Position numbers and translations under genes: made by a program | Virus record (IMG/VR): IMGVR_UViG_3300030093_000028 | Location: 4,052-68,051 of that record | Length of the DNA stretch: 64,000 bases | Direction: 5' to 3' (one strand) | Origin: a virus | Notes under the pieces: generated by a model | Database searches by the model: none | What the model was told of the DNA's origin: nothing | What the model saw: the letters and a program-made list of their open reading frames with translations, nothing else | Part shown: positions 1 through 64,000 of the stretch, piece after piece | Layout of the letters: each line of letters opens with the position of its first letter | Position numbering within the stretch: the first letter of the stretch is position 1

Positions 1-716
1 TTGGGCATATTTCTGACACCTCCTTGTTCATCTTTGTCTTTTACTAACTTTGTAAATTTAGTAAATTTTTCATTCAGCTCACTTTGAATTTCTTTTACGA
101 AATCATCAGATGTAAACTGAACGTCTTTTACTTTAACGTTTGCGTCCACCATAGCTGGTTCAACTGAATCGCCAAGCATACAGCACCCGTCAAATTTAAA
201 CTTTTCAAAGTGAAATATACCGTCTTCATCTTCATCGCCCTCGACAGATGAGACGGCAAGCTCCATAGACTGAGCCTTTTCACCATCGCGCTCAACAATA
301 TCGGTAGAGTCGCTAAATTTTTCCCACAGCAATGCATCGACCTGTAAGAACTCTCGTTCAACTCCATCAGAACACATCTTCGTAAACCATCTTGGATTAC
401 AGGACTCTGGAATCACACCATACGCAGAGCCAACGTACTTATCCTCAATACCGTCTTCGGTTCTTGTAAGCACATACTCATGCCCTTTAAAGTCTGCTTC
501 CTGAGCGAACTTATCATATTTGATAAACCCAAGAACAGGAGTGTTCTTTATTGAGTCGATACAGTCATCGACAACTTCTTTAGAGAAAAAACTTTTATTT
601 AAATTCTCACCAGTATGTAATACGTCTATAGTGATATTTAAAAATCTAGTATCATCATCCGATATCTCCCCGTTAACGGAGAATGTTGAATGCAGTGAGT
701 TAAATTTATTACCCAT
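1..716 (-). CDS. head-morphogenesis module protein, N-terminal part only (ORF runs off window start); possible prohead protease/scaffold
   Basis: Minus-strand ATG at 716-714 opens a frame with no stop down to position 1, translated by hand (MGNKFNSLHSTFSVNGEISDDD...). It lies immediately downstream (in transcription order) of the putative portal. An in-frame AAGGAGG-N8-ATG at 25-6 suggests a nested start. The ORF track omits it because it has no stop. Confidence 0.4.
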   Translation of the reverse strand, partial: MGNKFNSLHSTFSVNGEISDDDTRFLNITIDVLHTGENLNKSFFSKEVVDDCIDSIKNTPVLGFIKYDKFAQEADFKGHEYVLTRTEDGIEDKYVGSAYGVIPESCNPRWFTKMCSDGVEREFLQVDALLWEKFSDSTDIVERDGEKAQSMELAVSSVEGDEDEDGIFHFEKFKFDGCCMLGDSVEPAMVDANVKVKDVQFTSDDFVKEIQSELNEKFTKFTKLVKDKDEQGGVRNMP

Positions 717-745
717 AAATTATTACCCCCAGAAACAACTATCAG

Positions 746-934
746 TTAGAACAGACATCTTCTTTTATCAGATTTCCATTTTTCAATATTTGATTTAATA
801 GATTCATCGTTATCAAAAACATAGACAATAAATCCATCAACACGTTCTATTCTTATAAGTTTAGAACCATGCTTCATAAGATATAGCGCCAAGTGTTTAC
901 CTTTGCAATTAAACTCTTCTCGCATATCAAACAC
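746..934 (-). CDS. small hypothetical protein (62 aa) between portal and head protein
   Basis: Six-frame ORF in the same orientation as the neighbouring packaging genes. Confidence 0.3.
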   Translation of the reverse strand: MFDMREEFNCKGKHLALYLMKHGSKLIRIERVDGFIVYVFDNDESIKSNIEKWKSDKRRCLF

Positions 935-940
935 CTCGCA

Positions 941-2479
941 TTATCTATCATTCTTCTCGCCATCGCGCGTTTTTTCGCCCTCAACATCAAGCGTCTCTCC
1001 GCGATCTTCAGCCGTTGGTCTACCAACCTCTTTCTCTGCAACCTGAGCAGGTTCAGTATAGGAGGTAGCAAGAGGAACAAAGTTATTATGGAAATCAAAG
1101 ATATCATTATGCAAAATAAAAGACCCCAACGTTCTAGAAGGAGTCATATCAAGAGACGCAAGCCATTTATCGATACAAGACACGCCAAGCGTTACAGCGT
1201 CTTTATATCTCTTGCTCACGTTATCTCTGTTAAAGATAGTTATATCAAGGAGATAAAAATAAAATTTGAAAGCTTTTTTATTATAATTTCTAAGCTTTAT
1301 ATATCTATTAGTCCATCGCTCAAGCTGTCTGTATACTCCGTATACGAAACCAGCATCGTTCTCAACGGACATTGTTACAGCCGTACCAGAAGACGAACCG
1401 TTAAACAACTCTTTAGACTCGCCAGATGAATTATAAAGCTCATCAATTGCATCAGAAACATTATTTCTTGTGTTGCTAGAATCCTTAAAGCTTATTGCTT
1501 CACCATCTGAACCAAGAGTATGAATCAGTCCAATATCATCGTTCATACTCTCTCTGTTAATTTCAGCAAACACACTAAGCGTTTCAGGGGTAAGGAGTGG
1601 CTTATCTACCGTAGTCTCATCAATAGGAACTTTAACCGCAATCGCCTTATAGTTATCGGTTCTAGCAGACTGCAACTTTAACTTCTTATAAGTATCAAGA
1701 TCTATAATGTCCTTAACCATTCCTATGAGCATTGGATATGGATATGTCCATTGACTATTCAGCTTAATGCAAATCTGCTTATCTGCTGGCGGCTTATACC
1801 AAAAAGATGCCTTGCCATCAATATAATCCAGATAAGCTTGCTGTACATAATCTGGATACGCAGCTAACTCACTTTGCTTTATCTTGCCAAGGTCAATTTT
1901 AAAATTATATAAACCATCTTGAACCTGATATAGCTGACATATCCTATAATCTATCTTAAGAAAGAAGAAATCTGTCGAACTTTCAACAACAAGTCCGCAA
2001 TAAATATCTTGATACGGTAGATATCTCATTATTTTTGCAAACTCATGTTTTAAATTCATATCTTCGAGCTTTGCCGCAAGCTTAGAATATTGTTTCTTAA
2101 TCGTATCTGTCTTTGCGGTATTCTGGACATCATATAAATCAACCCACCAACAGAATAGAGCCATATTGCTATAAAGGCTATTCAGTCTATAATAGTGCGG
2201 GGATACACGCATGAGGTAAGACGATGCATCAAGAAGCAAACGCCAATATTTTTTCGGATGTTTGATTGCGGTATCAATATCGCTTAATTTAATATCGCCA
2301 ATACATCCAGTTTCAAGAATCTCAGTATTTAGAAACAAGTCGTTGCGCATTAATCTGCTAAACGCGCTCCAATCAATCTTGCCATCTTTTTCTGATTTCT
2401 TAAACGACTCTTCATCATGAAGATAATCTTCTTTTGTATATTCAGACGCATATTCAGAATCTAGTTTATCATTAGCCAT
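941..2479 (-). CDS. putative portal protein
   Basis: 512-aa ORF immediately downstream (minus sense) of the terminase large subunit. Size, position and acidic C-terminus are typical of portal proteins. No diagnostic motif was seen. Confidence 0.45.
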   Translation of the reverse strand: MANDKLDSEYASEYTKEDYLHDEESFKKSEKDGKIDWSAFSRLMRNDLFLNTEILETGCIGDIKLSDIDTAIKHPKKYWRLLLDASSYLMRVSPHYYRLNSLYSNMALFCWWVDLYDVQNTAKTDTIKKQYSKLAAKLEDMNLKHEFAKIMRYLPYQDIYCGLVVESSTDFFFLKIDYRICQLYQVQDGLYNFKIDLGKIKQSELAAYPDYVQQAYLDYIDGKASFWYKPPADKQICIKLNSQWTYPYPMLIGMVKDIIDLDTYKKLKLQSARTDNYKAIAVKVPIDETTVDKPLLTPETLSVFAEINRESMNDDIGLIHTLGSDGEAISFKDSSNTRNNVSDAIDELYNSSGESKELFNGSSSGTAVTMSVENDAGFVYGVYRQLERWTNRYIKLRNYNKKAFKFYFYLLDITIFNRDNVSKRYKDAVTLGVSCIDKWLASLDMTPSRTLGSFILHNDIFDFHNNFVPLATSYTEPAQVAEKEVGRPTAEDRGETLDVEGEKTRDGEKNDR

Positions 2480-2516
2480 TAAACCGATTCACCTCCTTAA
2501 TATGCGTACAAAACCA

Positions 2517-4298
2517 TTAGTACATATTTGGTCTTTTATTCAATCTTTTCATTTGTTTTGCATAAGATTTAATATCAAAAGAAACCTGCGGCTTCTGAAG
2601 AATTTCACGCTCAAGCTGACACTGAACCCAATAATTATACGCCAATGAACTGTAGCGGTCTTTTCTCATACCAGTCTTTTCTATAATTTTGATATTAGTT
2701 CCCTTTATCTCATGCTCAAGCTTTGTAAGCTCATATATCAACAATGTCGTTTGTATATACGGCATTTTATATTGTAATTGCTCAAAAGGCTGCATCTTTG
2801 CATAGCCTTTTATTTTATCTTTTAAGATTTCTTCTGCTTCGAATTCCGAGACAAGAAGATTAATCTTACCCTGTTTAAATCCGCTTCTAAGCAAAATACA
2901 AATCTCATTATTAAAAGAAGCGCTCGCTTTAATAGACCAAATAACTTCTGGGGCATTAGACACTTTACATCTAGCAGCCATATCCTTATCATTACAACAA
3001 GATAGAGCGCCATATAACTCGCCTGTCTCTGGGTCTACCATGTCTCTGATAAGAGCATCGAATACGCCAAGACCGCTGCCATTCGTATCGATTACAAGGT
3101 CTGTGCATTTATACAGTTTAAACAATCTGCGAATCACAAGCGCCAATTCATCTGTATTAAGACCCTCGTGGTTTTCGAGATATATTATATTAGACACGTA
3201 ATTATTATTATTCGTAGGAATTGCGCTGTTAATTATAATTGCACTGGCATCGTTTCTATGCTTATTAGAAGCCATAAGCGCAACGTCTACAGACATAATT
3301 CGTCTTTCATTTGTTGCTAAATCTGGTATCTTATATGTCTTATTGTTTATAAGTGATGGCGGATATACTGCTGTTTGCAAAGTTCTTCTGCATCCGATAT
3401 CGTCAAATGAGAAGAAAGCGCCTTCTGTATCTCCGAAGAACAAGCAGTCCATCTCCATGCTCCACTTGACTTCATCGAAGTCTTGTTCAGACATCTCATC
3501 TTCAATTTGTTCACGTGATAACAAACCTTCTTTTACAGAAACTTGATACGGTAAGCCACAGATAAAATACTTCTTAGTATCATCAAGCATATTTACCGTA
3601 TAAGCCTTTGCCTTTTCAAAAGACCAATGGTTTTTATACCACGCCGAACTCATATAGAACTCTTTATTTCGTTCTAGAAGATGTGCGTATTTTGGATTAT
3701 TTAAATAATTCGGCTGTCTTGGAGCTGTAAGGAATCGTCTCAATACCGTGTTAATAGTATCTAGGTCAACCATTCTAAACTCATCGACCAACAAAATATT
3801 AGCACGTGAACCACGACCAGAATCAGAAGCGGTAACGACTTTAATCCATGAACCATTTGCAAATTCAATTACGGCCTTATTTGCGCCAACGGCAGCATAT
3901 GTAATTTCTCGTCTAAGATTTTCAGAACCAAAACCATAGTTCTTCATGAAATCGTCTGTGATTTTTGACAAAACCTCATTCGCCTGTGGTCTTGTTGCAG
4001 ACGCAATACATATCTTTGTCTTTGGGAAAAGAATGCATCTAACAACACAAAATAATGCTGTTAGCCACGTTTTTCCCTGTCCTCGCGCAGCGATATACAT
4101 AAAGAAATTATTGTGCATCATTGCATACAATAATATCTTTTGAAATAGTTTTAATTTAATATTTAAGTAATCAGCAACAAAACGATGTGGGTTAGACCTA
4201 TAAAAACCAGCCCACAATGCAATACCGTTCATAATACGTTGTGATTTTTCATTAGCGATTTCTTTTTCAGATTTTTTTCTATTAACTTTATTCGCCAT
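2517..4298 (-). CDS. terminase large subunit
   Basis: Walker A-like ARGQGKTW near the N-terminus followed by a C-terminal nuclease-like domain. Length is 593 aa. Sits in a packaging-module context. Confidence 0.85.
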   Translation of the reverse strand: MANKVNRKKSEKEIANEKSQRIMNGIALWAGFYRSNPHRFVADYLNIKLKLFQKILLYAMMHNNFFMYIAARGQGKTWLTALFCVVRCILFPKTKICIASATRPQANEVLSKITDDFMKNYGFGSENLRREITYAAVGANKAVIEFANGSWIKVVTASDSGRGSRANILLVDEFRMVDLDTINTVLRRFLTAPRQPNYLNNPKYAHLLERNKEFYMSSAWYKNHWSFEKAKAYTVNMLDDTKKYFICGLPYQVSVKEGLLSREQIEDEMSEQDFDEVKWSMEMDCLFFGDTEGAFFSFDDIGCRRTLQTAVYPPSLINNKTYKIPDLATNERRIMSVDVALMASNKHRNDASAIIINSAIPTNNNNYVSNIIYLENHEGLNTDELALVIRRLFKLYKCTDLVIDTNGSGLGVFDALIRDMVDPETGELYGALSCCNDKDMAARCKVSNAPEVIWSIKASASFNNEICILLRSGFKQGKINLLVSEFEAEEILKDKIKGYAKMQPFEQLQYKMPYIQTTLLIYELTKLEHEIKGTNIKIIEKTGMRKDRYSSLAYNYWVQCQLEREILQKPQVSFDIKSYAKQMKRLNKRPNMY

Positions 4299-4309
4299 AC
4301 AAACACCGC

Positions 4310-5323
4310 CTAATCATCGTCTATAACGGTGTCGCCAAAAATGGCATCAAATAAAGCTTCGTTGTCTTTATCGTCATCATACTCTGGCTTTTCAACCGTA
4401 TACCTTTTCATAAATTTCGTATACAGTTTTGATAAGCCGTTTTTCAAATTCATCATCTTAGCAAGATGACCGCGAAAAAATACATCGATATAAAGACCTA
4501 TATTGTCAACATCTTTCAAATCATCCTCTGGCTCTGGAATCGGCCTTGTGTTTTCCCACTTGTCGATAAGCGTACCAAATGTCTGACTGTCAGATGTGGC
4601 ATCGCCAGAATTTTGTTTCGGCTGCAATTTGGCTGTGTCAAGAAGCTTCTGGAACGTAGCCGTCAAATCCTTTGTATCCTGCTTTGCCCTAGTAGCCTTT
4701 AACAACTCAAGCTGATTAAAACACAGCTGCTTAAAGACTTCTTCTTGTGCCTTTGTATTGCACTCGTGTCTAGTAGTCCAGTCGCAATACTCATTGTAAA
4801 GAAAAATATAATCATCATTATCGAAACCATTACCAAACAACTTTATCGCTTTGTCTATGGTTTCGTTCATGTCAGAGTCATCATCTGAATATATTGATAT
4901 CGGCTTATTATTAAACTTTGCTTCATTATATCTTTCTTCTAACGTTCTATCATAACCACCTCTGTACTGTCTAAGTGGTGAAATCGAGATATAAGAAGAT
5001 ATGAGAGAGCATGTTAAATCGCCATCTTCCATTCTTTTAACAGTGGCATTATATGCATCATCGCAAAAATATACATCTAAAAACATGCATATTCGCTCAA
5101 CGGCTTTTTTTTCTGGGTTTGCATATCCGTTGGTTTTATATACGTTTAAATAATTATAATAAATTTTATTAATGCATTCTTTGCACCACGGCATCTTTCC
5201 ATATGAAGCATATAAGTCACTATTTGATTTATAAAAATCTTTTGACTTAAGCTCCTTACCACAACAAGCACAATGCAGTGTCGAAGTGGAGTCATCATTT
5301 TTTCTAGCTGTTCTTCCCGCCAT
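4310..5323 (-). CDS. hypothetical protein with N-terminal Cys4 zinc finger; possible terminase small subunit
   Basis: CACCGK...CKEC motif. Lies directly upstream (minus sense) of terL, with a 12-nt gap. Confidence 0.4.
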   Translation of the reverse strand: MAGRTARKNDDSTSTLHCACCGKELKSKDFYKSNSDLYASYGKMPWCKECINKIYYNYLNVYKTNGYANPEKKAVERICMFLDVYFCDDAYNATVKRMEDGDLTCSLISSYISISPLRQYRGGYDRTLEERYNEAKFNNKPISIYSDDDSDMNETIDKAIKLFGNGFDNDDYIFLYNEYCDWTTRHECNTKAQEEVFKQLCFNQLELLKATRAKQDTKDLTATFQKLLDTAKLQPKQNSGDATSDSQTFGTLIDKWENTRPIPEPEDDLKDVDNIGLYIDVFFRGHLAKMMNLKNGLSKLYTKFMKRYTVEKPEYDDDKDNEALFDAIFGDTVIDDD

Positions 5324-5353
5324 ACGACACTACACCACCTTTCTTCAAACAAA

Positions 5354-6661
5354 CTATTTAAATTTAATATCGTAAATACAATCAAGCCCATCTTCTGTTA
5401 TCACGGAAATCAACTGCTCTGGCTTGTTTCTAAGCCTTTTATCTAAGCAATATTCATCTCCGCCACCAGCAAACGTACCAGCCTGAAGAACCTTTGTATC
5501 ATAAGATGTAACCATTGCATTCGTATGTCTATGACCACAATAAATAATATCTGGTTTTCTACCAGTAAACATAGTTAGCTTCTGAACCATGTTGTTTAGA
5601 TTATCGCGATCACCATGCACCCCATATATCAACTGTCCGCGAACATTGAATATAGCAATGCTGCATTCAATATCGTTTTCGTGAAATACTACATTTTTAA
5701 AATTCTGTAGCTTTGCACTGAGATAGGGGATAGCAAGCAAGTCCATATTCTCTCCACGCAAATTCTCATCTTTATTCTGAGAAAGACGGGAGTGATTGCC
5801 CATGCTTACATACACATTTACAGTATTAAATCTATAACTTAACTCTGTTAAGAACTGAGACAGATAATCTGTAACAGTTAAAAACTGCTCAATGATGTTC
5901 TGATTATTTTCAATTCTAATAGTATTATGAATGAAGCCAGAGATGAGTTCGCTTAGAATGACATAGATGTTCTCTGAACCGTGACGTAACTGAACTTCAA
6001 AAATCTTATCAAGATATTGATTAATTCTATCTCGCAAAATATCGTTATTAAACTTATTGAAATAATTATCTACTTCAATACCAGTATGCACATCAAAGAA
6101 AGTGCATACGATATCATTATCTGACTTTAAAGAGCCAGTGAACTTCTTGTCTTCATCATAAAAAAGCGGGTGACAGTCGCTTTCAGAAATGCTTCTTATG
6201 ATTTGCTCTTTGTAGCTTTCTTTTCGCGCCTGTTCACGAATCATCCTACGGAGTTCATTGCGCTCATCACGAACCTTAACTTGCTGCTTCTCAAGTTCTT
6301 GTTTTTGAGATTGCAATTCTTTTAGATATTCATCATTGTCATATTTATTAAACACACCAGCATCATAAAACTTTTTTGCCTGCTGATATGGTTTTCTAAA
6401 TGCCGAGGAAGTATAAGGCATATCTTCATTGCCGATTTCCTTGTTAATGATATCGGCCAGTTCGTCCCAATTCATATCTATAATTCCAGATTCCTTGGCT
6501 TGCCCAAGTCTCCAAATATATTGTTCTAGATTTTCAGATTCGCCTTTATGTAAATCCACGTATGGCACCTCCTCATATTTTTTCATCTTGCAGTAACAAA
6601 ACAAGATGATGGTGAAATATTTGATTTTCACAAATATCTTCCAAACTTTTACTTCATACAC
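5354..6661 (-). CDS. calcineurin-like metallophosphoesterase with N-terminal HTH/coiled-coil extension
   Basis: Motifs DVHTG, GDRD, GNHS and GHRH in the C-terminal half match the D-x-H / GD / GNH(D/E) / GHxH metallophosphatase signature. The start codon is ambiguous (GTG at 6661 or ATG at 6586). Confidence 0.6.
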   Translation of the reverse strand: MYEVKVWKIFVKIKYFTIILFCYCKMKKYEEVPYVDLHKGESENLEQYIWRLGQAKESGIIDMNWDELADIINKEIGNEDMPYTSSAFRKPYQQAKKFYDAGVFNKYDNDEYLKELQSQKQELEKQQVKVRDERNELRRMIREQARKESYKEQIIRSISESDCHPLFYDEDKKFTGSLKSDNDIVCTFFDVHTGIEVDNYFNKFNNDILRDRINQYLDKIFEVQLRHGSENIYVILSELISGFIHNTIRIENNQNIIEQFLTVTDYLSQFLTELSYRFNTVNVYVSMGNHSRLSQNKDENLRGENMDLLAIPYLSAKLQNFKNVVFHENDIECSIAIFNVRGQLIYGVHGDRDNLNNMVQKLTMFTGRKPDIIYCGHRHTNAMVTSYDTKVLQAGTFAGGGDEYCLDKRLRNKPEQLISVITEDGLDCIYDIKFK

Positions 6662-6710
6662 TATTGGATGTTCTGTATTGAACTAATTTCACCCAGAACA
6701 AAACAAAGAA

Positions 6711-6728
6711 GGGTGGCTAAGGCCACCC
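6711..6728 (-). terminator. GC hairpin GGGTGGC-TAA-GGCCACCC followed on the minus strand by a T-rich run
   Basis: Perfect 7-bp stem. Minus-sense downstream sequence is TTCTTTGTTTTGTTC. Confidence 0.4.
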
Positions 6729-6923
6729 AGTCTGAGTTATATCAATATTTAATTGTTATCTTGCATAACATACACGGCATAAATTATTCGTTGCTGTGAC
6801 AACCAAAAAGGAAGTCACAGCAACAACAAAGAAAGGTGTAGAAATATGAATGCAAGAAAAATACGCGAAGAGCAATCTTCGCATTTATATATTCAGCCAA
6901 CTAGCTGCGTATATAACGATTAT

Positions 6924-7250
6924 TTACTTACGAGAGCTAATCTTATCGCAATATGTTCTTGTGATGTGAGCCTTTGGAACAATCTTGCTCTTCGTCACAA
7001 TTGTCTCTCCCGTAAGATTATTAACCTTCTCATGAGATGGAACATATACCCCGTTTAATACGATACCCTCAAACAGCCTAACAGAAATATTTCTATCTTC
7101 ATTTGCTAGAGACAAAGCGTCTGAAACGTTCTCTTCAAGAGATTCATATACGCCCTTAACCGTATTCTTATCGATTCTACAATCCTTGGCAACGGCCTTA
7201 ATTAGCATATCTTTCGTATATGTAACCTTTTTGTCATCATTCTTAGCCAT
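6924..7250 (-). CDS. HU/IHF-family DNA-binding protein
   Basis: 108-aa basic protein with a ...SVRLFEGIVLNGVYVPSHEKVNNLTGE...PK... pattern resembling the HU beta-arm region. Confidence 0.6.
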   Translation of the reverse strand: MAKNDDKKVTYTKDMLIKAVAKDCRIDKNTVKGVYESLEENVSDALSLANEDRNISVRLFEGIVLNGVYVPSHEKVNNLTGETIVTKSKIVPKAHITRTYCDKISSRK

Positions 7251-7386
7251 TAATCTTCTCCTTCATACTTAATTGGTGTAGTTGGCAATTTTGAAAAAAG
7301 TCTTGAAATATATATGTCCTCCATATAGCGAGATTTCAAAATTTCCAAATAACACTAAATCTATGTATTTTAAAAATCAGTAAATT

Positions 7387-7422
7387 TAAACATATAACCT
7401 TAATAGTATGTTATATGTTTAA
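7387..7422 (-). terminator. 13-bp-stem hairpin overlapping the stop codon of the 966-aa gene
   Basis: TTAAACATATAAC-N11-GTTATATGTTTAA, followed (minus sense) by TTTAAATTTACTGATTT. Confidence 0.45.
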
Positions 7423-10319
7423 ATATTCTGGTCGCGTGACTTTTGAGTTTCGCGCTGTTTTTTCTTTCTTAATCTGGCAAGTTCGCGCTTGTGCTCTTGC
7501 GTACATTCATGACATCTACATGTTTTTGTATCCTTGATACCGACTTCAAACCATTCTCCACAGTCCACGCATTGCACGTCTCGCGTCTCTCGCTTTACAT
7601 TACGAGAAAGATTATCATAAACGATATCTCCATAACACAGCCAAAGAGCCATCTTATTTTTGCCACCATTGATACCGTAAAGAAACTTCACGAGAATATC
7701 GACAATCTTAAAATCATCGTATCCAAACGAAGAAAGCTCTTCATATATCTCCTTAGAAATCTTTCTATACTTTAAATCGCGGCGCATCTTAGATTTTGAC
7801 ATATCGTCAGAAGAAAAACCCTTAACCGCATCGTTCAATGCAAACTGATACTTCTTATTCAGTTCACAATACTTAACAATCAACGGATCGGTTTCTTCCT
7901 TGATAATCTTACCTCTGTCTGTAAACGATATCCTGCATTCCGTTCTAACATCTCTCATCATAAGTGCATAATCAATCTTATCAAGGCCAAGCTTTCTGCA
8001 ATTGATTCTCGGATTCGGAATAATATCATTAAGCTTATTGACGAGACTGTTGTTGATATCAGATACCTGATGCAGCTTTTTATCCTTCGCATATACAAAG
8101 AAATGAGGGAGAGGGTCTTTAGTAAAACCAGTTATCAGCTCCTTTTCGTAATCTGGTCTTTCTGGTTTATACAACGTTTTAGCATAGTCGATTACAAAAT
8201 TATTCTCCATGCAAAGAAGTCTAATTACATCAATTGCACGTCTCTTATCTTCGTTTGTACCAGATATGAACACCTCGCTGTTCCAAATCTTAGAGATGTT
8301 ATTGCTGTATATTCCGATATTTCCACCAACAAATGCAGCATGAAGTCCACCGTAGATTGCAGCGTTATCAAGATGTACTGGCTCAGCTTTTCGCATATTG
8401 TAGTAAAGCGGCACAATGTCAAACTTCTTAAGATTTCTTTCCGCAACTGCAATAAGAGTCTTATCTGCAACAACTAACGATTTGTCCCCATCAACATCAA
8501 ATTGAAGAATCTTACTAATCATGTCCTTGCAGCTTGTGTATACGGCATCTGTGCCAAACCACTCTCTAACACTATCCTTTCTATCTCCATACGCATAGCA
8601 GGCAACATTTTTTCTAATAGCATGTTCCATGAAAAGATGAGGAGAGCGAAGGCAATCAAGCTTTTCATCTTTTCTAAACAACCAACAGAACACCTCTCCG
8701 TCTTCAAGCAGGCCGTCAGGATTATCTTTGCCCATAAACCAATGCTCGCAAGCGGCATAGAAGTCTGGAAGTAAAAATGTATACTTGCCATGAACCTTCA
8801 GCTTTCCAGCTTTGAATCTTTTGACCATGCTATCTTTGATATCTCTCAACTGAGACTTTGCATATTCATCATTCAACAAAGCTGGGTAAAGGTCGATAGC
8901 TTTTTGAAAAGCGGTCTTATTTGTATTATACGGCGTTGCACCGAACACATCCTTAATACTCTCAACGGAACCGCATAAATTCTCAAGCTTATTTGTTGAC
9001 TGGTAGGCAATATCTGCAAGCTCATCATCGGTAACATCAGTCAATGTCTGAAGCATCTGATAATTGATAGTAGCGTCTTTGATGCGCTCTTCCTCGACAT
9101 TAGTTACGCCAGCTGTACACCCATATCTCTTGAACATCTCCTTATATTGATCCCAAGATTCATAATATTTGTTCATCTTAAACTGAGATTTGGTAAAGAT
9201 AATTTGAATATCTTCATCAACGATGTTATGCTCTTTGCCATATATATCCTTGATAACAGGAGAGCATTCATTCACTTCGATGAACTTCTTAAAGTCAAAA
9301 GCGCCAAGAAGACCCTTTACCCACGGTAGCCTAACCATACGATTTCTACCAAGACAAGGCAACATCATTCCCGCTCCATCAGTATGGGGGATAGGCACAT
9401 TGCCAGTTATCCTCTTGATGGAATAGTCCGCATCGTCAATTAAATCATATGTACCAATAACATCAGTCTCAAAATCATCGATAACGATAGTCTTGTCAAT
9501 GTCGAACTCATTCCATACATCGGTTGCAGAATTTGCAAGCGCCATATAAGCAAGATGCTTATTGGGATTGTTACCGCCATGTGCATTGATGTCGTCAATC
9601 GTCAACCCGCACATAATCGTCTTCTCATGCTTTTTCCAAGTTGACTCTTTGACGAATACACATTTCTTTGTGCGAATCTGCCCAGCAGAAGAAGTGAAGT
9701 AAATATACTTCTCGCCATTGTATTCGAAACCATTGTAAATCAAGTCTTTAATCATATCGAAATAATAGACCTGAATAACCATGAAGTCTTCGCATAGCTC
9801 ATCTGGCTTGGCACCGATGGTTCTTGTGAAATATGAATCGAATACAGAAATGATGTTCTTTTCTGATACTTGGTTATCACGAAGCATTCTTGTGTGGTGT
9901 CTACCGTCTGACGCAATATTCGATTCAACCTTATTAGACAGAATGGTAAGTAGTCTTTCCTTAGTTTCGTTGATCTTTGTGTTTTTAAGAGATACCAGAT
10001 TCTTCAATCGGCGATACTCGCAACCAAGCTCACTCAGCTCTTTGCTATCATCTCCAAACAAAGAAAAATCATATTCGTCCTTAGCAATAGATGCAAGACC
10101 ATCTTTGTCAACACCGTAAGACTCAAACTTAGACTCAATGTTTCGGACACCGACTATTGTTTTCTTTGTCTTGCCATCATTGCCTTTGATAACAGCGCCA
10201 TTTAGCAGTTGATTCCTTTCACTTCTCAGCTTGTGATTAAGCCAGTGAAGGGATGACTCTCTATTGTCATAAAAGTTCCCAGTGTCTAGGGAGTAGATGT
10301 CTATCTGCTTATCGAGCAC
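7419..10319 (-). CDS. large protein with C-terminal zinc ribbon; putative single-subunit two-barrel RNA polymerase (YonO-like)
   Basis: 966 aa. The segment ...CLRSPHLFMEHAI...ILQFDVDGDKSLVVAD (aa ~556-618) resembles the beta-prime R-x-P-x-L ... NADFDGD catalytic double-psi beta-barrel signature. C-terminal motif is CVDCGEW...CRCHEC. There is no Walker motif and no PolA/PolB motif. Confidence 0.4.
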   Translation of the reverse strand: MLDKQIDIYSLDTGNFYDNRESSLHWLNHKLRSERNQLLNGAVIKGNDGKTKKTIVGVRNIESKFESYGVDKDGLASIAKDEYDFSLFGDDSKELSELGCEYRRLKNLVSLKNTKINETKERLLTILSNKVESNIASDGRHHTRMLRDNQVSEKNIISVFDSYFTRTIGAKPDELCEDFMVIQVYYFDMIKDLIYNGFEYNGEKYIYFTSSAGQIRTKKCVFVKESTWKKHEKTIMCGLTIDDINAHGGNNPNKHLAYMALANSATDVWNEFDIDKTIVIDDFETDVIGTYDLIDDADYSIKRITGNVPIPHTDGAGMMLPCLGRNRMVRLPWVKGLLGAFDFKKFIEVNECSPVIKDIYGKEHNIVDEDIQIIFTKSQFKMNKYYESWDQYKEMFKRYGCTAGVTNVEEERIKDATINYQMLQTLTDVTDDELADIAYQSTNKLENLCGSVESIKDVFGATPYNTNKTAFQKAIDLYPALLNDEYAKSQLRDIKDSMVKRFKAGKLKVHGKYTFLLPDFYAACEHWFMGKDNPDGLLEDGEVFCWLFRKDEKLDCLRSPHLFMEHAIRKNVACYAYGDRKDSVREWFGTDAVYTSCKDMISKILQFDVDGDKSLVVADKTLIAVAERNLKKFDIVPLYYNMRKAEPVHLDNAAIYGGLHAAFVGGNIGIYSNNISKIWNSEVFISGTNEDKRRAIDVIRLLCMENNFVIDYAKTLYKPERPDYEKELITGFTKDPLPHFFVYAKDKKLHQVSDINNSLVNKLNDIIPNPRINCRKLGLDKIDYALMMRDVRTECRISFTDRGKIIKEETDPLIVKYCELNKKYQFALNDAVKGFSSDDMSKSKMRRDLKYRKISKEIYEELSSFGYDDFKIVDILVKFLYGINGGKNKMALWLCYGDIVYDNLSRNVKRETRDVQCVDCGEWFEVGIKDTKTCRCHECTQEHKRELARLRKKKQRETQKSRDQNI

Positions 10320-10523
10320 GTTGCCACCTCCTGATTCTTTATCAATGCAAAAGCCACGTTACATACTAGTTGCAGATCGCATAGATGATGCCGCAAACGA
10401 TGAGAGTGCAGATGAGATTCATATCAGATACACCTTCTTAAATAAAAAAACCTAACTTCAATACATAGCATATAACATTATCAGTTAAAAGTAAAGAAGA
10501 TTTTTACATTATTTTCAAGCATT

Positions 10524-11462
10524 CTATATCATCCCAATCTTCATCAGCAGCTTCTTCTTGTTTGAAATCTCGCGCATATAGTAGCCCTCACCGCAAGTCA
10601 TCAGATAGCCGTTCTCACGTTTGTACATATTGCACACGAGAGTGTGGTTGGTTCTCCATTTGCCGTCAACCTTGACTCTCGGCAGCGGCTCATAATAGAG
10701 AAGTCCAAGTTCATACAGCACCTTTACCGCCTGCGACATTGCTCTTTCTGAAATACCAATCTCCTCAGCTTCATCACGATAGAACATATTCATGACCTCT
10801 GGCTTCTTTGTTCTTCTGCTTTCAACTGGATTTTCATGACATGCATCTTCGTTGGATAGCCTATTTGGCCTATTTCGTATATTCATCTTAAGGTATGCGT
10901 ATACACGAAGCAGGATATCGTTGTTCACATATTTGCTCTTGGTGTCATATTCCATAATCTTCTCATACTCATCAAGATATACGATGGCGAAGTAATCCGT
11001 ATCGCATTCGTCCTTCACTTTTCCGTTGTTGAATTCGGCAATGCACATCTTGGTATTCTCGATACCGCCATCAAGAGATAGGTAGCCAAGATCGCAAAGG
11101 TCATTCACGGCAGATACAAACTTAGAGTTTATACCGCGACTGTGCCTATCAGAGTTCTTACCGTGCCATTTGACCATCCAGTTGATATTGAACATCACCT
11201 TATCGTCCAGACCTCTTCTCACGGCAAAGAACATAAATGTCGTGATAAGCATATCATTTGAATCGCTGTTGACGATAATCGCTTTGGGGATACGAAAGTA
11301 AACACCGTCATTACCATCAAGCTTAGACTTTGAATCGTATTCATATAAGGTATTATCAGACAATTTGACACCTCCAAGCAAGTTCAAAACATTTGAATTA
11401 TACCACACTTTCCGTGGACAACTAATAGAAATCTTTAAGTTGTCCACGTTTTTTGTGGACAA
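10524..11462 (-). CDS. winged-helix DNA-binding protein (replication initiator or transcription regulator); 5' end overlaps operator palindromes
   Basis: C-terminal AEEIGISERAMSQAVKVLYELGLL is HTH-like. The annotated TTG start lies inside palindrome 1. The nearest in-frame ATG is at 11252. Confidence 0.5.
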   Translation of the reverse strand: MSTKNVDNLKISISCPRKVWYNSNVLNLLGGVKLSDNTLYEYDSKSKLDGNDGVYFRIPKAIIVNSDSNDMLITTFMFFAVRRGLDDKVMFNINWMVKWHGKNSDRHSRGINSKFVSAVNDLCDLGYLSLDGGIENTKMCIAEFNNGKVKDECDTDYFAIVYLDEYEKIMEYDTKSKYVNNDILLRVYAYLKMNIRNRPNRLSNEDACHENPVESRRTKKPEVMNMFYRDEAEEIGISERAMSQAVKVLYELGLLYYEPLPRVKVDGKWRTNHTLVCNMYKRENGYLMTCGEGYYMREISNKKKLLMKIGMI

Positions 11463-11546
11463 GTGTAAAAAGTAACTGACTTGTCCACGTTTTTTGTGGA
11501 CAACTATACCATTATACCCCTACTTGTCCACGTTTTTTGTGGAAAT
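11412..11546. promoter_or_regulatory. operator-like cluster: three TTGTCCAC-N7-GTGGACAA palindromes at ~42-bp spacing plus one half-site
   Basis: The palindromes lie at 11440-11462, 11481-11503 and 11524-11546 (the last has a degenerate right half). The half-site is at 11414-11421. The extended motif GTGGACAACTATACC is shared with the second cluster at 20181-20287. Confidence 0.65.
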
Positions 11547-11629
11547 TTATACATTCCTAACAAAATAGATATATACAAAATAGATAAATATGTCTACGAC
11601 AAAATAATAGCTATGTGGGTATGGGGATA

Positions 11630-11865
11630 TAGACCATATCAAAGACATAGATAATCTTGGACAAATTTGGATGTCTTCTATATAAGAACTCCAAATTTGT
11701 CCCATTAGTTTTATCTATTTAATAAATATCTATTCTAAAAAAAATAGCCGTATCAAAAGATATAAGAAAATCAATATTACAGATATGAAAATATAGACTG
11801 TATCAGAGATATAAAACTTACTATATCAGAGATATAAAAATAACCTACATCAAAGATATAGGAGT
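11630..11865. repeat. iteron-like direct repeats ATCARAGAYATA (5 copies) in an AT-rich non-coding region, plus a 12-bp inverted repeat
   Basis: The copies read catatcaaagacatagat, tatcaaaagatataag, tatcagagatataaaac, tatcagagatataaaaa and catcaaagatataggag. The inverted repeat is GGACAAATTTGG (11659-11670) / CCAAATTTGTCC (11691-11702). Confidence 0.45.
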
Positions 11866-12589
11866 ATAGCATCTACGATGCTGACGATATGTAGATATAT
11901 TACCTAATTATAATGTCATATTAATTAAATACGAAGCATAGATAACGGTATCACCAATTATATCTTAATGCTAAATAGCTTTATATCAAGTGTATATTTC
12001 TTGTTATTTATATTGTCCTCAATAACATATTAGATTGAATATTAATAGCTTCTATATCTATGTTGTTGATATGTAGTTATATTTATATGCATAACCGGAT
12101 AGTTTCCTTTTTTAAATTGCCACCAATTCAATAGCTTATCTTATAGCATATTTATTTGAATATAGATCGCTTTGTTGTATTGGTGTTTATTTGGATGTTT
12201 ATATGTCTGCAAATATAGATCGTATACGTATTTCGATTGTTATCTTATGTAGTTGCATATTGGTTTCCTATCTATTGCCATCTGGTCATACCGTATATTT
12301 TACCGTTTATAAATTGTTATATATGTAGTTATATATTGTTGGTATGTAGATAGATTTCCAGAGTGATATAGATGAATTTATAGTGGGTCAGATATTTTTT
12401 TCGGTTGTGTTTAGATGAAACACATAGCTAGGATCAACAATAAAAAAAACGAACCAGAAGTTTTAATACACCCCCATACCCCTATCTACCTGCGGTTTTG
12501 TCGTTTTGTAGTGTAGTTTATTACCCCTACAATGTGCAATAAAAACGGTGGGGGCATGAGTGCAAAAAAAACAGGGGGTATTGCACTTG

Positions 12590-12680
12590 AAAAACTAACC
12601 CCCTATAGCCCACACAAAAACTAACCCCCCATATAACGTTCAAAAAAACCAACCCCCCATATAACGTTCAAAAAAACCAA
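12590..12680. repeat. C-tract repeats, including a tandem 28-bp duplication of AACCCCCCATATAACGTTCAAAAAAACC
   Basis: The two copies lie at 12623-12650 and 12651-12678. The related unit AAAAACTAACCCCC lies just upstream. Confidence 0.6.
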
Positions 12681-12710
12681 CCCCCTGTTTAGAACGAACG
12701 ACACAACGAA

Positions 12711-12896
12711 AGTTTTCAACAGGTTTTCAACATATCTAATACCATTAAATAGTTTTCAACAGAGTTTTCAACAACTTTTCAACAGATCCATGACTTTTCA
12801 ACAGAGTTTTCAACAACTTTTCAACAGATCCATGACTTTTCAACAGAGTTTTCAACAAAAAAAGTTGTACAACAAAGTTTTCAACAAACCTAATAC
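12711..12896. repeat. array of ~11 TTTTCAACA direct repeats, including an exact 42-bp tandem duplication
   Basis: The unit cttttcaacagatccatgacttttcaacagagttttcaacaa occurs twice (12775-12816 and 12817-12858). The region is non-coding, and ORF 12790-12981 is a repeat artefact. Confidence 0.65.
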
Positions 12897-13449
12897 TAGA
12901 AACAAACTGCAATTTATGCAAATTTTCGTTAAAACAGCCCTGTTTTATGCGTTTTTTTGCATATCGACCCCAAAACCTTAAACCTAAACTTGAACCTTAA
13001 GTATGCGCGTTTTTGTATATATCGACCTGTTTTATGCATTTAATATAGCTATGCGCTAGTAGCATATTGTAGTTTTCATCGTTATGGCATAGCTGTTTAT
13101 CTGCTGTTTTATTGTAAATGTGTTGAGAATGTGTATTACCGCACAAGCCACTTTATGCACTGTATAGTTTGAGCCGTCAAACAGGAACCCAAACGAAAGG
13201 ACGAAAGCAAACAGCGGGCTAGCAACCCAAACACATATAGGCACCTGTTATCTATATGGGTGTGCCGTCTATAGGCGGCGTAGTGTACCTATTGCGCGTG
13301 GTGATGTGGGTCAAACTGATAAGCCATTGCAAGACTATAGGGAAGCTATCTCGAACCTTGAGAACCGCATATTAAAATATAGGACGCAACACAAACGGCG
13401 CTTATGCCTACACGTCAACCACCTAAAACCACTATTTAAGGAGTTTACT

Positions 13450-13806
13450 ATGTACGTTAAGCACACCGTTACCGTTGCCGATACCACTATGACGAACTAT
13501 ACCGTTACCGCCGATGAACTTCACATTTTCATTGCAGATACCATTAAGCGGTGTGGCGGTATCCACTATCAGAGCGATGTCCTACTCGACTATAAGAGCA
13601 TGTTGCACCACATGAACGATAAAGGCGGCTATATGTGGTCTATCCGCGCCACTGGCACGTGGTTTATGCCTATCATGGCATATGCCACCCATCAGCCCGA
13701 TATGTTCACCACGCCGATTATTCGCTACGTTGTCGTAAAGGAGGGCGATACGTATAGGTTCACCGAATACGTAAAGCTCGACCTCGACAAACTCGCCAAC
13801 CTATAA
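13450..13806 (+). CDS. hypothetical protein (118 aa)
   Basis: Strong SD TAAGGAG 7 nt upstream of ATG 13450. The ORF-track start at 13306 lacks an RBS. GC is ~48 percent, higher than the surrounding sequence. Confidence 0.5.
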   Translation: MYVKHTVTVADTTMTNYTVTADELHIFIADTIKRCGGIHYQSDVLLDYKSMLHHMNDKGGYMWSIRATGTWFMPIMAYATHQPDMFTTPIIRYVVVKEGDTYRFTEYVKLDLDKLANL

Positions 13807-13850
13807 TATCCATCCGTAGGCGTGAGCGCCGCATGTGTTGCGTCCTGCCC

Positions 13851-14254
13851 GATAGGTTTCAATCGTGGGCTATCCCCAAAACGAAAGGGGATACCATGCC
13901 TAACCTAACTATCGATTTCGTGCAAGATTTCACCTGCGTCCGCGCCCACAAGCTCGATGATATGTATCAGCGGTACACTCGTAGCGATGATACGCAACTC
14001 ATAGACGTGTATGGACGCTATAGCGACAAGAAAGCGCGCGCATATGCGTATTGCCGCAACCTCATGCTAAAGTATGACGGCTACGATTTCCGTATCATCA
14101 GCTACAACACATTTATGTTTACGTGTGGTTTCATGTTCCGCGACCCCGCAACCGATGAACTCACGTTTGCATATATCACGCCTACCTATAACTATTGCTC
14201 GCCTATTGCATAACTACTATCAGCTATGGGGATAGCCTACAATTGAAACCTATC
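13851..14254. repeat. 28-bp imperfect inverted repeats flanking a single small ORF (404-bp IR-bounded cassette)
   Basis: IR-L is gataggtttcaatcgtgggctatcccca (13851-13878). IR-R is tggggatagcctacaattgaaacctatc (14227-14254). The reverse complement of IR-R matches IR-L at 26/28 positions. Confidence 0.6.
13896..14213 (+). CDS. hypothetical protein (105 aa) inside the IR-bounded cassette
   Basis: RBS GAAAGGGG then ATG 13896. The ORF ends 13 bp before IR-R. Confidence 0.5.
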   Translation: MPNLTIDFVQDFTCVRAHKLDDMYQRYTRSDDTQLIDVYGRYSDKKARAYAYCRNLMLKYDGYDFRIISYNTFMFTCGFMFRDPATDELTFAYITPTYNYCSPIA

Positions 14255-14284
14255 AGATAGCAATCAGCCAGGAGGGGAAAGATT

Positions 14285-14548
14285 ATGGTAAAGTTCTATG
14301 AGACACTGGACAGTGAAGGGCGCGTTTGCATCCGCCTTAATCGCCGCAACGGGCGCATTCTAGCCCGTTGGCGCAACGATATGCCCAACCAGACCCGCTA
14401 TCAGTTCGTGCGTGAGCGGAAGGCGGTTTTGGACGGGTACGGTGAGATGTGCTACACTGCCATACAATGCGCACTGTACGCAAACGGTATGAGCGATTTT
14501 TCGCCTGCCGTACACGCGCCCGAACTGGGATACCGCTATATCAGATAG
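14285..14548 (+). CDS. hypothetical protein (87 aa)
   Basis: SD AGGAGG then ATG 14285. Confidence 0.5.
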   Translation: MVKFYETLDSEGRVCIRLNRRNGRILARWRNDMPNQTRYQFVRERKAVLDGYGEMCYTAIQCALYANGMSDFSPAVHAPELGYRYIR

Positions 14549-14556
14549 CGGCAAGG

Positions 14557-14606
14557 TGTGAGCGTGCGAAACTATGCACGCTCACACCAACCAACCAACC
14601 AACCAA
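14557..14606 (+). terminator. hairpin GTGTGAGCGTGC-N6-GCACGCTCACAC followed by the microsatellite (CCAA)5
   Basis: 12-bp stem at 14557-14587. (CCAA)5 lies at 14587-14606. There is no T-run, so terminator function is uncertain. Confidence 0.3.
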
Positions 14607-14622
14607 AAAGAAGGGTACAATC

Positions 14623-14943
14623 ATGAACGATACACGTAACGCGCTGCGCCACTACTGCTGGAATACGTCACCAAAAAGCATCATGAACATGTGCATTAAA
14701 CGCGACTGGTATAACGCTGGTAGTGGCGTTGCATATGGGCATATGCTCGATTTTGTCCGCGATAACGAAACTATCGAGGACGATAGCGGCAAATATCTTG
14801 ACGTTGTGGAGCATATCGCAAAAGACATATACGAGCACACCGACATTGACGACAATAGCGATTTTTCGGCAACCGATGTTGCATGTGCTATTATGAACGA
14901 AGCGACCATACACTACTGGTATTGGGAAAGTCCCGAATACTAA
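14623..14943 (+). CDS. hypothetical acidic protein (106 aa)
   Basis: RBS AAGAAGGG then ATG 14623. The longer ORF-track version (14449) overlaps the previous gene. Confidence 0.5.
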   Translation: MNDTRNALRHYCWNTSPKSIMNMCIKRDWYNAGSGVAYGHMLDFVRDNETIEDDSGKYLDVVEHIAKDIYEHTDIDDNSDFSATDVACAIMNEATIHYWYWESPEY

Positions 14944-14952
14944 CTAGAATTA

Positions 14953-14983
14953 GGGGAACTCTATCCCGAGTTCCCCTTTTTTT
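14953..14983 (+). terminator. intrinsic terminator GGGGAACTC-N5-GAGTTCCCC followed by T7
   Basis: Perfect 9-bp stem followed by TTTTTTT. Confidence 0.65.
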
Positions 14984-14984
14984 A

Positions 14985-15360
14985 TGGAAAAAGTTATGGA
15001 GATTCTATAATTTTTTCGTGGAGAAAATGTGGAGATTTTGTGTGCGATCCATAGTTATGGAGAAAATGTGGAGAGTATGTGGAGCTTTGATGGAGATTTT
15101 ATGTGCATCTGATGGAAAAGCTATGGAGATTTGATGGAAGTTTCATGGATAAATACTAGACTGGGATATGGAGAAACTGTGGAAAACTAACACACTGGAA
15201 AATTACAGACTGGAAAATACCGAAACGCGCTAAAATGGAGTAGTACGCGAAACCAACTGGAAGGGCGGAAAAATGTTTCGGAAAATCGTAGACTGGGCGA
15301 ATACCAAAGACGGTAGGGAGGTTCTAACTGGAATTATTTGTGGAGCTGTTGGAATCTTTG
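14985..15360. repeat. dense array of short direct repeats (R)TGGAGA (~10 copies) and CTGGAAAA (~4 copies) in non-coding DNA
   Basis: Examples are tggagaaaatgtggagatttt, atggagaaaatgtggagagtatgtggagc and ctggaaaattacagactggaaaatacc. ORFs 14883-15134 and 15230-15424 are artefacts of this array. Confidence 0.5.
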
Positions 15361-15550
15361 CGGTAAGACTCTTCTGCTTTTTGGTGTGCTTGGCGACTGG
15401 ATACCCTGCGGATATTTGGAACATTTTCGGTTAGGAAAAATGGAGCGGATTAAATATCTGCTCTTTTTTTTGCGGAAAATGCTACGGAAAAGATAGCGCT
15501 TTGCTGGAAAATCTCGCGCACACGCCACGGATAAATGATAATATGTAATC

Positions 15551-15650
15551 AGTCGGAGGGACAAAGGCACCGAACATAGCCCACCTATTATGACTTACAC
15601 GTTCTCTACAGTTCTGTACTTTTTAAAGTTAGCTAGGTGGAACTTTTAGT
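15551..15650 (+). ncRNA. candidate ~100-nt small RNA, copy 1 (paralogous to 17378-17480)
   Basis: ~75 percent identical to the second copy. Preceded by a -10-like gataatatgtaat. Ends with the conserved hairpin AAAGTT-N10-AACTTT followed by TTTT. No ORF is present. Confidence 0.35.
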
Positions 15651-15758
15651 TGTGTATGATTGTATGGAGAAAATATGTAGGTATGTATTGTCGTGCTATC
15701 TGGCGTGGAACTATGGCAATATATAACTAACGAAAGGCACCAATCGAAAGGACGAGCC

Positions 15759-16067
15759 ATGAACGAGACGAACACGCGGAAGTTTTCGGCACTTGTGAAT
15801 GAGCTGGGATACAAGCTCTTGGCTATCGAGTTTGCCTATGAACTCAACGATAAGGAGCTTGGAGATACGCTCAACACCATCGCCGATAACTGGAACATGG
15901 AGTTTACCGAGGATAACACTGGACTTGTCCATGTGAGCAATTACGAGGACGAGGAAGAAGATTATACTTACAGTGACGAGGGCGAACCGAGCTGGACGGA
16001 ACTAATGCAGGACAACTATCCTAGTGATGAGAACGGCAAAATCTTTGACACCCCGAGCGGCTTTTAG
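15759..16067 (+). CDS. small highly acidic hypothetical protein (102 aa)
   Basis: Conserved leader ...ctatggcaatatataac...cgaaaggacgagccATG. The protein is rich in D/E. Confidence 0.5.
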   Translation: MNETNTRKFSALVNELGYKLLAIEFAYELNDKELGDTLNTIADNWNMEFTEDNTGLVHVSNYEDEEEDYTYSDEGEPSWTELMQDNYPSDENGKIFDTPSGF

Positions 16068-16081
16068 CCGCTCTTTTTTTA
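16055..16081 (+). terminator. intrinsic terminator GAGCGGC-TTTTA-GCCGCTC followed by T8
   Basis: 7-bp stem plus a T-run overlapping the gene end. Confidence 0.65.
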
Positions 16082-16190
16082 TCTATGTTTAATTGTGTTG
16101 ATACTGTGATGGAAAAGATTCTCGACAATCTCGATTCAATAAGTGATAAATTATAAGTACAGAAACCAACCACAAGGAAAGGAAAGAACG

Positions 16191-16658
16191 TTGGCTACTA
16201 AGACTTTTGATTTTGGCAAGATTGACTACTATGGTCGTGGTCGTAAGATTAACCCCGTCACCGTCGAGGTTGAGTTGACGGTAAAGGACGGCAAGCCCTG
16301 CTTTTCTGCTATGGGCATGGTTTACAATCAGTCAAAAACCGATACCGTTGCTGGCGGTCAATGCCTAGATTCAATCGCAAAGCGCACTAAGAACAAACAG
16401 TTCATGGAGATTTGCCGTCTGTGGAAACTGTACCACCTAAACGATATGCACGCTGGCACTATCGAGCAGGAAGAAGCGATTAAGGACTGGGAGTCGAAGG
16501 GGAATCGCTACGATTATACTAGCGCTTGCGAGTACCTTAAAAGCGTTGGACTTTATGAGGTTGAACATAACGGCAAGCCTTACACCTATGGTAGCGGTTG
16601 GCTTTACTGGGATATTCCCGAGGACGATTTGAAGATTATTCAAGCGCTTTTTAATTAA
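16191..16658 (+). CDS. hypothetical protein (155 aa), probable TTG start
   Basis: Leader ggaaaggaaagaacgTTG is positionally equivalent to the GAAAGG-N8-ATG leaders of the neighbouring genes. Confidence 0.45.
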   Translation: MATKTFDFGKIDYYGRGRKINPVTVEVELTVKDGKPCFSAMGMVYNQSKTDTVAGGQCLDSIAKRTKNKQFMEICRLWKLYHLNDMHAGTIEQEEAIKDWESKGNRYDYTSACEYLKSVGLYEVEHNGKPYTYGSGWLYWDIPEDDLKIIQALFN

Positions 16659-16662
16659 GCGA

Positions 16663-16690
16663 CTACCAAAGGGGAGCGGTAACGTTCCCC
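16663..16690 (+). terminator. intrinsic terminator GGGGAGCGG-TAAC-GTTCCCC then TATTTTC
   Basis: Hairpin plus T-rich tail. Confidence 0.5.
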
Positions 16691-17003
16691 TATTTTCTTG
16701 TCTTTAAATGCTACTAATTCAGTATCAATATCGACAACAGAATATAAAGCACTGTAAGCCGTTTTAAGCCCTTATATTTTCTGGCTGGATAACTTATACC
16801 CGACAATCATTTAACAGCCCTTAAATCGAATCTGGCGGGCTTGTAGCGGCAAATGCGGCTGGACTACCCTAGCGCATTTAACGGACAACCTAAGCAACAA
16901 AAGCTGGACAGCATAAAAAACAATATATGAAGAAAGTATGTAGGCGCTTGAATCGTGGTACTATCTAACCAACAAGAAAAGCACGCGAGAAGGGCGGCAC
17001 AAA

Positions 17004-17264
17004 ATGAAAACCATCACGCGAACTGGCAAGTATTTACACGCGGTAGCAGAAGGAAGGAAGGACGGCACGGAGCTTGTGAAGACGTGGGAGCTTTGTTCTA
17101 AGGCGCGTAAGCGTTATGCACGGCACTTGGTCGAGGTGTACGGTTGGGACGCGCGTATGGCTATTCAACGCGCCTATATTTTCGGCTACGACTTTATGCC
17201 CTATAGTTACAAGGAGAAGCGTCCTATTATGGAAACGCGCACGAAAAAGAGTTTCGGCTTTTAG
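17004..17264 (+). CDS. hypothetical protein (86 aa)
   Basis: Upstream conserved promoter-like element cgTGGTACTATcTAACC (16956-16970) and RBS GAAGGG. Confidence 0.5.
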   Translation: MKTITRTGKYLHAVAEGRKDGTELVKTWELCSKARKRYARHLVEVYGWDARMAIQRAYIFGYDFMPYSYKEKRPIMETRTKKSFGF

Positions 17265-17272
17265 ATTCTGGC

Positions 17273-17300
17273 GCTCACTGAAAAGGTGGGCGCTTTTCTT
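17273..17300 (+). terminator. intrinsic terminator GCGC...GGTGGGCGC followed by TTTTCTTTTG
   Basis: Hairpin plus T-run. Confidence 0.45.
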
Positions 17301-17377
17301 TTGTGTATTCATTTGTGAAGAACTTATGAATCTGGGAATCACAATCTCACAACCTAAAACTATGGTATTATATAACT

Positions 17378-17480
17378 AGTCGGGAGGACAAAGCGACCAA
17401 CATACGCCACTCATAATGACTTATTTATTGAGCTACAGTTATGCCTATTTTAAAGTTAGCTACTAGAAACTTTTGTCTAG
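17378..17480 (+). ncRNA. candidate ~100-nt small RNA, copy 2 (paralogous to 15551-15650)
   Basis: The extended -10 promoter ctaTGGTATtaTATAAC (17358-17374) is immediately upstream. The copy starts agtcgggaggacaaagcgacc and ends with the hairpin AAAGTT-N10-AACTTT followed by TTTTG. No ORF is present. Confidence 0.4.
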
Positions 17481-17565
17481 ATATAGTTATGTGAAGATAC
17501 TATGGAGACGAGTAAACCGTGGTACTATTTAATCAATGAAAGAAACCAAACGAAAGGTGGTACAA

Positions 17566-17784
17566 ATGTTATTCAAAGATTTGCGGAGTGTTTGGGGCGG
17601 CATGGTCAACGTAATTGTCTATGCCATAGATAAAGCGCCGCTCACGATTGAGGACTACCCGTTTGATATGGTGCAAAAGCGCCCGTGGCTTGACAATTGT
17701 GAGGTACGCGCTATTGAGCCTGACGCATATGTGCAACGTGATGGTCACTCAAGTTGCGTTGTCAAGTTAGACTATAGGGGATAG
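17566..17784 (+). CDS. hypothetical protein (72 aa)
   Basis: Promoter-like cgTGGTACTATtTAATC (17519-17535). RBS GAAAGG then ATG 17566. Confidence 0.5.
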   Translation: MLFKDLRSVWGGMVNVIVYAIDKAPLTIEDYPFDMVQKRPWLDNCEVRAIEPDAYVQRDGHSSCVVKLDYRG

Positions 17785-17787
17785 CGA

Positions 17788-17820
17788 CAAGCCCACCGCA
17801 AAAGGTGGGCTTTATTTTTG
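17788..17820 (+). terminator. intrinsic terminator GCCCACC-GCAAAA-GGTGGGC followed by TTTATTTTTG
   Basis: Perfect 7-bp stem plus T-run. Confidence 0.65.
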
Positions 17821-17905
17821 CGTGTATATATGTGAAGATAACGTGAACACGGCAAAACTATGGTATCCTTTAATCAACAAAGGAAACCAGAAGAAAGGCT
17901 GAACA

Positions 17906-18148
17906 ATGGTTTTCAATTTTAACATTGACGATTTTCTCAAGAGGTTTGATGATAACTACGATTTTCTCTATGATGCAAGCAGGAACGGTAGCGAAGTGGC
18001 GGGACAGCGAGAAGCTACAGACGCATTTGATGATTTTTTGAAGGAGCATAGAGATTTTGTGTGCGAGTTCGTGAAGTATCGTGGCGATGTTATCTCTAGC
18101 GACAGAGAAGCAGCGGCGTTTATGTTTACCCTATATGACTTTTGCTAA
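17906..18148 (+). CDS. hypothetical protein (80 aa)
   Basis: Promoter-like ctaTGGTATcctTTAATCAA (17858-17877). RBS GAAAGG then ATG. Confidence 0.5.
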   Translation: MVFNFNIDDFLKRFDDNYDFLYDASRNGSEVAGQREATDAFDDFLKEHRDFVCEFVKYRGDVISSDREAAAFMFTLYDFC

Positions 18149-18153
18149 GACTA

Positions 18154-18185
18154 GACCGCCTATATTTAGGCGGTCTTTTTTTTGA
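18154..18185 (+). terminator. intrinsic terminator AGACCGCC-N8-GGCGGTCT followed by T8
   Basis: 8-bp stem plus T-run. Confidence 0.65.
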
Positions 18186-18310
18186 CCATTGATATGTGTA
18201 GACTTTGTGAAGTTAAAGATTCTCGATACTCATAGACTCTATCAGTGCAATAATAATATCAACCAAAGGGGATAAGCCCGATGGGTTGATAACAGCAGAA
18301 AGGTAAGAAG

Positions 18311-18475
18311 ATGGATATTCAAGACGAGCAGAAGGTTATTGCCTACGTGAGCGGCAAGGAGGTCTATAGTGGCACTTGGGGCGATGCACCCGAGGACGTG
18401 AAGGCTTTATATGACGCATGTGATTGGTATCTTCTTGATGGTATTGAGCAATTCGATATTATCATGGTAGCCTAG
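18311..18475 (+). CDS. small hypothetical protein (54 aa; below the ORF-track size cutoff)
   Basis: ATG 18311 preceded by AGGTAAGAAG. Hand translation reads MDIQDEQKVIAYVSGKEVYSG... and stops at 18473-18475. A terminator-like hairpin AAGGCGGTA-N4-TACCGCCTT follows at 18484-18510. Confidence 0.4.
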   Translation: MDIQDEQKVIAYVSGKEVYSGTWGDAPEDVKALYDACDWYLLDGIEQFDIIMVA

Positions 18476-18610
18476 CAGAGATTAAGGCGGTAGTGATACC
18501 GCCTTTTTCTTTGTCAATATATATGTGTAGATTATATGAATTACCACTATATACAACAGTATATGATATATTTATATCAAGTCAAAGACCACTAGAGATT
18601 GGGAAAAGCA

Positions 18611-18817
18611 ATGGCGAAAATGCGGCAGTACACCTACCTAGAGATGACTAAGATTGTCAAGCGCAATGGGTATGCCTATGTGCGGTGTACTGGCGACCAC
18701 TGTATCTATAAGCGCGAGGACGGCAGCGGTACTATCGTGCTGGCGAAAAAGAAGCATATTAACCCTTGCATTGCAAGGCGGCTTATCAAAGAACACAATT
18801 TGATTGTTGACTTGTAA
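18611..18817 (+). CDS. hicA: HicA-like (YcfA family) mRNA-interferase toxin homolog, orphan
   Basis: The 68-aa sequence ...YLEMTKIVKRNGYAYVRCTGDHCIYKREDGSGTIVLAKKKHINPCIARRLIKEHNL matches the HicA consensus (K.G....R..GSH.I...P.G....IP.H....G.....I.K). No HicB-like partner was seen downstream. Confidence 0.55.
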   Translation: MAKMRQYTYLEMTKIVKRNGYAYVRCTGDHCIYKREDGSGTIVLAKKKHINPCIARRLIKEHNLIVDL

Positions 18818-18942
18818 ACAATCAATGCTATAGCAATACCGTCTTTATTGATTCAATATAATATGTGAAGATAATGTGAACGACAACATATTATGGTATT
18901 CTATAGACAAGGAAAGAGAACGCCAACAGAAGGGATAGTCTA

Positions 18943-19524
18943 ATGGCAACGGCGGGAATTGGCAGCAATAAAGAATCGCAGATTAAGTATTTGCGTGCGC
19001 AGGCAGAGTATGACTTTGCATGGACGAAATACTTTGACGAGATTTGCGAGGTCATTGCAAGGTATGACGGCAAGCAGGCTACTAAGCGTATCGCAACGGC
19101 GCTCAAGAAGGTCAACAACAACATTAGCTTTGACGTGAAAAAAGGCAATGGCGATAGGGGTTATATCTATATTGGATGGTATGACTTTGATGGTCGCATC
19201 TGGCGCAACGATAGCAACGATGAATGGGCTTACCTACGCACCGATAGCAACAAGTATCATATTATCATGGCGTTTGTCGATGATGTTTATTGCCTTGATG
19301 CCAACAATCTTATCAATCAGATAACCAACGCAAAGAATCAGGCAATCGATAATTATAATGAGACTATTGAAGCGCTCAATAATTTTGACGCATTGAAAGC
19401 GGAATATAATAAGGCGGTAGAGACGCTTAAAGAGATTGGTTCTAAGATTCCATCTAGCATTTACAGTCGATATGATTTGAATAGTTACAATGTGTATGAG
19501 TGGGGCAACTACTTTAGGGGATAG
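18943..19524 (+). CDS. hypothetical protein (193 aa)
   Basis: Promoter-like ttaTGGTATtcTATAGACAA (18891-18910). RBS AGAAGGGA. A coiled-coil-like C-terminus. Confidence 0.5.
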   Translation: MATAGIGSNKESQIKYLRAQAEYDFAWTKYFDEICEVIARYDGKQATKRIATALKKVNNNISFDVKKGNGDRGYIYIGWYDFDGRIWRNDSNDEWAYLRTDSNKYHIIMAFVDDVYCLDANNLINQITNAKNQAIDNYNETIEALNNFDALKAEYNKAVETLKEIGSKIPSSIYSRYDLNSYNVYEWGNYFRG

Positions 19525-19543
19525 TTAATCAACGTAAACATTA

Positions 19544-19576
19544 TAGGGACTGGGTATCTAGTCCCTATTTTTTTGT
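19544..19576 (+). terminator. intrinsic terminator TAGGGAC-N10-GTCCCTA followed by T7
   Basis: 7-bp stem plus T-run. Confidence 0.6.
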
Positions 19577-19901
19577 CTAGTCTTTGGAATATATGGCATT
19601 GCATTTTATACGCGATATAGCGCCTATTTACCCCCGATATTTTCTCTATGGGTACTTGCTAGGGTCGAGTGCTTATCGGGGCAAATAGGGTCAAATAAGA
19701 CGCTCTAAGCCTATAAAACGACCCTTTTGAGAATGGGGTACACAACGTCAAAATACACGACCAAAGACAACGCGGAAAATTACACCATACAGACCGACTA
19801 TCATTGTATGGAGAAACTGTGGAGACGGATATTCTCAATTACACACGGAAAATCTTTGGTACTATATAACCAAGGTAAAGCACCAGACGAAAGGTGAGAA
19901 C

Positions 19902-20060
19902 ATGGGTAAGGTCGTAATGGAAAATAAGCACGGTGAGATTTGCTGTGAGCTTGTTTACGATGGAAGCTATTGGAGGTTTCCCGATTCATACGATACGGAT
20001 TATCCCTTTGAGATTGGTGATAGCTTTAGAATCGTAAAGATTGAAGATACGGAAGATTAG
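19902..20060 (+). CDS. small hypothetical protein (52 aa)
   Basis: Promoter-like tTGGTACTATaTAACC (19855-19871). RBS GAAAGG then ATG 19902. Followed by terminator GGGCG-N12-CGCCC-TTTTATTTT (20071-20100). Confidence 0.4.
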   Translation: MGKVVMENKHGEICCELVYDGSYWRFPDSYDTDYPFEIGDSFRIVKIEDTED

Positions 20061-20180
20061 GAATAAGACTGGGCGGATAATCTATTCGCCCTTTTATTTT
20101 CTTGTCTGTATCATATGGAAAAAATCTTGCGAAGCATCTTTATCTATTTTGTATATATCTCTTTTGTTAGGAATGTTCAT

Positions 20181-20287
20181 TTTTCCACAAAAAACGTGGA
20201 CAACTATACCCTATTTATGATACTTGTCCACGAAAAGTGTGGACAAGTAGGAGAGTTTTGCAACTTGTCCACGGAAAATGTGGACAA
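20181..20287. promoter_or_regulatory. second operator-like cluster: three TTGTCCAC-N7-GTGGACAA palindromes at ~42-bp spacing
   Basis: Sites at 20181-20203 (degenerate left half), 20224-20246 and 20265-20287. The first site carries the same GTGGACAACTATACC extension as the cluster at 11440-11546. The cluster lies upstream of gene 20456. Confidence 0.65.
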
Positions 20288-20455
20288 CCTAAAGATACTA
20301 CACACTTTGTTATCATTTGTGGAATATCTAGCAAGATGGAATATATAATTATGGAGATAAAGTGGATTGCTAGATTTAAAGGGGTCGATTTCGATGCCTT
20401 TAAACGCATGTGATATACTTTGGATAAAGAAAACCACGAGACGGAAAGGTTTCAT

Positions 20456-20920
20456 ATGTTTGTCGATGGTAACATTTGGGTCGCTGACTATTCTGATGTT
20501 GACGAGATTCGGAAAAAGTGCAAGCAGGGATACAGGTTCATCGGTGATGTTGAGTACGACGTACCTATTGTGAAGAATCAAAAGACGTGGTATCGCTTTA
20601 AGTCAACGGATGATAGTATCGCTGGGTATCTCTATATTACGGAGCATCGTATTAAAGATGTGTTTGATTTGTTGAGAACTAACGTGATTGTTCACACGGA
20701 AGATAATAACACGTTTGTGTTCCATCCCTATGGTATGACAATCAATCGTAAAAAGACTATCGTGTACAAGCGTGATACCGTGGTGGAATATTTCCCTCAA
20801 AAAAATCAATACAAGGGGCTTAGTCCTTATGGTGCTGTGTCGAGCTACGTAAATGTGCATCGCTACCGTAGTATGCACAATACGCTTGTCAACCTTGGGT
20901 ATATCGGCGCTAAAAATTAG
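20456..20920 (+). CDS. hypothetical protein (154 aa), first gene downstream of operator cluster 2
   Basis: RBS GAAAGG then ATG 20456. Confidence 0.5.
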   Translation: MFVDGNIWVADYSDVDEIRKKCKQGYRFIGDVEYDVPIVKNQKTWYRFKSTDDSIAGYLYITEHRIKDVFDLLRTNVIVHTEDNNTFVFHPYGMTINRKKTIVYKRDTVVEYFPQKNQYKGLSPYGAVSSYVNVHRYRSMHNTLVNLGYIGAKN

Positions 20921-21208
20921 CGGAAAAGTTTTGAAAACTACTTGACAGCTACGCATCAGCTTATTACAATGTTGGTACAACATAAATGATACGGAACAAA
21001 AACGAACTAGCTTTTATGTTGCATACCGCCTTTTGTTTGGTGTTGGTATGAATGTGGTTGGTGTCTGATTGGTGGTTCTTTCAGGCGGATTAGGGGAGTG
21101 CATATGTGCTCCCCTTTTCTTTTGTGGAAAACTATATGGAGAAAATATGTTGTAGCCATAATCGTGATACTATTAAACCATGGAGCAAACCAGACGGAAG
21201 GAATTGCA

Positions 21209-21841
21209 ATGCTCGTTACTTTGGATGCAAAAGAACTTTTGGCAGCTGCTCGTCTTGCCTATGATAAAGACCAGATTCGTAGCTGGTGCAAGTGTCTGCT
21301 TATCAAAGTTCGCTACGACAAATATACGATTGTCGGCAGTGATGGGTATAAGCTGATCGAGTTTGAGCATAAGGTTAATTACGATGCCGCCGATGTTTCA
21401 GAAAAGCATAACGCCGATTTCCTTCTCTATGTTGAAGATGTAAAGAAGTATGTAAAGTCAACTGATAGTTGCGTGACTATTGACTATGATGGTGATGCAG
21501 ATAATTTAACAGCGCATATCTATCAACAGAAAAAGTCTGATAATTGGTTGCGTGATGTTGTCGGGTTTGATAATCTATCTAAGTTTGGATGGGAGTATAT
21601 CGACTATAAACGCATCATTGAATCGCAACGCGATAATGACGGAACCGTTCATCAAGGATATAGCGCATGGGTAAACGCTGATTATATGGCTGATATTTGC
21701 GCTGCTGTGAAACTTGCATACGGAAAAAGCACGCCTATTCAGATTATGATGGGTCTTGAGGGACGCGCTATGGAGTTTATGACAAGCGATTATAAGAATG
21801 AGCGTAGCTGTTTCGGAATGGTTATGCCAGTTAGACGATAG
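21209..21841 (+). CDS. short sliding-clamp (DnaN)-like protein (210 aa)
   Basis: The N-terminus MLVTLDAKELLAAARLAYDKDQ...LLIKVRYDKYTIVGSDGYKLIE follows the DnaN domain-I pattern (M.f.i.r..L...l..v...........L...A.D...L.ATDGHRLA). Only about two clamp domains in length. Promoter-like cgTGATACTATtAAACC at 21162-21178. Confidence 0.4.
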   Translation: MLVTLDAKELLAAARLAYDKDQIRSWCKCLLIKVRYDKYTIVGSDGYKLIEFEHKVNYDAADVSEKHNADFLLYVEDVKKYVKSTDSCVTIDYDGDADNLTAHIYQQKKSDNWLRDVVGFDNLSKFGWEYIDYKRIIESQRDNDGTVHQGYSAWVNADYMADICAAVKLAYGKSTPIQIMMGLEGRAMEFMTSDYKNERSCFGMVMPVRR

Positions 21842-21851
21842 CTCAATCTAA

Positions 21852-21877
21852 GCGCCCCTGTTATGGGGCGCTTTTTT
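21852..21877 (+). terminator. intrinsic terminator AGCGCCCC-TGTTA-TGGGGCGCT followed by T6
   Basis: 8-bp GC stem plus T-run. Confidence 0.7.
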
Positions 21878-22018
21878 GTTTCGGTTGTCGGAAAAAATCA
21901 GACAATTGAAACACGTAGTTAATTGTGTTGATGTTGTGAAGGTAAAGGTTCTCGTCTATATGGAATAAATCTTTGATAATATATAGACAAGGAAAGAGCA
22001 GACGAGAAAGGAACTGTG

Positions 22019-22432
22019 ATGGACATTCAGGTTAAAGAATGTGATGGTAAGCGTTACAAGGTCTACAATGATACTTGGTATTGGTTTGATACGCCCGATA
22101 GGGTCATTCAGATTCTTGATGGCGCAATGAAGAACCATGAGCGTATTCGTGTTTTCTATGGAGATACTGAAACTGGACGCGACTGGTGCGAGTTCTTTGA
22201 TACTATTGGTTACGTTAGCCGCAGTTGTGGCAACTTTAAGATTCCTTTGTTGATTAATAACAGTCGCTCCATTGGCGGCCCTAGTATTCTTGATGGAAAT
22301 ATTGTGAAGATTACCATTGACAAGGTTGTCGTTTATCAGCATCCAAATTATCATTTGGATGAATCTAAGTTTGATGGCTTGAATAATAAGCAGATTGATT
22401 TTCTTAAAGGCAAACGCAACCGTGAGTTCTAG
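22019..22432 (+). CDS. hypothetical protein (137 aa)
   Basis: RBS GAAAGG. ATG 22019. Confidence 0.5.
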   Translation: MDIQVKECDGKRYKVYNDTWYWFDTPDRVIQILDGAMKNHERIRVFYGDTETGRDWCEFFDTIGYVSRSCGNFKIPLLINNSRSIGGPSILDGNIVKITIDKVVVYQHPNYHLDESKFDGLNNKQIDFLKGKRNREF

Positions 22433-22469
22433 TAACTCTAATTGAAAGAATATAACATTGGCTGATACT

Positions 22470-22820
22470 ATGGGCTTTAACTATGACGAGACTTATACCC
22501 TTATGCGTAAGTTTCGTGAGTTGACCAAACAAGAAGTACGTATCATGGATTACCTTATGAAGATGGATGTTTTCGAGGGTACGTATAGCGAGCTTGCAAA
22601 AGCTATTGGCGATGAAAAGCTATGCAGCAATGTACGCAAGGCACTGTTGCATTTGCAAAGTATGGGTATCGTGAATATCGTAAATGTTTATTACGAGGAT
22701 GAAGCGAAAGACCATAAGAGCAACCCGATGAAGGCGTGTTTTATCGTTGATGGATGGATGTACGCCTTTTTAATGGGTGGCTGGGATAAGGTTGAGTTCG
22801 GTACACGCGCTTGGGATTAG
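22470..22820 (+). CDS. winged-helix (MarR/DnaD-like) DNA-binding protein
   Basis: HTH-like segment YSELAKAIGDEKLCSNVRKALLHLQSMGIV. Confidence 0.4.
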   Translation: MGFNYDETYTLMRKFRELTKQEVRIMDYLMKMDVFEGTYSELAKAIGDEKLCSNVRKALLHLQSMGIVNIVNVYYEDEAKDHKSNPMKACFIVDGWMYAFLMGGWDKVEFGTRAWD

Positions 22821-22863
22821 CGTGTCTTAAATCGTATTACAATAGCTTAGAAAGGTGGTTGCC

Positions 22864-23082
22864 ATGAAGATTGAGCAGCTTAGTGATGATGAAATGTATG
22901 AGCTTAAAGACAAGCTATATACTGATTTTTATTACAATCAAGACGCATTGCCGCCGATGATTGCTACTGAACGTAATGTTTTGGCAAGCGCGACATACCC
23001 TACGGATATTCCAGATTGGCTGATGTATAATCTTTACCAAGGTACAGAGTTTACCGAAGATGACTTTTGGTGCAACCTATAG
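22864..23082 (+). CDS. small acidic hypothetical protein (72 aa)
   Basis: RBS AGGTGG then ATG 22864. Confidence 0.45.
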   Translation: MKIEQLSDDEMYELKDKLYTDFYYNQDALPPMIATERNVLASATYPTDIPDWLMYNLYQGTEFTEDDFWCNL

Positions 23083-23297
23083 CCTTGCCATGTTGGAATA
23101 TATAATATCACGTCTCATAGGCGGCAACACTATCCCACGCCTTTTCTCACTTTCTTTCCTTTCATTGTGTTGCCGTCTATAAGGCGTGATATTTTTTGTG
23201 GAGGAAATATGAACTTGAAATATAGTTGACATGTAGTTACCAACTATATATACTATTAGTCAATGAAAGAGAAAGAACCTTAGAGAAAGGTACTACG

Positions 23298-24176
23298 ATG
23301 AAAGAGACTATGACCCATACGATTCATACTTCCACTACTTGCATTGGAAACTTTATCTGCACTGGGCTTTACGAGACTTATCTTGGAGAGCTTTGGGGAG
23401 GTATCCCGTATGACATGCGCGACAAGGCTGATGATGAAATCGGTAAGTGCGCTGTGGATTATATCAACGATGCCCTTTGGACGGATGTTTTCCCGTCTGA
23501 TTATGATGATGATTTTGAAGTGACGTATACTGGTACGTATCATCCGAAGTGGTATAATTTTGAGACTGATTCGACCCTGTTTGATTTTGCATATACGGAT
23601 AAATTGTGTGAGTATATGCTTGGCTATGCCGCCATGAACCGTGATAACTTTGAGGAGTTTCTTGAGAAGAAGTATACTTCTCACGATGGTTATGTGTCGT
23701 TCACGCCTAACAACTGGGACGATTGGTATGATGGATATATCAAAGATGATTTTCGTTGCGTATCCGCGCTGATTTATTTCATGCTTATCATGCTTTCTTG
23801 CGTTAATATTGATGATAACTACAATTTTGTAGGCGACAACAGTTATCAGTATGGCTTTATTGATAATTGTGTACAGACTATTTCAGAAGATTTCACGCCT
23901 TATGACTATGCTGTGAAGTATGAGAATGGAATGGTTGTCGCTGTATTCAGTGACTATGACGAGGACGGCGAGCTTTTCAATTGCTATCTGCTTGATGCTG
24001 ACGGTAATGTGATTAAGCATGAGCAGATTTCAGACGAATACAATGAGTTCAACCGTAGTGCGTTTGCAGCATTTCAGTATGGTGATGTTGAGCGTGTGTT
24101 GGATGATGATACAATGCTTTACCATATGCACAGTGAGCCTTGTATTACTCCCGATATTCCCGAGCATGAGTGCTAA
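23298..24176 (+). CDS. large highly acidic hypothetical protein (292 aa); possible DNA-mimic
   Basis: RBS GAGAAAGG then ATG 23298. D/E/Y/W-rich throughout. Confidence 0.5.
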   Translation: MKETMTHTIHTSTTCIGNFICTGLYETYLGELWGGIPYDMRDKADDEIGKCAVDYINDALWTDVFPSDYDDDFEVTYTGTYHPKWYNFETDSTLFDFAYTDKLCEYMLGYAAMNRDNFEEFLEKKYTSHDGYVSFTPNNWDDWYDGYIKDDFRCVSALIYFMLIMLSCVNIDDNYNFVGDNSYQYGFIDNCVQTISEDFTPYDYAVKYENGMVVAVFSDYDEDGELFNCYLLDADGNVIKHEQISDEYNEFNRSAFAAFQYGDVERVLDDDTMLYHMHSEPCITPDIPEHEC

Positions 24177-24348
24177 TGGGTGATACGGCGTATTGCACTT
24201 GGAATAATAAACAAGGTGCCTTTGTTATTAAGAATGAGTCCGATTTAGAAAAGCTCAAAGAAGATATACAAAGGCACCTTGACGCGCTGCTCAATATGTG
24301 CAATAATCTATCGCAGGTTTATTAGTGTCCGCATAAAAGGAGTATAAT

Positions 24349-24762
24349 ATGCTGACTGCGATTTGCAAGAGTATGGAAGATGCTGATTATTGGGCTTATG
24401 ACGATACGATTGAGGATGTTCTTGAGGATATTGTCTATGTAGCTGACAGTGAGCATTGTGCTGGCGAGCATGAGTGCGTGGCTTCTGCCCTTGATCCAAA
24501 GGGTAATGATTGGTATACTGATTCTTTACAGACAAATGAAATGATGTTGTCTGATGATGAATTGTTTGTGGTTACTTACTATGTCTATGATGGTAACGGT
24601 TCATTTGACGAGCTGGTCGATTTTGCTATCACTAAGAACGATATTATTAACAACGTTCTCACGAATAAATATGTCGAGGGCGCTTATTATTGGACGTTTG
24701 GACAGATGCTAAAGACCACTAATGACTGGCTTAATGGCAAGTATGGTGAGTATGACGATTAG
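24349..24762 (+). CDS. acidic hypothetical protein (137 aa)
   Basis: SD AAAGGAG then ATG 24349. D/E-rich. Followed by terminator AGCAGGGC-N7-GCCCTGCT (24801-24828). Confidence 0.5.
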   Translation: MLTAICKSMEDADYWAYDDTIEDVLEDIVYVADSEHCAGEHECVASALDPKGNDWYTDSLQTNEMMLSDDELFVVTYYVYDGNGSFDELVDFAITKNDIINNVLTNKYVEGAYYWTFGQMLKTTNDWLNGKYGEYDD

Positions 24763-24902
24763 TTTTTAATCGTGTCTTATACGGAAAAGTAAAACGTTTT
24801 AGCAGGGCTGTTTAAGCCCTGCTTTCTTATCTACTTGATAACTACTTTTATATGCAATACAATATAGTTAGACTAATGTAACATATAAAGGAGTGCTTAT
24901 GT

Positions 24903-25112
24903 ATGTCAAGTATGAAAGTAAATGTCCAGAAAAATGAACGCGCCATGCTTAATACGACAATAAACAAAGACGTTTTAGATAGCTTTAAAGCCCATTGTAA
25001 AAGCGCTGGGATGCCTATGAACACGGTATTGGAGACGTTCATGGTACAGTTTGTATCAGGCGAGTTTGTGTTAAAGATAGGCAAGAGCAATAAGATTGAT
25101 ATTAAAGACTAG
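24903..25112 (+). CDS. DinJ/RelB-like ribbon-helix-helix antitoxin homolog, paralog 1
   Basis: ...ERAMLNTTINKDVLDSFKAHCKSAGMPMNTVLETFMVQF... resembles DinJ/RelB (R..ID..LK..A..VL...G.T.S..V......V). SD AAGGAG. Followed by terminator AGACTAGC-N4-GCTAGTCT-T6 (25106-25132). Confidence 0.5.
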   Translation: MSSMKVNVQKNERAMLNTTINKDVLDSFKAHCKSAGMPMNTVLETFMVQFVSGEFVLKIGKSNKIDIKD

Positions 25113-25312
25113 CATTTAGCTAGTCTTTTTTGTTTGAAATATCTACTTGACAACTATATGATAAGTAGTATCATGTATGTTGATAGTCGGAAGAAAGGAT
25201 AGACCGTGGGTATGAATAGCGATGACTGGAAAATTATAATCTTTTGTTTTATTTTTTGTACGACATTGCTTGTTTTAGAGTTTATCCATATATATAGTTA
25301 GGTTGGAAAATT

Positions 25313-25654
25313 ATGAGTAACGTTGGGTTTGTTACCATGGAAGAGCCGACTGCTATTCCACAAGAGGTAACGGAAAAGGTTGACGATGTGTTTGCCAAGA
25401 TGGCGCAAACAGTTAAAGACAAGGTATATGTTGTATGGTATGATAATGGAGAAGAGTATGATGATAACTATCAAGACATAGATAGAATCTTTTCCAGCTA
25501 TGATGATGCCGCTAAATATCTTGATGATTGCGGCTATATAAAGCAGGTCGAGAACGGATATGGTGGAGAATATATAGAGTGGCATGTGCCATATGACGAG
25601 GAATATCCATATAATAATTCATGTTATTTCATTCGTGAGTTTGATTTGTACTAA
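25313..25654 (+). CDS. acidic hypothetical protein (113 aa)
   Basis: ATG preceded by GGAAAA. D/E/Y-rich. Confidence 0.45.
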   Translation: MSNVGFVTMEEPTAIPQEVTEKVDDVFAKMAQTVKDKVYVVWYDNGEEYDDNYQDIDRIFSSYDDAAKYLDDCGYIKQVENGYGGEYIEWHVPYDEEYPYNNSCYFIREFDLY

Positions 25655-25669
25655 TTGTTAGGAGAAAAA

Positions 25670-25867
25670 ATGTCTAAGATTCATCCACGCTGCTGCGCTA
25701 ACTGTCGTAATTGCGAGCCGTTTGATAATGGCTTTGAGGTGCAGGACGATGAAGCAGGCTATTGCAAGGCGCATGAGTGGGAGATTGTATACTTGGATGA
25801 TGATTCGTGGTGCGATGATTTTGTAGCTGTGAAATCGACCCGTGTACGTGACGAGGACTGGGATTAG
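25670..25867 (+). CDS. small Cys-rich zinc-ribbon protein (65 aa)
   Basis: SD AGGAG. Motifs CCANCRNC...CKAHEW...WCDDF. Confidence 0.45.
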   Translation: MSKIHPRCCANCRNCEPFDNGFEVQDDEAGYCKAHEWEIVYLDDDSWCDDFVAVKSTRVRDEDWD

Positions 25868-25868
25868 C

Positions 25869-26060
25869 ATGGTGGAAAACAATAAGGTTGTACTCAATAC
25901 AACCATCGACAAGGATGTTAAAGACGCTTTCAGTGCCTATTGCAAACAGGTTGGTTTCTCTATGAATACGGTGCTAGAGATTCTTATGCGACAATTTGCG
26001 AATGGTGAGTTTCGTATTAAGTTTGAAAAGAATAAGTTGGATCTTGATTTAGAAGAATAA
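25869..26060 (+). CDS. DinJ/RelB-like antitoxin homolog, paralog 2
   Basis: VLNTTIDKDVKDAFSAYCKQVGFSMNTVLEILMRQF is ~45 percent identical to 24903-25112. Followed by terminator GGGTGGAAC-N8-GTTCCACCC-T6 (26087-26118). Confidence 0.5.
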   Translation: MVENNKVVLNTTIDKDVKDAFSAYCKQVGFSMNTVLEILMRQFANGEFRIKFEKNKLDLDLEE

Positions 26061-26216
26061 TACCTTGTATATAGGTTATAATAGACGGGTGGAACATTTA
26101 TAGTTCCACCCTTTTTTATTTTCAAAATTGACTGCAAAAATATGAGCTAACTACTTGATAACTACATTGATATAAGGTAGAATATAGTAAAGAAAGACGA
26201 GAGGAAGGGATTGATA

Positions 26217-27020
26217 ATGGCTAGTCCAGCATTTGCGCCAGTTGTTGTGGAAGAAAAGCAGCAGAACAATATCATTCCGTTTAGTGTTATCATTGGCACT
26301 AAAGATGTTAAGCCTAAAAGTCCGAAGGCTCGTGATAATAGCGGTGGATTAAAGCCTGCTGGTGTATCTTCTGAGGTGTATGCTTTCCGTACCGATGAAG
26401 AGATTAAGTCTATGATTGATGTGTTTGACAAGCATATCAATGAAGCTACCGATGAACACCATCGTCAGCTTGCCAGTCGGAACAAGCTGCTGTTCGTTAT
26501 TGGTATCAATGTCGGTCTGCGTGCAAGCGATTTGATTACGCTTAAATGGAGTTTCTTCTTGGACGGTGTTGAGGACGGGGAGTATAAGTTTAAGGACTTC
26601 TATACTTTGCAACCTAAAAAAACACGTAAGCAGAAGAAGTTTGTCAAGTTGTTCTTTAATAACACCGTGAAGAAAGTTATTGTAGAGCACCTTAATGAGT
26701 TCCCTGCGGATAATTTAAACGAGTATATGTTTAAATCCCGTGAGGGTGACGGCGCTATTGCAGCTACTACTCTTTGGCGTATTATCAAGAACGCAGCTAA
26801 GGAAGCTGGGATTAACCAGAATATCGGTAGCCATTCCTTGAGGAAATCATTCGGCTTTAGGGCATGGCACGATGCGGAAGATAAGGATAAGGCGCTTGTC
26901 ATTCTAAGCTATGTGTTCAATCATAGCAGCGTAGCTACTACACGAAAATACATCGGCATTATGGATGATGAAATCAAAGACGTGTTCGACAGTCTTGAGC
27001 TTGGTTATGATTTTATTTAA
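26217..27020 (+). CDS. tyrosine recombinase / integrase (small, XerD/FimB-size)
   Basis: Box I GLRASDL. Box II HSLRKSFG plus NHSSVATTRKYIG, which carries the catalytic Tyr. Confidence 0.8.
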   Translation: MASPAFAPVVVEEKQQNNIIPFSVIIGTKDVKPKSPKARDNSGGLKPAGVSSEVYAFRTDEEIKSMIDVFDKHINEATDEHHRQLASRNKLLFVIGINVGLRASDLITLKWSFFLDGVEDGEYKFKDFYTLQPKKTRKQKKFVKLFFNNTVKKVIVEHLNEFPADNLNEYMFKSREGDGAIAATTLWRIIKNAAKEAGINQNIGSHSLRKSFGFRAWHDAEDKDKALVILSYVFNHSSVATTRKYIGIMDDEIKDVFDSLELGYDFI

Positions 27021-27035
27021 TGAAAGGTGAGTATC

Positions 27036-27221
27036 ATGGGTCTGTTTGGTCGGAAAAAAGACATTACCAACATGGTATTTGACTGGGATTTGTACTGGAA
27101 AGATATTGAGAGTGGCGTTGATAATAAAACTATAGTCAAGAAGATGGAAAATCTTGATTACTATGTGAGCAAGGCTGAACAGTTATACGGAAAAATTTCA
27201 GTAGCGGCATACGCAAAGTAA
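27036..27221 (+). CDS. small hypothetical protein (61 aa)
   Basis: RBS AAAGGTGAG then ATG 27036. Confidence 0.4.
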   Translation: MGLFGRKKDITNMVFDWDLYWKDIESGVDNKTIVKKMENLDYYVSKAEQLYGKISVAAYAK

Positions 27222-27323
27222 TTGATATAAGGCGGTTGTTTTTTGACAGTCGCCTTTGTTTATTATAATCTTAGATATTGAAGAGTGTTGGAGTGGTAAA
27301 ACAAAACTAAGAGAAGGGAGCGC

Positions 27324-28265
27324 TTGTCTTTGCGGAAAAATTTTGATGACTTTATACAGACATTTGATTCCGATAACACGGCAAAGGTGGCTAAATCATT
27401 ATGTGTTATAGGCGAATATGATTATTCAAATTGCACACCTGTTGATTTGCAAAATATTATATTAGGAATGAATCCTAATAGCCCAAAGGCTATAACGACT
27501 ATTATATATATCCTTGGTTTGTATGCCAAATATCTTGACAATAAAGATATGGAATATATGTTGAATGACTTGGATCGGAATATTCTTTGGTCATTAGCCA
27601 AACCAAATGCTTCTAAGAAATTTATTTCCAATGCGCAGTTTGAAAAGATATACCATGATATAGGAATGTATGAGGACTATAACGGATTCTATATACAGAC
27701 ACTATTTAGAAGCCTATATGAAGGTATCTATAACGATGATATGAGCGTTGTGAAGAACCTTAGAGCGGAAAATATATGGTGGGATGGAGCAACGTTAAAG
27801 CCCGATAATGGTGAGCCGTATGATATATCTATATCGGAAAAATTAGCCGATGATTTGATTAAGCTGAGCGAAATTGATATATGGGAAAGACGGAACAGGT
27901 ATGGGACATGCAAGATACCAATAGTCGGATTGCATGAAGACAGCTGTTTCAAGGTGGAGAATCGCAAAGGCAGTTCGGAATATTCTTATAGGTTCAGCTA
28001 CTACAGGCTGTTGCGGAATATATCTAAGAACTATGTTGGATATAATCTGTTGCCGCTACAGATATATGTGAGTGGAATAATGCATAGGATAACATTGGAA
28101 TTAGACAAGTGTGGAATAAATATCAAAGATGCCTTTGCGGACAATAACAAGGATAGAAAAGTGAATGGAATAATTTCAGATGAATTGAAGCGCAGCATGT
28201 GCGATACGCCAGTGCGGAACTTTAGGGAAATGGTCAAAGGGCATATAGATATTTTCTCTTCTTAG
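27324..28265 (+). CDS. hypothetical protein (313 aa), TTG start; possibly recombinase-associated
   Basis: RBS GAGAAGGGAG. No diagnostic motif. Confidence 0.45.
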   Translation: MSLRKNFDDFIQTFDSDNTAKVAKSLCVIGEYDYSNCTPVDLQNIILGMNPNSPKAITTIIYILGLYAKYLDNKDMEYMLNDLDRNILWSLAKPNASKKFISNAQFEKIYHDIGMYEDYNGFYIQTLFRSLYEGIYNDDMSVVKNLRAENIWWDGATLKPDNGEPYDISISEKLADDLIKLSEIDIWERRNRYGTCKIPIVGLHEDSCFKVENRKGSSEYSYRFSYYRLLRNISKNYVGYNLLPLQIYVSGIMHRITLELDKCGINIKDAFADNNKDRKVNGIISDELKRSMCDTPVRNFREMVKGHIDIFSS

Positions 28266-28380
28266 ATGGAATATTTTATATGATGCAAATGATATGGTTT
28301 GGTGCTAATATCTTAGTGTTGTGAAGTATTGCTATATTCTAAATATTTCACAACACACTTCTTGAGAGGAGCATTTGCAT

Positions 28381-28716
28381 ATGTTCGACTATAGTAAATA
28401 CGGATTTTCCAATGGCGATAAGACCGAGCTTAAACGTGTTCTCGAAGACAAGATAGAGTTTGAATCGGTAAGTATAGATACATATATAGCAAGACCATAT
28501 ACATTTATTTTAAGGTCTTCTGAAAAAAATGTCACAGCTTCTCTAGAGGACGATAGAGTGATAATCAGACGGAATGATCGCTTTAAAACTACTATTTCAA
28601 ATTTCTCTTTTGACAGCGTTTGTGATGTGCAGTTTAAATTGACGGAAGATTTTAGGTGTTCTATATTTTTTACCATTGCAAATATCTGCTATAATATCAT
28701 TGCTTATGTTTGTTGA
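28381..28716 (+). CDS. hypothetical protein (111 aa)
   Basis: SD GAGAGGAG then ATG 28381. Confidence 0.45.
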   Translation: MFDYSKYGFSNGDKTELKRVLEDKIEFESVSIDTYIARPYTFILRSSEKNVTASLEDDRVIIRRNDRFKTTISNFSFDSVCDVQFKLTEDFRCSIFFTIANICYNIIAYVC

Positions 28717-28719
28717 TAC

Positions 28720-30340
28720 ATATTTAGTCCGCTGATGCAATGCGGACTGCTACGAAAAAAGTTTTCAAAATTTTCTAAAAAGTTGTTGACATAGATATAG
28801 GCACCATGTAATATAGTTGATGTCAGAAAGAGACGCGGACAAATCGCAGATCAATCTGATGAGCACCTTGAGAAAAGAAGATGGAAAAAGTTCAAAAAAG
28901 TTCTTGCAACTGATAAAGTTAGATGCTATAATATCTGACACAGAGAAACGGAAGTTTCCAGTTGCACCTTGATATTTACATAGAGTATCAGCGTTGAGAA
29001 ATCAACGCGAAGGATTGTTTCAACCATGTGTATTCACGACTCCACGTGGTCATGGGCGTGTTCGAGGAGTCCCACTATGGAGGATACCCCATAGGTAGGC
29101 TTTGCCAGATGTAGGTAACTGGCTTCTGGTAGAAGAGGTGGAAAATCTCAACCGAGCAGACACGGCGCTGTGATGAAACGCAAGAAAATGGTATCGCTAA
29201 CTGGTTGCTATCGCAATAGATATGGAATATATTCCATTGAACCAAGTAGAGGGTAGTGTGGCAGCTATGCCAATCGCTTGGAGTGCCATAAGATAGTTGT
29301 CCAATTGATGCTGGTAATCAGCTATAAGACCAGACGCGAGTACGAGTAGCCCAAAGTTGGATTGTATTAGAAGATTAATATGCTGAATGGTGGGTGAAAG
29401 TTGTTGGTAGCCAATCCAGCCATAGATTGACGTAAAGTCGGGATGGAAAGATATGGGGTCGCTCCCTGTGTCTCAGCTCCATTTCCTATGTTACCGAATT
29501 ACCACTACGTTTTATGAAGGTAAGGCGAAGGCCTGAGACAATCTTTCGCGTTGGTTTGCTTGACCGACAAAGCGAGGTTCGATTCTGTGTTAGTCTTTTG
29601 GTTGATTTCACTAACGCAGATGGTACGGTACGATTCCGTAGACGGAAAATGTTTTGACTCCTTTCTGTTTTGGTTTAACGGTTGTTCCTTGCGTGTGAGT
29701 TATTTGACTTACGTTTTCATTTTCCGTCAACGCTCAGTCCCAAGGTTTACGATGGAGATAGCTACCTGACAAGTCTTGGGCGCATGGTAACGGCGTAATG
29801 TTACCCCTTGTCTTAACGGAGGAAGCGGACTGTTAAGCGTACACCGTTGCGTAAAATCGGTAGCGTTGGAAGGTCTGCCAGCGCGGACGGTATTTAAAAT
29901 AAGTGACCCCTCTGGTAGCTGGTGAGGACTTTAGTAAGCTACCACCGTCTATGGAGTATATATTATCATTGCGTGTTGTTGTATGGTATGAACAGATTTA
30001 TTTCCAGAATCTGTCATCGACAGAATGGGCAGGCCAGAGTCGAGTAGTCGTTCAATTTGCTCTTCTTTTGAGATGTCATCGTACTCGATAAGAGCATATA
30101 GACCATGCTTGAAAAGTATATATTCCATAGACGGTAATGTGACTTGGCGGTGTGGCGAAATCGGTATACGCTATGCTTTAATGGGCAAAACAGGTAGCTC
30201 CTGTATGCAAGTTCAAATCTTGCCACTGCCAATGGAACGTTACCGTCTATTATAATGGCTATGGGGGATTCGCACAACGGTTAGGGCAAGGGCCTTATAA
30301 GCTCTAGAAGAGTGTTCAACTCACTCATCCCCCACCATAA
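28720..30340 (+). ncRNA. ~1.6-kb ORF-free, GC-richer, densely self-complementary region: candidate large structured non-coding RNA adjacent to the tRNA array
   Basis: No ORF above 90 aa on either strand. Many long-range complementary pairs, for example GACGGAAAATG (29644) / CATTTTCCGTC (29720), GGTAGCT...AGCTACC (29913-29946) and CTGTCATCGACAG (30011-30023). Contains the tRNA-like element 30146-30231. Composition differs from the flanking coding DNA. Confidence 0.35.
30146..30231 (+). other. tRNA-like element with long variable arm but non-canonical anticodon arm (pseudo-tRNA or part of the large RNA)
   Basis: Acceptor GGCGGTG/CACTGCC pairs (with one G-U). T-arm GCAAG-TTCAAAT-CTTGC. Extra arm ACAGG-TAGCT-CCTGT. 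The 17-nt anticodon arm does not fold canonically. Confidence 0.3.
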
Positions 30341-30341
30341 T

Positions 30342-30414
30342 GGAGTCGTAGCTCAGTCGGAAGAGCAGGGGACTTTTAATCCCAAGGTCGTGGGTTCGAT
30401 TCTCACCGACTCCA
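30342..30414 (+). tRNA. tRNA-Lys (anticodon TTT), CCA encoded
   Basis: Acceptor GGAGTCG/CGACTCC. D-arm GCTCAGTCGGAAGAGC. Anticodon loop CTTTTAA. T-arm GGTCGTGGGTTCGATTCTCACCGAC. Confidence 0.8.
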
Positions 30415-30418
30415 CCAC

Positions 30419-30492
30419 GGACGCATGGCGCAGCTGGTTAGCGCAGATGCTTTACACGCATAAGGTCGTAGGTTCAAATCCTACTGTGTCCA
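30419..30492 (+). tRNA. tRNA-Val (anticodon TAC), CCA encoded
   Basis: Acceptor GGACGCA/TGTGTCC. D-arm GCGCAGCTGGTTAGCGC. Anticodon loop TTTACAC. T-arm GTAGGTTCAAATCCTAC. Confidence 0.75.
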
Positions 30493-30498
30493 CCAATT

Positions 30499-30580
30499 GC
30501 CGCAGTAATCCTTTAAAGACGAGGGTTGGACTGTAAATCCAATGTCTATGACTGGCTAGGAGCGTTACCTAGATGCGGCA
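30499..30580 (+). tRNA. putative type-II tRNA (anticodon GTA, Tyr-like) with atypical D- and T-arms
   Basis: Acceptor GCCGCAG/ATGCGGC (6/7 paired), disc A, then CCA. Anticodon arm TTGGA-CTGTAAA-TCCAA. Long variable region. The T-like hairpin CTAGG-AGCGTTA-CCTAG lacks the TTCRA motif. Confidence 0.4.
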
Positions 30581-30586
30581 CCAAAT

Positions 30587-30658
30587 GTCGGCTTCGTCTA
30601 ACGGTTAGGACATCACCCTTTCAAGGTGGAAACACGGGTTCGATTCCCGTAGCCGATA
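30587..30658 (+). tRNA. tRNA-Glu (anticodon TTC), CCA encoded
   Basis: Acceptor GTCGGCT/AGCCGAT. Anticodon arm TCACC-CTTTCAA-GGTGG. T-arm ACGGGTTCGATTCCCGT. Confidence 0.75.
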
Positions 30659-30667
30659 CCAAAACTC

Positions 30668-30749
30668 GGGGAAGTGATGGAATGGCAGACATCGGAGACT
30701 TAAAATCTCTTGCTCATAGAGCGTGAGGGTTCGAATCCCTTCTTCCCTA
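30668..30749 (+). tRNA. tRNA-Leu (anticodon TAA), long variable arm, CCA encoded
   Basis: Acceptor GGGGAAG/CTTCCCT. Anticodon arm GGAGA-CTTAAAA-TCTCT. Variable arm TGCTCATAGAGCG. T-arm GAGGGTTCGAATCCCTT. Confidence 0.75.
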
Positions 30750-30803
30750 CCAGATATATCAAGATATGGTATAATATCTTTTATATATAACAATTGATTG
30801 TGT

Positions 30804-30877
30804 GCGCCATTAACTCAGCTGGATAGAGTAACAGACTTCTAATCTGTAGGCCGTAGGTTCGAATCCTACATGGCGCA
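30804..30877 (+). tRNA. tRNA-Arg (anticodon TCT)
   Basis: Acceptor GCGCCAT/ATGGCGC. D-arm ACTCAGCTGGATAGAGT. Anticodon arm ACAGA-CTTCTAA-TCTGT. T-arm GTAGGTTCGAATCCTAC. Flanked by the 10-bp inverted repeat CAATTGATTG / CAATCAATTG. Confidence 0.75.
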
Positions 30878-30896
30878 CACAATCAATTGTACAATT

Positions 30897-30969
30897 GCCG
30901 ATGTGACTCAATTGGAAGAGTAACTGATTTGTAATCAGTCTGTTGCAGGTTCAAGTCCTGTCATCGGCT
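30897..30969 (+). tRNA. tRNA-Thr (anticodon TGT), CCA encoded
   Basis: Acceptor GCCGATG/CATCGGC. D-arm ACTCAATTGGAAGAGT. Anticodon arm ACTGA-TTTGTAA-TCAGT. T-arm GCAGGTTCAAGTCCTGT. Confidence 0.75.
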
Positions 30970-31015
30970 CCATGATTTTTTCTTGTCATAGTTGACATTA
31001 TATAACAATGGGGGC

Positions 31016-31025
31016 GTGGATATAA
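31016..31025 (+). promoter_or_regulatory. extended -10 promoter TGgaTATAAT inside the tRNA region
   Basis: Perfect TATAAT with TG at -15/-14. A TTGACA lies 23 nt upstream. Confidence 0.4.
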
Positions 31026-31066
31026 TCACGATAAAGCCAGATTCTCATGGATGATAATGGCGAAAC

Positions 31067-31176
31067 TGTCTCTGGTTCGAATCCAGACGTGTCTCAGTAT
31101 AGACGGAAAATAAGTAGCCATGTACTTATGATTATGTTATTTTACAAAAGACATGTGGTGTAGTTGGTAACGCACC
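31067..31176 (+). other. tRNA-like fragments: a 3'-half-like T-arm (TCTGG-TTCGAAT-CCAGA-CGTGTCT) and a downstream 5'-half-like acceptor/D-arm (AGACATG-TG-GTGT-AGTTGGTAAC-GCAC)
   Basis: The canonical GGTTCGAATCC T-loop is at 31070-31085. The 5'-half-like segment is at 31148-31176. The two 7-nt acceptor strands are mutually complementary (one G-U) but in permuted order. Confidence 0.3.
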
Positions 31177-31184
31177 CCACCTTC

Positions 31185-31273
31185 GGGGCAGACAACTAAC
31201 GGGGAGTTAGGTCTGACTGCTAATCAGAACGTACTTGTTCATCAAGTATTGGCTTCGAATGCCAGTTGCCCCG
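31185..31273 (+). tRNA. tRNA-Ser (anticodon GCT), long variable arm, CCA encoded
   Basis: Acceptor GGGGCAG/TTGCCCC (one G-U). D-stem AACT/AGTT. Anticodon arm TCTGA-CTGCTAA-TCAGA. Variable arm CGTACTTGTTCATCAAGTAT. T-arm TTGGCTTCGAATGCCAG. Confidence 0.7.
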
Positions 31274-31281
31274 CCATATAA

Positions 31282-31308
31282 TACCTGCCCCTATTGGCAG
31301 TGGTTTTT
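31282..31308 (+). terminator. intrinsic terminator CTGCC-CCTATT-GGCAG followed by TGGTTTTT, after the tRNA array
   Basis: A second hairpin plus T-run lies at 31455-31490 (GGATGTG-N9-CGCATCC-TGTTTTTTG). Confidence 0.5.
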
Positions 31309-31514
31309 AAGATTTTCCCGAAAAAAATCTTTTGCGGTAGAATAGGCAACGCCGCACGCTATTCGAGAGGATAGCAAGCCTTCTTGCTAGGAGATAAGCA
31401 AGTGCTTTCACGGAGTAATTGGTGAGCTGAAACACCGTAAAAACAGATCCTCTGGATGTGCCGTGAATACGCATCCTGTTTTTTGTTTGAATGTTGTACG
31501 TAGAAAGGGTTGGT

Positions 31515-32513
31515 ATGATAACGTTTGTTGTCGGAATTATTGCATTGCTTATTGCAATTCCATTCATTGTCTTTGATATTCGCACAAAGATTCCCGAACC
31601 TGTCGAGGACACCAATATTCTTGGGAAGTCATATATTAAAAACGAGACGGATATTAAGACTGTAAAATTTGCGCACACTTGCGCTCGTGGCGTTGCAGTA
31701 GTATGTATTGTCTTTGCCTTTGCATTTATCGGTGGTTCTTGCATCTATACACAGGACACTGGTGAGGTTTGCGTAATTCGTAATCTCGGTGGTTCTCTTG
31801 CCGATTCAACTTCTGAAGCTGGTTTCCATATCAAGATGCCTTGGCAAGATGTTATTACGTATGATGTACGCAACAATCTTATCAATTTCTATGGCGATAC
31901 CGATTACAAGGTTGATGGTGGCTCATATGAGGGTAAGCAGGTATCAATCAATGATAAGTCTGGTGCCAGTGCCAACGTGGATATTCAGGTCAACTATAGC
32001 TTGAATCCAGATTCAGCGCTTAGCCTTTATTCTGAGTATGGCACGCAGGAAAGCTTTGTTGAGAAGTATATTTCCAATGATGTTCGCGCTGTTACCCGTG
32101 AGGTTTCTGGTAAGTTTGATACTGTTACCATGCTGACTGATCGCTCGCAGTTTACCAAGGCTGTTCAGGATGCGCTGACTAAGAAGTGGAATAAGATTGG
32201 CCTTACTGTTGAGCAGGTAAGCGTACAGGATGTACGCTATCCTGAGTCTATTACCGATAGCTATTCACAGGCTCAGGCAGCTGAGGTGGCAAAGCAGAAG
32301 GCGCAGAATGAGCAGGAGACTGCCAAGGTTCAGGCTGAGACTAAGAAGATTGAAGCTCAGGGTGAAGCAGATGCAAACGCCGTTCTTGCACAGAGCCTTA
32401 ATGAGCAGGTGTTGCAGCAGCATTATATCGAAGCGCTAAAGGATATTGGCAAGGAAGGCAATCTTGTCGTGGTTCCCAATGGCTCAACTCCAATGATTAA
32501 CACTGGCAAGTAA
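31515..32513 (+). CDS. SPFH/band-7 (HflC/flotillin-like) membrane protein with C-terminal coiled coil
   Basis: N-terminal TM segment MITFVVGIIALLIAIPFIVF. SPFH core GEVCVIRNLGG...HIKMPWQDV. C-terminal heptad-rich AQAAEVAKQKAQNEQETAKVQAETKKIEAQGEADANAVLAQ. Followed by terminator GAGAGGGTGTGTCC-N5-GGATACACCCTCTT-T7 (32631-32675). Confidence 0.75.
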   Translation: MITFVVGIIALLIAIPFIVFDIRTKIPEPVEDTNILGKSYIKNETDIKTVKFAHTCARGVAVVCIVFAFAFIGGSCIYTQDTGEVCVIRNLGGSLADSTSEAGFHIKMPWQDVITYDVRNNLINFYGDTDYKVDGGSYEGKQVSINDKSGASANVDIQVNYSLNPDSALSLYSEYGTQESFVEKYISNDVRAVTREVSGKFDTVTMLTDRSQFTKAVQDALTKKWNKIGLTVEQVSVQDVRYPESITDSYSQAQAAEVAKQKAQNEQETAKVQAETKKIEAQGEADANAVLAQSLNEQVLQQHYIEALKDIGKEGNLVVVPNGSTPMINTGK

Positions 32514-32719
32514 TGTACATGCCTTGGAAACTTTAGGGTTGACCATGAAAGACGGATAGTTTCGGCTATGTGAGAGTAAACGACATGTCGTTGAAATCTT
32601 AACGCGAAAGCAATTGTGTTTAATATATGTAGAGAGGGTGTGTCCTTTTGGATACACCCTCTTTTTTTATGTCGAGATGATATAATATATACGTAAAGCA
32701 AATGTATTGGAGAATATAT

Positions 32720-33094
32720 ATGCCTACGTTCATATGCACGGTATGTCAAAACAGAATTAAAGAACACGGAAGTTCTGTTCTTTGTGGCTATGATAACACG
32801 TCTCATGATATGATTGAGGACACAACTAAATTGTATGATAAGTCATTTCTTTGTCCAAACTTTATACATGTGCGCGGAAAGAATATCAACACCTGTAAAT
32901 CAAAGAAGGTATACTCGTGTAGATACGATGCTTTGTGTGCAGCAAGGAAGATATTTAATAGTTCTGGAAACATATTGATGCCATATAAGTGTAAGATATG
33001 TAAGCGATGGCATTTAACACACAATTATTCTGACGGATATAATCCGCAGGATGAATATGCAAAAGCAAGAAATGAACATAGGCTATATGATTAA
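32720..33094 (+). CDS. Cys-rich zinc-binding hypothetical protein (124 aa)
   Basis: CTVC...C...CKSKK...CKICKRWH. RBS GGAGAA. Confidence 0.45.
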   Translation: MPTFICTVCQNRIKEHGSSVLCGYDNTSHDMIEDTTKLYDKSFLCPNFIHVRGKNINTCKSKKVYSCRYDALCAARKIFNSSGNILMPYKCKICKRWHLTHNYSDGYNPQDEYAKARNEHRLYD

Positions 33095-33123
33095 GGGTTA
33101 AAGTGAAGTTCTCGAAGTTCGAT

Positions 33124-33543
33124 ATGCGAATGTTCAATGAAGCGCATAAAGAAGCAATGAAAAGCACGTATAAAAGACGCTCGCAACATGTCGGTGCAGT
33201 CATAACATATAAGGGGCATATCATAGGTAGAGGATGTAACAGTAATAAAACCCATCCTTTGCAAAAGGAGTTCAACAGATATAGGGATTACAACAATGCA
33301 GATGTATATTCCCCAGATAAATTACACGCGGAGATTTCTGCAATATGTTCAATCTCGTATACTGTCGGAATAAATGTGAGATGGGATAAGGCTAGTATCT
33401 ATATCTATAGACCGATGAACGACACTAAAATGGCGTGTGCAAAGCCATGTCCTGCTTGTATGAACGCGATAAAAAGCCTTGGTATTAGGCATATATATTA
33501 TACTGATAGTAATGGTTATGCCTATCTCCAACTTGATGTGTAA
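33124..33543 (+). CDS. CDA-fold zinc deaminase (dCMP deaminase or tRNA-adenosine deaminase-like)
   Basis: HAEISAI (H-A-E) and PCPACMNAI (PCxxC) zinc-binding motifs. VGAVITYKGHIIGRGCN resembles TadA/ComEB. Confidence 0.65.
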   Translation: MRMFNEAHKEAMKSTYKRRSQHVGAVITYKGHIIGRGCNSNKTHPLQKEFNRYRDYNNADVYSPDKLHAEISAICSISYTVGINVRWDKASIYIYRPMNDTKMACAKPCPACMNAIKSLGIRHIYYTDSNGYAYLQLDV

Positions 33544-33669
33544 TTATTTTGTGAAGAGAGTTCCATTTGTGTTACTTTTCTGATATAATATCATAAGAAT
33601 AAAACAGAATTTTCTGATGGAAGATTCTTTGTGATGTAAATAGATTAAAAGAAAGTTGGAATATGATAT

Positions 33670-34044
33670 ATGGAAATGCCATTTAAGGAACAGACAGTAG
33701 AGAGCGATGATCGCTACTATGGTTTTTATGGTTGTCTTGATATTGAGATATCAGATGCGGATTATGAGTGCGATCATGTTGGTGATTGTTCGTTGGAAGA
33801 TTTCGATGACAATTTGCCAGACGCTTTAATTGATTATGATTTTGATGAACGAGTTCTCGGTAACATGATGGTGAGTAAGTTTGTCAGAAGTTTAAGCGAC
33901 AATGAAAAATATATCCTATCATGTCTATTAAATGGGATGACACATCAAGAGATTAGTGATACAATGGATTGTACAAGACAGAATGTCACTAGGACTGTGG
34001 AAAGACTCGGCACGAAAGCTATTGATTTTCTGTCTTATAATTAA
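33670..34044 (+). CDS. sigma-70 region-4-like HTH protein (small sigma/anti-sigma-type regulator)
   Basis: LSCLLNGMTHQEISDTMDCTRQNVTRTVERLGTKAIDFL resembles a sigma region 4.2 / LuxR-type HTH. Acidic N-terminus. Confidence 0.45.
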   Translation: MEMPFKEQTVESDDRYYGFYGCLDIEISDADYECDHVGDCSLEDFDDNLPDALIDYDFDERVLGNMMVSKFVRSLSDNEKYILSCLLNGMTHQEISDTMDCTRQNVTRTVERLGTKAIDFLSYN

Positions 34045-34074
34045 GGTTATATGCCAATAGAAAGGTGATTTATT

Positions 34075-34638
34075 ATGGCACGTACAAAGAATACTGTAAC
34101 TCAGGCCGTTGTAGATGAACTTATGGAGAGTTGTGATATCGCTGTCACTACCGCATTTGACAAGTGTACTATTGTAGCATGTAAGCTGCCCAATGGATTT
34201 GTAATTGTTGAGTCTTCTTCTTGTGTTGACCCTGCCAACTATGACGAGGATATGGGTGTCGATATTTGTATGAAGAATATCGAGAAGAAGCTTTGGGAGC
34301 TTGAGGGTTATCTGCTACAGAATAAGCTGTATCATGATGGTGTTTCATTTGATGATGATAAGGCTGATAACACAGATGACCTAGAGTGTGATGGCGATTG
34401 CGAGAATTGCGACCTGTTTGACGGCGATGATGATGACGCTGAGGAAGAGAAGGGCGATAAGCCAAAGCACACGGATAAGAAGTATGAGGATGACGAGTAT
34501 TGGGATAAGCTCATTCAGACTTACAATGATTATCTAGATTATATTGATGATTATCTCGATGACTTGGCACACTACAAGCGCCATCATCGTGGTCACAGCC
34601 CTTATCGCAATGACTATCTCAATAATGTTTGGTGCTAA
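34075..34638 (+). CDS. hypothetical protein with extremely acidic Cys/Asp-rich C-terminal half
   Basis: RBS GAAAGGTG. C-terminal ...DDDKADNTDDLECDGDCENCDLFDGDDDDAEEE... Possible DNA mimic or metal-binding. Confidence 0.5.
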   Translation: MARTKNTVTQAVVDELMESCDIAVTTAFDKCTIVACKLPNGFVIVESSSCVDPANYDEDMGVDICMKNIEKKLWELEGYLLQNKLYHDGVSFDDDKADNTDDLECDGDCENCDLFDGDDDDAEEEKGDKPKHTDKKYEDDEYWDKLIQTYNDYLDYIDDYLDDLAHYKRHHRGHSPYRNDYLNNVWC

Positions 34639-34740
34639 ACAATAGAATACATATAGATTATATGGAGAATGGCTTTGATAATATGTATTCTGATAGAATA
34701 CTAGTCGGAGCTATTCTCCATATTGCTAAGGAGTTAATGT

Positions 34741-35916
34741 ATGCAATTATATCTTGATTCAGCAGCAACAGCTAAGCCGAATAAGGAAGTTCTTGAAGCT
34801 GTCATGCCGTATTTAACTGACAACTTCTATAATCCGTCTTCAATCTATAGCAATGGCGTTAAAGTTAGACGTGCAATTGATAATGCTCGTGAGTCTATTG
34901 CTGGTTTTATCAACGCTGATACAGATGAAATCTTCTTTACATCAGGGTCAAGTGAATCAAATTGCTGGGCTATTCAGGGCTATTTGCTTGCTGGCGTTAT
35001 GGATATTTCTACTACTTCAATTGTCACGACCAAGATTGAACATAAGTCAATCATGGAATGTGTTGATGCTATGGAACGTTTTGGTAATGCAACTTATTAT
35101 TGTGACGTAACATATCTTGATGTTGACAAAGATGGCTTTGTTAATATGGAGCAGCTTGAGTCTGTATTTAAAGACCGCGAAGAGCCTGATTATTATGATA
35201 TCTTTGTGTCAATTCAGTTGGCAAATAATGAGGTTGGCACTATTCAAAACATTAAAGCTATCTCGGATGTTATCCATAAGTATGGTGGCGTGCTTCATGT
35301 GGATGCAACGCAAGCCTTTGGACAGATTCCCATTGATGTTAAGGCTATGGGAATTGATATGTTAAGTGCATCGGCGCATAAATTGGAAGGAGGGTTTAAA
35401 GGAGTTGGGTTATTATACAAGAAAAAAGACATTGAGATTCAGCCCATTATCTACGGTAGCCAGAACGCTGGATTACGCGGCGGCACTGAAAATGTTGCTG
35501 GTATTGTCGGCTTTGCGAAAGCCGTTGAACTCGCATCTGAGGAAATGGAAGACAAGCTGGCGTTATCTGTAAAGCGTGATTATTTTATTAACGAGCTTAC
35601 GAGAAATGGCTGCAAGCTAAATGGCGCTTCTGTTCATAGACTGCCAAATAACATTAATGTAATGTTGCCTGAAGGTATTGGCTCGGAAGAACTTCTATAT
35701 ATGCTTGACCTAGATGATATTCAGTGCAGTGCTGGTTCTGCCTGCAATAGTCATTCTAAGAAGCCATCATATGTACTCAAGGCTCTTGGATTGACGGATG
35801 AAGAAGCGGCAATGTCTGTTCGATTTACGATTTCTTCTGATATTACATATGAAGCCATTGATTATGTTGTTGAAAAAGTAGTAAAGATTATGAAGATTAT
35901 AAGGAATAGCAACTAA
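34741..35916 (+). CDS. IscS/NifS-like cysteine desulfurase (class V PLP aminotransferase fold)
   Basis: PLP-Lys motif SASAHKLEGGFKGVG. Active-site Cys loop CSAGSACNSHS (compare the IscS loop SSGSACTS). RGGTENVAGIVGFAKA. SD AAGGAG. Confidence 0.8.
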   Translation: MQLYLDSAATAKPNKEVLEAVMPYLTDNFYNPSSIYSNGVKVRRAIDNARESIAGFINADTDEIFFTSGSSESNCWAIQGYLLAGVMDISTTSIVTTKIEHKSIMECVDAMERFGNATYYCDVTYLDVDKDGFVNMEQLESVFKDREEPDYYDIFVSIQLANNEVGTIQNIKAISDVIHKYGGVLHVDATQAFGQIPIDVKAMGIDMLSASAHKLEGGFKGVGLLYKKKDIEIQPIIYGSQNAGLRGGTENVAGIVGFAKAVELASEEMEDKLALSVKRDYFINELTRNGCKLNGASVHRLPNNINVMLPEGIGSEELLYMLDLDDIQCSAGSACNSHSKKPSYVLKALGLTDEEAAMSVRFTISSDITYEAIDYVVEKVVKIMKIIRNSN

Positions 35917-35998
35917 ATCCGTTGCTTTGACGTGTTTGAAACTAAAACAGTTGCTATAATATAACGGTAACAGGTTGAGCATAGTAGAAAGGTTCGAT

Positions 35999-37183
35999 AT
36001 GCTAGACAAAAACGGCGAGCGTATGCTTGCATATACTGTAACAGTTGATAGTATCACGCCAATTGAAAAGGCTGATAACATTGAGCTTGCTCATGTTGGA
36101 GGTTGGAACGTAATTATTCGCAAGCATGAGTTTAATGCTGGCGACATGGCTGTCTTCTTTGAGATTGATTCTTTGCTACCAGAGACAGAGTGGTCTGAGT
36201 TTTTGCGCCCAAAGAAGTTTAAGGTAAAGACCTATAAGCTCGGAAAGTTTAATGTAGTTTCGCAGGGTTTGCTTCTTCCGATGAGCATTCTTCCAGATAA
36301 TAAGGAGTATGCTATCCACGAGGACGTGACAAATCTGCTTGGTATTAAGTATTATGTAGCCGAGGATAATGCTCGTAAGGCTAATTCTAATCCCAATGCC
36401 AAGTACAATAATATGTGCGCACGTAATACCAAGCTCGCAAAGAAGAAGTGGTGGAAGTGGCTGATGAAGCGTGCATGGGGTCGCAAGTTGCTGTTCGTTT
36501 TCTTTGGTCGCAAGAAGGATAATCCTAAGAACTGGCCTGTGTGGATTAAGAAGACGGATGAAGACCGCATTGAGAATGTCATGTTCATGCTTGAGGATAA
36601 GAATCCTTATGTCGTGACCGAGAAGATTGATGGCACTTCGACTACATTCTTCCTTGATTTGACTGGTCGTAAGCCTGATTTCGGTGTGTGTTCACGTAAT
36701 GTTCGCCAGATGGATGCAGATCAGAAGAACTTTGTTTCTGATATGTCTGGCATCGGAAACGTTTACTGGGAAATGGCATTCAAATACAATGTCGAGGATG
36801 CTCTTAAGGACATTGCAAAGAAGCGCAACCATAAGCATGTTGTACTACAGGGTGAGACGTATGGTGAGTCCGTACAGGGCAACAAGTACAAGCTTGATGA
36901 GCGCCGATTTGCCGCCTTCAATTTAATCTTTGACGGAGAGCGCCTTGGTTCTGTCGAAGCAAAGAAGATTCTAGCCGAGTACGATATTCCATTCGTGCCT
37001 ATTATTGATGATAACTATATCTTGCCCGATGCTGATGACTTTGAGGAGTTCAAGCAGTCTGCTGATGGCAAGAGTGTAATCAATAAGAAGTGTCTACGCG
37101 AGGGCTTTGTGTATCGTAGTCAGGATGGACAGCGCAGTTTCAAGAACGTTTCCCGCAAATTCTTGCTTAAAGCTGGTGAATAA
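35999..37183 (+). CDS. ATP-dependent RNA ligase (nucleotidyltransferase motif I KxDG) with N-terminal OB-like domain
   Basis: Motif I VTEKIDGTS. Motif IV-like EGFVYR. Motif V-like FKNVSRKFLLK. RBS GAAAGG then ATG 35999. Confidence 0.6.
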   Translation: MLDKNGERMLAYTVTVDSITPIEKADNIELAHVGGWNVIIRKHEFNAGDMAVFFEIDSLLPETEWSEFLRPKKFKVKTYKLGKFNVVSQGLLLPMSILPDNKEYAIHEDVTNLLGIKYYVAEDNARKANSNPNAKYNNMCARNTKLAKKKWWKWLMKRAWGRKLLFVFFGRKKDNPKNWPVWIKKTDEDRIENVMFMLEDKNPYVVTEKIDGTSTTFFLDLTGRKPDFGVCSRNVRQMDADQKNFVSDMSGIGNVYWEMAFKYNVEDALKDIAKKRNHKHVVLQGETYGESVQGNKYKLDERRFAAFNLIFDGERLGSVEAKKILAEYDIPFVPIIDDNYILPDADDFEEFKQSADGKSVINKKCLREGFVYRSQDGQRSFKNVSRKFLLKAGE

Positions 37184-38626
37184 ATGGACACTAGCACAAA
37201 GCCAGTGCTAGTGTGTATGGTGGGTTTACCCGCAAGTGGTAAATCCACCATTGCTTATAATCTAGCAATGGAAAATAATTATATTGTATTCAGCTCAGAT
37301 GCATTAAGAGAAGAACTTTATCTAGATATCAACGACCAAACTCATAACCATGAGCTGTTTGTGGAATTGCATAAGCGTATCAAGACGGCATTAAAAGAAG
37401 GTAATAATGTTATCTATGATGCTTGCAATTTAAGCTCTAAAAGGCGCGTTGCTTTCCTACAAGAGCTAAACCGCATCCCTTGTCGTAAAGAATGTATCAT
37501 TGCCGCTACTCCATATGAGCAATGTCTAAGGAATAATGCGAATAGAGACAGGTACGTACCAGATTATGTCATTGAGCGCATGTATAAACAATGGGAAACT
37601 CCTTATTGGTTTGAAGGTTGGGATGACATTGAGATTCATCACTGGAACGATAAAAGAAAAGATATTGACGAGTGGATTAATAGTTATATGGATTACGACC
37701 AAGATAATCCACATCATACATTAACTCTTGGTGAGCATTGTGTTTCTGTTGCTAACAAACTTAAAGATAACGATACCCTTTATTATGCTGGACTATTGCA
37801 CGATGTTGGAAAGCCATATACAAGGATGGAAAAAGACGTAGAGATTTATGTTCCAATACATGATTTTGAGGATTTATATGCTATATCAAATTATGGCAAT
37901 GTAAAAAATATTAAAACAAATAAGGTATTAAAGGGCAGAGATAATGGACATGGGTATCTAAGCGTTACATTGGGGAGCGAAACAAGAAAGAAGCGCTGTT
38001 ATATACACAGACTTGTAGCAGAACATTTTTTGGACATACCAGAGTGTTTAAAAAAATATAAGAAACTTGATGTTAATCATATTGATTCAAATAAATCAAA
38101 TAATTTTTATAAAAACTTAGAGTGGTGTACAAGAAGCCAAAATCAAAATCATGCATTTCAAACAAATCCAAATAGAAACGTTTCTGGTTTTGATAAATGG
38201 CAAAGTAAACTTTCATTTGGTGAAGTTGAGTCAATTAAATTTGTTAAAGAACATGCATGTTATACCAATAAAAAGATTGGAGATATGTTTGGTGTAGATG
38301 CGGCAACGGTATCAAGAATAATAAACAATAAGGCGTATATTACAGAGAATAAAGTTTTTAAGAAAAAAATATCGCCAATATTACCAATTGATCGTTGTAG
38401 ATATTATTCGCACGAACATGTTGGAGCGTATGACAGTTTATTCTTTGATTATCCTGTTGGTATTAACGCATTATTTGTTTCAGCCCTTATCTCAAATCAT
38501 ATGAAGCCATACGTATGGGAGAGAGACAACAACGAAAAAATGTATAATAAATATCTAAAATTGTGGGGCGATTATTTCATGCAATGTGTTATGATTCTAC
38601 ATGAAGCAGATAAGGCCGCACACTAA
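37184..38626 (+). CDS. P-loop polynucleotide-kinase-like domain plus HD phosphohydrolase, with an in-frame HNH (NUMOD4-HNH_3-NUMOD1) homing-endonuclease insertion splitting the HD domain
   Basis: Kinase P-loop GLPASGKST. HD motifs HHTL...LLHDVGK before, and HEHVG...ILHEADKAAH after, the insertion. The inserted ~aa 215-405 segment reads YAISNYGNVKNIK...VNHIDSNKSNN...NLEWCTRSQN. Its nt span (~37830-38400) is ~28 percent GC against ~40 percent in the flanks. The start codon overlaps the ligase stop (ATAAATG). Confidence 0.6.
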   Translation: MDTSTKPVLVCMVGLPASGKSTIAYNLAMENNYIVFSSDALREELYLDINDQTHNHELFVELHKRIKTALKEGNNVIYDACNLSSKRRVAFLQELNRIPCRKECIIAATPYEQCLRNNANRDRYVPDYVIERMYKQWETPYWFEGWDDIEIHHWNDKRKDIDEWINSYMDYDQDNPHHTLTLGEHCVSVANKLKDNDTLYYAGLLHDVGKPYTRMEKDVEIYVPIHDFEDLYAISNYGNVKNIKTNKVLKGRDNGHGYLSVTLGSETRKKRCYIHRLVAEHFLDIPECLKKYKKLDVNHIDSNKSNNFYKNLEWCTRSQNQNHAFQTNPNRNVSGFDKWQSKLSFGEVESIKFVKEHACYTNKKIGDMFGVDAATVSRIINNKAYITENKVFKKKISPILPIDRCRYYSHEHVGAYDSLFFDYPVGINALFVSALISNHMKPYVWERDNNEKMYNKYLKLWGDYFMQCVMILHEADKAAH

Positions 38627-38638
38627 AGGAGTTTTTAT

Positions 38639-39055
38639 ATGTCATATAGGGTTTTCGATCTAAAAAATCGTGAATGGGCAGATCCCGATAAAATTCTAAT
38701 TTCATGCGGAGAAAACAAGCTTCTGACCTGCGGAAACGCTGTGTTCGGATGGCAAAAATTGAAGGAATTGCCTGAAGATAGGTACTTATTCCACAAAAGC
38801 CTAGGAATTGTGGATAAACATGGTGTCGAGCTATATGAAGGCGATATCTGTACAGTTGACATGGAAGAAGGACATGAGGATGGCAATACGATTACTGTCG
38901 AAATTGCATATGTCGAAGAGCGTGCTTCTTATTTCATGTTTGACTGGGAGCATTCTAAGTATTATAGCTTTGGCGAAGACATTAATCTAATCATTGAGGT
39001 CATTGGCAATGTATTTGATGATTTTGATTGGAAAAATGAGGTGGGTGCAGCATGA
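38639..39055 (+). CDS. YopX-family protein
   Basis: 138 aa with ...DKHGVELYEGDICTVD...ITVEIAYVEE..., typical of the YopX domain. SD AAGGAG. Confidence 0.55.
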   Translation: MSYRVFDLKNREWADPDKILISCGENKLLTCGNAVFGWQKLKELPEDRYLFHKSLGIVDKHGVELYEGDICTVDMEEGHEDGNTITVEIAYVEERASYFMFDWEHSKYYSFGEDINLIIEVIGNVFDDFDWKNEVGAA

Positions 39056-39185
39056 TAGTAATTGCAATCGTTATGGTGGCGGTAATTGTGGTATCATATA
39101 CGTGCTGTAAGATTTCCCACAAGGAAGATGAACTTCGTAGGTATGGGAATGAAGACTATGGTATTTGGGATGAGTGGTGATTGAT

Positions 39186-39755
39186 ATGATTCAGATTCGC
39201 AATGGAGTATTTGAGACTAATAGCTCAAGTACGCACAGCATTTGTATCTCCAAGAAACCTGTTGATGCAGATGGTTGCCATGTTGACTTTCATTTTGGAG
39301 AGTTTGGCTGGGAGAATGGAGATGCCGATGTAGCGGATTATCTATACACGGCAATCTATGAGCTTGACCGTAGTGGCAAAGACGGGCTTCTCGATAAGCT
39401 AAAGGATATTCTCGATGCTCATGGTATCACCTATACGTTTGAAAAGCCCAAGACAGTTCACTATGATTATGGTGATGGAAATGAATGGGACGAGCTTGAT
39501 GTTGGCTATATCGACCACGGATATGATACATATGAGTTCGTACATGCAGTGCTTGACAATGACGATATGCTGATTCGCTATCTCTTTAGCGATAGTCATG
39601 TGTATACTGGCAATGACAATGACGAGGGTGGCATGATGTGCAATGCCGCAGAGCCTACTATCTGGAAGTGGGATTCTGATTGGCACAATAGCTGGGAAGA
39701 GCCAAACCCAAATCACGATGAAGAGAAGTACGAATACTTCTATAAGGGAAACTAG
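39186..39755 (+). CDS. hypothetical acidic protein, paralog A (shares N-terminal MIQIRxGVFETNSSSTHSxCI motif)
   Basis: The ATG at 39186 is preferred over GTG 39174 by analogy with paralog B. The first 21 aa are nearly identical to 39766-40236. Confidence 0.5.
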   Translation: MIQIRNGVFETNSSSTHSICISKKPVDADGCHVDFHFGEFGWENGDADVADYLYTAIYELDRSGKDGLLDKLKDILDAHGITYTFEKPKTVHYDYGDGNEWDELDVGYIDHGYDTYEFVHAVLDNDDMLIRYLFSDSHVYTGNDNDEGGMMCNAAEPTIWKWDSDWHNSWEEPNPNHDEEKYEYFYKGN

Positions 39756-39765
39756 GTGCTGTACA

Positions 39766-40236
39766 ATGATTCAGATTCGTGCTGGTGTGTTCGAAACTAA
39801 TTCAAGCTCAACACATTCGCTATGTATTATGACACAAGACGATTTTAATAAATGGGTTTCTAGTCATAATGGCGAATATTATTTTGTTGATGGTGATGGA
39901 TATGGCTATTCTTTCAATCATTGTTTTGCTGATGGTGTTGGAAGCGGAATCTATGATAAAGAAACAGTAAAGCAGGCTATCGAAAAGTACGCACAGGAGT
40001 ATGAAGAGAAATACAAAGATGAGCAGTGGTATACTCCTGTTGATGTTGATATGCTAGAGCATAGCGATGATGACGAGGTTGAGTCTAGGCGCGAAGATTC
40101 AAGACTGTGGGACTTGGGTATCTATACATATGATGATTGGTGTAGATATAATGATGAACTAGAGCAGTATGAGACACCATTTACAACTCCGTCTGGTGAT
40201 GATATGATTGTATTCGGAGCATATGGCTATCGCTAG
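39766..40236 (+). CDS. hypothetical acidic protein, paralog B (MIQIRAGVFETNSSSTHSLCI...)
   Basis: The ORF-track version 39643-40236 is an out-of-context 5' extension overlapping paralog A. Confidence 0.5.
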   Translation: MIQIRAGVFETNSSSTHSLCIMTQDDFNKWVSSHNGEYYFVDGDGYGYSFNHCFADGVGSGIYDKETVKQAIEKYAQEYEEKYKDEQWYTPVDVDMLEHSDDDEVESRREDSRLWDLGIYTYDDWCRYNDELEQYETPFTTPSGDDMIVFGAYGYR

Positions 40237-40244
40237 GAGAAGTA

Positions 40245-41150
40245 ATGAAGATTCTTGGCAGTTATAAGAACAATGATTATACCTGTACTATGTTCTCAGA
40301 CGGAACTAAAATAAGGTGGAATGACAAGGACTCATTTAACCCAATCAAGCCTGAGTCAATCGACCTTAAGATTACTAACATGTGCAATATGGAATGTGGT
40401 ATGTGCCACGAGAATTCAACGCCTGATGGGAAGCATGGCGACATTCTCAACCTTCCGTTTATCGAAACCATGTTTCCATATAGTGAAATTGCAATCGGTG
40501 GCGGCAATCCTCTGACACACCCAGACTTGATTGAGTTCCTTGAGGGTCTTAAAGAGCGCAAGATTATCGCAAGCATGACTGTAAATCAAGTACACTTTAT
40601 GCATAATATCGACCTACTGAAAGAGCTTACGGACAAGAAGCTAATCTATGGTCTTGGTATTTCATATATCGGTGGTCGCCATAAGAATTGCATTGACGCA
40701 ATCAAGCAGTTCCCCAATGCCGTTGTCCATGTTATCAATGGCATCGTACATATGGACAGTCTAGAAGCGCTTGCCCATAACGATTTGAAGATTCTCGTCC
40801 TTGGATACAAGGAGTTTAGACGTGGCAAGGCTCTGTATGATGAGTGCGGTAGAGAAATTGATTCTCTAAAATACCAGTTCTATGATATGCTACCCAAGAT
40901 TGTGAACGATGGTTGGTTCAAGTGCATTAGCTTTGACAACCTTGCAATTAAGCAGCTTGAGCCTAAGCGTCTTATGAGCGAGAAAGACTACGCCAGTTTT
41001 TATATGGGAGACGATGGGTCATTTACTATGTATGTAGATGCAGTCAATCGACAGTTTGCCAAGAGTTCTGTTTCTACCGAGCGCTATGATTTGATGAATG
41101 ATATCGCCGATATGTTTAAGGTTATTAAGGATGGTGTCAATGGAAAGTAA
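40245..41150 (+). CDS. radical SAM enzyme (function unknown)
   Basis: Canonical CxxxCxxC cluster CNMECGMC at aa 47-54. Gly-rich GGGNP SAM-binding-like motif. 301 aa. Confidence 0.65.
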   Translation: MKILGSYKNNDYTCTMFSDGTKIRWNDKDSFNPIKPESIDLKITNMCNMECGMCHENSTPDGKHGDILNLPFIETMFPYSEIAIGGGNPLTHPDLIEFLEGLKERKIIASMTVNQVHFMHNIDLLKELTDKKLIYGLGISYIGGRHKNCIDAIKQFPNAVVHVINGIVHMDSLEALAHNDLKILVLGYKEFRRGKALYDECGREIDSLKYQFYDMLPKIVNDGWFKCISFDNLAIKQLEPKRLMSEKDYASFYMGDDGSFTMYVDAVNRQFAKSSVSTERYDLMNDIADMFKVIKDGVNGK

Positions 41151-41577
41151 GTTGCTTTATCTTGCAGGTGGCATAAGTAATTTAAGCCGCGATGAGCAGT
41201 GGCAGTGGCGCAAGGATGTGCGCAATAAGATTCTTGAGAGCATTAATTTTTATGGGTATGATTATATGCCTATGTTCTTCAATCCACTGATGCACTACAC
41301 TGTAGATGATGAAATTCATAAGAGTGAGCGCGAGGTATTTGAGCTTGAGACTTATAATGTTCGCAAGTCTGACTTGGTTATTGTGAACTTTAACGCGCCT
41401 GAGTCAATCGGCACAGCTATGGAACTCGCTATCGCCAAGGAGAATCGTATTCCCGTTGCTGGATTGAACGAGGATAACGTTGAGTTGCATCCTTGGCTGG
41501 TTGAATGTACAACGCGCATGTGCGATACATTTGACGAGCTTATCGATTATGTTGCATGTCAGCATTTGATGGCGTAA
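41140..41577 (+). CDS. nucleoside 2-deoxyribosyltransferase / Rcl(DNPH1)-like protein
   Basis: LYLAGG (compare the YLAGP motif). ESIGTAMELAIAKENRIPV (compare DSGTAFELGYA). The start overlaps the rSAM stop. Confidence 0.55.
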   Translation: MESKLLYLAGGISNLSRDEQWQWRKDVRNKILESINFYGYDYMPMFFNPLMHYTVDDEIHKSEREVFELETYNVRKSDLVIVNFNAPESIGTAMELAIAKENRIPVAGLNEDNVELHPWLVECTTRMCDTFDELIDYVACQHLMA

Positions 41578-41661
41578 TAAACTAATGTAAAACTAATGTA
41601 GACTAATGTAAAAATTTTTTAGATTATCTGCTAGATTAGTTTGTACTTATGATATAATAAC

Positions 41662-41674
41662 TAATGTTATATGC
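41662..41674 (+). promoter_or_regulatory. conserved promoter element TAATGTTATATGC (extended -10 TGtTATAT), copy upstream of the SSB-like gene
   Basis: Identical 13-mers at 41662, 42864, 47652 and 62875. A variant AAAGTTATATGC lies at 63612. Each is 25-75 nt upstream of a plus-strand gene start. Confidence 0.5.
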
Positions 41675-41701
41675 CTTAATAAATATACGGAGGTATCTTA
41701 G

Positions 41702-42853
41702 ATGGCAAATAAGAAGAGTGGCATTAAGAAGACTGACTGGAAGTCAAACTTTGTTCTAGTTGGCGCTGTAAAGGTAAATGATTATACCTTTACTATCGAC
41801 AAGCAGAGTGAGCGTAGTTCTTGGGTTTATAATTCTATGAGCCTTAACATTGACTGCGGTGAGAAGTATGGTACTGTACGCGCTGAGATGTTTGGCGGAT
41901 ATTCCCCAGACCGCGAGAACATTATCTATGCCCACGGCAAGGACGATAACGGTAATGATGATTTCTCTAAGCAGATGACCGTTGCTTGGGAAGACCGCTT
42001 TGACGATACGATTCTAGATGAGGTCGGCGACCTTTCATTCATCGTTGTCGGTCTTGAGAAGACCACGAATGGAAAGACTTATTATAAGAACTTCCTTAGT
42101 GAGTATGATGCCATTGCCTATGCTCAGGAGCATCTTGAGGACGGCATGGTTGTAAATGTCAAGGGTCGTTTGCAGTATAGCGCATACAACGATACCGTTC
42201 AGGTTCGTAAGACTATCCAGAGCATTGTCCTAAGCAGCGCTGATGAGCCTTCTAAGTATTATGCTCGATTCACCCAGTCCGTTCTTCTTGATAGGGATTC
42301 TGCAAGCCTTAAGGATGTTGACAAGGACAAGGGCGTTATGTATGTGAACGCTCGTGTTCTTGATTATGTGAGTGAGCTTAACGGTACTGAGATTAATGGT
42401 CAGTATCCGTTCACAGAGCAGTTCGAGTTCCCAATGGATTTCACTAAGCCAGAGCTTTGCAAGAAGGTTTATGACAAGCTCTTCAAAGTTAAGAAGAATG
42501 TCCGTCAGGTGACGTTTGACGGTATCTTCGTTGAGGGTGGCGCTACCGTTACCGCAACGATGGATGATGTTCCCGATGATGTCAAGGAACTGATTGATAT
42601 GGGTCTTTATTCTGAGGAGGAAGCACTTGCCAAGTGCAGTGCAAGCGGTTCTCGTGAGCGCCGTATGATTCTTCAGAAGCCAGTGATTAAGCTTGTTGGC
42701 GATGAGAAGACTCCCGTTGTCCAAATCTTCGATGATAAGTATGAAGAGGATGAGCTTGTAGTCAACGTTGGTGATGACGAGGATGCACCATTTGATACCG
42801 ATGAGAAGTCTTCGGATGACTCGGATATGTCTTGGCTTGACGCTCTTGAGTAA
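41702..42853 (+). CDS. ssDNA-binding (SSB/OB-fold)-like protein with acidic C-terminal tail ending DMSWLDALE
   Basis: N-terminal OB-like NFVLVGAVKVNDYTFTIDKQSERSSWVYNSMSLNID. C-terminal ...DDEDAPFDTDEKSSDDSDMSWLDALE resembles the acidic SSB tip. Confidence 0.45.
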   Translation: MANKKSGIKKTDWKSNFVLVGAVKVNDYTFTIDKQSERSSWVYNSMSLNIDCGEKYGTVRAEMFGGYSPDRENIIYAHGKDDNGNDDFSKQMTVAWEDRFDDTILDEVGDLSFIVVGLEKTTNGKTYYKNFLSEYDAIAYAQEHLEDGMVVNVKGRLQYSAYNDTVQVRKTIQSIVLSSADEPSKYYARFTQSVLLDRDSASLKDVDKDKGVMYVNARVLDYVSELNGTEINGQYPFTEQFEFPMDFTKPELCKKVYDKLFKVKKNVRQVTFDGIFVEGGATVTATMDDVPDDVKELIDMGLYSEEEALAKCSASGSRERRMILQKPVIKLVGDEKTPVVQIFDDKYEEDELVVNVGDDEDAPFDTDEKSSDDSDMSWLDALE

Positions 42854-42863
42854 TACATATTAT

Positions 42864-42876
42864 TAATGTTATATGC
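42864..42876 (+). promoter_or_regulatory. TAATGTTATATGC promoter element upstream of the Sak4-like gene, followed by leader hairpin GCGGGAGAG-N13-CTCTCCCGC (42885-42903)
   Basis: Exact 13-mer. The 9-bp stem lies between the promoter and the RBS. Confidence 0.5.
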
Positions 42877-42939
42877 GGGAGAGATAAGTTTGAACTCTCC
42901 CGCTCATTCTCAATTAACATCTTAGAAAGGTGAATACAT

Positions 42940-44097
42940 ATGGCATTTGGTAAGAAAAATAATGTGCGTTTAGATCCTCTTGCATATAACATTTGTCTTC
43001 TTGGCGAGTCTAAAGTTGGTAAGACTACCCTTATGAAAGAGGTTTGTGAGAAGCTTGCAGGCGATGACGGCTATCTGTTCCTAGAGTGTGGCACTGAGCG
43101 AGGAGCCGATGCCATTCAGGGAATTAACTATATTAACTGTCCTGAGTGGGATATGGATTATGATGAGCTTACAAACAGCGCTGGTCTAGCTGATGTTTGT
43201 GAGGATATTATCGAGAATAAGACTAGCGAGTATCCCAATCTTAAGGCGGTAATTTTCGATACATATGACCACCTGATTGACATTGCGGAACAGAAGTCAA
43301 TCGATATGTGGAACAAGGAGTGCCGCAATAGCGGACATGCCGAGAAGTGTGTAAAGAGCATTAATCAGGCGTGGTCTGGCTATGGTCGCGGTGAGAAAAA
43401 GGCCATTGAGATTATGTTTGATATGATGGCTCGACTTCGTAATGTTGGAGTTGCTTCTATTATCATCGGGCATGTTAAGACGAAAGAGATTTCTGATGTA
43501 GTCTCTGGTGAGTCTTATCAGATTCTTACTTCAGATCAGCAGCAGAATTATTTTAACGCGCTCAAGAAGAACCTGCACTTCCTTGGTCTAGCATATATTG
43601 ACCGTGATGTTATCAAGGAGAAGACTGGTCGTAAGAATGCTGTGACTAAGAAGGACGAGGTTGTCAACAAGGTCGCATCGGAGTCTCGCAAGATTAAGTT
43701 CCGTGACGATAACTACGCTGTCGATTCTGGTTCTCGTTTCGCCAATATCATTCCAGAGATTGATATGAATGCAGACGCATTTATTCAGGCTCTTACAGAC
43801 GCAATTAAGTCTGAACAATCTAAGTCTGGCGTGTCATTTGATACAGCCAAGAAGAAGCAGGCTAAGCAGGAGAAGGAGCTTGAGAAGCGCGTTGCCGAGC
43901 AGGAAGAGCAGGCTAAGTCTCAGGCTGCTGTGGATGATGTAGTCTTTCAGATTGTTGATTTCTTTACCGAGAACAAGTCTGACATTGCAAAGATTAAGCC
44001 AGTCCTTACAGCTGTCAAGAATCTTGGATATGATAACCCCAAGTCTATTGATAATGTCGAGGACGCAAACAAGATTCTCGCTCTAATCTCTGAGTAA
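42940..44097 (+). CDS. Sak4-like RecA-fold ATPase (single-strand annealing / recombination mediator)
   Basis: Walker A LLGESKVGKTTL. Walker B-like AVIFDTYDHL. IIIGHVKTKE. Coiled-coil C-terminus. Confidence 0.6.
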   Translation: MAFGKKNNVRLDPLAYNICLLGESKVGKTTLMKEVCEKLAGDDGYLFLECGTERGADAIQGINYINCPEWDMDYDELTNSAGLADVCEDIIENKTSEYPNLKAVIFDTYDHLIDIAEQKSIDMWNKECRNSGHAEKCVKSINQAWSGYGRGEKKAIEIMFDMMARLRNVGVASIIIGHVKTKEISDVVSGESYQILTSDQQQNYFNALKKNLHFLGLAYIDRDVIKEKTGRKNAVTKKDEVVNKVASESRKIKFRDDNYAVDSGSRFANIIPEIDMNADAFIQALTDAIKSEQSKSGVSFDTAKKKQAKQEKELEKRVAEQEEQAKSQAAVDDVVFQIVDFFTENKSDIAKIKPVLTAVKNLGYDNPKSIDNVEDANKILALISE

Positions 44098-44174
44098 TTC
44101 TGATATAATGTACAACCATGCTACATGATATAAAAAATGCAGCATGGTTGTACGTACTAAAGAAAGGTTTGATT

Positions 44175-44315
44175 ATGGCACAGTCTATTGAGGTCATGGA
44201 GCAGCGCTATCAGATGCTACTTAACCGTAAGGGCAAGAACTCCGAGAATGTCGGCATCATGCGCAAGCTACGCCGTAAGATTAACAAGGCTAAGAACGGC
44301 ATTGTTCTTTCCTAG
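44175..44315 (+). CDS. small basic hypothetical protein (46 aa)
   Basis: RBS GAAAGG then ATG 44175. Upstream 13-bp-stem hairpin GTACAACCATGCT-N15-AGCATGGTTGTAC (44110-44152). Confidence 0.35.
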   Translation: MAQSIEVMEQRYQMLLNRKGKNSENVGIMRKLRRKINKAKNGIVLS

Positions 44316-44355
44316 TATATCTTTATAGAATATTCCTTCAGCGAAAGGAGTTTAT

Positions 44356-44784
44356 ATGTCTTCTGATTTTAAGCAAGAGTTCCTGAAAAACAAGTATGAG
44401 TATATTTCAGATGATGCTGCCAATGAGCCGCTAAAGAAAACGAAGAAGCAGAAGCCTAAGAAGTCTAATCATAAACATGAATATAAGAATATAATTATTC
44501 AGTCTTATGATAAGGTGGCTGGCAAATGGCGTGATACTTATGTAAGTTATTGTCCTATTTGTGGCAAGCTGAGCAGCTTTCAGGAAACTGATGAGATTGC
44601 AAAGATTTTCCCAAATATTCGAGTTGGTACATTTGGGTTTTGTATTGGCCTAACTTATAATGAGAGCAACAAAGAGTGGCAGAGCTTTGCAAACTGGTCT
44701 GGCGAAAATATTCCGCATGTAAAGTGGAAAGACTTTGTTTATTGGAAAGACAAGTATATCGACTTGAGTTTGCTAGATAATTAA
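44356..44784 (+). CDS. hypothetical zinc-ribbon protein (142 aa)
   Basis: SD AAAGGAG. CPICGK motif. Followed by terminator CTGCCCATGAC-N8-GTCGTGGGCAG-TTTTGT (44797-44834). Confidence 0.5.
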   Translation: MSSDFKQEFLKNKYEYISDDAANEPLKKTKKQKPKKSNHKHEYKNIIIQSYDKVAGKWRDTYVSYCPICGKLSSFQETDEIAKIFPNIRVGTFGFCIGLTYNESNKEWQSFANWSGENIPHVKWKDFVYWKDKYIDLSLLDN

Positions 44785-44848
44785 TTGACTTGAATGTTCT
44801 GCCCATGACATAACAGTCGTGGGCAGTTTTGTATAAGGAGGTTCCGCC

Positions 44849-45319
44849 GTGGCTAAGACATCTAAGAAAAAAATGACAGAGCAAGAGCTTGCAGATTGGG
44901 ACGAGCTTTATGAGTATGTGCGTTCAAAAGTAATGGGCTACGATAAGAACCAATCATTGACACCATACATTGTATTGCGTTTAAAGGGTCTTGTTGACGG
45001 TAAAGCAGTGGCAAATAAAAAGATTAAAGATAAAGCCCACTATTCTTACAAGGTTATTTTAAACACATTTAAATATTCAATGCCTGATATTGGGCGTGCA
45101 GTTGAACGCATTGCATTTAAAGATGAGTCTGCAAAGTTTAACTATGTTATGAGAATTGTAGAGAACAATATCAATACGGTATATATCCGTATGAAAAATG
45201 TAGAGAAAGCAAAAGAAGAAGCAATTAGAACTTCTGCTGTTGAATCAGTATATAAAGAGGCACAATATAAACCTAAGAAACAAACTGTAAAGGCAGATAA
45301 GTTTTCTGATTTGTGGTAA
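44849..45319 (+). CDS. hypothetical protein, GTG start; possible helicase-loader/replication accessory
   Basis: SD AAGGAGG then GTG 44849. Sits directly upstream of the DnaB-like helicase. No Walker motif. Confidence 0.45.
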   Translation: MAKTSKKKMTEQELADWDELYEYVRSKVMGYDKNQSLTPYIVLRLKGLVDGKAVANKKIKDKAHYSYKVILNTFKYSMPDIGRAVERIAFKDESAKFNYVMRIVENNINTVYIRMKNVEKAKEEAIRTSAVESVYKEAQYKPKKQTVKADKFSDLW

Positions 45320-45329
45320 TAAAGGTGAT

Positions 45330-46817
45330 ATGTGTATGGCAGAAAAGAATACTAAATTAACTCCATTTGAGCAGCAGCAAAAGAAGGCGGCTGAGCAAGT
45401 TCTAGATTATAAACTTGGAGCAGAAGCATCTATTGTGTCGATGCTTTATAAGAAACCAGATTTGCTAACGCAAACAAATCTAGAATTAAATGAATTTCAC
45501 AATAATGCATCGCGTGTATATTTTGAGATTGCACGTGATTTGGTTATCAATGAGAAAAAGACTGTTTTAACAGACGTTACAATTGGTCTTTATCTTGAGA
45601 AGCATCCTAAGCTTGCTAAAAAATATGATGAATATGGTGGCTATCAGACAATTGAAGATTCTGGTGCGTACATTGATATTGAAAATTTTGACGGTTATGT
45701 AACTGACCTCAGAAAATGGAACGTTGTAATCAAACTTATTAAGCGTGGATTTCCTTGTGATAAAAAACGTATTAGTGAGCTATGCGACATGTCCGCCGAT
45801 GAAATTTACGCCGAGTACACTGTATATCTCAATGATATCTTTGCTAATATTGATAATAATGTTAAGTCGTATAATGGCTTTGAAGGTATGCGAGAGCTTG
45901 TTGATGAACTCGATGAAGGCATGAACGTTGGCATTCCATTTGCTAATTGTTCAATTCTTAACAATGAAACTGGCGGTATGCTTGGTGGAAACATTATTGG
46001 AATGGGCGCTTCATCGGGCGTTGGCAAGAGTACTTTAAGTATTAATTATATTTTCCCGTCTATGGTAAAGCATAACCTTAAAGCTCTTTTTATTATTAAT
46101 GAGGAAGATCAAAATAAATTTAAGAAAGAAGCACTTGTATGGTACTGCACAAATGTATTAAAACATCCAGTACAAAAGCGCGTTCTTCGTGACGGCGGTT
46201 TTGATAAAGATACAAAAGAAGCTCTTTATAAAGCGTCTGAGTGGTTTGAAAGTCAAAAAGACAACCACAACATTACGATCGTTCCTCTTGAGCAATATAC
46301 CGCAAGGACAGTAATCAAACTTATTAAGAAATATACAAGGATGGGCATTGATGTTATAGTTCTCGATACATTGAAAGAGAGCTACGATTCTCGCAATAAG
46401 GAATCGTGGAAATCGTTAATGACCGATTGTGTTGATTTTTATGATTGTATTAAGCACACCGATACATGTATGATTATTACATATCAGCTTGTAAAAAACA
46501 AAAGCAAATACCTTACCAATGCAGACATTGGTGTGTCAAAGGGTATTCTTGACGTATTCAGTGTCAATATGTTCTTTAGAAGACCGCTACCATCTGAGTT
46601 TGAAGGTGAAAAGGAAGAACTATATTGTTGGAAAAAACCAACTGAGAATAAGGCCACAACTATTCCTTTTAAACTTGAGAAAGGTGAACATTATATGATT
46701 ACCTTCTTAAGCAAGAATCGTTTTGGACAAAGTGATATTCAGATTGTCAGCGAAGCAGACTTTTCAATTAATAGATATGAGGATATTGGATACGCAACGG
46801 TGGCAGTAGACTACTAA
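45330..46817 (+). CDS. DnaB-like replicative helicase
   Basis: C-terminal RecA-fold with Walker A GMGASSGVGKSTLS and Walker B-like IDVIVLDTL. N-terminal DnaB-N-like region. 495 aa. Confidence 0.7.
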   Translation: MCMAEKNTKLTPFEQQQKKAAEQVLDYKLGAEASIVSMLYKKPDLLTQTNLELNEFHNNASRVYFEIARDLVINEKKTVLTDVTIGLYLEKHPKLAKKYDEYGGYQTIEDSGAYIDIENFDGYVTDLRKWNVVIKLIKRGFPCDKKRISELCDMSADEIYAEYTVYLNDIFANIDNNVKSYNGFEGMRELVDELDEGMNVGIPFANCSILNNETGGMLGGNIIGMGASSGVGKSTLSINYIFPSMVKHNLKALFIINEEDQNKFKKEALVWYCTNVLKHPVQKRVLRDGGFDKDTKEALYKASEWFESQKDNHNITIVPLEQYTARTVIKLIKKYTRMGIDVIVLDTLKESYDSRNKESWKSLMTDCVDFYDCIKHTDTCMIITYQLVKNKSKYLTNADIGVSKGILDVFSVNMFFRRPLPSEFEGEKEELYCWKKPTENKATTIPFKLEKGEHYMITFLSKNRFGQSDIQIVSEADFSINRYEDIGYATVAVDY

Positions 46818-46829
46818 TAGGATTAGATA

Positions 46830-47633
46830 ATGGGAATAAAAAGCGTTCAAAATGTAAATTTACATGACGATAGAATTGGAGAAGAACGTTGTAATAAAAG
46901 TGGTTGTCTTATGAAGATAATTGAGTATAACGGTAATAATGATTTGATTGTAGAATTTCAGGATGAATATCATTATTTAGTACATACTGATTATAAAAGT
47001 TTTAAAAATGGCAGCGTTAGAAATCCATATCATCCAAAAATCTATGGCGTTGCGGCAACTGGAAGTAAATACAAAACAAGGTACGGCAATGAAACAACGA
47101 AAGAATATTTAGCATGGTATGACATGCTAAGAAGATGTTTTGACAAAAAATACAAAAAAATTTTTTCAACATATAAGGATGTTACGTGTTGTAAAGAGTG
47201 GTTGTTGTTTGAAAATTTCTATGAGTGGTTACATGAACAAGATAATTTTGATAAATGGTTGAATAATAAAAAATGGTGCTTAGATAAAGACATACTTAAA
47301 AAAGGTAATAAAATATATAGTCCATACACATGTTGTCTTGTCCCTATGCATGTAAATAATTTATTTATTAAAAACAACAAGTCTAGAAATGGACTACCAA
47401 TAGGAGTTAGTAAAACCAATAAAAATAAATATGTTGTAAATTATAGAAATGGTCATGAAGATATTAGTAGACCTAGTGGTTATTTCAGTACTATAAATGA
47501 AGCATTTGAAGCATATAAAGAGTATAAAGAAAACGTCATCAAACAAGTTGCTCAAAAAGAATTTGATGATGGTAATATCACTAGTGGATGTTATGAAGCA
47601 ATGATGAAATATAATGTAGAAACTACTGATTAG
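46830..47633 (+). CDS. free-standing HNH homing endonuclease (HNH_3 with AP2/NUMOD-like DNA-binding tail)
   Basis: Very AT-rich (~28 percent GC) ORF inserted between the helicase and primase genes. C-terminal GYFSTINEAFEAYKEYKE is AP2/IENR-like. HNH_3-like central region. Confidence 0.5.
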   Translation: MGIKSVQNVNLHDDRIGEERCNKSGCLMKIIEYNGNNDLIVEFQDEYHYLVHTDYKSFKNGSVRNPYHPKIYGVAATGSKYKTRYGNETTKEYLAWYDMLRRCFDKKYKKIFSTYKDVTCCKEWLLFENFYEWLHEQDNFDKWLNNKKWCLDKDILKKGNKIYSPYTCCLVPMHVNNLFIKNNKSRNGLPIGVSKTNKNKYVVNYRNGHEDISRPSGYFSTINEAFEAYKEYKENVIKQVAQKEFDDGNITSGCYEAMMKYNVETTD

Positions 47634-47651
47634 TTTTTTTAATTTTGCTAT

Positions 47652-47664
47652 TAATGTTATATGC
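47652..47664 (+). promoter_or_regulatory. TAATGTTATATGC promoter element upstream of the primase gene
   Basis: Exact 13-mer copy. Confidence 0.5.
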
Positions 47665-47715
47665 GATTGTGCTATACTTTAATAAGTGACTAAGCGCGAA
47701 AGGAGTGATATTTAG

Positions 47716-48792
47716 ATGGATACAACTTCTCTGAAAGAATATATCTTCAATAATAATAAAGTTGAATTTGTTCTAGATAAGATTGGTTGTAAGTCAATTA
47801 AATATCACTCCTCTAAAAATTTTTATTCAGCAACTAATTACAATGGCGATAATACTGGTGCTGTTAATGTCTATAATACCAAGTATCTTCTTATCCATAA
47901 TTGGACTCGTGAGAGTGAGTTTAATGATGTGTCTGATATTATCTCTCTTGTTCAATATAATAAGAAGTGTTCATTTGTAGACGCTGTTAAATATCTTCAC
48001 AATATTCTCGGACTTGAATTAACGCCATATAAGAAAGAAGAAAAAAAAGAAAAGTTAGACCCTCTTGCTATCTTTAAGAACGTCATCAGTAGACACAGGG
48101 CAATAGTAGACGTAGCGGAGATACAGGCTATTAAAGAAGAAGCTATTAACGATTATGTTCCTTTGCTTTATATTGATTGGTTGCGAGAAGGTGTCATGCC
48201 TTGGGCTGCTAAAAAGTTTGGACTAGCCTATTCATATAAATATCATCGCGTAGTTATTCCTATTAGATATTGGCTTGATGGTACGCTTGTTGGCTTTAAT
48301 CAAAGAACTACGGTTGAGAATTATGAAGAACTAGGAATTCGTAAATACTTTCTAACTGCTTCATATAGAAAAAGTCTTAATCTTTATGGCCTTTGGGAGA
48401 ACAGAGAAGAGATTGAGGATAAGAAAACTGTAGTTATTTGCGAGTCTGAAAAGTCTGTTCTTAAAAGATATTCGCGTAATGATGGTACTTGTGTTGCACT
48501 TCAAGGTAAGAAGCTAAGTGATGAGCAAAGACGTATTATCATTGGACTGAATGTAAACGAAGTTATTATTGCTCTTGATAATGATGTTCCAATAGAAGAA
48601 GTACGTCACATATGTGAGCAGTTCTATCATATTAGAAATGTATCATATGTGAAGGATCGATGGAATTTACTCGGTGATAAAGATGCTCCCGCTGATGCGG
48701 AAAATAAGGTGTATAATTTTCTTATTAAACATCGAGTTAAGTATGATGAGTCGGAACATCAAAAGTATTTAAACGGTCTTAAGAAGAAATGA
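47716..48792 (+). CDS. Toprim-domain DNA primase (DnaG-like)
   Basis: Toprim motifs VVICESEKSV (E-x-x-K/D) and IALDNDVPIEE (DxD). 358 aa. Confidence 0.55.
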   Translation: MDTTSLKEYIFNNNKVEFVLDKIGCKSIKYHSSKNFYSATNYNGDNTGAVNVYNTKYLLIHNWTRESEFNDVSDIISLVQYNKKCSFVDAVKYLHNILGLELTPYKKEEKKEKLDPLAIFKNVISRHRAIVDVAEIQAIKEEAINDYVPLLYIDWLREGVMPWAAKKFGLAYSYKYHRVVIPIRYWLDGTLVGFNQRTTVENYEELGIRKYFLTASYRKSLNLYGLWENREEIEDKKTVVICESEKSVLKRYSRNDGTCVALQGKKLSDEQRRIIIGLNVNEVIIALDNDVPIEEVRHICEQFYHIRNVSYVKDRWNLLGDKDAPADAENKVYNFLIKHRVKYDESEHQKYLNGLKKK

Positions 48793-48800
48793 GGTAAACA

Positions 48801-49022
48801 ATGAAACTCGTATTTCAGAATAGCCGAGGGCATGAGCGAACTATTGCAGATGTTGCAACGGCTGACGATGCATATTCTGAAATTAAAAAATTCTGTAGAG
48901 AACGAGACTTTCACATTTATTATACTCGTGTTTGGCAAGACGATGATGGTGCTACGGTATATGATGTTGGCTCACATGTAGAATTCTTTAAGCTGTATCC
49001 AGATAATAAGGGGCAGAAATGA
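48801..49022 (+). CDS. hypothetical protein (73 aa)
   Basis: Start overlaps the preceding stop region, giving a compact operon. Confidence 0.4.
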   Translation: MKLVFQNSRGHERTIADVATADDAYSEIKKFCRERDFHIYYTRVWQDDDGATVYDVGSHVEFFKLYPDNKGQK

Positions 49023-49330
49023 TTACGAAAAAAGATTTTGTTTCCGCAGTGAATTCAATTAAAGAAGTTGAGAACTTCTATCATCAGTATGGTCATAAGT
49101 GCTACGTTAAGAACTCGCTAATCCAAACACTTATTGATTCTGTTGGCGACAAATATGAGTGGATTGCATGGTATATCAATACGACTCGATACGGTGAAGT
49201 GAACAACACTGTAAGTTTCGGCGAGTATGGTAATGAAGCTAAACACTATGTCATCAAGACCGTTGATGATTTGTATGACTTCCTTGCTGACTACTATCAT
49301 TGGAATGAAATGGATTATAAGTATGAGTAA
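49019..49330 (+). CDS. hypothetical protein (103 aa)
   Basis: ATGA start/stop overlap with the previous gene. Confidence 0.4.
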   Translation: MITKKDFVSAVNSIKEVENFYHQYGHKCYVKNSLIQTLIDSVGDKYEWIAWYINTTRYGEVNNTVSFGEYGNEAKHYVIKTVDDLYDFLADYYHWNEMDYKYE

Positions 49331-49532
49331 CTATCCAGACTACACTTGGGAACAAGATCCCTACGCACCGTGGAATAGCGATGAAGGTTACATCGACAAG
49401 AAGTGTAAGCAGTGTTCGATGTTCGCAAAGATTCCAGATGATATCTGTGCAACCGACATGGGATATTGCATTGAATGCTGTGATTATTTTAGTGGCGAAG
49501 ACGATGCGTGTGCTTCTTTTGAACTATATTAA
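49323..49532 (+). CDS. small Cys-rich zinc-binding protein (69 aa)
   Basis: CKQC...CIECCDYF. The ATG at 49323 overlaps the upstream stop. Confidence 0.4.
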   Translation: MSNYPDYTWEQDPYAPWNSDEGYIDKKCKQCSMFAKIPDDICATDMGYCIECCDYFSGEDDACASFELY

Positions 49533-49543
49533 GGATGTTGTAT

Positions 49544-49744
49544 ATGACTGGTAGTTATATTAAAGATGATATTCAGCAGTTTATGGAAATGACATATTAT
49601 ATGATGGGCATTGTAGATGAATTTATGGATATCTCAGACGCTTCATCATACGGTGGGTTTCGAGACGATGAGCTGCGTATGTTTCGAAAAATGCACAAAG
49701 AAATGCACGATATCATAGAGTGCCGAAAGAAATATATGCAATAA
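49544..49744 (+). CDS. hypothetical protein (66 aa)
   Basis: SD AAGGA then ATG 49544. Confidence 0.4.
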   Translation: MTGSYIKDDIQQFMEMTYYMMGIVDEFMDISDASSYGGFRDDELRMFRKMHKEMHDIIECRKKYMQ

Positions 49745-49760
49745 ATAGAGCGGTGCGATA

Positions 49761-50054
49761 ATGGAAATTGTAAGCATTGACCGCGTGAAGGCTCGCAAGC
49801 CGCATAAGTGTGATATGTGCGGCAAGAAGATTGAAATCGGTGAAGAGTACGAAGCTCAGAATCTAGTCTGTTATAATGAGATGTATACGTTTCATCAGTG
49901 CGATAGATGCAAACCGTATGTCGATGAGCTGTGGAGCATAGGTTTTGATAACGACCTAGACGGACTTGATTCATGTACCTTTTATTCATTCATGTCAGAA
50001 GAGCATAATGATGTTTTGGATAAATGGTATGAAGAAGATGGTTATGATGAGTAA
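49761..50054 (+). CDS. zinc-ribbon hypothetical protein (97 aa)
   Basis: CDMCGK...CDRC. Confidence 0.4.
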   Translation: MEIVSIDRVKARKPHKCDMCGKKIEIGEEYEAQNLVCYNEMYTFHQCDRCKPYVDELWSIGFDNDLDGLDSCTFYSFMSEEHNDVLDKWYEEDGYDE

Positions 50055-50238
50055 GAAAAGCACTATAATCTGCGATAGGTGTGGCAAGGAAGTACCATAC
50101 AATGTAGGTAAAAGGTTTTATCATCATACATGTATATTGTTTGATAGGTTTTGCCTATGGGATAGTATAGAAGATAGACTTGACTTATGTGATGATTGTT
50201 CAGGCGAGTTCCGTAAGTGGTTAAAGAAAGAGGTGTAG
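50044..50238 (+). CDS. zinc-ribbon hypothetical protein (64 aa)
   Basis: CDRCGK...CDDC. Overlaps the previous stop. Confidence 0.4.
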   Translation: MMSKKSTIICDRCGKEVPYNVGKRFYHHTCILFDRFCLWDSIEDRLDLCDDCSGEFRKWLKKEV

Positions 50239-50241
50239 AAT

Positions 50242-50496
50242 ATGATGGAGCTTGGTTGCGAAAAGGACATTGAAGATATTTACACTTGGGCGCTTGACCA
50301 CATGGAAGGCTGCGATGAGCCAGAGTGGACTATGTATAGTCAAATCGTAGCTGCAATTGAAAATTATTGGATGAAGAAGTTTAAGTTTAAGCTTAAGGAC
50401 ATGGTTGACAATAAGCTTGAAGGCTTGGTTGGCAATGTGATTGAAGACACCATTGCCGAGATGCCAAACGCATTGAAGATGTTAGAGGATTCATAG
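50242..50496 (+). CDS. hypothetical protein (84 aa)
   Basis: SD AGAGGTG. Confidence 0.4.
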   Translation: MMELGCEKDIEDIYTWALDHMEGCDEPEWTMYSQIVAAIENYWMKKFKFKLKDMVDNKLEGLVGNVIEDTIAEMPNALKMLEDS

Positions 50497-50508
50497 AAAG
50501 GAATTGAT

Positions 50509-50778
50509 ATGGCTATATATAAAGTTGTATTTGATTGGTGGACAGACGAGGACGAGGATACTCCTTGGTATGAGCAGGAGCAGCGAGTATATTATTTCAC
50601 ACATGCCGAGGATGCGCTTGATTTCGTTGACCGTGTAGTCTGGAATGAAGCGGCATATGTGTCTATGGGTAGCCCGACTAACGCATATCTTTATAAGTTT
50701 AGCGAGTCTATCCAGTATAATGAGCCAGATGGCCGATATATTGCGGCATGGCACGAAATTGACAAGAAAGTGCGATAA
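50509..50778 (+). CDS. hypothetical acidic protein (89 aa)
   Basis: SD AAAGGAA. Confidence 0.4.
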   Translation: MAIYKVVFDWWTDEDEDTPWYEQEQRVYYFTHAEDALDFVDRVVWNEAAYVSMGSPTNAYLYKFSESIQYNEPDGRYIAAWHEIDKKVR

Positions 50779-50860
50779 AACAACGCTCTGACCTGCGGTT
50801 TTGTTGACGAAAAAAGCTTTAAAATCGTGATTTTAAAAGTTTGGTCAATTCCAATAAAAA

Positions 50861-50953
50861 TGTTACTTCCAAATAGCAATTGGAAGTAACAAAAATATTG
50901 GAAGTATAAAAGAATAATTGTGATATAATAATAGCTGCGTATTAAGCAGCTAT
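50861..50953 (+). promoter_or_regulatory. intergenic hairpins: GTTACTTCCAA-N5-TTGGAAGTAAC (11-bp stem) and ATAGCTGC-N7-GCAGCTAT
   Basis: Perfect stems. TTGGAAGTA half-site repeated at 50897. Upstream of gene 50973. Confidence 0.35.
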
Positions 50954-50972
50954 TTCTTTATAGGGAGACGGT

Positions 50973-51194
50973 ATGGAACTAGATACATTTTATGTCGTGA
51001 CGATTCCAGAACATACAAAGAAAGAGATTTCTTTTAGTACAAAAAAGTATGGCATGTGCTTAGGCATTGAGCCAAAAGAAACACAAGCCTATGTTCCAGA
51101 AAAGAAATATTATTTCAACAAACGTAAACAGGCTAAGAAGTTTTGCCTAGAGAATAATTATCCGTTTGAATACATCACAAAGGAGTTGTATTAA
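50973..51194 (+). CDS. hypothetical protein (73 aa)
   Basis: SD AGGGAGA. Confidence 0.4.
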   Translation: MELDTFYVVTIPEHTKKEISFSTKKYGMCLGIEPKETQAYVPEKKYYFNKRKQAKKFCLENNYPFEYITKELY

Positions 51195-52399
51195 TGGCAC
51201 GCTTATCAAAAGAAGAACTTGATAAAATCAAAAAGAAGTACGGCGTATCACGTATCTTTTCATGGAGTCGTGTAAATACTTTTATGACTTCACATTATGA
51301 GTATTACCTTAAGTATGTTAAGCATGTAAAAGAGGACAGAACAGACTGTGGTTATACTTCCCTTGGCTCCATCGCTCACGACACTCTAGACGCATTCTAT
51401 GAGGGGCAGATTTCATATGAAGATATGATTAATCAGTTCGAGGACGGTTGGCTTACTGCTATTGATATTGCAGACCTTAAGCTTGACCGTAATGATGAAG
51501 AGCATGATGCCAGTATCAAGGCTAAGTATAAGGAAGACCTGCAAATCTTCTTTAAAAACCATATTAAGTATGAGCATAAACTGCTTATCGAGAAGCCTGT
51601 AATTGCACAGGTTGGCGATAATGTATTTGTCGGCTATATCGATGCATTGTTCAAGGACGATGATGGTTGTTATAACATTATAGACTTTAAGACCAGTTCT
51701 ATGTACAAGGGTAAGACGCTTGAAGAGCATTCAGGGCAGCTAACCATATACGGATTGGGTTTAGTGCAAGCTGGTATTCCACTTGATAAGGTAAAGATTT
51801 GCTTTAACTTCTTGAAGTATTGTAACGTACAGTATCATCAGAAGAACGGCGCAGTAAAAGAGCGACAGGTTGAGCGCTATAAGCTTGGCGATAGTCTCAA
51901 GACAAATGTTAAGATGTGGCTTAAAGCTGACGGGTATTCAGATGATGAGATTGAAGATTATCTGAAGCTCCTCATTGATACCAATAGTCTTGACGTGTTA
52001 CCAGATGATGTACGCAATAAGTATGTGATTACAGATTGCCATGTATTCATTCCGTTTACACAGGAGCTAATTGATAAGTGGACTGATACGATTGTATCTA
52101 CCATTCAAGATATCAATATGCGTGAGAAGGACTACGAAGAGACTAAGAGCGATGCCGCGTTTTGGGATTCTGAGGAAGATGTTAAAGCGCAGTCGTATTA
52201 CTTCTCGACATTAATGGGATACTCTGCAAACCTACATAAGCCATACAAGGAATACCTAGATAAGCTAGAAGCACAGAAGAATGGCGCAGATATGTTCGGC
52301 GGTCTTCTCGGGGATTCTAAAAATGATGTTGTAACTAGTCAGGATATATGCAATAATAATACTGATGAAGTAGATTTGTCTTGGCTAGATAATATCTAA
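51194..52399 (+). CDS. PD-(D/E)xK nuclease (RecB/Cas4-like exonuclease), C-terminus DLSWLDNI
   Basis: GYIDALFKDDDGCYNIIDFKTS carries the D...D/E-x-K (IDFKT) signature. Start overlaps the previous stop (TTAATGG). Confidence 0.6.
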   Translation: MARLSKEELDKIKKKYGVSRIFSWSRVNTFMTSHYEYYLKYVKHVKEDRTDCGYTSLGSIAHDTLDAFYEGQISYEDMINQFEDGWLTAIDIADLKLDRNDEEHDASIKAKYKEDLQIFFKNHIKYEHKLLIEKPVIAQVGDNVFVGYIDALFKDDDGCYNIIDFKTSSMYKGKTLEEHSGQLTIYGLGLVQAGIPLDKVKICFNFLKYCNVQYHQKNGAVKERQVERYKLGDSLKTNVKMWLKADGYSDDEIEDYLKLLIDTNSLDVLPDDVRNKYVITDCHVFIPFTQELIDKWTDTIVSTIQDINMREKDYEETKSDAAFWDSEEDVKAQSYYFSTLMGYSANLHKPYKEYLDKLEAQKNGADMFGGLLGDSKNDVVTSQDICNNNTDEVDLSWLDNI

Positions 52400-52415
52400 T
52401 GGGGGTTGTAGTCAA

Positions 52416-53504
52416 ATGAAAACATTTAACCCGTTGAATGTTAGTAGTAAGTTTGCAATTTGTGGTTTGCCAATTCGAGTTGATACATATAAGAATTGTA
52501 GTTTTGGTTGTAAGTATTGTTTTTCAAACAGCAGAGTTATATGTGAATTTGAAAAGAGTTTACAGGTTGCTAATTTGAGTTCTCTAGAAAAAAGGTTACA
52601 CAGAATCTTTGATTTGAATAAAGTGAAGGAGAATAATTTTCTTGAGACTCTTATCGTAAATGGTACTACATGGCATTGCGGTGGCATGTCAGACCCTTTT
52701 CAACCAGTAGAAAAAAAGTATCGTATTACAGAACAGATGATTGATATTTGTAATAAGTACAACATTTCTATTCTTTTCAGCACGAAAAGCGATACAACAT
52801 ATGGTGCAAATTTAAATCCAGACTTGCACACGTTTCAATTGTCTGTTACGAATGTGAACTCGAACAAACTTCTTGAGCCTGCTGTTCCTGATATTAAAAA
52901 GAGATATAAATTCTATAGAGACTTAAAGAATAATGGGTTTAGGGTTGGTATTAGAATCCAGCCATTTGTTCCGAATGTTACTACATTAGAAGTCGTAGAA
53001 ATGTTTAAGGACGCAGACCAATTTACACTCGAAGGATTGAAGCTTGTTCCACAAAATAAAGAGCATAAAGAATTTCTTCTTGATGCTCTTGGGCTAGACA
53101 AGTCAGAATTCAAACAGATGGGACTACTTAATCTTCGTTCAGAGATTAGATTGGAAATGTATAAACCGTTCATTGAATACTTTGAGAAGAATAATATTCC
53201 ATATAGTATTGCCGACAACGATTTGCATTATCTTGGAACCAATGAGTGTTGCTGTGGCGATAAGCTTGTAAAGAAGTATACTGACTTTAACAATACTACG
53301 ATGCTTATGCGTTATGGCGTTGATTATACAAAAGAGCAACTTGATAATGCTCTTGCCTGTTCTGGCTGTGCGGATTGCAAATGTAACAATCTATTCACAT
53401 CGAATAGACAAGAAGGATGTACTACGGTTCAAGAGTTTTACGACAAACGATTTGACAGAACAAGTTCGCCATTCAGTCCTAAGTTTTTATACTTTGATAA
53501 ATAA
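52416..53504 (+). CDS. radical SAM enzyme, spore-photoproduct-lyase/DNA-repair-like family
   Basis: CxxxCxxC cluster CSFGCKYC at aa 29-36. 362 aa. A second Cys cluster sits near the C-terminus (CCCGD...CSGCADCKC). Confidence 0.55.
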   Translation: MKTFNPLNVSSKFAICGLPIRVDTYKNCSFGCKYCFSNSRVICEFEKSLQVANLSSLEKRLHRIFDLNKVKENNFLETLIVNGTTWHCGGMSDPFQPVEKKYRITEQMIDICNKYNISILFSTKSDTTYGANLNPDLHTFQLSVTNVNSNKLLEPAVPDIKKRYKFYRDLKNNGFRVGIRIQPFVPNVTTLEVVEMFKDADQFTLEGLKLVPQNKEHKEFLLDALGLDKSEFKQMGLLNLRSEIRLEMYKPFIEYFEKNNIPYSIADNDLHYLGTNECCCGDKLVKKYTDFNNTTMLMRYGVDYTKEQLDNALACSGCADCKCNNLFTSNRQEGCTTVQEFYDKRFDRTSSPFSPKFLYFDK

Positions 53505-53537
53505 TAAGTTTTAAAATATTTATTCTAAGGAGCTATT

Positions 53538-53720
53538 ATGCCAGAAGTTATTTGGGAGCTTGAAAGCTGGGTAAAAGAGAATTATAATGCACCTGCCTGC
53601 GAGTGGACTTATGAGCGTTCAGAAGGTAACTCATATGATTGTTTTGAAGACGGGTTCGAATGTGGCACAAGTCTCGCAGCATTTGAGATTGGTAAAATTC
53701 TAGGTATGGACATCGAATAA
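53538..53720 (+). CDS. small protein, member of a 3-gene paralog family (AAFEIGKILGMD motif)
   Basis: Shares LE(S/N)WVK...DGF..G..C.T..AAFE(I/V)GKILGMD with 54126-54365. SD AAGGAG. Confidence 0.45.
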   Translation: MPEVIWELESWVKENYNAPACEWTYERSEGNSYDCFEDGFECGTSLAAFEIGKILGMDIE

Positions 53721-53745
53721 TAAGTACACATTTTAAGGATTGATT

Positions 53746-54102
53746 ATGAAACTTATTATTAAAGACCGTGGCATGGGTAAAACAACCCAATTAATTCATA
53801 TTAGCGAAGCAACTGGTTATCCTATTGTTGTTGCTTATAAAACAATGATTGACAATATAAAAAGTACGGCTACAAAACTTGGATGCAAGATTCCAGAGCC
53901 AGTTTTAATTTCTGATATTGTAACTGGCAAAATACAATACGACAATATTCTTGTTGATGAGGTTACACTTGATGGAATTCTTAAAAAGGCTCTAAATAAT
54001 TATTTTAATAGCAATGTCGTAGCTTGTACTTGTAGTCCATATGTTGATATTGAAGCATATTATTCCTTGCCTAAAAGGAATTTAACTATTAGCTGCGATT
54101 AG
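53746..54102 (+). CDS. small P-loop protein (Walker A-like GMGKTT)
   Basis: IKDRGMGKTTQLI near the N-terminus. 118 aa. Confidence 0.4.
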   Translation: MKLIIKDRGMGKTTQLIHISEATGYPIVVAYKTMIDNIKSTATKLGCKIPEPVLISDIVTGKIQYDNILVDEVTLDGILKKALNNYFNSNVVACTCSPYVDIEAYYSLPKRNLTISCD

Positions 54103-54125
54103 ATAATAAAAATCTGTTTTAAGGA

Positions 54126-54365
54126 ATGGATATGTCTAAAGATAAAACGCTTTGCGAATGCAATAAGAAAGAGTCTGATGTTATTAAACATCTTGAAAAC
54201 TGGGTAAAAGGACGTTATGGAAAAGAATGCGGTAGTGGATGCCTAGGCGATAACTCGATTGACGGCTTTAGTAAAGGGTATAAATGTGCAACCTGTATGG
54301 CGGCATTTGAGGTTGGCAAGATTTTAGGCATGGATTTGAGCGCCTTAAGGAGTGACAATGTATAA
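54126..54365 (+). CDS. small Cys-rich protein, paralog family member 2
   Basis: The DKTLCECNKKE N-terminus is shared with 54352-54735. The AAFEVGKILGMD C-terminus is shared with 53538-53720. Confidence 0.45.
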   Translation: MDMSKDKTLCECNKKESDVIKHLENWVKGRYGKECGSGCLGDNSIDGFSKGYKCATCMAAFEVGKILGMDLSALRSDNV

Positions 54366-54735
54366 AGATAGAACACTTTGCGAATGCAACGAGAAAGAAA
54401 TTGAAGAGCTGCTGCTTGGTCATAAAGTTACAGTAGATGATTATGACAATCTTGTTCTCGATAACGGCGTAGTGCTTCAGATTAATCCAAACATCGGGTG
54501 CGGCGGCTGTGAGTCTGGTAATTATTATTTGGAGCATATTGCATCTGTAAATAATGCAATTACAAACGTTGAATTCGTTGAAGAGTTCGAGGATGATTGT
54601 TATTATGAACACTATAAGATTTTCGTTATCGCAGACGGCATGACAACAGAGTTGCTTAATGTATATGGTACGGATGGCAATGGTTATTATGGTACTGGAT
54701 ATACGATTGACGTGTATCTTCCAGACGAGGATTAA
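54352..54735 (+). CDS. hypothetical protein, N-terminus paralogous to 54126 (DRTLCECNEKE)
   Basis: Overlaps the previous gene by 14 nt. Confidence 0.45.
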   Translation: MTMYKDRTLCECNEKEIEELLLGHKVTVDDYDNLVLDNGVVLQINPNIGCGGCESGNYYLEHIASVNNAITNVEFVEEFEDDCYYEHYKIFVIADGMTTELLNVYGTDGNGYYGTGYTIDVYLPDED

Positions 54736-54744
54736 GGAATTATA

Positions 54745-55353
54745 ATGACTACTCTTGATTTAGTTAAAAAAGATAAAGTCATGTTGGCTATAGCAATGAA
54801 AGCAGAAGAAGCTGGATTTATTGTTATGGAAGCATCCTCCTATAAGGTCGTAGTCAAGGCTGGTTGTCTGCCAGTGTCTATTACGTGGGAGATGTGTTTG
54901 TGTCATGGCGGTAGAATGTGGCTGTCGCAAGCTAACACAAACATCTACGTTGAGCTATCATCACCTGAATACGATACGAAAAACGGTATCGTAGACCCAG
55001 AGACAGAGCTTGCATTTTATATTGATAACAAGATGGTTGATACTGTCAAGAGCTTTGAGAAGTATGTCTATGTCGTTGATGTTATCGGCGAATATAAAAA
55101 GGATGAGCTGAAAACGTCTTATTTTAAGAGTGTCGAAGACGCTTCTTACTTTGTGTTCCATGAGAAGGGGCATGACCTTAATAGCGAGTACGGAGAAGTG
55201 CTGCACCAATATCCAAATCCCGATATGCAAGAGCGTGTGACTTATGTTGGTGAAGACAAGGGCGTGCTAAAGTTTAAGGGCGAAGCTATTAACAAGGGCA
55301 AAGCTGGTCGAGAGTACGAAATTGAATTTAGAGTCTTTAGAAAGAAAATGTAA
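54745..55353 (+). CDS. hypothetical protein (202 aa)
   Basis: SD AAGGAA. Confidence 0.45.
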   Translation: MTTLDLVKKDKVMLAIAMKAEEAGFIVMEASSYKVVVKAGCLPVSITWEMCLCHGGRMWLSQANTNIYVELSSPEYDTKNGIVDPETELAFYIDNKMVDTVKSFEKYVYVVDVIGEYKKDELKTSYFKSVEDASYFVFHEKGHDLNSEYGEVLHQYPNPDMQERVTYVGEDKGVLKFKGEAINKGKAGREYEIEFRVFRKKM

Positions 55354-55550
55354 TGACTGCTAGAGATTTAATGAACTTAATGATAGGATACCCAGATTAC
55401 GAAATCACAAGCTTTATTTGGGATTATGATTTTTATGACAATTGTAGTCATGATTTGGGTCATCCAGAGTCATTGCACTTCTGTCCTGTAGATGGATATG
55501 CAGACGATAAGACAAAGACAATTGTATTAAATCTGCGACAGCGTTTTTGA
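55353..55550 (+). CDS. hypothetical protein (65 aa)
   Basis: ATGA overlap with the previous stop. Confidence 0.35.
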   Translation: MTARDLMNLMIGYPDYEITSFIWDYDFYDNCSHDLGHPESLHFCPVDGYADDKTKTIVLNLRQRF

Positions 55551-55565
55551 TTTTAAGGAGATAAA

Positions 55566-55850
55566 ATGCCGCCAATTCTTACTCATGGTGGAGTCATAAA
55601 GGATTACATAGCTGGTGAAGACATTAAGAATAATGATATCTACATCGTAGACACAGAGACACAGAAGATTAGAAAGCCTAAGAATCCTTCTGAGTGGTTC
55701 TATTGTCAAGTGGTTTATGTATATGAGACTAATCCTTGGGCTATTGACGGTATCGAAGAGGGATACATGGTAAGCCAAGAGATGATTGATGGTGGCACTA
55801 TTAAAGAGGGAACACGATGCCGTTGTTGGCTTGGTTTCTTTAGAGTATAG
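55566..55850 (+). CDS. hypothetical protein (94 aa)
   Basis: SD AAGGAG. Confidence 0.4.
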   Translation: MPPILTHGGVIKDYIAGEDIKNNDIYIVDTETQKIRKPKNPSEWFYCQVVYVYETNPWAIDGIEEGYMVSQEMIDGGTIKEGTRCRCWLGFFRV

Positions 55851-55864
55851 GTGGTGTTAGTTTA

Positions 55865-56059
55865 ATGAACACAGAGCATTGTATCGTTCAAGATGGTGGC
55901 GAGGTATACATCGATTGCAAAAAACTTCCCACATGCCCATCAAACTCAAAGCGTTCATCGGTTAGTATTATCGGTGATAAGATTTATATGAATGGGTATG
56001 AGTATAAGAACGGCAAGTGGAAGAGAACTCTACCAGCCCTGTTCTACAACCTGTTTTAA
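55865..56059 (+). CDS. hypothetical protein (64 aa)
   Basis: Compact operon context. Confidence 0.35.
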   Translation: MNTEHCIVQDGGEVYIDCKKLPTCPSNSKRSSVSIIGDKIYMNGYEYKNGKWKRTLPALFYNLF

Positions 56060-56076
56060 AGAAAGAATGCGTTATA

Positions 56077-56256
56077 ATGAAGTCGAAAGAGCTTGCAGAA
56101 GAGTTATTGAAATATCCAAACCTCGATGTTGTTGTGCGTGTGCCTATATCCGCTTCAACATACGACCATCCATATGGTGAATATGATATGCAATACATAG
56201 ATTATATTGGCTGCACTAGCACTAAAGATAATAATGTGGTAATATTTCTTGAATAG
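56077..56256 (+). CDS. hypothetical protein (59 aa)
   Basis: The ATG at 56077 is preferred over the longer overlapping ORF-track version. Confidence 0.35.
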   Translation: MKSKELAEELLKYPNLDVVVRVPISASTYDHPYGEYDMQYIDYIGCTSTKDNNVVIFLE

Positions 56257-56268
56257 ATAAGGTTGATT

Positions 56269-56586
56269 ATGTCTATTTATATTGTTCGTTTTGGTGATTA
56301 CGATAGTGAGTTTAGCGTTGGCTATTTTACAAATGAAGAAGACGCAGAGAAGTGTATGGAATACCATATGAGAACACAGCCAAGCGACTATGAGTATATG
56401 TGTGATGCGTATAGCCTAGAAAAATACGAGCTTGATAATACTGATTATGACGCGCTCAATAAAGAACTTGATGAAGCTGAGAGGACAAAGCAAAGAAAAG
56501 AGGAAGAAGAATTCAGAAACAAGGAGCTTGCAGAGCTTGCTAGGCTAAAAGCAAAGTATGAAGGTCAACAAGATGATTTGCAATAA
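56269..56586 (+). CDS. hypothetical protein with coiled-coil C-terminus (105 aa)
   Basis: SD AAGGTTG. EEEFRNKELAELARLKAKYE. Confidence 0.4.
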   Translation: MSIYIVRFGDYDSEFSVGYFTNEEDAEKCMEYHMRTQPSDYEYMCDAYSLEKYELDNTDYDALNKELDEAERTKQRKEEEEFRNKELAELARLKAKYEGQQDDLQ

Positions 56587-56869
56587 ATATGAGTTCTTGA
56601 AGTCTCTTAAAAAAGAGGAGTTTGATAGTGGAACAATTAGAGTTTCAATCGAGTGCAGAGATGGTATAACAGAAAACGTATGGGCATATCAAGATGACAA
56701 TATGGATAAATCATTTGCCATTTTGTTGAACACGCCGCTTAGCTACTTCCCAGTTCTTTGTTACGGGTCAGAAGTTAAGATTAAATATCGTGATAATATG
56801 GCTATTCTCGATACTAATTGGGTGGTAGAAGAGGGTAATCGATACGTGCTTAAGCGTTCTGATATATAA
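56573..56869 (+). CDS. hypothetical protein (98 aa)
   Basis: Overlaps the previous gene end. Confidence 0.4.
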   Translation: MICNKYEFLKSLKKEEFDSGTIRVSIECRDGITENVWAYQDDNMDKSFAILLNTPLSYFPVLCYGSEVKIKYRDNMAILDTNWVVEEGNRYVLKRSDI

Positions 56870-56893
56870 AATTATTGTTTTAAGGTGGTTGAT

Positions 56894-57031
56894 ATGGTAG
56901 AGTTTGATGTTGATATGGAGTATCTTGCAATCAACGATGAGCTTGATTGCGTTGTGCTACATGATGAGAATGGCGTAATGGACGATATAGTTTTTGTTCC
57001 GCGCCGTACTGTTGATGATGATGAAGAGTAA
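56894..57031 (+). CDS. small acidic hypothetical protein (45 aa)
   Basis: SD AAGGTGG then ATG 56894. Translated by hand as MVEFDVDMEYLAINDELDCVVLHDENGVMDDIVFVPRRTVDDDEE. Confidence 0.35.
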   Translation: MVEFDVDMEYLAINDELDCVVLHDENGVMDDIVFVPRRTVDDDEE

Positions 57032-57035
57032 TAGT

Positions 57036-57290
57036 ATGGATATGTTTAATAAGATTCGTGATTGGCTTGGCGCTATCGTATATGCAATTAGTATTATCAT
57101 TGGCTTCTATGTAAGCATTTGGGTAATGCTAGTTGAGCCTATTATTTACGCCTGCCAGTGTTTTGATGCTGGCACTTTGACTGCAACAATTGTCGGCATA
57201 ACGATTATTAAGATTTTGCTGTCTGGTTTTGCTGGCATACTGATAATGTTTATCGGGTTTGCAATTGCATTTTTTATCTCAAACCGATAA
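57036..57290 (+). CDS. small membrane protein with 2-3 TM segments (holin-like topology)
   Basis: Hydrophobic stretches AIVYAISIIIGFYVSIWVMLV and ILLSGFAGILIMFIGFAIAFFI. Followed by terminator GGGGAGA-N7-TTCCCC-T8 (57331-57360). Confidence 0.4.
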   Translation: MDMFNKIRDWLGAIVYAISIIIGFYVSIWVMLVEPIIYACQCFDAGTLTATIVGITIIKILLSGFAGILIMFIGFAIAFFISNR

Positions 57291-57377
57291 AAAAATACAG
57301 GCGCATTAAAGTGAATATATGTTATACTTAGGGGAGACGTTTGTTTCCCCTATTTTTTTTATTGAGAGGGTGCATAT

Positions 57378-60300
57378 ATGCAGGGTAACTATTGTGTGTA
57401 TCATTTACATAGTGATCTTAGTAATGGTGTTACTAATGTGGATTCAGTTACAAAATATACAGAGTATGTGGATTATGCAGCTTCTCTTGGTATGAAGGCT
57501 ATGGCGTTTAGTGAGCATGGTTGCATCTTTGAATGGGTTCATAAAAAGCAAGCGATTGAATCTGCTGGTATGAAATACATTCATGCTGTAGAAGCATACC
57601 TAACAGAAGACAGCGATACAGAAGATAAGCATAGGGATAACTATCACTGTGTCTTGATTGCTAAAAACTATGATGGCGTTAAAGAGCTTAATAAGATGGT
57701 GTCTAAGTCATTTCATCGAGACGATTATCACTTCTACTATATGCCGCGCATTACTTTTGAAGAGCTGTTCGCAACATCGGACAATATCATTATTACAACT
57801 GCTTGTCTTGGCGGTGTATTAAACAAGGGTGGCAATAATACAAAGAAGAGATTTATGAAATTCCTTATTACTAATAAGGATAGATGCTATCTTGAGATTC
57901 AACATCATAATTGTGTAGATCAAATTACATATAATAAGATGTTATATGTTATTAGCACGAAAACTGGCATTCCTCTGATTGCTGGCACAGATACACACTG
58001 CCTTAATGACGAGCATGTTGAGGGGCGAAAGATTCTTCAAAAAGCCAAGAACGTGTTCTTTTCTGATGAAGATGATTGGGATTTAACTTTCAAGACCTAT
58101 GACGAGCTTGTTGCTGCATATAAGACTCAGAACTCGCTACCAGAGAATGTATATATGCAGGCAATTGATAACACAAATGTTATGGCTGATTCTATTGAAG
58201 AGTTCGAGCTTGATTATTCAAAGAAGTATCCCAAGCTGTATGCTGACTCTGAAGGCACATTAAAAAAGAAGATTGTTGATGGCATTAAGAAGAGGGGGGT
58301 TAATAAATATCCAAACTTTGATGAGTACAAGAAGAAGATTCAATATGAGCTAGATACATATAAGCATAATGGAGCTGTTGACTTTCTGCTACTTGACGAG
58401 GACTATAAGGCTGCTCTTAAAAAACAGGGTGTGTCGTATGGATATTCTCGTGGGTCGGTAAGTGGCAGTGTAATTGCGTATCTTCTTGGTATTACAGAGG
58501 TAGATTCAATTAAATACAACCTTAACTTTGAACGTTTTATGAATAAAGAGCGTGTGTCACTTGCTGATATTGATACAGACTGGTCTAAGAAAGACAGATA
58601 TAAAGTAAGAGACTATATGTTCAATAAGGATGGTTTGTATTGCTGCGATATTGTTACATTCAACACTATTGCCATGAAGGGTGCTATTAAAGATGTTGGC
58701 AGGGCGCTTGGTATGAGCGTTGAGGATACTCAGACTATTAGCGATGCTGTTTACCAAGATGATAAAAAGAAAGATTGCATTGATACCTACTATACAGATA
58801 AATATCCAGAGCTATTTAAATATGTTGATATTGTAAAAGGTACAATCGTATCAATTGGCAATCATCCATCTGGTCTGGTTGTTTCTCCTTATCCTGTTGA
58901 CGAGTGGTTTGGTCTTTGTAGCACTAAGTCAAATGACAATATGATTTCTCAAATCAACATGAAAGAGCTTGATGGCTTACAGTTTGTTAAACTCGATGTC
59001 CTTGGTCTTGATTGCGTTGGTCTTATCAATGAAACCTGTGATTTAGCTGGCATTCCTAGAATTACTCCTGATAATATCTCATTTGATGATGTGAAAGTAT
59101 GGAATGAGATTAGGGATGATTGCACTATGATTTTTCAGTTTGAATCTTCATATGCAGGTGACTATATCAAGCAGCTGTTTAGCGATGAGACGATTGCGAA
59201 GATTAGAGAAAAGAACCCAGACTTTTCATATATCGAACTGATGTCAATGGCAAACGGCGCAATTCGACCCGCTGGTGCAAGTTATCGAGAGGAGCTTTCT
59301 GTTGGCGAATATCGTGATAATGGACATGAAGCGCTGAATAAGTTCTTGGCTCCAACACTAGGATACTTGGTATATCAGGAACAGATTATCGAGTTCTTGC
59401 ACTCTTTCTGTGGTTATACAATGGGAGAAGCTGACATTGTTCGCCGTGGCTTTGCTAAGAAGACTGGTACTGATAAGTTTATTCCTAAGATTAAGGAAGG
59501 ATTTATCAAGACAATGAAAGAAAAGTATGGAGTAGAAAAAGAGGAAGCAGATAAGCTTATTGAGAACTTCATCAAGGTAATTATTGATGCTAGTTCATAT
59601 CTGTTTTCACATAACCACGCTGTACCATATAGTTTCCTTGGCTATGTTGTTGGTTATCTACGTTGTTATTACAAGCTTGAGACAGTTACAACAGCTTTAA
59701 ACATTTATGCAGAAGACGATGCCAAGTGCTTGGAGATTATTGCATATGCAAAGAGAAACGGCATTGAGTTAAAGCCAATTAAGTTTGGCAAGTCAACTGC
59801 TGATTATACAATGGATAAGAAGGAGAACTGTGTATACAAAGGTATTGCCAGTGTGAAGCATTGTAATCGTCAAATTGCAGATGAACTACTTGAACTATCT
59901 AAGAACAAGTATGATTCGTTTACTGAGCTGCTTAAGGACATTAAAGATAAGACCTCTATTAACTCTAGGCAGCTAACCATTCTTATCAGTCTTAATTTCT
60001 TTTCGGACTTTGGTAAGAATAAGTATCTGTTAGACGTTGTTGATATCTATGATAAGTTTGCTAACTCAAAAATTATTGCCAAAAAGAAGATGGAGGAGCT
60101 TGGTGTATCTGATTATCTGATGCAGAAGTATGCTGGTAAGGAGACGAAATCACAGTGGAGACAGCTCGATAACCAAGGCTTAATTAATGAACTTTGCAAT
60201 CGACTTGAGGATAAATCTCTTGATATTGTTTCACAAGTAAGGGCAGAGATGGATTATCTTGGCTATGTGAATTATGTTAATCCTAATATGGCAGACGATT

Positions 60301-60560
60301 ATTATATTGTTACTGGCTTTGTGACATACAAGAATCCCTGTACTCCTAATCTTGTTTTGCGTAGAATTTGTGATGGTGAAGAGTTAGGGTGTAGAATTAA
60401 GCAGTCAAAGGTGTTCAAAGAAAGTCCATTTGGCATGTATTCTATCTTGAAGATTGAGGGATTTGCATACGACTTCAAGAGCAAGAAGATTAATGGCGAA
60501 TGGCAAAAGTCAGATGAGCGCGAGATTGTACTCGAAAGCTATGAATGTATGAAAGGGTAG
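57378..60560 (+). CDS. dnaE: DNA polymerase III alpha-type (DnaE/PolC-family) replicative polymerase with N-terminal PHP domain
   Basis: PHP motifs HLHSDLSNG and AFSEHG. 1060 aa. SD AGAGGGTG. Confidence 0.75.
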   Translation: MQGNYCVYHLHSDLSNGVTNVDSVTKYTEYVDYAASLGMKAMAFSEHGCIFEWVHKKQAIESAGMKYIHAVEAYLTEDSDTEDKHRDNYHCVLIAKNYDGVKELNKMVSKSFHRDDYHFYYMPRITFEELFATSDNIIITTACLGGVLNKGGNNTKKRFMKFLITNKDRCYLEIQHHNCVDQITYNKMLYVISTKTGIPLIAGTDTHCLNDEHVEGRKILQKAKNVFFSDEDDWDLTFKTYDELVAAYKTQNSLPENVYMQAIDNTNVMADSIEEFELDYSKKYPKLYADSEGTLKKKIVDGIKKRGVNKYPNFDEYKKKIQYELDTYKHNGAVDFLLLDEDYKAALKKQGVSYGYSRGSVSGSVIAYLLGITEVDSIKYNLNFERFMNKERVSLADIDTDWSKKDRYKVRDYMFNKDGLYCCDIVTFNTIAMKGAIKDVGRALGMSVEDTQTISDAVYQDDKKKDCIDTYYTDKYPELFKYVDIVKGTIVSIGNHPSGLVVSPYPVDEWFGLCSTKSNDNMISQINMKELDGLQFVKLDVLGLDCVGLINETCDLAGIPRITPDNISFDDVKVWNEIRDDCTMIFQFESSYAGDYIKQLFSDETIAKIREKNPDFSYIELMSMANGAIRPAGASYREELSVGEYRDNGHEALNKFLAPTLGYLVYQEQIIEFLHSFCGYTMGEADIVRRGFAKKTGTDKFIPKIKEGFIKTMKEKYGVEKEEADKLIENFIKVIIDASSYLFSHNHAVPYSFLGYVVGYLRCYYKLETVTTALNIYAEDDAKCLEIIAYAKRNGIELKPIKFGKSTADYTMDKKENCVYKGIASVKHCNRQIADELLELSKNKYDSFTELLKDIKDKTSINSRQLTILISLNFFSDFGKNKYLLDVVDIYDKFANSKIIAKKKMEELGVSDYLMQKYAGKETKSQWRQLDNQGLINELCNRLEDKSLDIVSQVRAEMDYLGYVNYVNPNMADDYYIVTGFVTYKNPCTPNLVLRRICDGEELGCRIKQSKVFKESPFGMYSILKIEGFAYDFKSKKINGEWQKSDEREIVLESYECMKG

Positions 60561-60565
60561 ACACA

Positions 60566-62812
60566 ATGGATAGCAATCAGGTAGAGTTTAAAGGCACTGT
60601 TGTTAAATGTGTCTACTCTTCTCCTAATTTCAAAACTTATGCTCTTGATGTAGACGATGTTTCATATCCTAATATCCAACACAATAAGTTTGACAACGTT
60701 TCTCTTATCGGTGATTTGTCAGACCTTGTTATCGGTATTGAATATGATGTTGTCGCCACAGAAGAGCAGACAAAATATGGCATAAGCTATCGTGGTGTAA
60801 ATGTACGTAGGGATATGCCTACAAAAACGTCAGATGTTAAGGCATTTTTACAAGAGATTCTTACTATGAATCAGGCAGAAGTTCTTTATGAGAACTATCC
60901 TGATATCATCGATATCGTCATGGAGGGTAAGGATGATATCGTAGATGTCGATAAGCTCTATGGCATTGGCGAAAAGACATTTGAAAGAATCAAAGAAAAG
61001 ATTATCGAGAACTTTAAGCTCGTTGACATTGTGTCTGAGTTTAAAGGCGCTATTTCACTTAGTATGATTAAGCGTATCTATGATAAATACAATGACGTTG
61101 ATGTATTAATGGAGCGTCTTAAGGATGCGCCATATGCTACGCTTACTCGCGTCAGCGGTGTGGGCTATAAGATTGCCGATTCCATCATCCTTAATCTGCA
61201 AAAAGAGGGTGTTATTGATTTTGGGTATGATGTAAAAACTAGTAAAGATAGGTGTCTTGCCTGCATTATCTATTTGCTTAAAGAGAACGAGAATGAAGGC
61301 AACACGAAGATGAATCTTGCGGACTTGCGCCAGCAATGCTATGACATGGTTCCATCTTGTGCAGACCATTTCGTCAACGCCATTCAGGATGATGCTATTT
61401 ACTATGATAAGTACACTATGTCTATCGCTCTCTCAAGTACGTTTAAGAAAGAAAAACATATTGCATATATGATTATGAACAATATATTTAACCCAAATAA
61501 CGTTTGGGATTTTGACGTAGAGAAGTACAGCAAGGATGGTGAGTTCGAGCTATCTGATGAGCAGATGATGGCTGTTGAATACTTATGCAAATACAACATC
61601 AGTATTCTCAATGGCGCAGGAGGTACTGGTAAGAGCTTTTCAACGCAAGCTGTTATCAAGATGCTTGAAGACAATGGAAAGAAGTATGAGCTATTTTCAC
61701 CAACTGGTAAGGCAGCTAAGGTCTTATCTGGATTCACAGGAAGAAAAGCCTCTACTATTCATAGGGGTCTTGGCTACAATCCACGAGTCGGTTGGACTTA
61801 TAATCAAGATTGCAAGCTTTGTTGCGATGTTGTCATAGTCGATGAATGTTCGATGGTTGATGTTAGTTTGTTTGCGCATCTTGTTGACGCTGTCGACTTT
61901 AATAGCACAAAGCTGATGCTGATTGGAGATAATGCGCAGCTACCCTCTGTTGGATGTGGTAATTTATTTCATGATTTTATGCAGAGCGATGCTATCCCGA
62001 CAACGACATTGACTACAGTATTTCGCTATGGCGAAGGTGGCGTATCCACTGTTGCGACAGATACGCGATTCTGCAAGACATATCTTGATGCAAGTATGAA
62101 AAACAAGGCTACTTGGTTCGGGACAAAGAAAGACTATGTGTTCATCGACCTTGCAAAAGAAGATGTTCCTAAAAATGCAGTTGCGCTATACAAAAAGCTA
62201 TTGAAAAATGGCGAACACATGGAGGACATTCAGGTTCTTACTGCTAAGAATATAGGAGAGTACGGCACGGTAAAGCTTAACAACAGGATTCAAAGAGCCA
62301 TTAATAAAAATTATGGCGCTCAAAGGCATATGAAAGTTGGAGATGTACAATACTATGATGATGACATAGTTGTCCAAAAGCAAAACAACTATAGTGCCTT
62401 AATATGTGATGAACATGGAACCATAAATGAAAAAGAGGGAACGGCGTTCGTTGCAAATGGCGAAACCGCGCGTATTGTATACGTATGCGCTACATATGCT
62501 GTGCTTGATTTTGATGGTATCATTGTTAAGTATTCTAAGTATGATATGACTATGGTGGGACTTGCATATGCCATGACAATTCACAAGTCACAGGGCAGTA
62601 GCATCAAAAATGTCATCCTTTGCACGACAAAGAGTGATATCTTTATGCTCAATAGCAACTTACTCTATGTTGGTGTAAGCCGTACAAAAAATCGCTGTTA
62701 TCATCTAGGCTCTATTGATGCCGTCAATATGGCGGTTAAAAAGAAAGCAAATCTATCAAGGCAGACTTTCATGCAGGAATTGATGAAGTCAATGGAGTAT
62801 ATGCAAGGATAG
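60566..62812 (+). CDS. RecD-like SF1 DNA helicase
   Basis: Walker A NGAGGTGKSF. Walker B VVIVDECSMVDV. Motif VI-like TIHKSQGSS. 748 aa. Confidence 0.75.
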   Translation: MDSNQVEFKGTVVKCVYSSPNFKTYALDVDDVSYPNIQHNKFDNVSLIGDLSDLVIGIEYDVVATEEQTKYGISYRGVNVRRDMPTKTSDVKAFLQEILTMNQAEVLYENYPDIIDIVMEGKDDIVDVDKLYGIGEKTFERIKEKIIENFKLVDIVSEFKGAISLSMIKRIYDKYNDVDVLMERLKDAPYATLTRVSGVGYKIADSIILNLQKEGVIDFGYDVKTSKDRCLACIIYLLKENENEGNTKMNLADLRQQCYDMVPSCADHFVNAIQDDAIYYDKYTMSIALSSTFKKEKHIAYMIMNNIFNPNNVWDFDVEKYSKDGEFELSDEQMMAVEYLCKYNISILNGAGGTGKSFSTQAVIKMLEDNGKKYELFSPTGKAAKVLSGFTGRKASTIHRGLGYNPRVGWTYNQDCKLCCDVVIVDECSMVDVSLFAHLVDAVDFNSTKLMLIGDNAQLPSVGCGNLFHDFMQSDAIPTTTLTTVFRYGEGGVSTVATDTRFCKTYLDASMKNKATWFGTKKDYVFIDLAKEDVPKNAVALYKKLLKNGEHMEDIQVLTAKNIGEYGTVKLNNRIQRAINKNYGAQRHMKVGDVQYYDDDIVVQKQNNYSALICDEHGTINEKEGTAFVANGETARIVYVCATYAVLDFDGIIVKYSKYDMTMVGLAYAMTIHKSQGSSIKNVILCTTKSDIFMLNSNLLYVGVSRTKNRCYHLGSIDAVNMAVKKKANLSRQTFMQELMKSMEYMQG

Positions 62813-62874
62813 ATTGACATAAAATCTGCATAATATTAATAGGAGTTTGTGGTATTATATATACTGCAAACTCC

Positions 62875-62887
62875 TAATGTTATATGC
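62875..62887 (+). promoter_or_regulatory. TAATGTTATATGC promoter element upstream of gene 62903
   Basis: Exact 13-mer copy. Confidence 0.5.
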
Positions 62888-62902
62888 AAAGAGGTGATTG
62901 GA

Positions 62903-63553
62903 TTGAAGAATAAAGATATCCTAGTGTCTATTGGTATGTTGGGTATATTTGTAATTCTTTTGTTTAGCATTTTGTATTTCGTGTTTCAGCCAGTTCATAG
63001 TAATAATGATGGCAAAGATGTTGATGATATAGATGTTGCCATTGTTAAAGACAAAGAGAAGACAGAAGAGCCTGTTGATGAGGATGTTGACCTAACTGCA
63101 AAGTATGTAAGCTATGAGACTTATGATGCTCCTGAGAACAGCGGCTTTAAATCTTTCATGGATTATAGGACGATAACTAATACCGATTCTAAACAGCACA
63201 GGCTACAACAGCATTATGCCGAGACTGGCGAATACGGTATTAGGATGGCTGATAGCAGATATATCGTAGCTATCGGTACATATTTTACATCTGATGTTGG
63301 TCAGTATTTTGATATCATACTTGAAAATGGTACTGTTATCCCGTGTATTTTGGGCGATCAAAAGGCTGATGTAGACACTGATTCAGACAATATTATCACA
63401 AAACACAATGGATGTATGAGTGAATTTATCGTTGATTCAGATGCTCTAAATGAGGATATTAAGTTCCACGGTGACATGTCATACTGTTCAAAAGATTGGG
63501 ATGGCCCAATTAAAACTATCAAGGTATACAACAGAAATATTTTTGAATATTAA
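62903..63553 (+). CDS. membrane-anchored hypothetical protein (216 aa), TTG start
   Basis: RBS AGAGGTG then TTG 62903. N-terminal TM segment ILVSIGMLGIFVILLFSILYFVF. Confidence 0.45.
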   Translation: MKNKDILVSIGMLGIFVILLFSILYFVFQPVHSNNDGKDVDDIDVAIVKDKEKTEEPVDEDVDLTAKYVSYETYDAPENSGFKSFMDYRTITNTDSKQHRLQQHYAETGEYGIRMADSRYIVAIGTYFTSDVGQYFDIILENGTVIPCILGDQKADVDTDSDNIITKHNGCMSEFIVDSDALNEDIKFHGDMSYCSKDWDGPIKTIKVYNRNIFEY

Positions 63554-63645
63554 TTTATATTCTTATGTATATTAGTGGTTAAATGCTGTATAATATTTAA
63601 TTGTATCAAATAAAGTTATATGCTTTAATTAGGAGGTAATGCGTA

Positions 63646-64000
63646 TGATGTTTGTTATTAAGCGAAATAGACGAGAAGACGCTTTTGACAAGAACAAGAT
63701 TTCAAACGCTATTAAGAAAGCATTTATTGAAGTCGATGGCGATGTTACCGAAGACGCAAATAAGATTGCAAGTAAGATTTCAAATGAAATCGCAAATATC
63801 AAGAAAGAGAAAATGTCCGTTGAGGATATTCAAGACATGGTTGTGAATAAGCTTATGGCAACCTCTCGCAAGGATGTGGCTTCTCACTACGTTGAGTACC
63901 GTTATAAGCGCAAGATTATTCGTGAGGTCAATACAACAGATGAAACAATTATGGAGCTGCTAAGTGGAGAAAGCGACTATTGGAATAACGAGAATTCAAA
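63646..64000 (+). CDS. nrdD: anaerobic ribonucleoside-triphosphate reductase, N-terminal ATP-cone (3' partial, runs off window end)
   Basis: SD AGGAGG then ATG 63646. Translated by hand as MRMMFVIKRNRREDAFDKNKISNAIKKAF..., which matches the ATP-cone consensus VIKRDG..E.FD..KI..AI.KA. No stop before the window end. The ORF-track 63652-63846 entry is another frame. Confidence 0.6.

Follow-up and report, generated by a model that had tools for sequence, protein, structure and literature searches.

Whether a 966-residue protein encoded by a common gut phage of ~130 kb is a single-polypeptide RNA polymerase (RNAP) and, if so, which genes it reads and from where, is the question raised by this locus. 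The DNA analyzed (the window) spans 64,000 nucleotides, positions 4,052 to 68,051 of IMG/VR record IMGVR_UViG_3300030093_000028, and its first 25 kb gave no match to GenBank phages in a megablast search. A model-generated interpretation made from the letters alone (the sequence-only reading) had described a 966-aa protein with a DxDGD signature and suggested a YonO-like single-subunit RNAP. Both the frame, a single one on the minus strand, and the motif (D608-V-D610-G-D612) were found as described (Table 1), and the suggested assignment is supported by YonO homology, Pfam and phrog matches, motifs, fold, and synteny. The GTG start codon is preceded, 7 nt upstream, by an AGGAGG Shine-Dalgarno sequence; the N-terminus aligns with those of YonO homologues, and full-length homologues with 95-99% identity occur in many independent contigs.

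The 966-aa protein is a clear relative of YonO, the enzyme of Bacillus prophage SPbeta, and the family is already known. To our knowledge, YonO is the sole biochemically studied single-chain relative of eukaryotic RNA-dependent RNA polymerases (RdRPs) and cellular RNAP from a bacterial virus. Homology to SPbeta yonO was full-length (tblastn, 43.6% identity over 86% of the query, E = 0; 44-45% over about 830 residues), and the same search retrieved Psychrobacillus phage Perkons (41.5% identity over 99%) and Clostridium phage D-1873 (47.7% identity). A protein cluster with 44% identity (P0122) carries the NCBI name 'DNA-directed RNA polymerase YonO', phrog_8308 matched with an E value of 7e-240, and Pfam RdRP (PF05183) matched in two stretches with 45.1 bits (E 8.1e-12), above its curated gathering cut-off of 23.8 bits. 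The family is large and clearly constrained, with 349 representatives at E<=1e-30 and 1264 at 50% clustering, while the closest protein cluster holds 936 member sequences. YonO has 839 residues compared with 966 here, the extra length consisting of the N-terminal insertion common to the gut-phage clade and of two further short stretches near aa 683-696 and 812-826. The N-terminal insertion is predicted to form a small strand/helix module within long N-terminal helices (pLDDT 81-88).

Table 1. Features of the RNAP locus, in window coordinates.
Feature	Position	Strand	Basis or remark
Presumed late operon, start	941..6559	minus	SPbeta order yonJ-yonG-yonF-yonE
Portal	941-2479	minus	
Large terminase	2517-4298	minus	
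yonG-like phrog_3314 protein	4310-5323	minus	
yonJ-like exonuclease	5354-6559	minus	GTG start at 6559 likely
E2, conserved structured RNA of roughly 85 nt, four helices	6611..6693	minus	Just upstream of first late gene
Second terminator-like hairpin, GGGTGGCcttaGCCACCC + T-run	6711..6728	minus	Between E1 and E2
14-bp hairpin	6790..6824	minus	Directly after E1; covariation
E1, nearly invariant 26-mer CATTCATATTTCTACACCTTTCTTTG	6827..6852	minus	One copy per phage genome
Intrinsic-terminator-like hairpin + T-run	6863..6884	minus	After HU gene
HU-like DNA-binding protein, SPbeta yonN counterpart	6924..7250	minus	Pfam PF00216, phrog_379; directly downstream of RNAP gene
YonO-family single-subunit two-barrel RNAP, 966 aa	7419..10319	minus	GTG start; coordinates include stop
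Zinc-ribbon-like C917xxC920...C936xxC939, then basic helix aa 937-965	7503..7571	minus	Cys conservation and model
F607-D608-V-D610-G-D612, catalytic Mg2+-binding aspartate triad	8484..8501	minus	Alignments; YonO mutant, PMC5467207
RxP motif R558-S-P560-H-L562, second (beta-prime-like) barrel	8634..8648	minus	Alignments and PMC2919709
First-barrel segment, D192 + loop S210-SAGQIRTKK-219	9663..9746	minus	Invariant columns, 54-sequence alignment
Insertion of ~60 aa relative to YonO, aa ~41-105	10005..10199	minus	Four-way alignment and model
Conserved uncharacterised gene, up to 312 aa	10524..11462	minus	Immediately upstream of RNAP gene in related phages; assigned start tentative
Four 22-bp palindromes TTGTCCAC-N6-GTGGACAA interleaved with two TATAAT boxes	11400..11545	minus	

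Motif conservation in the protein is far beyond chance. R558, P560, D608, D610, G611, and D612 are invariant in a 54-sequence alignment that includes YonO, and stand in the context C556-L-R558-S-P560-H-L562-FMEHAI568 ... I604-LQF-D608-V-D610-G-D612-KSLVVAD619; the sequence-only reading had quoted this stretch in two pieces 40 residues apart, and the stretch is present, though with a gap of 35 aa. R558-S-P560 lies 50 residues before D608, in agreement with the spacing of about 45-50 in the definition of the Arg-x-Pro motif, the counterparts of which are R962/P964 in QDE-1 and R446/P448 in Rpb1 (PMC2919709). For the aspartate triad, a YonO 3D>3N mutant is inactive (PMC5467207). In the N-terminal half, D192, R216, and K218 are invariant, YonO included, with K219 and K224 nearby and with the spacing right for a first barrel. 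These residues are candidate equivalents, in a putative residue-by-residue match, of QDE-1 D709/R738/K743 and Rpb2 D837/K979/K987 (eight invariant two-barrel residues are listed in PMC2919709). As in the rest of the family, the active site would lie between two double-psi beta-barrels of one chain, the C-terminal barrel giving R558/P560 and the Mg2+-binding D608/D610/D612, and the N-terminal one giving D192 together with R216/K218 from the basic loop. The C-terminal CxxC...CxxC ribbon of the sequence-only reading was also recovered: its four cysteines (C917, C920, C936, and C939) are invariant in the 54 homologues, YonO among them, and beta-hairpins were modeled at residues 912-916 and 923-927. 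Archaeal RNAP subunit P gave no evidence of relatedness to the ribbon (E 0.33, 54-sequence profile against PDB sequences). For an inactive or repurposed two-barrel protein (structural, DNA-binding, or another nucleotidyl transferase), nothing specific speaks beyond the general caveat that function is deduced from homology, whereas the residues known to be essential in two-barrel polymerases, for the first barrel their candidate equivalents, are all invariant across homologues of 44-97% identity, the family is under the constraint described above, and relatives carry self-splicing group I introns at conserved sites, which is typical of essential genes. Such a protein is therefore extremely improbable. 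A group I intron was shown at aa ~711 of relatives' RNAP genes, and interruptions of unassigned class also occur at aa 606-608.

The AF2 model (pLDDT 84.9, pTM 0.74) predicts two double-psi beta-barrels in one chain and a QDE-1/RDR2-like fold, as expected for a YonO-like enzyme. Foldseek comparison with the PDB retrieved RDR2 and QDE-1 as the sole matches (E 5.5e-14 to 3e-9; next E 0.75), and the best BFVD matches were phage proteins named 'RdRP' and a protein of 0305phi8-36. No PDB sequence matched significantly, not even when the 54-sequence profile was used, so the link to QDE-1/RDR2 rests on Pfam and fold; identity to these eukaryotic cellular RdRPs (PF05183; PDB 7y7p, 7rqs, and 7w82) is just 12-15%. 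The name of the Pfam family, the annotation of the Perkons, PMBT24, and TR-TP1 relatives as RNA-dependent RNA polymerases, and the nearest solved folds, which are eukaryotic RdRPs, would all suit an RNA-dependent enzyme that copies or amplifies phage or host RNA. However, YonO, the sole characterised close relative, makes RNA processively with a strong preference for DNA templates, and SPbeta needs it to transcribe its late genes (PMC5467207), and a gene site directly upstream of the late operon suits a transcriptase; we consider an RNA-dependent enzyme very improbable. Template preference, DNA or RNA, is not readable from sequence. In silencing pathways, QDE-1 and RDR2 make copies of RNA; YonO, by contrast, is DNA-dependent, and it is DNA-dependent activity that we infer for the 966-aa protein. 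Other single-chain two-barrel enzymes, namely P74/P23-45 gp62 and gp96 and gp66 of crAss-like phi14:2, share no detectable sequence similarity with it; gp96 and gp66 act early and are packaged in the virion, the latter within a protein of >2000 aa. Compared with multi-subunit RNAP beta/beta-prime (Rpb2/Rpb1), the chain is about a quarter of the cellular core size. The trigger loop, clamp, flap, and other modules were undetectable by sequence, and neither sequence nor family models revealed beta-prime modules beyond the double-psi beta-barrel (clamp, bridge helix/trigger loop, NADFDGD context). Judged by these comparisons, the protein is outside the beta/beta-prime family.

The order RNAP, HU-like gene, yonJ-like exonuclease, yonG-like gene, large terminase, and portal is that of SPbeta, where HU-like yonN follows yonO and precedes the late genes yonJ, yonG, yonF, and yonE; the two proteins likewise have identical RSPHL, FDxDGDK, and SAGQIRTKK motifs and an identical four-Cys ribbon at the C-terminus. 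An HU-like gene occupies this position in SPbeta, Perkons, and D-1873 as well. YonO is needed for 37 SPbeta late genes, which are read from a single start site located upstream of yonK (PMC5467207). The host differs, being Bacillus for SPbeta and probably gut Clostridia/Lachnospiraceae here; Mediterraneibacter hominis NSJ-55 carries a related, cultivable prophage (L123). It is highly probable that the open reading frame encodes a single-polypeptide, DNA-dependent YonO-family RNAP that is expressed early or in the middle phase by host RNAP and then reads the leftward late operon. Host RNAP would read a leftward unit composed of the 312-aa gene, the RNAP gene, and the HU-like gene, starting at about 11.4-11.55 kb, in a region with TATAAT boxes and under operator control; the palindromes and TATAAT boxes found there are likely a host-RNAP promoter/operator for this operon. 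The protein of the 312-aa gene gave no Pfam match above threshold (a MarR-like HTH was sub-threshold), and its single-sequence AF2 model was unusable (pLDDT 39.8). The argument of the sequence-only reading that two promoter families in the window fit a phage RNAP found no support. Those repeats belong to the early arm and resemble promoters and operators of host type.

From the SPbeta precedent we infer that the phage enzyme is specific for late genes and would start in the 260-nt spacer after the HU-like gene and proceed leftwards through the entire late operon with its packaging and structural genes. The spacer contains two single-copy conserved elements, E1 and E2, whose position, past the HU-like gene and ahead of the late genes, equals the region of the SPbeta YonO start site; either could mark a YonO-type late promoter or leader. 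E1 could serve as the late promoter or, alternatively, as the seed of a small RNA. In the hairpin that follows it, all 14 pairs show compensatory change (92.9% paired; 0 of 500 shuffles), and the G.U pairs speak for an RNA with the same sense as the late genes. We rejected the idea that E1 begins a small antisense gene: reverse-strand frames of 7-104 aa are unconserved, and the same G.U pairs favour the sense strand. E2 is now less likely to be a plain promoter, since covariation supports a four-helix RNA fold for it; no Rfam family matched anywhere in the spacer, E2 included. The second terminator-like hairpin keeps its structure, not its sequence, in relatives. Its place between E1 and the late genes counts against late-operon reading. 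We tentatively propose, while doubting that both parts will hold, that E1 with its 5' hairpin is the cognate YonO-type promoter and E2 a new, unclassified leader RNA, e.g. for control of terminator read-through or of translation of the late operon.

The succession of E1, hairpin, and terminator-like hairpin would also yield a short RNA, and in some relatives (L065, L024, L045 group) E1 or E2 lies directly before tRNA genes. A YonO-type RNAP with such other targets (this small RNA, or tRNAs and the ROOL RNA), leaving late genes to host RNAP, is nevertheless improbable, since the SPbeta late genes depend on YonO with one start and an equal gene order, and the ROOL/tRNA cluster at 29-31 kb has neither E1 nor E2 nearby. 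As for the late-operon polymerase that we favour, the SPbeta counterpart of the spacer measures 1.7 kb, and nhmmer profiles of E1 and E2 did not detect SPbeta or any significant DNA similarity in its promoter region. An E1 look-alike, CTACTCCCTTCTT, occurs in SPbeta at L001:11249, inside the primer bracket around the YonO start (L001:11216-11409). It was not relied on as an E1 counterpart, given the nhmmer result; moreover, with its CU-rich, anti-SD-like composition, E1 may resemble it by convergence. The published SPbeta YonO start site is position 2225998 of NC_000964. A start no more than about 10 nt past CTACTCCCTTCTT would favour an E1-type promoter core throughout the family, whereas one after GGATAATAGTCATTTAT would not.

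The enzyme assignment itself will not surprise a specialist. What it adds is that abundant gut phages, forming a clade with genomes of about 125-133 kb, carry a full-length YonO orthologue in the same genomic setting, which widens the diversity available for structural and evolutionary work. We found no later paper that settles the YonO-type promoter, left open by Forrest et al. 2017 (PMC5467207). At the very place where transcription by the enzyme should begin, the many related genomes reveal non-coding elements that are short, conserved, and present once per genome, and the question of the YonO-type promoter thereby becomes directly testable; if the proposal holds, E1 and E2 would for the first time define such a promoter and its leader at the sequence level.

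The ORF listing of the window gave the RNA polymerase (RNAP) gene as one long ORF of 966 codons with a GTG start, preceded 7 nt upstream by an AGGAGG Shine-Dalgarno sequence, and this start is credible, since the predicted N-terminus, M-LDKQIDIYSLDT, lines up with those of the homologues. The catalytic segment quoted in the sequence-only reading is indeed encoded there, as C556-LRSPHLFMEHAI-568 and I604-LQFDVDGDKSLVVAD-619, though the two pieces are 35 residues apart and not 40, and the C-terminal CxxC...CxxC pattern that it had reported corresponds to C917xxC920...C936xxC939. One Pfam family exceeded its curated cut-off (PF05183 'RdRP', 45.1 bits vs 23.8, E 8e-12), and phrog_8308 (PHROGs; function unknown) matched the protein end to end (E 7e-240). 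A tblastn search of GenBank phages retrieved SPbeta yonO (43.6% identity, 86% of the query, E = 0), along with the SPbeta-like Bacillus phages as a whole. Clostridium phage D-1873 (47.7%) and Psychrobacillus phage Perkons (41.5% identity, 99% coverage) were matched as well, and the remoter matches (22-30% identity) included Enterocloster, Thomasclavelia and Clostridium c-st phages. One 44%-identity match in a large protein collection is named by NCBI 'DNA-directed RNA polymerase YonO [Bacillus subtilis]'.

Conservation was read from a four-way alignment and from a 54-sequence alignment (44-97% identity), in which R558, S559, P560, H561, L562, F607, D608, D610, G611 and D612 were invariant, as were S211-AGQIRTK-218, D192 and all four ribbon cysteines. 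Eight residues are invariant in all two-barrel polymerases according to Ruprich-Robert and Thuriaux (QDE-1 D709, R738, K743, R962, P964, D1007, D1009 and D1011; PMC2919709), and five of them map unambiguously onto R558, P560, D608, D610 and D612, while D709, R738 and K743 have evident candidate counterparts in D192, R216 and K218 (or K219/K224). The AlphaFold2 model built from the 54-sequence alignment was confident (mean pLDDT 84.9, pTM 0.74), and its eight significant Foldseek matches in the PDB were all eukaryotic cellular RdRPs, including Arabidopsis and maize RDR2 (E 5.5e-14) and QDE-1 (E 4.7e-11), with a TM of ~0.45 over ~830 columns; the next match had an E of only 0.75. Among predicted viral structures, protein A7KVB1 of Bacillus phage 0305phi8-36 and phage proteins bearing the name 'RNA dependent RNA polymerase' matched best. 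No PDB chain matched by sequence, with either a single query or a profile, so YonO itself has no deposited structure in the PDB copy searched. Hence, neither lack of a double-psi beta-barrel fold nor a confident alternative assignment emerged, the fold matches being of the RdRP type, and the YonO-like RNAP deduced from the raw sequence proved to be a YonO-family member by every testable criterion.

Compared with YonO, the protein has two short insertions and a clade-specific N-terminal one of ~60 residues (aa ~41-105), which the model shows as a small module of strand and helix. Throughout the YonO family the four-Cys ribbon is invariant, with a long basic C-terminal helix behind it; in a profile search, its match to the archaeal RNAP subunit P zinc ribbon was non-significant (E 0.33), and the words 'zinc' and 'cysteine' each occur 0 times in the 2017 YonO paper (PMC5467207). 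We speculate that the ribbon may contribute to nucleic-acid or promoter binding. The RNAP genes of relatives show two hot spots of interruption, one at aa 711 and the other at aa 606-608, within the catalytic FDxDGD. Rfam scores two of the insertions at aa 711 as group I introns, and the boundaries of many 50%-cluster representatives fall exactly at 608/609 or 711/712; the polymerase genes of SPbeta-like Goe11, Goe14 and phi3T are split too. The window's gene is uninterrupted.

Features of the window and of related phage loci (L-numbers; L001 is SPbeta)
Feature	Position	Strand	Remark
Portal gene	941-2479	-	
Large terminase gene	2517-4298	-	
phrog_3314 protein gene	4310-5323	-	matches SPbeta YonG
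yonJ-like exonuclease/metallophosphatase gene	5354-6559	-	downstream of RNAP gene
E2	6693-6611	-	~85-nt structured RNA, four helices; just upstream of first late gene
Terminator-like hairpin	6728-6711	-	kept in shape only; between E1 hairpin and E2
E1 with directly adjoining 14-bp hairpin	6790-6852	-	
E1	6852-6827	-	nearly invariant 26-mer CATTCATATTTCTACACCTTTCTTTG, from locus comparison
HU terminator	6884-6863	-	precedes E1
HU-like gene	6924-7250	-	PF00216; directly downstream of RNAP gene
RNAP gene	7419-10319	-	
Four-Cys ribbon	7503-7571	-	
312-aa gene	10524-11462	-	
22-bp palindromes, four copies	11400-11545	-	
Direct repeats	12599-12890		
TTGNNN repeat family	~16.9-21.2 kb		before small plus-strand genes
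22-bp palindromes, two copies	20179-20287		
Integrase-like gene	26211-27020	+	early arm
ROOL RNA and eight-tRNA array	29000-29553, 30145-30972	+	
RNA ligase and kinase/HNH genes	35975-38626	+	downstream of tRNA array
Interrupted RNAP loci	L015:3297-3609, L069:8161-8501		also L017, L043, L065, L070, L074, L078
DUF3800-VIII RNA motif	L001:12291-12356		SPbeta, yonN-yonK

SPbeta keeps the same gene order (yonO, HU-like yonN, yonK, yonJ, ... yonG, the terminase gene yonF and the portal gene yonE), and in Perkons and D-1873 the HU gene likewise immediately follows the polymerase. The plus-strand arm, from ~13 kb, carries an integrase-like gene, a ROOL RNA, eight tRNAs, RNA ligase/kinase, Sak4, DnaB, primase, DNA polymerase and an ExoV/Dda-like helicase. 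The window therefore spans the point where the early and late arms of a large, SPbeta-like, siphophage-type genome diverge. YonO depends strictly on DNA, is highly processive and has an essential aspartate triad; its induction goes along with that of the prophage, plaques do not form without it, and the 37 late genes that need it make up one operon with a single start upstream of yonK, while the YonO promoter and any cofactors were left undefined (Forrest et al., PMC5467207). In the later literature, we found no paper defining them. From homology and identical placement, we infer that the present enzyme would take YonO's role, i.e., DNA-dependent transcription of the late operon.

We compared the 260-nt spacer between the HU-like and exonuclease genes among loci whose RNAPs are 60-100% identical to that of the window, and found it to be made of conserved parts. 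The hairpin following E1 shows compensatory changes in all 14 pairs and is 92.9% paired; none of 500 shuffles reached the observed values, slid controls were far lower, and ~20 G.U cells favour an RNA of late-gene sense. E2 has 23 pairs, is 97% paired and shows compensatory changes in 16 pairs, with 0/500 shuffles reaching the observed value on four of five measures and 35/500 on the fifth (further pair types); no Rfam family matched it, even at E<=1. Each element occurs once in the window, and an exact-pattern scan of all IMG/VR contigs found E1 on 23 of them, once each, complete ~130-kb genomes included. Such a single conserved start region would fit the one-promoter design of SPbeta. A start at E1/E2 is also consistent with relatives in which tRNA genes directly follow E1 and its hairpin (L065) or E2 (L024). 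E1 is rich in C and U and looks like an anti-Shine-Dalgarno sequence; together with the hairpin and the terminator it could instead make up a small regulatory RNA, with E1 as the seed and the terminator-like hairpin as the end. Since E1 is a nearly invariant, unstructured 26-mer located 5' of a sense-strand hairpin, we rank it as the better promoter candidate and E2 as a structured leader RNA, which may be a new leader or regulatory motif.

A relaxed E1 core, [CT]TACNCCYTTCT, had 40 occurrences across the 1.94 Mb of loci collected, all (40/40) sharing the strand of the RNAP gene and lying downstream of it; one of them falls between the primers that bracket the SPbeta start site, and in a 48%-identity clade the core adjoins tRNAs. 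We weight this cross-lineage evidence lightly, because (i) the pattern was relaxed after seeing SPbeta, (ii) profile searches with E1/E2 do not recover SPbeta, (iii) the motif is CU-rich and anti-SD-like, and (iv) the published SPbeta start coordinate is only approximately placed. In SPbeta, YonO transcribes 1.7 kb of non-coding sequence ahead of yonK, in which a DUF3800-VIII RNA motif (RF03075, 47.5 bits) sits, and the Goe14 record has a 'skipping-rope' motif annotated in the yonN-yonK stretch too. Late-operon leaders of YonO phages seem rich in structured RNAs.

Two promoter families had been taken to support a phage RNAP. One is a 22-bp palindrome, TTGTCCAC-N6-GTGGACAA, in six copies that look like repressor operators; two perfect TATAAT boxes are interspersed among four of these, in front of the 312-aa gene/RNAP operon, which is probably a repressor-controlled promoter region from which host RNAP would read the unit that includes the RNAP gene. 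The other is TTGNNN-...ATGTG(A/T)AGA...-TATGAA. Both lie in the early arm, have host-type features and do not precede the late operon. They are no argument for or against a phage RNAP. Every close or medium relative has a counterpart of the 312-aa gene (up to 312 aa; 23-100% identity) directly upstream of its RNAP gene. The product gave no family assignment, only a sub-threshold MarR-like HTH at aa 232-262, and an AF2 model from the single sequence was too poor to use (pLDDT 39.8); its role could be that of a replication initiator, a regulator or a cofactor. Dense direct repeats (28 nt x3, then ~10 TTTTCAACA units with a 42-nt period) coincide with the switch of gene orientation and GC skew and look like an iteron/origin region. 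The integrase-like (tyrosine-recombinase) gene (phrog_216, E 2e-40) suggests a temperate lifestyle or an Xer-like resolvase. The ROOL RNA is full-length (RF03087, 293 bits, E 3e-66) and lies just upstream of the tRNA array, one tRNA of which has an unusual anticodon loop and was left without assignment by ARAGORN. The RNA ligase (phrog_968) and the polynucleotide-kinase/HNH fusion that follows it look like a tRNA-repair type module.

Related IMG/VR contigs measure 125-133 kb and share a block of the 312-aa gene, RNAP, HU, exonuclease and yonG-like gene. The protein cluster nearest to this RNAP (97% identity) comprises 936 sequences, and an exhaustive phmmer search of 1.84 billion representatives returned 1264 members of the family at E<=1e-3, of which 349 reach E<=1e-30. 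The nearest relatives among species genomes (53-65% identity) lie on Clostridia, Lachnospiraceae and Bacilli MAG contigs and on the chromosome of a Mediterraneibacter hominis isolate, which, together with strong SD usage, suggests a gut Firmicutes host. YonO-like enzymes have been noted in Firmicutes phages since 2003-2010 (PMC2919709) and in jumbo-phage surveys (PMC7824862), and the RNAP is therefore a further member of a known family. What the present analysis adds are candidate promoter and leader elements for an enzyme of this type, defined by comparison of related loci.

Follow-up and report, generated by a model that had tools for sequence, protein, structure and literature searches.

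What are two arrays of phased palindromes doing on either side of an 8.7-kb block of small early genes in an SPbeta-like phage, and which protein would bind them? In the window (the whole 64-kb stretch of phage DNA analyzed here), exact or near-exact TTGTCCAC-N7-GTGGACAA sites were found at 11440, 11481, 11524 (two mismatches), 20181 (one mismatch), 20224 and 20265, and a degenerate seventh site at 11399-11421 (three mismatches). Seven matches were thus observed versus 0.15 +/- 0.41 expected, a number reached by 0 of 100 shuffles. Start-to-start spacings were 41, 41 and 43 bp on the left (the degenerate 11399 site included) and 43 and 41 bp on the right, a phasing of four helical turns that places all sites on one DNA face. 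Moreover the 8-mers TTGTCCAC and GTGGACAA occurred 11 times in the window, all within the two clusters (about 0.6 and 1.0 occurrences expected), and the motif was limited to two places per genome in the window and its relatives. The initial annotation, which had described six 23-bp palindromes in two clusters with a ~42-bp period and a shared extension, was therefore confirmed on these points: GTGGACAACTATACC is common to both clusters and the motif is not randomly spread.

The clusters are two copies of one ~210-bp cassette in inverted orientation, with homology extending over about 210 bp when both are read outward: an AT-rich double box is followed by three palindromes 41-43 bp apart and then by a degenerate fourth site (Table 1). 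A 72-nt inverted repeat (11521-11592 versus 20135-20206, 90% complementary) contains the innermost sites. In the left cassette, the degenerate site holds the extended -10 of a sigma-A-type promoter, TGgTATAAT (TG 11405-11404, TATAAT 11402-11397). The operon driven by this promoter region comprises the 279-aa gene, two small ORFs and the gene for the YonO-type RNA polymerase (Pfam RdRP 8e-12; phrog_8308 7e-240; 42-48% identity with the YonO proteins of Perkons, D-1873 and SPbeta). Within S0, GTGGTATAAT was invariant in 7/7 distinct left cassettes, and the degenerate inner half of S3 was kept in all relatives. A second promoter-like element, TGGACA-16-TATAGT, lies between S3 and S2, with its -35 in S3 and its -10 (11508-11503) abutting S2. 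The sequence supports the view that promoter elements of the leftward gene are overlapped or abutted by sites. On the right, no convincing core promoter is overlapped by any of the sites, the outer one being centered about 140 bp or more upstream of the extended -10 (TGaTATACT, 20411-20419) of the first rightward gene, which has its ribosome-binding site (GGAAAGG) at 20443-20449. This distance speaks against an insulator for the early region, as had been proposed, as do the promoter type that genes right of the cassette share with the block and the finding of the second cassette in the TTGTCCAC lineage only.

Table 1. Features of the two cassettes, the block between them and the adjoining genes (positions in the window)
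Feature	Position	Strand	Remark
YonO-type single-subunit (two-barrel) RNA polymerase gene	7419..10319	-	Downstream in leftward operon of the 279-aa gene
279-aa tandem winged-helix (Rep-fold) protein gene	10524..11363	-	Candidate binder; first gene of YonO-type RNA polymerase operon
S0, degenerate fourth site, TTGTCCACggaaagtGTGGtata	11397..11421	-	Distal half is extended -10 of leftward promoter
S1, left palindrome, TTGTCCACGTTTTTTGTGGACAA	11440..11462	.	Perfect
S2, left palindrome	11481..11503	.	Perfect
S3, left palindrome, innermost	11524..11546	.	Degenerate inner half GTGGAAAT
Left AT-rich double box	11549..11592	-	2x TATCTATTTTGT then TAGGAATG, read outward
Region without sizeable ORFs	11593..13305	.	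Longest ORF 63 aa; repeat arrays
Small orphan genes	13306..20091	+	Most with own terminator and repeated promoter/leader unit
Right AT-rich double box, TATCTATTTTGTA / TATCTCTTTTGTTAGGAATG	20135..20175	+	Inverted relative to left copy
S3r, right palindrome, innermost, TTTTCCACAAAAAACGTGGACAA	20181..20203	.	
S2r, right palindrome	20224..20246	.	Half-sites perfect; spacer GAAAAGT
S1r, right palindrome	20265..20287	.	Half-sites perfect; spacer GGAAAAT
S0-like degenerate remnant (CACAC...GTGGAA)	20301..20325	.	Homologous to left S0 region
First rightward gene beyond right cassette	20456..20920	+	154 aa; orphan

The gene adjacent to the left cassette had been read as a plain 312-aa winged-helix repressor with its first codons encoded by the palindrome arms, and neither part of this description held. 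The 312-aa length comes from mechanically taking the longest ORF. The start is instead supported at TTG 11363, behind a GGAGG ribosome-binding site (11375-11371): P0003 and P0004 also have the gene called at 279 aa, and the N-termini of divergent homologues and the deep-alignment consensus agree with this start, so the arms are non-coding. The AF2 model of the 279-aa protein was confident (pLDDT 96.9, pTM 0.93) and consisted of two winged-helix domains, with the iteron-plasmid initiators RepE and pi (the latter aligned over 178 residues) as best whole-chain structural matches and RctB also among the whole-chain fold matches. In the PDB, the top 21 Foldseek hits were all RepE54 or Rep-DUE (probability 1.0, TM 0.42/0.53), and iteron initiators were the only multi-domain matches. 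At the sequence level, the family (at least 424 clusters) is unannotated: HTH_36 was hit in 23/121 members and Phage_rep_org_N in one, the 279-aa protein itself gave a weak MarR_2 hit (aa 199-229), and searches found neither Rep_3 or RepA_N membership nor an SPbeta homologue.

The two-cluster layout was also present in nine related viral contigs (77-131 kb), with the clusters 6.8-11.4 kb apart. The half-sites were invariant in 14 distinct right and seven distinct left cassettes, while the N7 spacer varied and was even flipped (AAAAAAC, GTTTTTT, GGAAAGT) and the inter-site spacers drifted; in L038 the array had grown to seven copies through a 41-bp tandem duplication. Because the half-sites are invariant across relatives while both kinds of spacer vary, the palindromes behave like protein-binding operators, and half-site invariance with spacer change is the pattern that would be expected for a symmetric dimer.

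Furthermore, in eleven divergent lineages, phased palindromes of like geometry and lineage-specific sequence stood directly upstream of the homologue of the 279-aa gene. In place of the TTGTCCAC-N7 palindrome of the window, the motifs were GCATATAC-N7 (L041), GCATGTAC-N7 (L042), CCACCCAC-N7 (L102 and L103), GCAGGTAC-N7 (L104-106), TTTCCAC-N7 (L107), TTGTCAGGT-N4 (L040), GTCGCA-T6-TGCGAC (L157), GCACCCT-N4 (L158) and the ACACACAG type (L161). Where at least two sites were present, the period was usually 41-43 bp (30 bp in L041). The palindrome begins just after TATAAT in L102, and the proximal one abuts the ribosome-binding site in L103 and L161; in L040 and L041 the distance from the sites to the -10 downstream is about 55-100 bp, which could equally suit activation. 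The palindromes preceded the Rep-fold gene even in a genome with no large RNAP-sized ORF within 10 kb after it, and a second cassette was absent within 10 kb upstream in the other lineages. The putative recognition helix varies between lineages at positions 1, 3, 4 and 6, which are identical among the TTGTCCAC phages (89-100% identical overall); L102 and L103 share one site and have only partly similar recognition helices.

Thus the palindromes are probably (at roughly 55%) operators for a phage-encoded dimeric DNA-binding protein, most likely the adjacent 279-aa Rep-fold protein. Lineage-specific phased palindromes before the gene fit autoregulation by its product, without proving it. Co-variation of site and lineage points to a phage-encoded binder and not uniquely to the adjacent gene, because all proteins of a genome diverge together. 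Of the two binders initially suggested, the adjacent gene product remains plausible in view of the eleven lineages, while the other, the 22458-22820 protein, matched nothing in family searches and had no visible link to the palindromes. Under the operator model, dimers would occupy the phased sites cooperatively and switch off the operon of the 279-aa gene and the YonO-type polymerase; such autoregulation would control how much phage polymerase is made and when, hence also late transcription. In this lineage, an inverted second copy of the cassette would have arisen 8.7 kb away, before rightward DNA-metabolism genes, bringing a second locus under the same protein, and the arrays might be brought together by looping or handcuffing, in the manner of Rep-family proteins and lambda CI. 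In SPbeta, YonO does not transcribe its own gene (PMC5467207), and PyonP, the promoter upstream of yonO, is repressor-controlled (PMC10516654).

The closest known systems resemble this arrangement in part. Like the tripartite lambda OL/OR operators and other phage operator arrays, it has two three-site clusters for a putative dimeric protein, in mirror-image order, which face outward-reading operons, flank an internal region and may loop over a long range. It departs from lambda in its period (41-43 bp, against about 24 bp), in the location of the candidate binder gene beyond the flanked region, in the 6.8-11.4 kb between the clusters, in a protein fold with no relation to CI and in a second cluster that was found in one lineage only. 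The iteron-plasmid Rep systems (F RepE, R6K pi, pPS10 RepA) share the two-winged-helix fold, inverted repeats at the own promoter directly before the gene (fitting dimer autorepression), an AT-rich repeated element adjoining the binding sites and two array locations that could pair (ori2/incC looping, PMC13028717); as dimers, iteron initiators bind to inverted repeats in the promoters of their own genes (PMC13028717). They differ in that the 279-aa protein is outside Rep_3 by sequence, a search for direct-repeat iterons carrying the operator half-site found none, 3-7 phased palindromes replace a single inverted repeat, and the gene heads a phage RNA-polymerase/late operon, not a replicon. The AT-rich double box is constant in sequence across lineages, with equivalents in L040, L102-L104, L107, L157-L159 and L161, and is left unexplained by the operator model.

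Among other systems, P4 ori/crr and R6K have twin or cooperating origins, and in ori-lambda a winged-helix dimer, the O protein, binds to several palindromes beside an AT-rich region. The Rep-fold protein could be a true initiator, with the phased palindromes as origin sites, the double box as unwinding element, the two cassettes as twin or cooperating origins and autoregulation as a side effect, in the manner of F, R6K and pPS10. We consider this possible but unlikely. Several lines of evidence favor it: i) the whole-chain fold matches RepE, pi and RctB, and the family includes the HTH_36 and Phage_rep_org_N hits; ii) the order of AT-rich repeated 13-16-mers, phased sites and gene resembles mini-F oriS (PMC13028717); iii) the array was expanded in L038; iv) the phage has helicase, primase and polymerase genes of its own, and a further initiator was not recognized in the window; v) the GC skew changes sign within the block. 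On the other hand, the skew changes sign where transcription changes direction, the protein lacks Rep_3 or RepA_N sequence membership, the sites are dimer-type palindromes and not direct iterons, the tandem arrays further upstream vary by lineage and bear no resemblance to the half-sites, and DnaA boxes are not enriched. Moreover the gene is grouped with the RNA polymerase and late operon, at least 34 kb from the helicase, primase and polymerase genes, and other lineages have no second cassette within 10 kb upstream. The likeness to lambda O (palindromic sites, winged-helix protein, AT-rich neighbor) is limited: in lambda the sites are part of the O gene itself and more closely spaced, and an origin function here is purely hypothetical.

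Binding by a different phage protein, either a catalytically inactive tyrosine-recombinase-fold master repressor like MrpR or the recombinase-like 26211-27020 or 27324-28265 protein, seems improbable. In SPbeta, of the same phage group, MrpR (YopR) binds a repeated element (SPBRE) at ten promoters, including PyonP upstream of yonO, and thus provides phage-encoded control of the phage-polymerase operon (PMC10516654). The 8-N7-8 layout of the sites is similar to that of recombinase core sites, the window has genes for a Phage_integrase-domain protein and for a protein weakly similar to integrases, and co-variation cannot separate proteins of one genome. However, SPBRE is a 15-bp motif over ten promoters bound by a recombinase-fold protein, unlike the one or two phased arrays of 23-bp palindromes here, and SPbeta lacks a homologue of the 279-aa protein. 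A search for an MrpR homologue found none, neither MrpR/YopR nor YopP being similar to window proteins; the 313-aa candidate had no tblastn hit in any deposited phage; and the SPbeta yonR-yonP region contains no similar palindromes. Spacers also differ within and between clusters, and the sites always lie directly upstream of the Rep-fold gene, with or without an RNAP-sized ORF within 10 kb.

Between the cassettes, the region without sizeable ORFs, which carries a 28-nt C-rich repeat (three copies, 12599-12682) and 11 copies of TTTTCAACA (about 12700-12890), is by analogy a candidate pac/terminus or origin region. The SPbeta pac site maps between yonR and yonP (PMC8270828). In Perkons, a distance of 1.4-1.6 kb separates the terminal repeat from the YonO operon downstream of it. 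F sopC has 43-bp repeats with a palindrome in each. Structural DNA signals (inversion or transposition ends of a mobile or invertible segment of 8.7 kb, long-terminal-repeat boundaries, pac recognition sites or a partition centromere) are nevertheless a highly improbable explanation of the palindromes: the two cassettes are arranged as an inverted repeat on either side of a mosaic block, a cassette lies at or near the end of several contigs, the SPbeta pac site and Perkons ends lie upstream of the YonO operon and the 41-43 bp period is near that of sopC, but no recombinase or transposase was found among the block genes, block orientation is identical in all ten or so relatives, spacer heterogeneity speaks against crossover sites, the contig breaks fall in tandem repeats (contig 101018 being self-closing by a 46-bp overlap), a scan of roughly 40 ORFs, of which about 30 lie outside the block, detected no ParA or ParB homologue, and most lineages have a single cassette.

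The block itself was compositionally distinct and built of mini-transcription units, as initially described: GC was 41-48% at 13-20 kb versus 32-40% in the flanks, 19 terminator-like sites were found at 11.0-21.5 kb versus 7.3 expected (14/19 on the plus strand), and promoter/leader units were repeated (families D1-D3, D6 and D7). Its genes had no Pfam match near the curated cut-off and a single PHROG match, of unknown function. Gene content is mosaic among relatives; in L013 and L031 the right cassette is followed by the same 154-aa gene as here, and at 13.3-14.9 kb substitutions were in excess at third codon positions.

Scanning the window with TTGTCCAC-N7-GTGGACAA (up to three mismatches) recovered seven sites, all of them in two clusters that flank an 8.7-kb block and in which palindromes start every 41-43 bp, as against 0.15 ± 0.41 matches expected from shuffles (0 of 100 reached seven). 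The clusters described in the initial annotation are thus real. Moreover, the two half-site 8-mers (11 occurrences in 64 kb; expected ~0.6 and 1.0) were confined to the same two clusters. Read outward, both clusters share one ~210-bp plan, here called a cassette: first an AT-rich double box (two copies of TATCTATTTTGT ahead of TAGGAATG), next an inner site whose inner half is degenerate, then two good sites and a TTAAAGAT stretch, and last a fourth, degenerate site. A 72-nt inverted repeat around the innermost sites (11521-11592 vs 20135-20206) is 90% complementary. Dispersal of the palindrome over many promoters, as for SPBRE in the MrpR system of SPbeta, was not found, there being just two clusters both in the window and in its 118-131 kb relatives. 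A reading as DnaA boxes was also considered, as a single mismatch separates the half-site TTGTCCACA from TTATCCACA; however, the window scan revealed no enrichment of DnaA boxes (TTWTNCACA; the clusters contain only one relaxed match), and the complete change of palindrome sequence from lineage to lineage makes a host factor an unlikely binder.

In IMG/VR the exact motif was found almost only in 66-131 kb contigs from one metagenome, where three to seven sites cluster together, repeating every 41-43 bp. Nine contigs carried two clusters, separated by 6.8, 6.9, 7.8, 8.4, 8.6, 9.0, 9.5, 10.5 and 11.4 kb (contig coordinates), and no contig carried a third locus with a perfect site. In several contigs the flanks matched the window at 96-99% identity; the block interior was mosaic, with the block in the same orientation in all relatives compared. 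Neither the half-sites nor the double box varied across 14 distinct right and seven distinct left cassettes, while the N7 spacer varied and even flipped (AAAAAAC, GTTTTTT, GGAAAGT) and the inter-site spacers drifted, a pattern that points to selection for the contacts of a symmetric dimer and argues against crossover sites. At locus L038 (IMGVR_UViG_3300045988_095267, 5224-5494), a 41-bp unit of one site and its spacer has been amplified in tandem, giving the left cluster seven sites. The comparison across relatives shows the palindromic clusters to be functional DNA.

The palindrome arms had been taken to encode the first codons of a 312-aa winged-helix protein. This proved wrong: 312 aa is merely the longest possible reading (tblastn of this ORF gave no match), and the supported length is 279 aa, from a TTG at 11363 that lies seven bases after GGAGG (11375-11371, minus strand). 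Several lines of evidence support this start: i) 279 aa is the gene-caller length for close homologues; ii) divergent homologues and the 121-sequence alignment all start at the point matching this TTG; iii) the degenerate fourth site of the left cassette ends in TGgTATAAT (TATAAT at 11402-11397), and none of the distinct left cassettes departs from this extended -10. Therefore the palindromes are upstream regulatory DNA and not coding sequence. Inverted repeats of the operator kind are found at the gene's own promoter, and several adjacent palindromes of the left cassette overlap outward promoter elements; in the right cassette, no overlap with a convincing core promoter was found. A separate near-perfect palindrome, TTTAAAGGnnTCGAttTCGAnnCCTTTAAA (20373-20402), partly kept in relatives, separates the right cassette from the promoter of gene 20456.

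Sequence alone reveals only a C-terminal winged helix in the 279-aa protein (MarR_2, E = 0.02), and HTH_36, HTH_24, MarR_2 or Crp_2 matches occur in 14-23 of 121 relatives. A profile search returned 424 cluster representatives (132 at E <= 1e-30), an unannotated family of at least 424 clusters at 50% identity. An AlphaFold model on a deep alignment (pLDDT 96.9, pTM 0.93) predicts two winged-helix domains and a long C-terminal helix, the tandem WH1-WH2 fold of Rep_3-type initiators (RepE, pi, RepA). In Foldseek the top 21 matches were all F-plasmid RepE54 or Rep-DUE complex (probability 1.0, TM 0.42/0.53, ~250 aligned columns), with RctB next. The 121 members matched 32 Pfam families, and the 25 commonest of these include no Rep family, C-terminal wHTH families alone recurring; a profile search against PDB sequences gave only generic wHTH matches (E >= 0.012) and no Rep. 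As modelled, the resemblance to Rep initiators is one of fold, of moderate strength, and not of sequence membership. The earlier pairing of operators with a neighbouring cognate protein is reasonable, but a plain wHTH repressor does not fit the Rep-like fold.

Upstream of each homologue (25-50% identity) lie palindromes that share the build but differ in sequence (Table). In the putative recognition helix, positions 1, 3, 4 and 6 vary between lineages and are identical among TTGTCCAC phages. In L102 the palindrome begins right after TATAAT, and in L103 and L161 the proximal palindrome abuts the ribosome-binding site, positions that fit repression. Scans with the variant motifs gave isolated single matches only, a chance baseline from which the clustered arrays stand out. 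As in the window, the gene is followed by two small ORFs and then the YonO polymerase in L040 and L041; in L161 no ORF of YonO-polymerase size was found within 10 kb after the gene.

Features of the window and palindromes of divergent lineages (L numbers, loci outside the window)
Feature	Position or locus	Strand	Details
Left cluster sites	11399 (degenerate), 11440, 11481, 11524		motif scan
Right cluster sites	20181, 20224, 20265		motif scan
Double box	window 11549-11592 and 20135-20175; also L040, L102-L104, L107, L157-L159, L161		
YonO-type two-barrel single-subunit RNA polymerase	7419-10319	minus	Pfam RdRP 8e-12; phrog_8308 7e-240
Leftward arm			portal, large terminase, nucleases, 966-aa YonO-type single-subunit RNA polymerase
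Rightward arm			two tyrosine-recombinase-like proteins, ROOL RNA and eight tRNAs, RNA-repair enzymes, DnaB-type helicase, primase, DNA polymerase
Palindrome	L041		GCATATAC-N7-GTATATGC, two copies, 30 bp
Palindrome	L042		GCATGTAC-N7-GTACATGg
Palindrome	L102, L103		CCACCCAC-N7-GTGGGTGG, 43 bp
Palindrome	L104-106		GCAGGTAC-N7-GTACCaGC, 43 bp
Palindrome	L107		TTTCCAC-N7-GTGGAAg, 43 bp
Palindrome	L040		TTGTCAGGT-N4-ACCTGACAA, 43 bp
Palindrome	L157		GTCGCA-T6-TGCGAC, three copies, 42 and 49 bp
Palindrome	L158		GCACCCT-N4-AGGGTG type, 42 bp
Palindrome	L161 (Lachnospiraceae MAG)		ACACACAG type, about 42 bp

In the best supported reading, the palindromes are predicted operators bound by a dimer that the phage itself encodes, the simplest candidate being the adjacent Rep-fold protein. 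The window belongs to a large Firmicute phage, a distant relative of SPbeta, and its YonO-type polymerase is 42-48% identical to those of Perkons, C. botulinum phage D-1873 and SPbeta. The Rep-fold protein would autoregulate the host-polymerase promoter(s) from which both its own gene and that of the phage polymerase are expressed, and the inverted duplicate cassette before the rightward genes would extend the same control; the paired cassettes could loop, although both looping and the sign of control are inferred. This proposed autoregulation has two known parallels: dimers of Rep initiators bind their own promoters at inverted repeats (PMC13028717), and SPbeta yonO is transcribed by the host enzyme (PMC5467207), its upstream promoter PyonP carrying a repressor site (PMC10516654). 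Unlike lambda-type paired operators, which have the repressor gene between the clusters, the candidate binder gene here lies outside the block. The suggestion of an insulator of the early block leans on a duplication found in one lineage only.

The main rival, compatible with autoregulation, takes the cassettes as replication origin(s), a reading that gains from the Rep-like fold, the AT-rich element at the cassettes and the array expansion in L038; against it, the sites are palindromic and not direct, the clusters are not enriched in DnaA boxes, the 279-aa gene sits in the polymerase/late operon, and no second cassette was found within 10 kb upstream in the divergent lineages L104, L106 and L107. 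Iterons related to the half-site were also sought. About 11 copies of TTTTCAACA at 10-12 bp spacing (12700-12890) equal TTGTCCACA at seven of nine positions, but the tandem arrays upstream in other lineages differ without tracking their own half-sites, which speaks against iterons made of the operator half-site and, to that extent, against the origin reading.

Every lineage has the double box (two copies of about TATCTTATTGT repeating at 15-17 bp, with TAGGA/TATGA after them) immediately distal to its palindromes, and the box stays constant without co-varying with them; in the 64 kb it occurs at the two cassettes only. A YonO promoter was rejected, as the box was not found in the SPbeta yonN-yonK region (near the mapped YonO start) or in Perkons, and so was a sigma-A promoter, as inspection by eye revealed no conserved -35/-10 spacing in either direction. 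The box may serve to bind a host factor or the conserved N-terminal domain, or as an unwinding element. An invariant double box beside lineage-specific palindromes points to a second factor or function.

It is improbable that this widespread Rep-fold tandem winged-helix family (at least 424 clusters at 50% identity) has a double role as a switch in Firmicute phages of gut and rumen, binding phased palindromes to control the operon of the single-subunit RNA polymerase and, with the double box, firing or handcuffing origins; the two inverted cassettes here would then loop out the early block, coupling replication start, early-gene shut-off and late-polymerase expression.

Binding of the palindromes by a recombinase-fold protein of the MrpR type has no positive support, and no MrpR (YopR) homologue was found in the window. 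The cassettes as ends of a mobile or invertible element, terminal repeat, pac or centromere fail their tests: the block holds no recombinase and keeps one orientation in relatives, the palindrome spacers are heterogeneous, and contigs end in tandem repeats (one closing with a 46-bp overlap). SPbeta pac maps between yonR and yonP (PMC8270828), and the Perkons terminal repeat lies 1.4-1.6 kb upstream of its YonO operon; by analogy, packaging probably starts not at the palindromes but within the repeat-rich stretch at 11.6-13.3 kb.

Autoregulated, phased operators are a familiar concept; of the protein family, its fold, its place ahead of the YonO polymerase and the invariant double box, no description was found in the literature searched. 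Little is known of the timing of YonO polymerase expression in SPbeta-like phages outside SPbeta itself, and the module offers a concrete candidate control point (a defined protein and 23-bp sites). Its specificity variants, which occur naturally across eleven lineages, could be used as orthogonal protein/operator pairs. Furthermore, the module suggests that a phage transcription operon has taken up, or kept, a plasmid-initiator fold at its head, which bears on the interconversion of replication initiators and transcription regulators.

The first ~1.7 kb of the block has no sizeable ORFs and several repeat arrays, among them three C-rich 28-nt tandem repeats (12599-12682) upstream of the TTTTCAACA array, inside which two relatives' contigs break; this repeat stretch is possibly a pac/terminus or origin element. 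The rest comprises small plus-strand orphan genes with their own terminators and repeated promoter/leader units, with 19 terminator-like sites at 11.0-21.5 kb (7.3 expected) and a GC content of 41-48% at 13-20 kb vs 32-40% in the flanks. None of the ten largest block ORFs matched a known DNA-binding family, and no deposited phage matched the block in a megablast search. Structured RNAs were rejected for the GC-rich 13.3-14.9 kb stretch (sub-threshold Rfam matches only), which is coding, since substitutions concentrate at third codon positions. Its consecutive genes 13306-13806 and 13833-14213, with this third-position excess, are each flanked by a ~30-nt inverted repeat, 87-93% complementary, pairing the 5' part of the ORF with sequence just past the stop (13381-13411/13816-13846 and 13851-13878/14227-14254). 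A TGGAGA/TGTGGA box array with an 11-bp period occupies 15012-15183, and many small genes at 15.6-21.2 kb have a conserved leader and an extended -10 (TGgTAnnnT), with related double boxes TATGTGAAGAnnnnTGTGAA upstream of both; together these may be a dedicated early-promoter type.

Further along the plus strand, two tyrosine-recombinase-like genes are adjacent: the product of 26211-27020 has a clear Phage_integrase domain and resembles short mid-genome recombinases of streptococcal phages, and that of 27324-28265 has a weak PHROG match only and no relative found in deposited phages. HNH endonuclease genes or domains (37184-38626, 46830-47633) lie among RNA-repair (RNA ligase, polynucleotide kinase) and replication genes. 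The ROOL RNA (29000-29553, plus strand) is full-length (293 bits, E 2.6e-66), and in the eight-tRNA cluster just downstream (30145-30972) one tRNA (30145-30232) has an unassignable anticodon.

Follow-up and report, generated by a model that had tools for sequence, protein, structure and literature searches.

The stretch of phage DNA analysed here, which at its full length of 64 kb is called the window, carries two copies of a previously undescribed folded RNA, which are 1.8 kb away from each other within a single array of co-oriented genes and are each followed by another promoter. The constrained unit comprises the first 63 nt of both copies, 15551-15613 in copy 1 and 17378-17440 in copy 2, and consists of a three-helix hairpin of 45 nt that begins at the inferred +1, then a short linker, and then an invariant single-stranded CUACAGU. 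The RNA may function as a cis-acting 5' leader that is recognised by RNA polymerase or by a protein, for terminator read-through as in the case of the put RNAs of HK022 or for nuclease resistance, and to this role we assign a probability of roughly 0.45.

Two paralogs of one element and their relatives

The initial annotation had described two paralogous elements of about 100 nt, free of open reading frames and each with its own promoter and terminator, as candidate phage small RNAs. The paralogy was borne out: a blastn comparison within the window aligned 15551-15650 with 17378-17480 at 75% identity over 96 nt (E 1.8e-6), the mean column identity of the copies with their flanks is 80% over 205 columns, and the 5' sequences that had been quoted are correct as read. 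The length stood only in part, as the paralogous stretch is real but the conserved unit is shorter. The two copies are interchangeable paralogs, and there is no third one in the 64 kb, since nhmmer found just these two (E 8e-36 and 3e-34; next match 0.13), and a covariance model scored copy 2 with 89.5 bits and copy 1 with 84.4 bits, followed by a window match of 11 bits. The same model detected no extra copies in 55 related loci. All coordinates are given in Table 1.

Table 1. Positions of the two copies, their structural parts and the neighbouring transcription signals in the window
Feature	Position	Strand	Basis or remark
Extended -10 promoter of copy 1, TGaTAATAT	15536..15544	+	Hexamer 15539-15544; read from sequence
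Copy 1 5'-terminal hairpin	15551..15595	+	Pair counts, RNAalifold, partly single-sequence MFE
Copy 1 P1	15551-15555 with 15591-15595	+
Copy 1 P2	15557-15560 with 15582 and 15584-15586	+	Bulged A15583
Copy 1 bulge ACAAA, 5 nt	15561-15565	+
Copy 1 P3	15566-15568 with 15579-15581	+
Copy 1 loop ACCGAACAUA	15569-15578	+
Copy 1 linker and CUACAGU (15606-15612), 3' limit of 63-nt core	15596..15613	+	Covariance-model span 15551-15613
Copy 1 AU-rich tail, weak hairpin AAAGTT 15625-15630 / AACTTT 15641-15646	15614..15650	+	dG -1.5 kcal/mol
Extended -10 promoter of copy 2, TGgTATTAT	17363..17371	+	Hexamer 17366-17371; read from sequence
Copy 2 5'-terminal hairpin	17378..17421	+	Pair counts, MFE, RNAalifold
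Copy 2 P1	17378-17382 with 17417-17421	+
Copy 2 P2	17384-17387 with 17408 and 17410-17412	+
Copy 2 bulge ACAAA	17388-17392	+
Copy 2 P3	17393-17395 with 17405-17407	+
Copy 2 loop ACCAACAUA	17396-17404	+
Copy 2 linker and CUACAGU (17433-17439), 3' limit of 63-nt core	17422..17440	+	Covariance-model span 17378-17440, alignment
Copy 2 AU-rich tail, weak hairpin AAAGTT 17452-17457 / AACTTT 17468-17473	17441..17480	+	dG -1.0 kcal/mol
Strong intrinsic terminator of upstream 53-aa gene	15442..15471	+	Terminator scan; dG -11.8 kcal/mol
Strong intrinsic terminator of upstream 86-aa gene, directly 5' of copy 2 promoter	17270..17303	+	Terminator scan; dG -16.1 kcal/mol
Proximal promoter TGgCAATAT of gene 15759-16067 downstream of copy 1	15714..15722	+	Read from sequence
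First real terminator 3' of copy 1	16055-16073	+	Terminator scan
Proximal promoter TGgTACTAT of gene 17566-17784 downstream of copy 2	17520..17528	+	Read from sequence
First real terminator 3' of copy 2	17789-17812	+	Terminator scan

Relatives of the element were found in human-gut phage contigs of about 130-145 kb, with 46 further instances that represent 20 distinct cores, plus the variants in L080 and L092. The window's own clade comprises contigs of ~130 kb with copy-1 and/or copy-2 forms, and a second clade comprises contigs of ~145 kb (L025, L050, L053, L055, L061, L067, L070 and L075). In the wider collections, relatives were searched by exact-pattern scans. Among 185,579 reference genomes, no copy was detected, the GTDB representative genomes gave three chance matches inside unrelated genes, and two scans in which P1 was left free returned the known lineage and chance matches only. 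DNA similarity revealed no close cultured phage in INPHARED, and the portal protein is <31% identical to those of large Firmicutes siphophages. The element belongs to a previously undescribed RNA family, restricted to a single group of large Firmicutes-type phages of the human gut.

Related phages carry one or two copies, a few of them none, and the core is wholly missing from the close relatives L088 and L089, which indicates that the element is accessory. Where it is present, the core is near-identical across phages whose flanking proteins are just 42-90% identical. Downstream genes differ between contexts, and in a comparison of the two phage clades there is no gene that always neighbours the element. 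The surroundings are as had been described, with small early genes and a HicA-like ORF at 18611-18817 (Pfam E 2.5e-7). An antitoxin RNA for HicA was considered and rejected, as L088 keeps hicA (92.6% identity) without the core, and the clade-2 loci have the RNA without hicA in the DNA examined.

A hairpin maintained by compensatory changes

The predicted fold of the first 45 nt is strongly supported by covariation. The hairpin has 12 bp. From the base upwards, P1 is separated from P2 by a 1x4 internal loop, P2 contains a bulged A, an A(C/U)AAA bulge of 5 nt lies between P2 and P3, and P3 is capped by a loop of 9-10 nt (ACCNNACAUA). In the 20 distinct sequences 99.4% of the cells are paired versus 89.9% in shuffles, of which none among 500 reached the observed value, and the pairing drops to 30-50% when the partners are slid out of register. 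Compensatory changes occur in five pairs across the family, with double-sided changes at the pairs 7-36, 8-35, 17-30 and 18-29 of P2 and P3, and between the two window copies four base pairs are altered on both sides, all of them still being Watson-Crick pairs. P3 exists in the versions GGC/GCC, GCG/CGC and GGG/CCC, and the states of P2 and P3 recombine independently (L075, L053). RNAalifold recovered the same helices independently, and the single-sequence MFE of copy 1 gives P1, P3 and part of P2. As the G-U variants G7-U36, G10-U32 and, in L080, G16-U31 are strand-specific, the RNA is most likely read from the + strand. The analysis of homologs for covariation that had been proposed as a check thus resulted in a conserved + strand secondary structure backed by compensatory changes. 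The sequences all come from one narrow phage group, and many covariation cells therefore derive from few evolutionary events.

The stability of the hairpin is modest (-6 to -7 kcal/mol, z-score near 0), and for neither strand is the fold of the full ~100-nt sequences superior to that of shuffled versions (z +0.3 to +1.0), so that it is the covariation and not the energy that supports the structure. Two longer-range pairings were tried and dropped: a pairing CCACCUA/UAGGUGG is predicted for copy 1 but absent from the relatives and from copy 2, and a pairing of CAGUUAG with a second AGUUAAC repeat, predicted in clade 2, is impossible in the window's clade and in variants that have acquired an HNH endonuclease gene by insertion, and hence not general.

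In four relatives, two additional GC hairpins, 50 nt in all, are inserted precisely at the junction that follows P1, and these inserted hairpins include one compensatory pair, CG to UA. Such a tolerance for a variable insertion at one junction, together with the compact irregular 5' hairpin and its conserved bulge and loop, would suit the leader aptamer of an undescribed riboswitch-like, ligand-sensing class or a self-cleaving ribozyme. We regard this as highly improbable, because no Rfam riboswitch or ribozyme matched at E up to 10, neither alternative terminator/antiterminator structures nor an RBS-sequestering platform were found downstream, and the downstream genes are not constant. More generally, Rfam 15 has nothing over either element at gathering thresholds, and at E up to 10 there was only noise (snoR38 with 21.5 bits against a threshold of 45), which was the same for L025 and L067 of clade 2. 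ARAGORN placed tRNAs only at 30.1-31.0 kb of the window and none over the elements.

Promoter, transcript start and the 5' end

Each element has its own promoter, as the initial annotation had proposed, with an extended -10 box. In three different promoter contexts that are unrelated to each other, exactly 6 nt separate the -10 hexamer from AGTCGG; all copy-1-type relatives have TAATAT, TAAGAT or CAATAT at this distance, and the gap is the same in all copy-2-type relatives. The gap of ~4 nt that had been given for copy 2 has to be corrected to these 6 nt, which apply to copy 1 as well. Judged from the fixed spacing to the -10 box, transcription probably starts at the A of AGUCGG (15551/17378), in which case P1 spans the +1 and the purine tract GGAGG lies at +5 to +10. 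From upstream transcription the promoter of copy 1 is insulated by the terminator at 15442-15471.

A structure so close to the 5' end could simply be a generic mRNA stabiliser, in which a 5'-flush stem-loop and an SD-like GGAGG tract block 5'-end-dependent decay without any specific partner. The inclusion of +1 in P1, the invariant distance from promoter to hairpin, the retention of GGAGG in both helix versions (GGAGGGA and GGGAGGA), and the existence of a downstream mRNA that could be stabilised, as there is no terminator, are all compatible with this. It is nevertheless quite unlikely, since GGAGG is sequestered in P2, where the pairing is maintained by compensatory change, and is replaced by GGGGGG in L073. 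Furthermore, within the hairpin the two paralogs agree more at unpaired than at paired positions, CTACAGT is invariant in 20/20 distinct cores, and a stabiliser would not explain why bulge, loop and CUACAGU are better conserved than the stems. The paired state of GGAGG and the stronger conservation of unpaired bases rather point to a specific recognition than to generic protection.

The 3' tail and the question of termination

Both copies do contain the terminal hairpin that had been reported, AAAGTT-N10-AACTTT with T's after it (15625-15646 in copy 1, 17452-17473 in copy 2), but its reading as a terminator is not supported. The tail hairpins have dG values of -0.3 to -1.6 kcal/mol, as compared to -11.8 to -17.7 kcal/mol for the real terminators of adjacent genes, and they were not called by the terminator scan of the window. 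Every neighbouring early gene is closed by a strong terminator, the scan having found 15 versus 5.8 expected, with more up to 28 kb. In 22 distinct relatives the pairing is 67.2% versus 66.1% in shuffled columns, and thus without covariation support, so that the conserved stem with a differing loop holds between the two window copies but not across the family. The hairpin is broken in many relatives, AAAGTT being changed to TTAGTT in most copy-2 relatives without compensation, and there are five 3' types of tails. Second-clade tail hairpins reach -7.5 to -8.9 kcal/mol, but no U-tract follows. On the grounds of stability and pairing statistics, the terminal hairpin was rejected both as a conserved helix and as a terminator.

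The next gene's promoter is found within about 60-100 nt 3' of the tail hairpin, and the genes between 13 and 64 kb all share one strand. With this promoter close by and no real terminator, the discrete, self-terminated small RNA of ~100 nt that had been proposed is not predicted by the anatomy, and a 5' leader with read-through fits better, although a small RNA may be released by processing. The downstream genes each possess a proximal promoter and are thereby independent of the element, an arrangement that counts against a cis-acting leader.

An early phage RNA that acts in trans, either by base-pairing or as a decoy that titrates an RNA-binding protein of host or phage, could be released by processing of a read-through transcript or by weak termination at the AU-rich tail. 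We consider this possible but rather unlikely. It would agree with the strong own promoter, with the lack of an ORF, and with the conserved fold and its conserved unpaired bases; CUACAGU could act as a seed, two copies could serve dosage, and the similarity of bulge, P3 and loop to the 5' UTRs of neighbouring early mRNAs would be expected from a decoy for a leader-binding factor. A deletion derivative in L030 (8050, minus strand) even has the 63-nt core joined to a genuine GC-rich terminator, giving a unit of ~135 nt. The window's clade, however, has neither a terminator nor a stable 3' hairpin at the element, though the phage uses strong terminators everywhere else, no complements of the loop or of CUACAGU were found near ribosome-binding sites of the window, and no target-like homolog was detected in the 185,579 reference genomes either. 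A pairing of the loop CCUACAUA with TATGTAGG, whose only two + strand sites in the window are at 15674 and 16937, was dropped, as it is not conserved in the relatives; the site varies there (TATGCAGG, TATGGAGA) and therefore looks like a general TGGAGA-type upstream motif.

The tail and its surroundings have features that could indicate an element of the DNA itself, such as an operator or repeat bound by a DNA-binding protein, an origin-associated sequence, or a decayed and functionless duplicate of promoter, leader and gene. The tail motif GTTA(A/G)C...AACTT is palindrome-like and, in the second clade, is tandemly repeated ahead of the next promoter, the tail survives in L088 despite the core deletion, AGTCGGAA-like and (T/C)GGA(A/G)A repeats fill the nearby intergenic DNA, and the central segment is similar to ordinary early leaders. 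For the core this is very unlikely, as neither duplex sites nor a decaying pseudogene would be expected to show the double compensatory changes and the strand-specific G-U pairs of P1-P3 and of the inserted hairpins, conservation of the core greatly exceeds that of the flanking genes, and its 6-nt spacing to the -10 box is invariant. The resemblance of the central AAAGnnACC segment to the 5' UTRs of neighbouring early genes suggests that the element descends from a promoter-leader cassette. As the 5' strand and the bulge are partly like ordinary early 5' UTRs, some of the conservation may also be due to common descent or to a DNA-level motif.

Coding potential

The statement that neither copy carries an ORF or RBS holds in so far as there is no functional ORF and no Shine-Dalgarno sequence upstream of the ATG in either copy, but a short, unconserved ATG frame does exist, with 19 or 16 codons from a conserved ATGACTT. 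The ATG at +40 is invariant and opens frames of 15-30 codons that are rich in hydrophobic and aromatic residues, which could be taken as a sign of a micro-peptide such as a type I toxin. This was rejected as improbable in the extreme: the ATG sits inside helix P1 and has no ribosome-binding site, and the reading frame is not conserved: the copies differ by an indel of 1 nt, and the insertion found in relatives has 50 nt, which is not divisible by 3, so that both shift the frame and the predicted peptides have only 'MT(Y)' in common. The similarity is also not part of a longer duplicated coding leader, since none of the ~48 instances in five 3' contexts continues into a conserved ORF.

Comparison with known RNA elements

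The put RNA forms two conserved stem-loops in a V shape and mediates antitermination in cis via the beta-prime zinc-binding domain of RNA polymerase. In HK022, putL and putR are two similar RNAs of ~70 nt downstream of early promoters, with irregular bulged stems, and putL starts at about +3 of the transcript (PMC9378689). Like in the case of put, there are two related ORF-free elements per phage that are located downstream of early promoters with strong terminators beyond, the stems are irregular and bulged, and the element could act, as put does, as a nascent RNA without a defined 3' end. In sequence the two are dissimilar, and put heads two divergent operons, whereas here both copies are in one co-oriented array. 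The host polymerase is of the Firmicutes type, and antitermination is putative in this case. As a further difference, which counts against the likeness, put has two well-defined stems but the element has one well-supported conserved hairpin and a single-stranded motif, a second hairpin being unsupported across the family.

Structured leader RNAs that act in cis and enable the polymerase to pass many terminators are also known as EAR, as conAn2 of pLS20, and as canT of Tn916 (PMC8191782, PMC11658703). They resemble the element as structured leaders in Firmicutes that are carried by mobile elements, but conAn2 with 260-600 bp and canT with 341-452 nt are much larger than the 63-nt core (PMC8191782, PMC11658703). 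EAR is contained in Rfam and does not match the elements, and conAn2 needs a partner protein for its long range, whereas no ConAn1-like or NusG-like gene was detected among the 65 window ORFs. A Pfam search of these ORFs was also negative for domains of antiterminators, sigma factors, reverse transcriptases and Cas proteins.

The SP82 early-RNA stabiliser and the cryIIIA STAB-SD in Bacillus are mRNA stabilisers of the 5'-terminal stem-loop or SD-like type. With them the element shares a structure that sits directly at the 5' end of an early phage transcript and a GGAGG purine tract near that end; it differs in that its GGAGG is engaged in pairing and conservation is highest among the unpaired nucleotides. 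The early regions of T7 and SP82 contain RNase III processing hairpins, which are duplexes of ~20 bp inside polycistronic RNA. These, too, are several paralogous, ORF-free irregular hairpins among early genes, but the hairpin of the element has only 12 bp, and it lies at the inferred +1 of its own promoter with a terminator upstream. Phage RNAs and decoys that act in trans include lambdoid sRNAs, RNA anti-CRISPRs and pseudo-ToxI, and like these the element is an RNA that has a promoter of its own but no ORF and is located in an early or accessory region, yet it lacks a terminator, a recognisable target complementarity and a host homolog. It is unlike CRISPR repeats or tandem ToxI-type repeats, and mimicry of CRISPR repeats (Cas12a or other), K-turns and tRNA-like features were inspected by eye and found to be unsupported.

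Proposed function and implications

For the cis-acting leader, the following mode of action can be envisaged. The module would consist of a promoter and a non-coding RNA, the host RNA polymerase initiating at the A of AGUCGG, and the first 45 nt would fold into the irregular hairpin flush with the 5' end, followed by the linker and the single-stranded CUACAGU. As there is no terminator, transcription would run on through the next promoter and gene. The conserved unpaired bases may be a recognition site for a protein or for the polymerase while it transcribes, with the outcome that the transcription complex would ignore the strong terminators of early genes, and/or that the transcript would be shielded from 5' decay. 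Because of this read-through and the lack of a 3' end or a protective 3' hairpin in the window's clade, the RNA most likely acts in cis.

Two more specific versions, which are unlikely, go further. Either a factor-independent, put-like RNA binds its own Firmicutes polymerase and renders it resistant to the dozen strong early terminators, or a structured decoy displays the early-leader motif AAAGnnACC and titrates a host or phage factor on early mRNAs. To our knowledge, RNA elements that reprogram the polymerase or shield the transcript are described from very few phages, and from none of the large uncultivated phages of gut Firmicutes. If the element merely stabilises a leader, it is a tidy but ordinary feature. 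If it is put-like, phages of Gram-positive bacteria would have their first example of this kind, and from each copy long read-through transcription would set out towards the middle (replication) genes. The element is small (63 nt) and sharply defined, and with its natural compensatory, insertion and deletion variants it is directly testable. As an antiterminator or protein decoy, it would extend the tools for transcription control in Gram-positive hosts by a compact new part, and it would help to explain how the timing from early to middle expression can be achieved without recognisable sigma or antiterminator proteins in the window.

Two paralogous copies at early promoters

The stretches 15551-15650 and 17378-17480 had been described as paralogs, which is borne out by 75% identity over 96 nt (blastn within the window, E 1.8e-6) and by a mean column identity of 80% when the copies are aligned with 50-nt flanks (MAFFT). 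A two-copy profile search of the 64 kb returned just both sites (E 8e-36 and 3e-34; next match 0.13), and a covariance model gave them 89.5 and 84.4 bits, the next match in the window scoring 11 bits. Both are + strand copies in a row of small early genes that each have a promoter and a strong terminator of their own, and the HicA-like ORF reported in this neighbourhood is found 1.1 kb downstream. This toxin-like ORF has no recognisable adjacent HicB and is 89-97% conserved among clade-1 relatives, including L088, a related contig without the RNA element.

The window stems from a large phage with genes for portal, terminase, RNA ligase, polynucleotide kinase, helicase, primase and DNA polymerase, and with a ROOL RNA (full-length, 293 bits at a threshold of 99) that is followed by eight tRNA genes, one of which (30145-30232) received no anticodon type from ARAGORN. 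No close cultured relative was found in INPHARED by DNA similarity, and the portal protein is <31% identical to its counterparts in big siphophages of Bacillus, Staphylococcus, Lactococcus and Clostridioides.

The promoter claimed for each copy is likewise borne out: the distance from the end of the -10 hexamer to AGTCGG is exactly 6 nt in every instance, across three unrelated upstream contexts. Each window copy is preceded, 80-90 nt upstream, by the strong terminator of the gene before it. Transcription is predicted to start at the A of AGTCGG, so that the basal helix P1 would contain the first nucleotide of the RNA. The (A/G)TGGAGA and TGGAAAA motifs occur in dense arrays at one site of the window and upstream of most early promoters; many early -10 boxes are preceded, at 30-45 nt, by a TGTGAAGA/TGGAGA box, which may bind a factor or act like an UP element.

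In the wider layout, a strong + strand terminator follows almost every gene from 13 kb to ~28 kb, whereas terminators are rare in the replication-gene block at 33-60 kb, which indicates, at the level of predicted signals, two very different transcription regimes on a single strand. The early gene block is bracketed by two sets of inverted repeats and is divided from the divergent structural genes (- strand) by repeat-packed non-coding DNA, which may mark an end of the genome, an origin or a break in the assembly, as many related contigs stop within a few kb of it. The ORF-free stretch 16692-16950 is a candidate for a second non-coding RNA, for which RNAalifold models a long-range helix TTTAAATGC/GCATTTAA around further stems, with a double change in only one pair; the stretch 19569-19770 is unrelated to it and to the element.

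Features of the element (hairpin numbered from the A of AGUCGG in copy 1; pair counts for 20 distinct sequences), of the window and of related contigs
Feature	Position	Remarks
Copy 1 (+)	15551-15650; core 15551-15613	extended -10 TGaTAATAT
Copy 2 (+)	17378-17480; core 17378-17440	extended -10 TGgTATTAT
Clade-2 element		extended -10 TGcTATACT
Internal -10-like, copy 1	15586-15591	TATTAT
Internal -10-like, copy 2	17412-17417	CATAAT
Internal -10-like, clade 2		CATTAT
P1	1-5 with 41-45	includes invariant G5-U41
Internal loop	G6 opposite A37-A40	
P2	7-10 with 32 and 34-36	A33 bulged
Bulge, 5 nt	11-15	A(C/U)AAA
P3	16-18 with 29-31	
Hairpin loop		ACC(N)NACAUA
Pair	7-36	GC 10, AU 9, GU 1
Pair	8-35	AU 10, GC 10
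Pair	17-30	CG 11, GC 9
Pair	18-29	GC 12, CG 8
UTR example	before gene at 15759	AACGAAAGGCACCAATCGAAAGG
UTR example	before gene at 17906	AACAAAGGAAACCAGAAGAAAGG
Terminators after next genes	16055; 17789	predicted read-through limits
HicA-like ORF	18611-18817	68 aa
ORF-free stretch	16692-16950	260 nt, terminator to next promoter; 77-88% conserved in 16 related loci
ORF-free stretch	19569-19770	behind terminator; 77-87% conserved in 13 related loci
Repeat-packed region	11460-13300	1.8 kb; TTGTCCACG-N6-TGTGGACAA inverted repeats
Repeat	12710-12870	AGTTTTCAACA
Repeat	12590-12680	AAAAACTAACCCCC
Inverted-repeat set	11430-11545	
Inverted-repeat set	20190-20290	three more TTGTCCACG...TGTGGACAA copies, motif identical to 11430-11545
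TGGAGA/TGGAAAA array	14980-15200	
ROOL RNA and tRNA cluster	29000-29553 and 30145-30972	
Replication-block terminators	~44799, 50930, 57329	
Copy-1 form alone		clade 1: L047, L076
Copy-2 form alone		clade 1: L018, L023, L032, L068, L069
Copy-1 promoter with copy-2 RNA		recombinants L034, L066
Core absent altogether		L088, L089
Non-coding DNA at copy-1 position	L088 4700-5650 (minus strand)	~1 kb
Homing endonuclease gene	L025 3000-3500	also in L061, L075

A conserved fold in the core

Sharp conservation covers the first 63 nt (the core) and declines beyond, where five different 3' continuations are found. The first 45 nt of the core form one irregular hairpin, and over the 20 distinct sequences standard pairs occupy 99.4% of cells, which none of 500 column shuffles matched (89.9% paired); with partners slid by 1-3 columns only 30-50% are paired. 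The initial annotation had proposed an alignment of homologs for covariation, and such an alignment, in which every sequence comes from one narrow lineage, reveals compensatory changes in four core pairs. As the states of P2 and of P3 (GGC/GCC, GCG/CGC or GGG/CCC) combine differently across relatives (contigs L075 and L053), this covariation stems from more than one event. RNAalifold, unprompted, gives the same three helices, and single-sequence folding of the 45-mers recovers P1, P3 and part of P2, the stability of the hairpin being unremarkable (-6 to -7 kcal/mol, z-score near 0). All further variants can form wobble pairs (G7-U36 in L073, G10-U32 in the L025 group, G16-U31 in L080), and since G-U pairs would read C-A on the opposite strand, the structured molecule is, judged from these variants, the + strand.

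A 50-nt insertion, placed exactly between P1 and the linker in four clade-2 members, folds as two GC-rich hairpins, one of them with a compensatory CG-to-UA change. Optional helices at a junction are typical of functional RNAs and difficult to square with a role as coding sequence or duplex DNA; an element acting at the DNA level, or a decayed cassette, is improbable. As to its origin, the hairpin segment ACAAAG-NN-ACC-NAAC resembles the start of ordinary early 5' UTRs of the same phage, and the pattern AAAGNNACCNNNC occurs 4 times in the window versus 1.1 expected, three of these sites falling within copy 1 and the two leaders that follow closely behind the copies. A promoter-leader cassette is the probable ancestor of the element: the gene would have been lost, and the flanking strands of P1 and P2 acquired. 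The similarity does not stem from a longer duplicated protein-coding leader, which would have refuted the initial annotation, since no instance runs into a conserved ORF.

Between the paralogs, ~3 of 22 unpaired hairpin positions differ versus 8 of 24 paired ones (all compensated), and the unpaired positions also differ less than the tail, which suggests that bulge and loop make specific contacts. The specific conservation of bulge, loop and the single-stranded CUACAGU speaks more for a macromolecule that recognises the RNA than for a stem of generic, protective kind; a mere 5' stabiliser is quite unlikely. With the leader-like segment in mind, some of the conservation of unpaired bases could also reflect a motif common to real early leaders.

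The 3' end and coding potential

Each copy had also been credited with its own terminator. Both window copies have the AAAGTT-N10-AACTTT hairpin in their AU-rich tails, but this is no terminator: its predicted stability is -1.5 kcal/mol in copy 1 and -1.0 in copy 2 (relatives -0.3 to -1.6), compared to -11.8 to -17.7 kcal/mol for six neighbouring gene terminators, and a terminator scan of the window did not call it. Among 22 distinct relatives, 67.2% of the cells for its nine candidate pairs are paired versus 66.1% in shuffles; three sequences break the G-C pair and nine the outer one. Clade 2 has at the homologous position a better hairpin of 7-8 bp (-7.5 to -8.9 kcal/mol) with no U-tract after it. 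As L088 has lost the core yet keeps the tail ahead of the next promoter, the tail may belong to the downstream promoter region and not to the RNA. The promoter of the next gene follows within ~60-100 nt of the element in all contexts, and with no terminator in between, transcription from the element promoter should continue into that gene.

The copies are indeed free of functional ORFs. An invariant ATG at +40 within P1 lacks a Shine-Dalgarno sequence, and a micro-ORF was rejected, since its frame is shifted by a 1-nt indel between the copies and by the 50-nt insertion in relatives; the predicted peptides (15-30 residues) have only MT(Y) in common, and the chance that a peptide is the product is negligible.

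Distribution among gut phages

When IMG/VR and metagenome contigs were scanned for exact patterns, the element turned up in ~30 contigs, many of 125-148 kb and without exception from human-gut samples or one large IMG/VR sample. These hold 46 instances with 20 distinct cores, and the contigs L080 and L092 add further variants. As a scan of 185,579 bacterial and archaeal species (one genome each) gave only three chance matches inside unrelated genes, the element appears phage-specific at the stringency of these scans, and its family, as sampled, has a narrow range within a single human-gut phage lineage. The window falls into clade 1, which comprises contigs of ~130 kb with copy-1 and/or copy-2 forms; clade 2 comprises contigs of ~145 kb (L025, L050, L053, L055, L061, L067, L070, L075, L092) with a single copy in a different gene context. 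The varying copy number, the recombinants and the core-less L088 and L089 point to an accessory, moron-like module, the two copies of which look interchangeable.

The DNA at the copy-1 position of L088 is packed with (C/T)AGTCGGAA and GCGGAAAA repeats reminiscent of the element's first bases. In L025, L061 and L075, the 3' hairpin of the element is followed directly by an inserted HNH/NUMOD4-type homing endonuclease gene that has a perfect TTGACA-17-TATACT promoter, the insert taking the place of the second AGTTAAC repeat present in L050, L055, L067 and L070.

Possible function and relation to known systems

For a conserved, strand-specifically folded RNA with a fixed promoter position, without ORF or terminator and with variable copy number, several functions can be considered. 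The initial annotation favoured small RNAs, a reading borne out in part: fold and promoter are real, but there is no terminator, and a discrete small RNA is less probable than a leader. The conserved part ends single-stranded, the window's own clade encodes neither a 3' end nor a 3' protective hairpin, and the early genes of this phage are otherwise all crisply terminated, which makes the 5' leader of a longer transcript more likely than a free sRNA; a trans-acting RNA or decoy is rather unlikely. As leader of the read-through transcript, the RNA would act in cis, a reading to which we assign a probability of about 0.45, roughly half of it for a modification of the polymerase and the remainder for other cis effects. 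The copies are separated from the long terminator-poor replication operons by about a dozen strong terminators, with everything on one strand, and no sigma, NusG-like or antiterminator protein was detected by Pfam among the 65 window ORFs, a setting that would fit an antiterminator RNA. Against a cis-acting leader it must be held that each downstream gene has its own promoter, that just one hairpin is supported, and that L088 and L089 do without the element.

The best-known precedent with such an anatomy is the pair putL and putR of HK022, two similar ORF-free RNAs of ~70 nt downstream of early promoters, with irregular, bulged stems (putL begins at +3), that act in cis on the polymerase that made them (PMC9378689). 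Firmicutes mobile elements have antiterminator RNAs of their own, EAR, conAn2 and canT (PMC8191782, PMC11658703). The element matches put in position and logic, but lacks its two-stem architecture and has no sequence in common with it. Like putL, where such a sequence is the proposed cause of a sigma-dependent pause, it contains an internal -10-like hexamer, conserved at ~+35 to +41 and overlapping the internal loop and the invariant U41. No Rfam family matches the element, and a riboswitch or ribozyme is very improbable. By the defining test of each class, it is neither a self-terminated sRNA gene nor an intrinsic terminator, a type I toxin or a HicA-linked RNA. It is best filed as a new RNA family, akin to the promoter-proximal structured leader RNAs of mobile elements, and represents a clean, testable new motif, the importance of which hinges on its so far predicted function.
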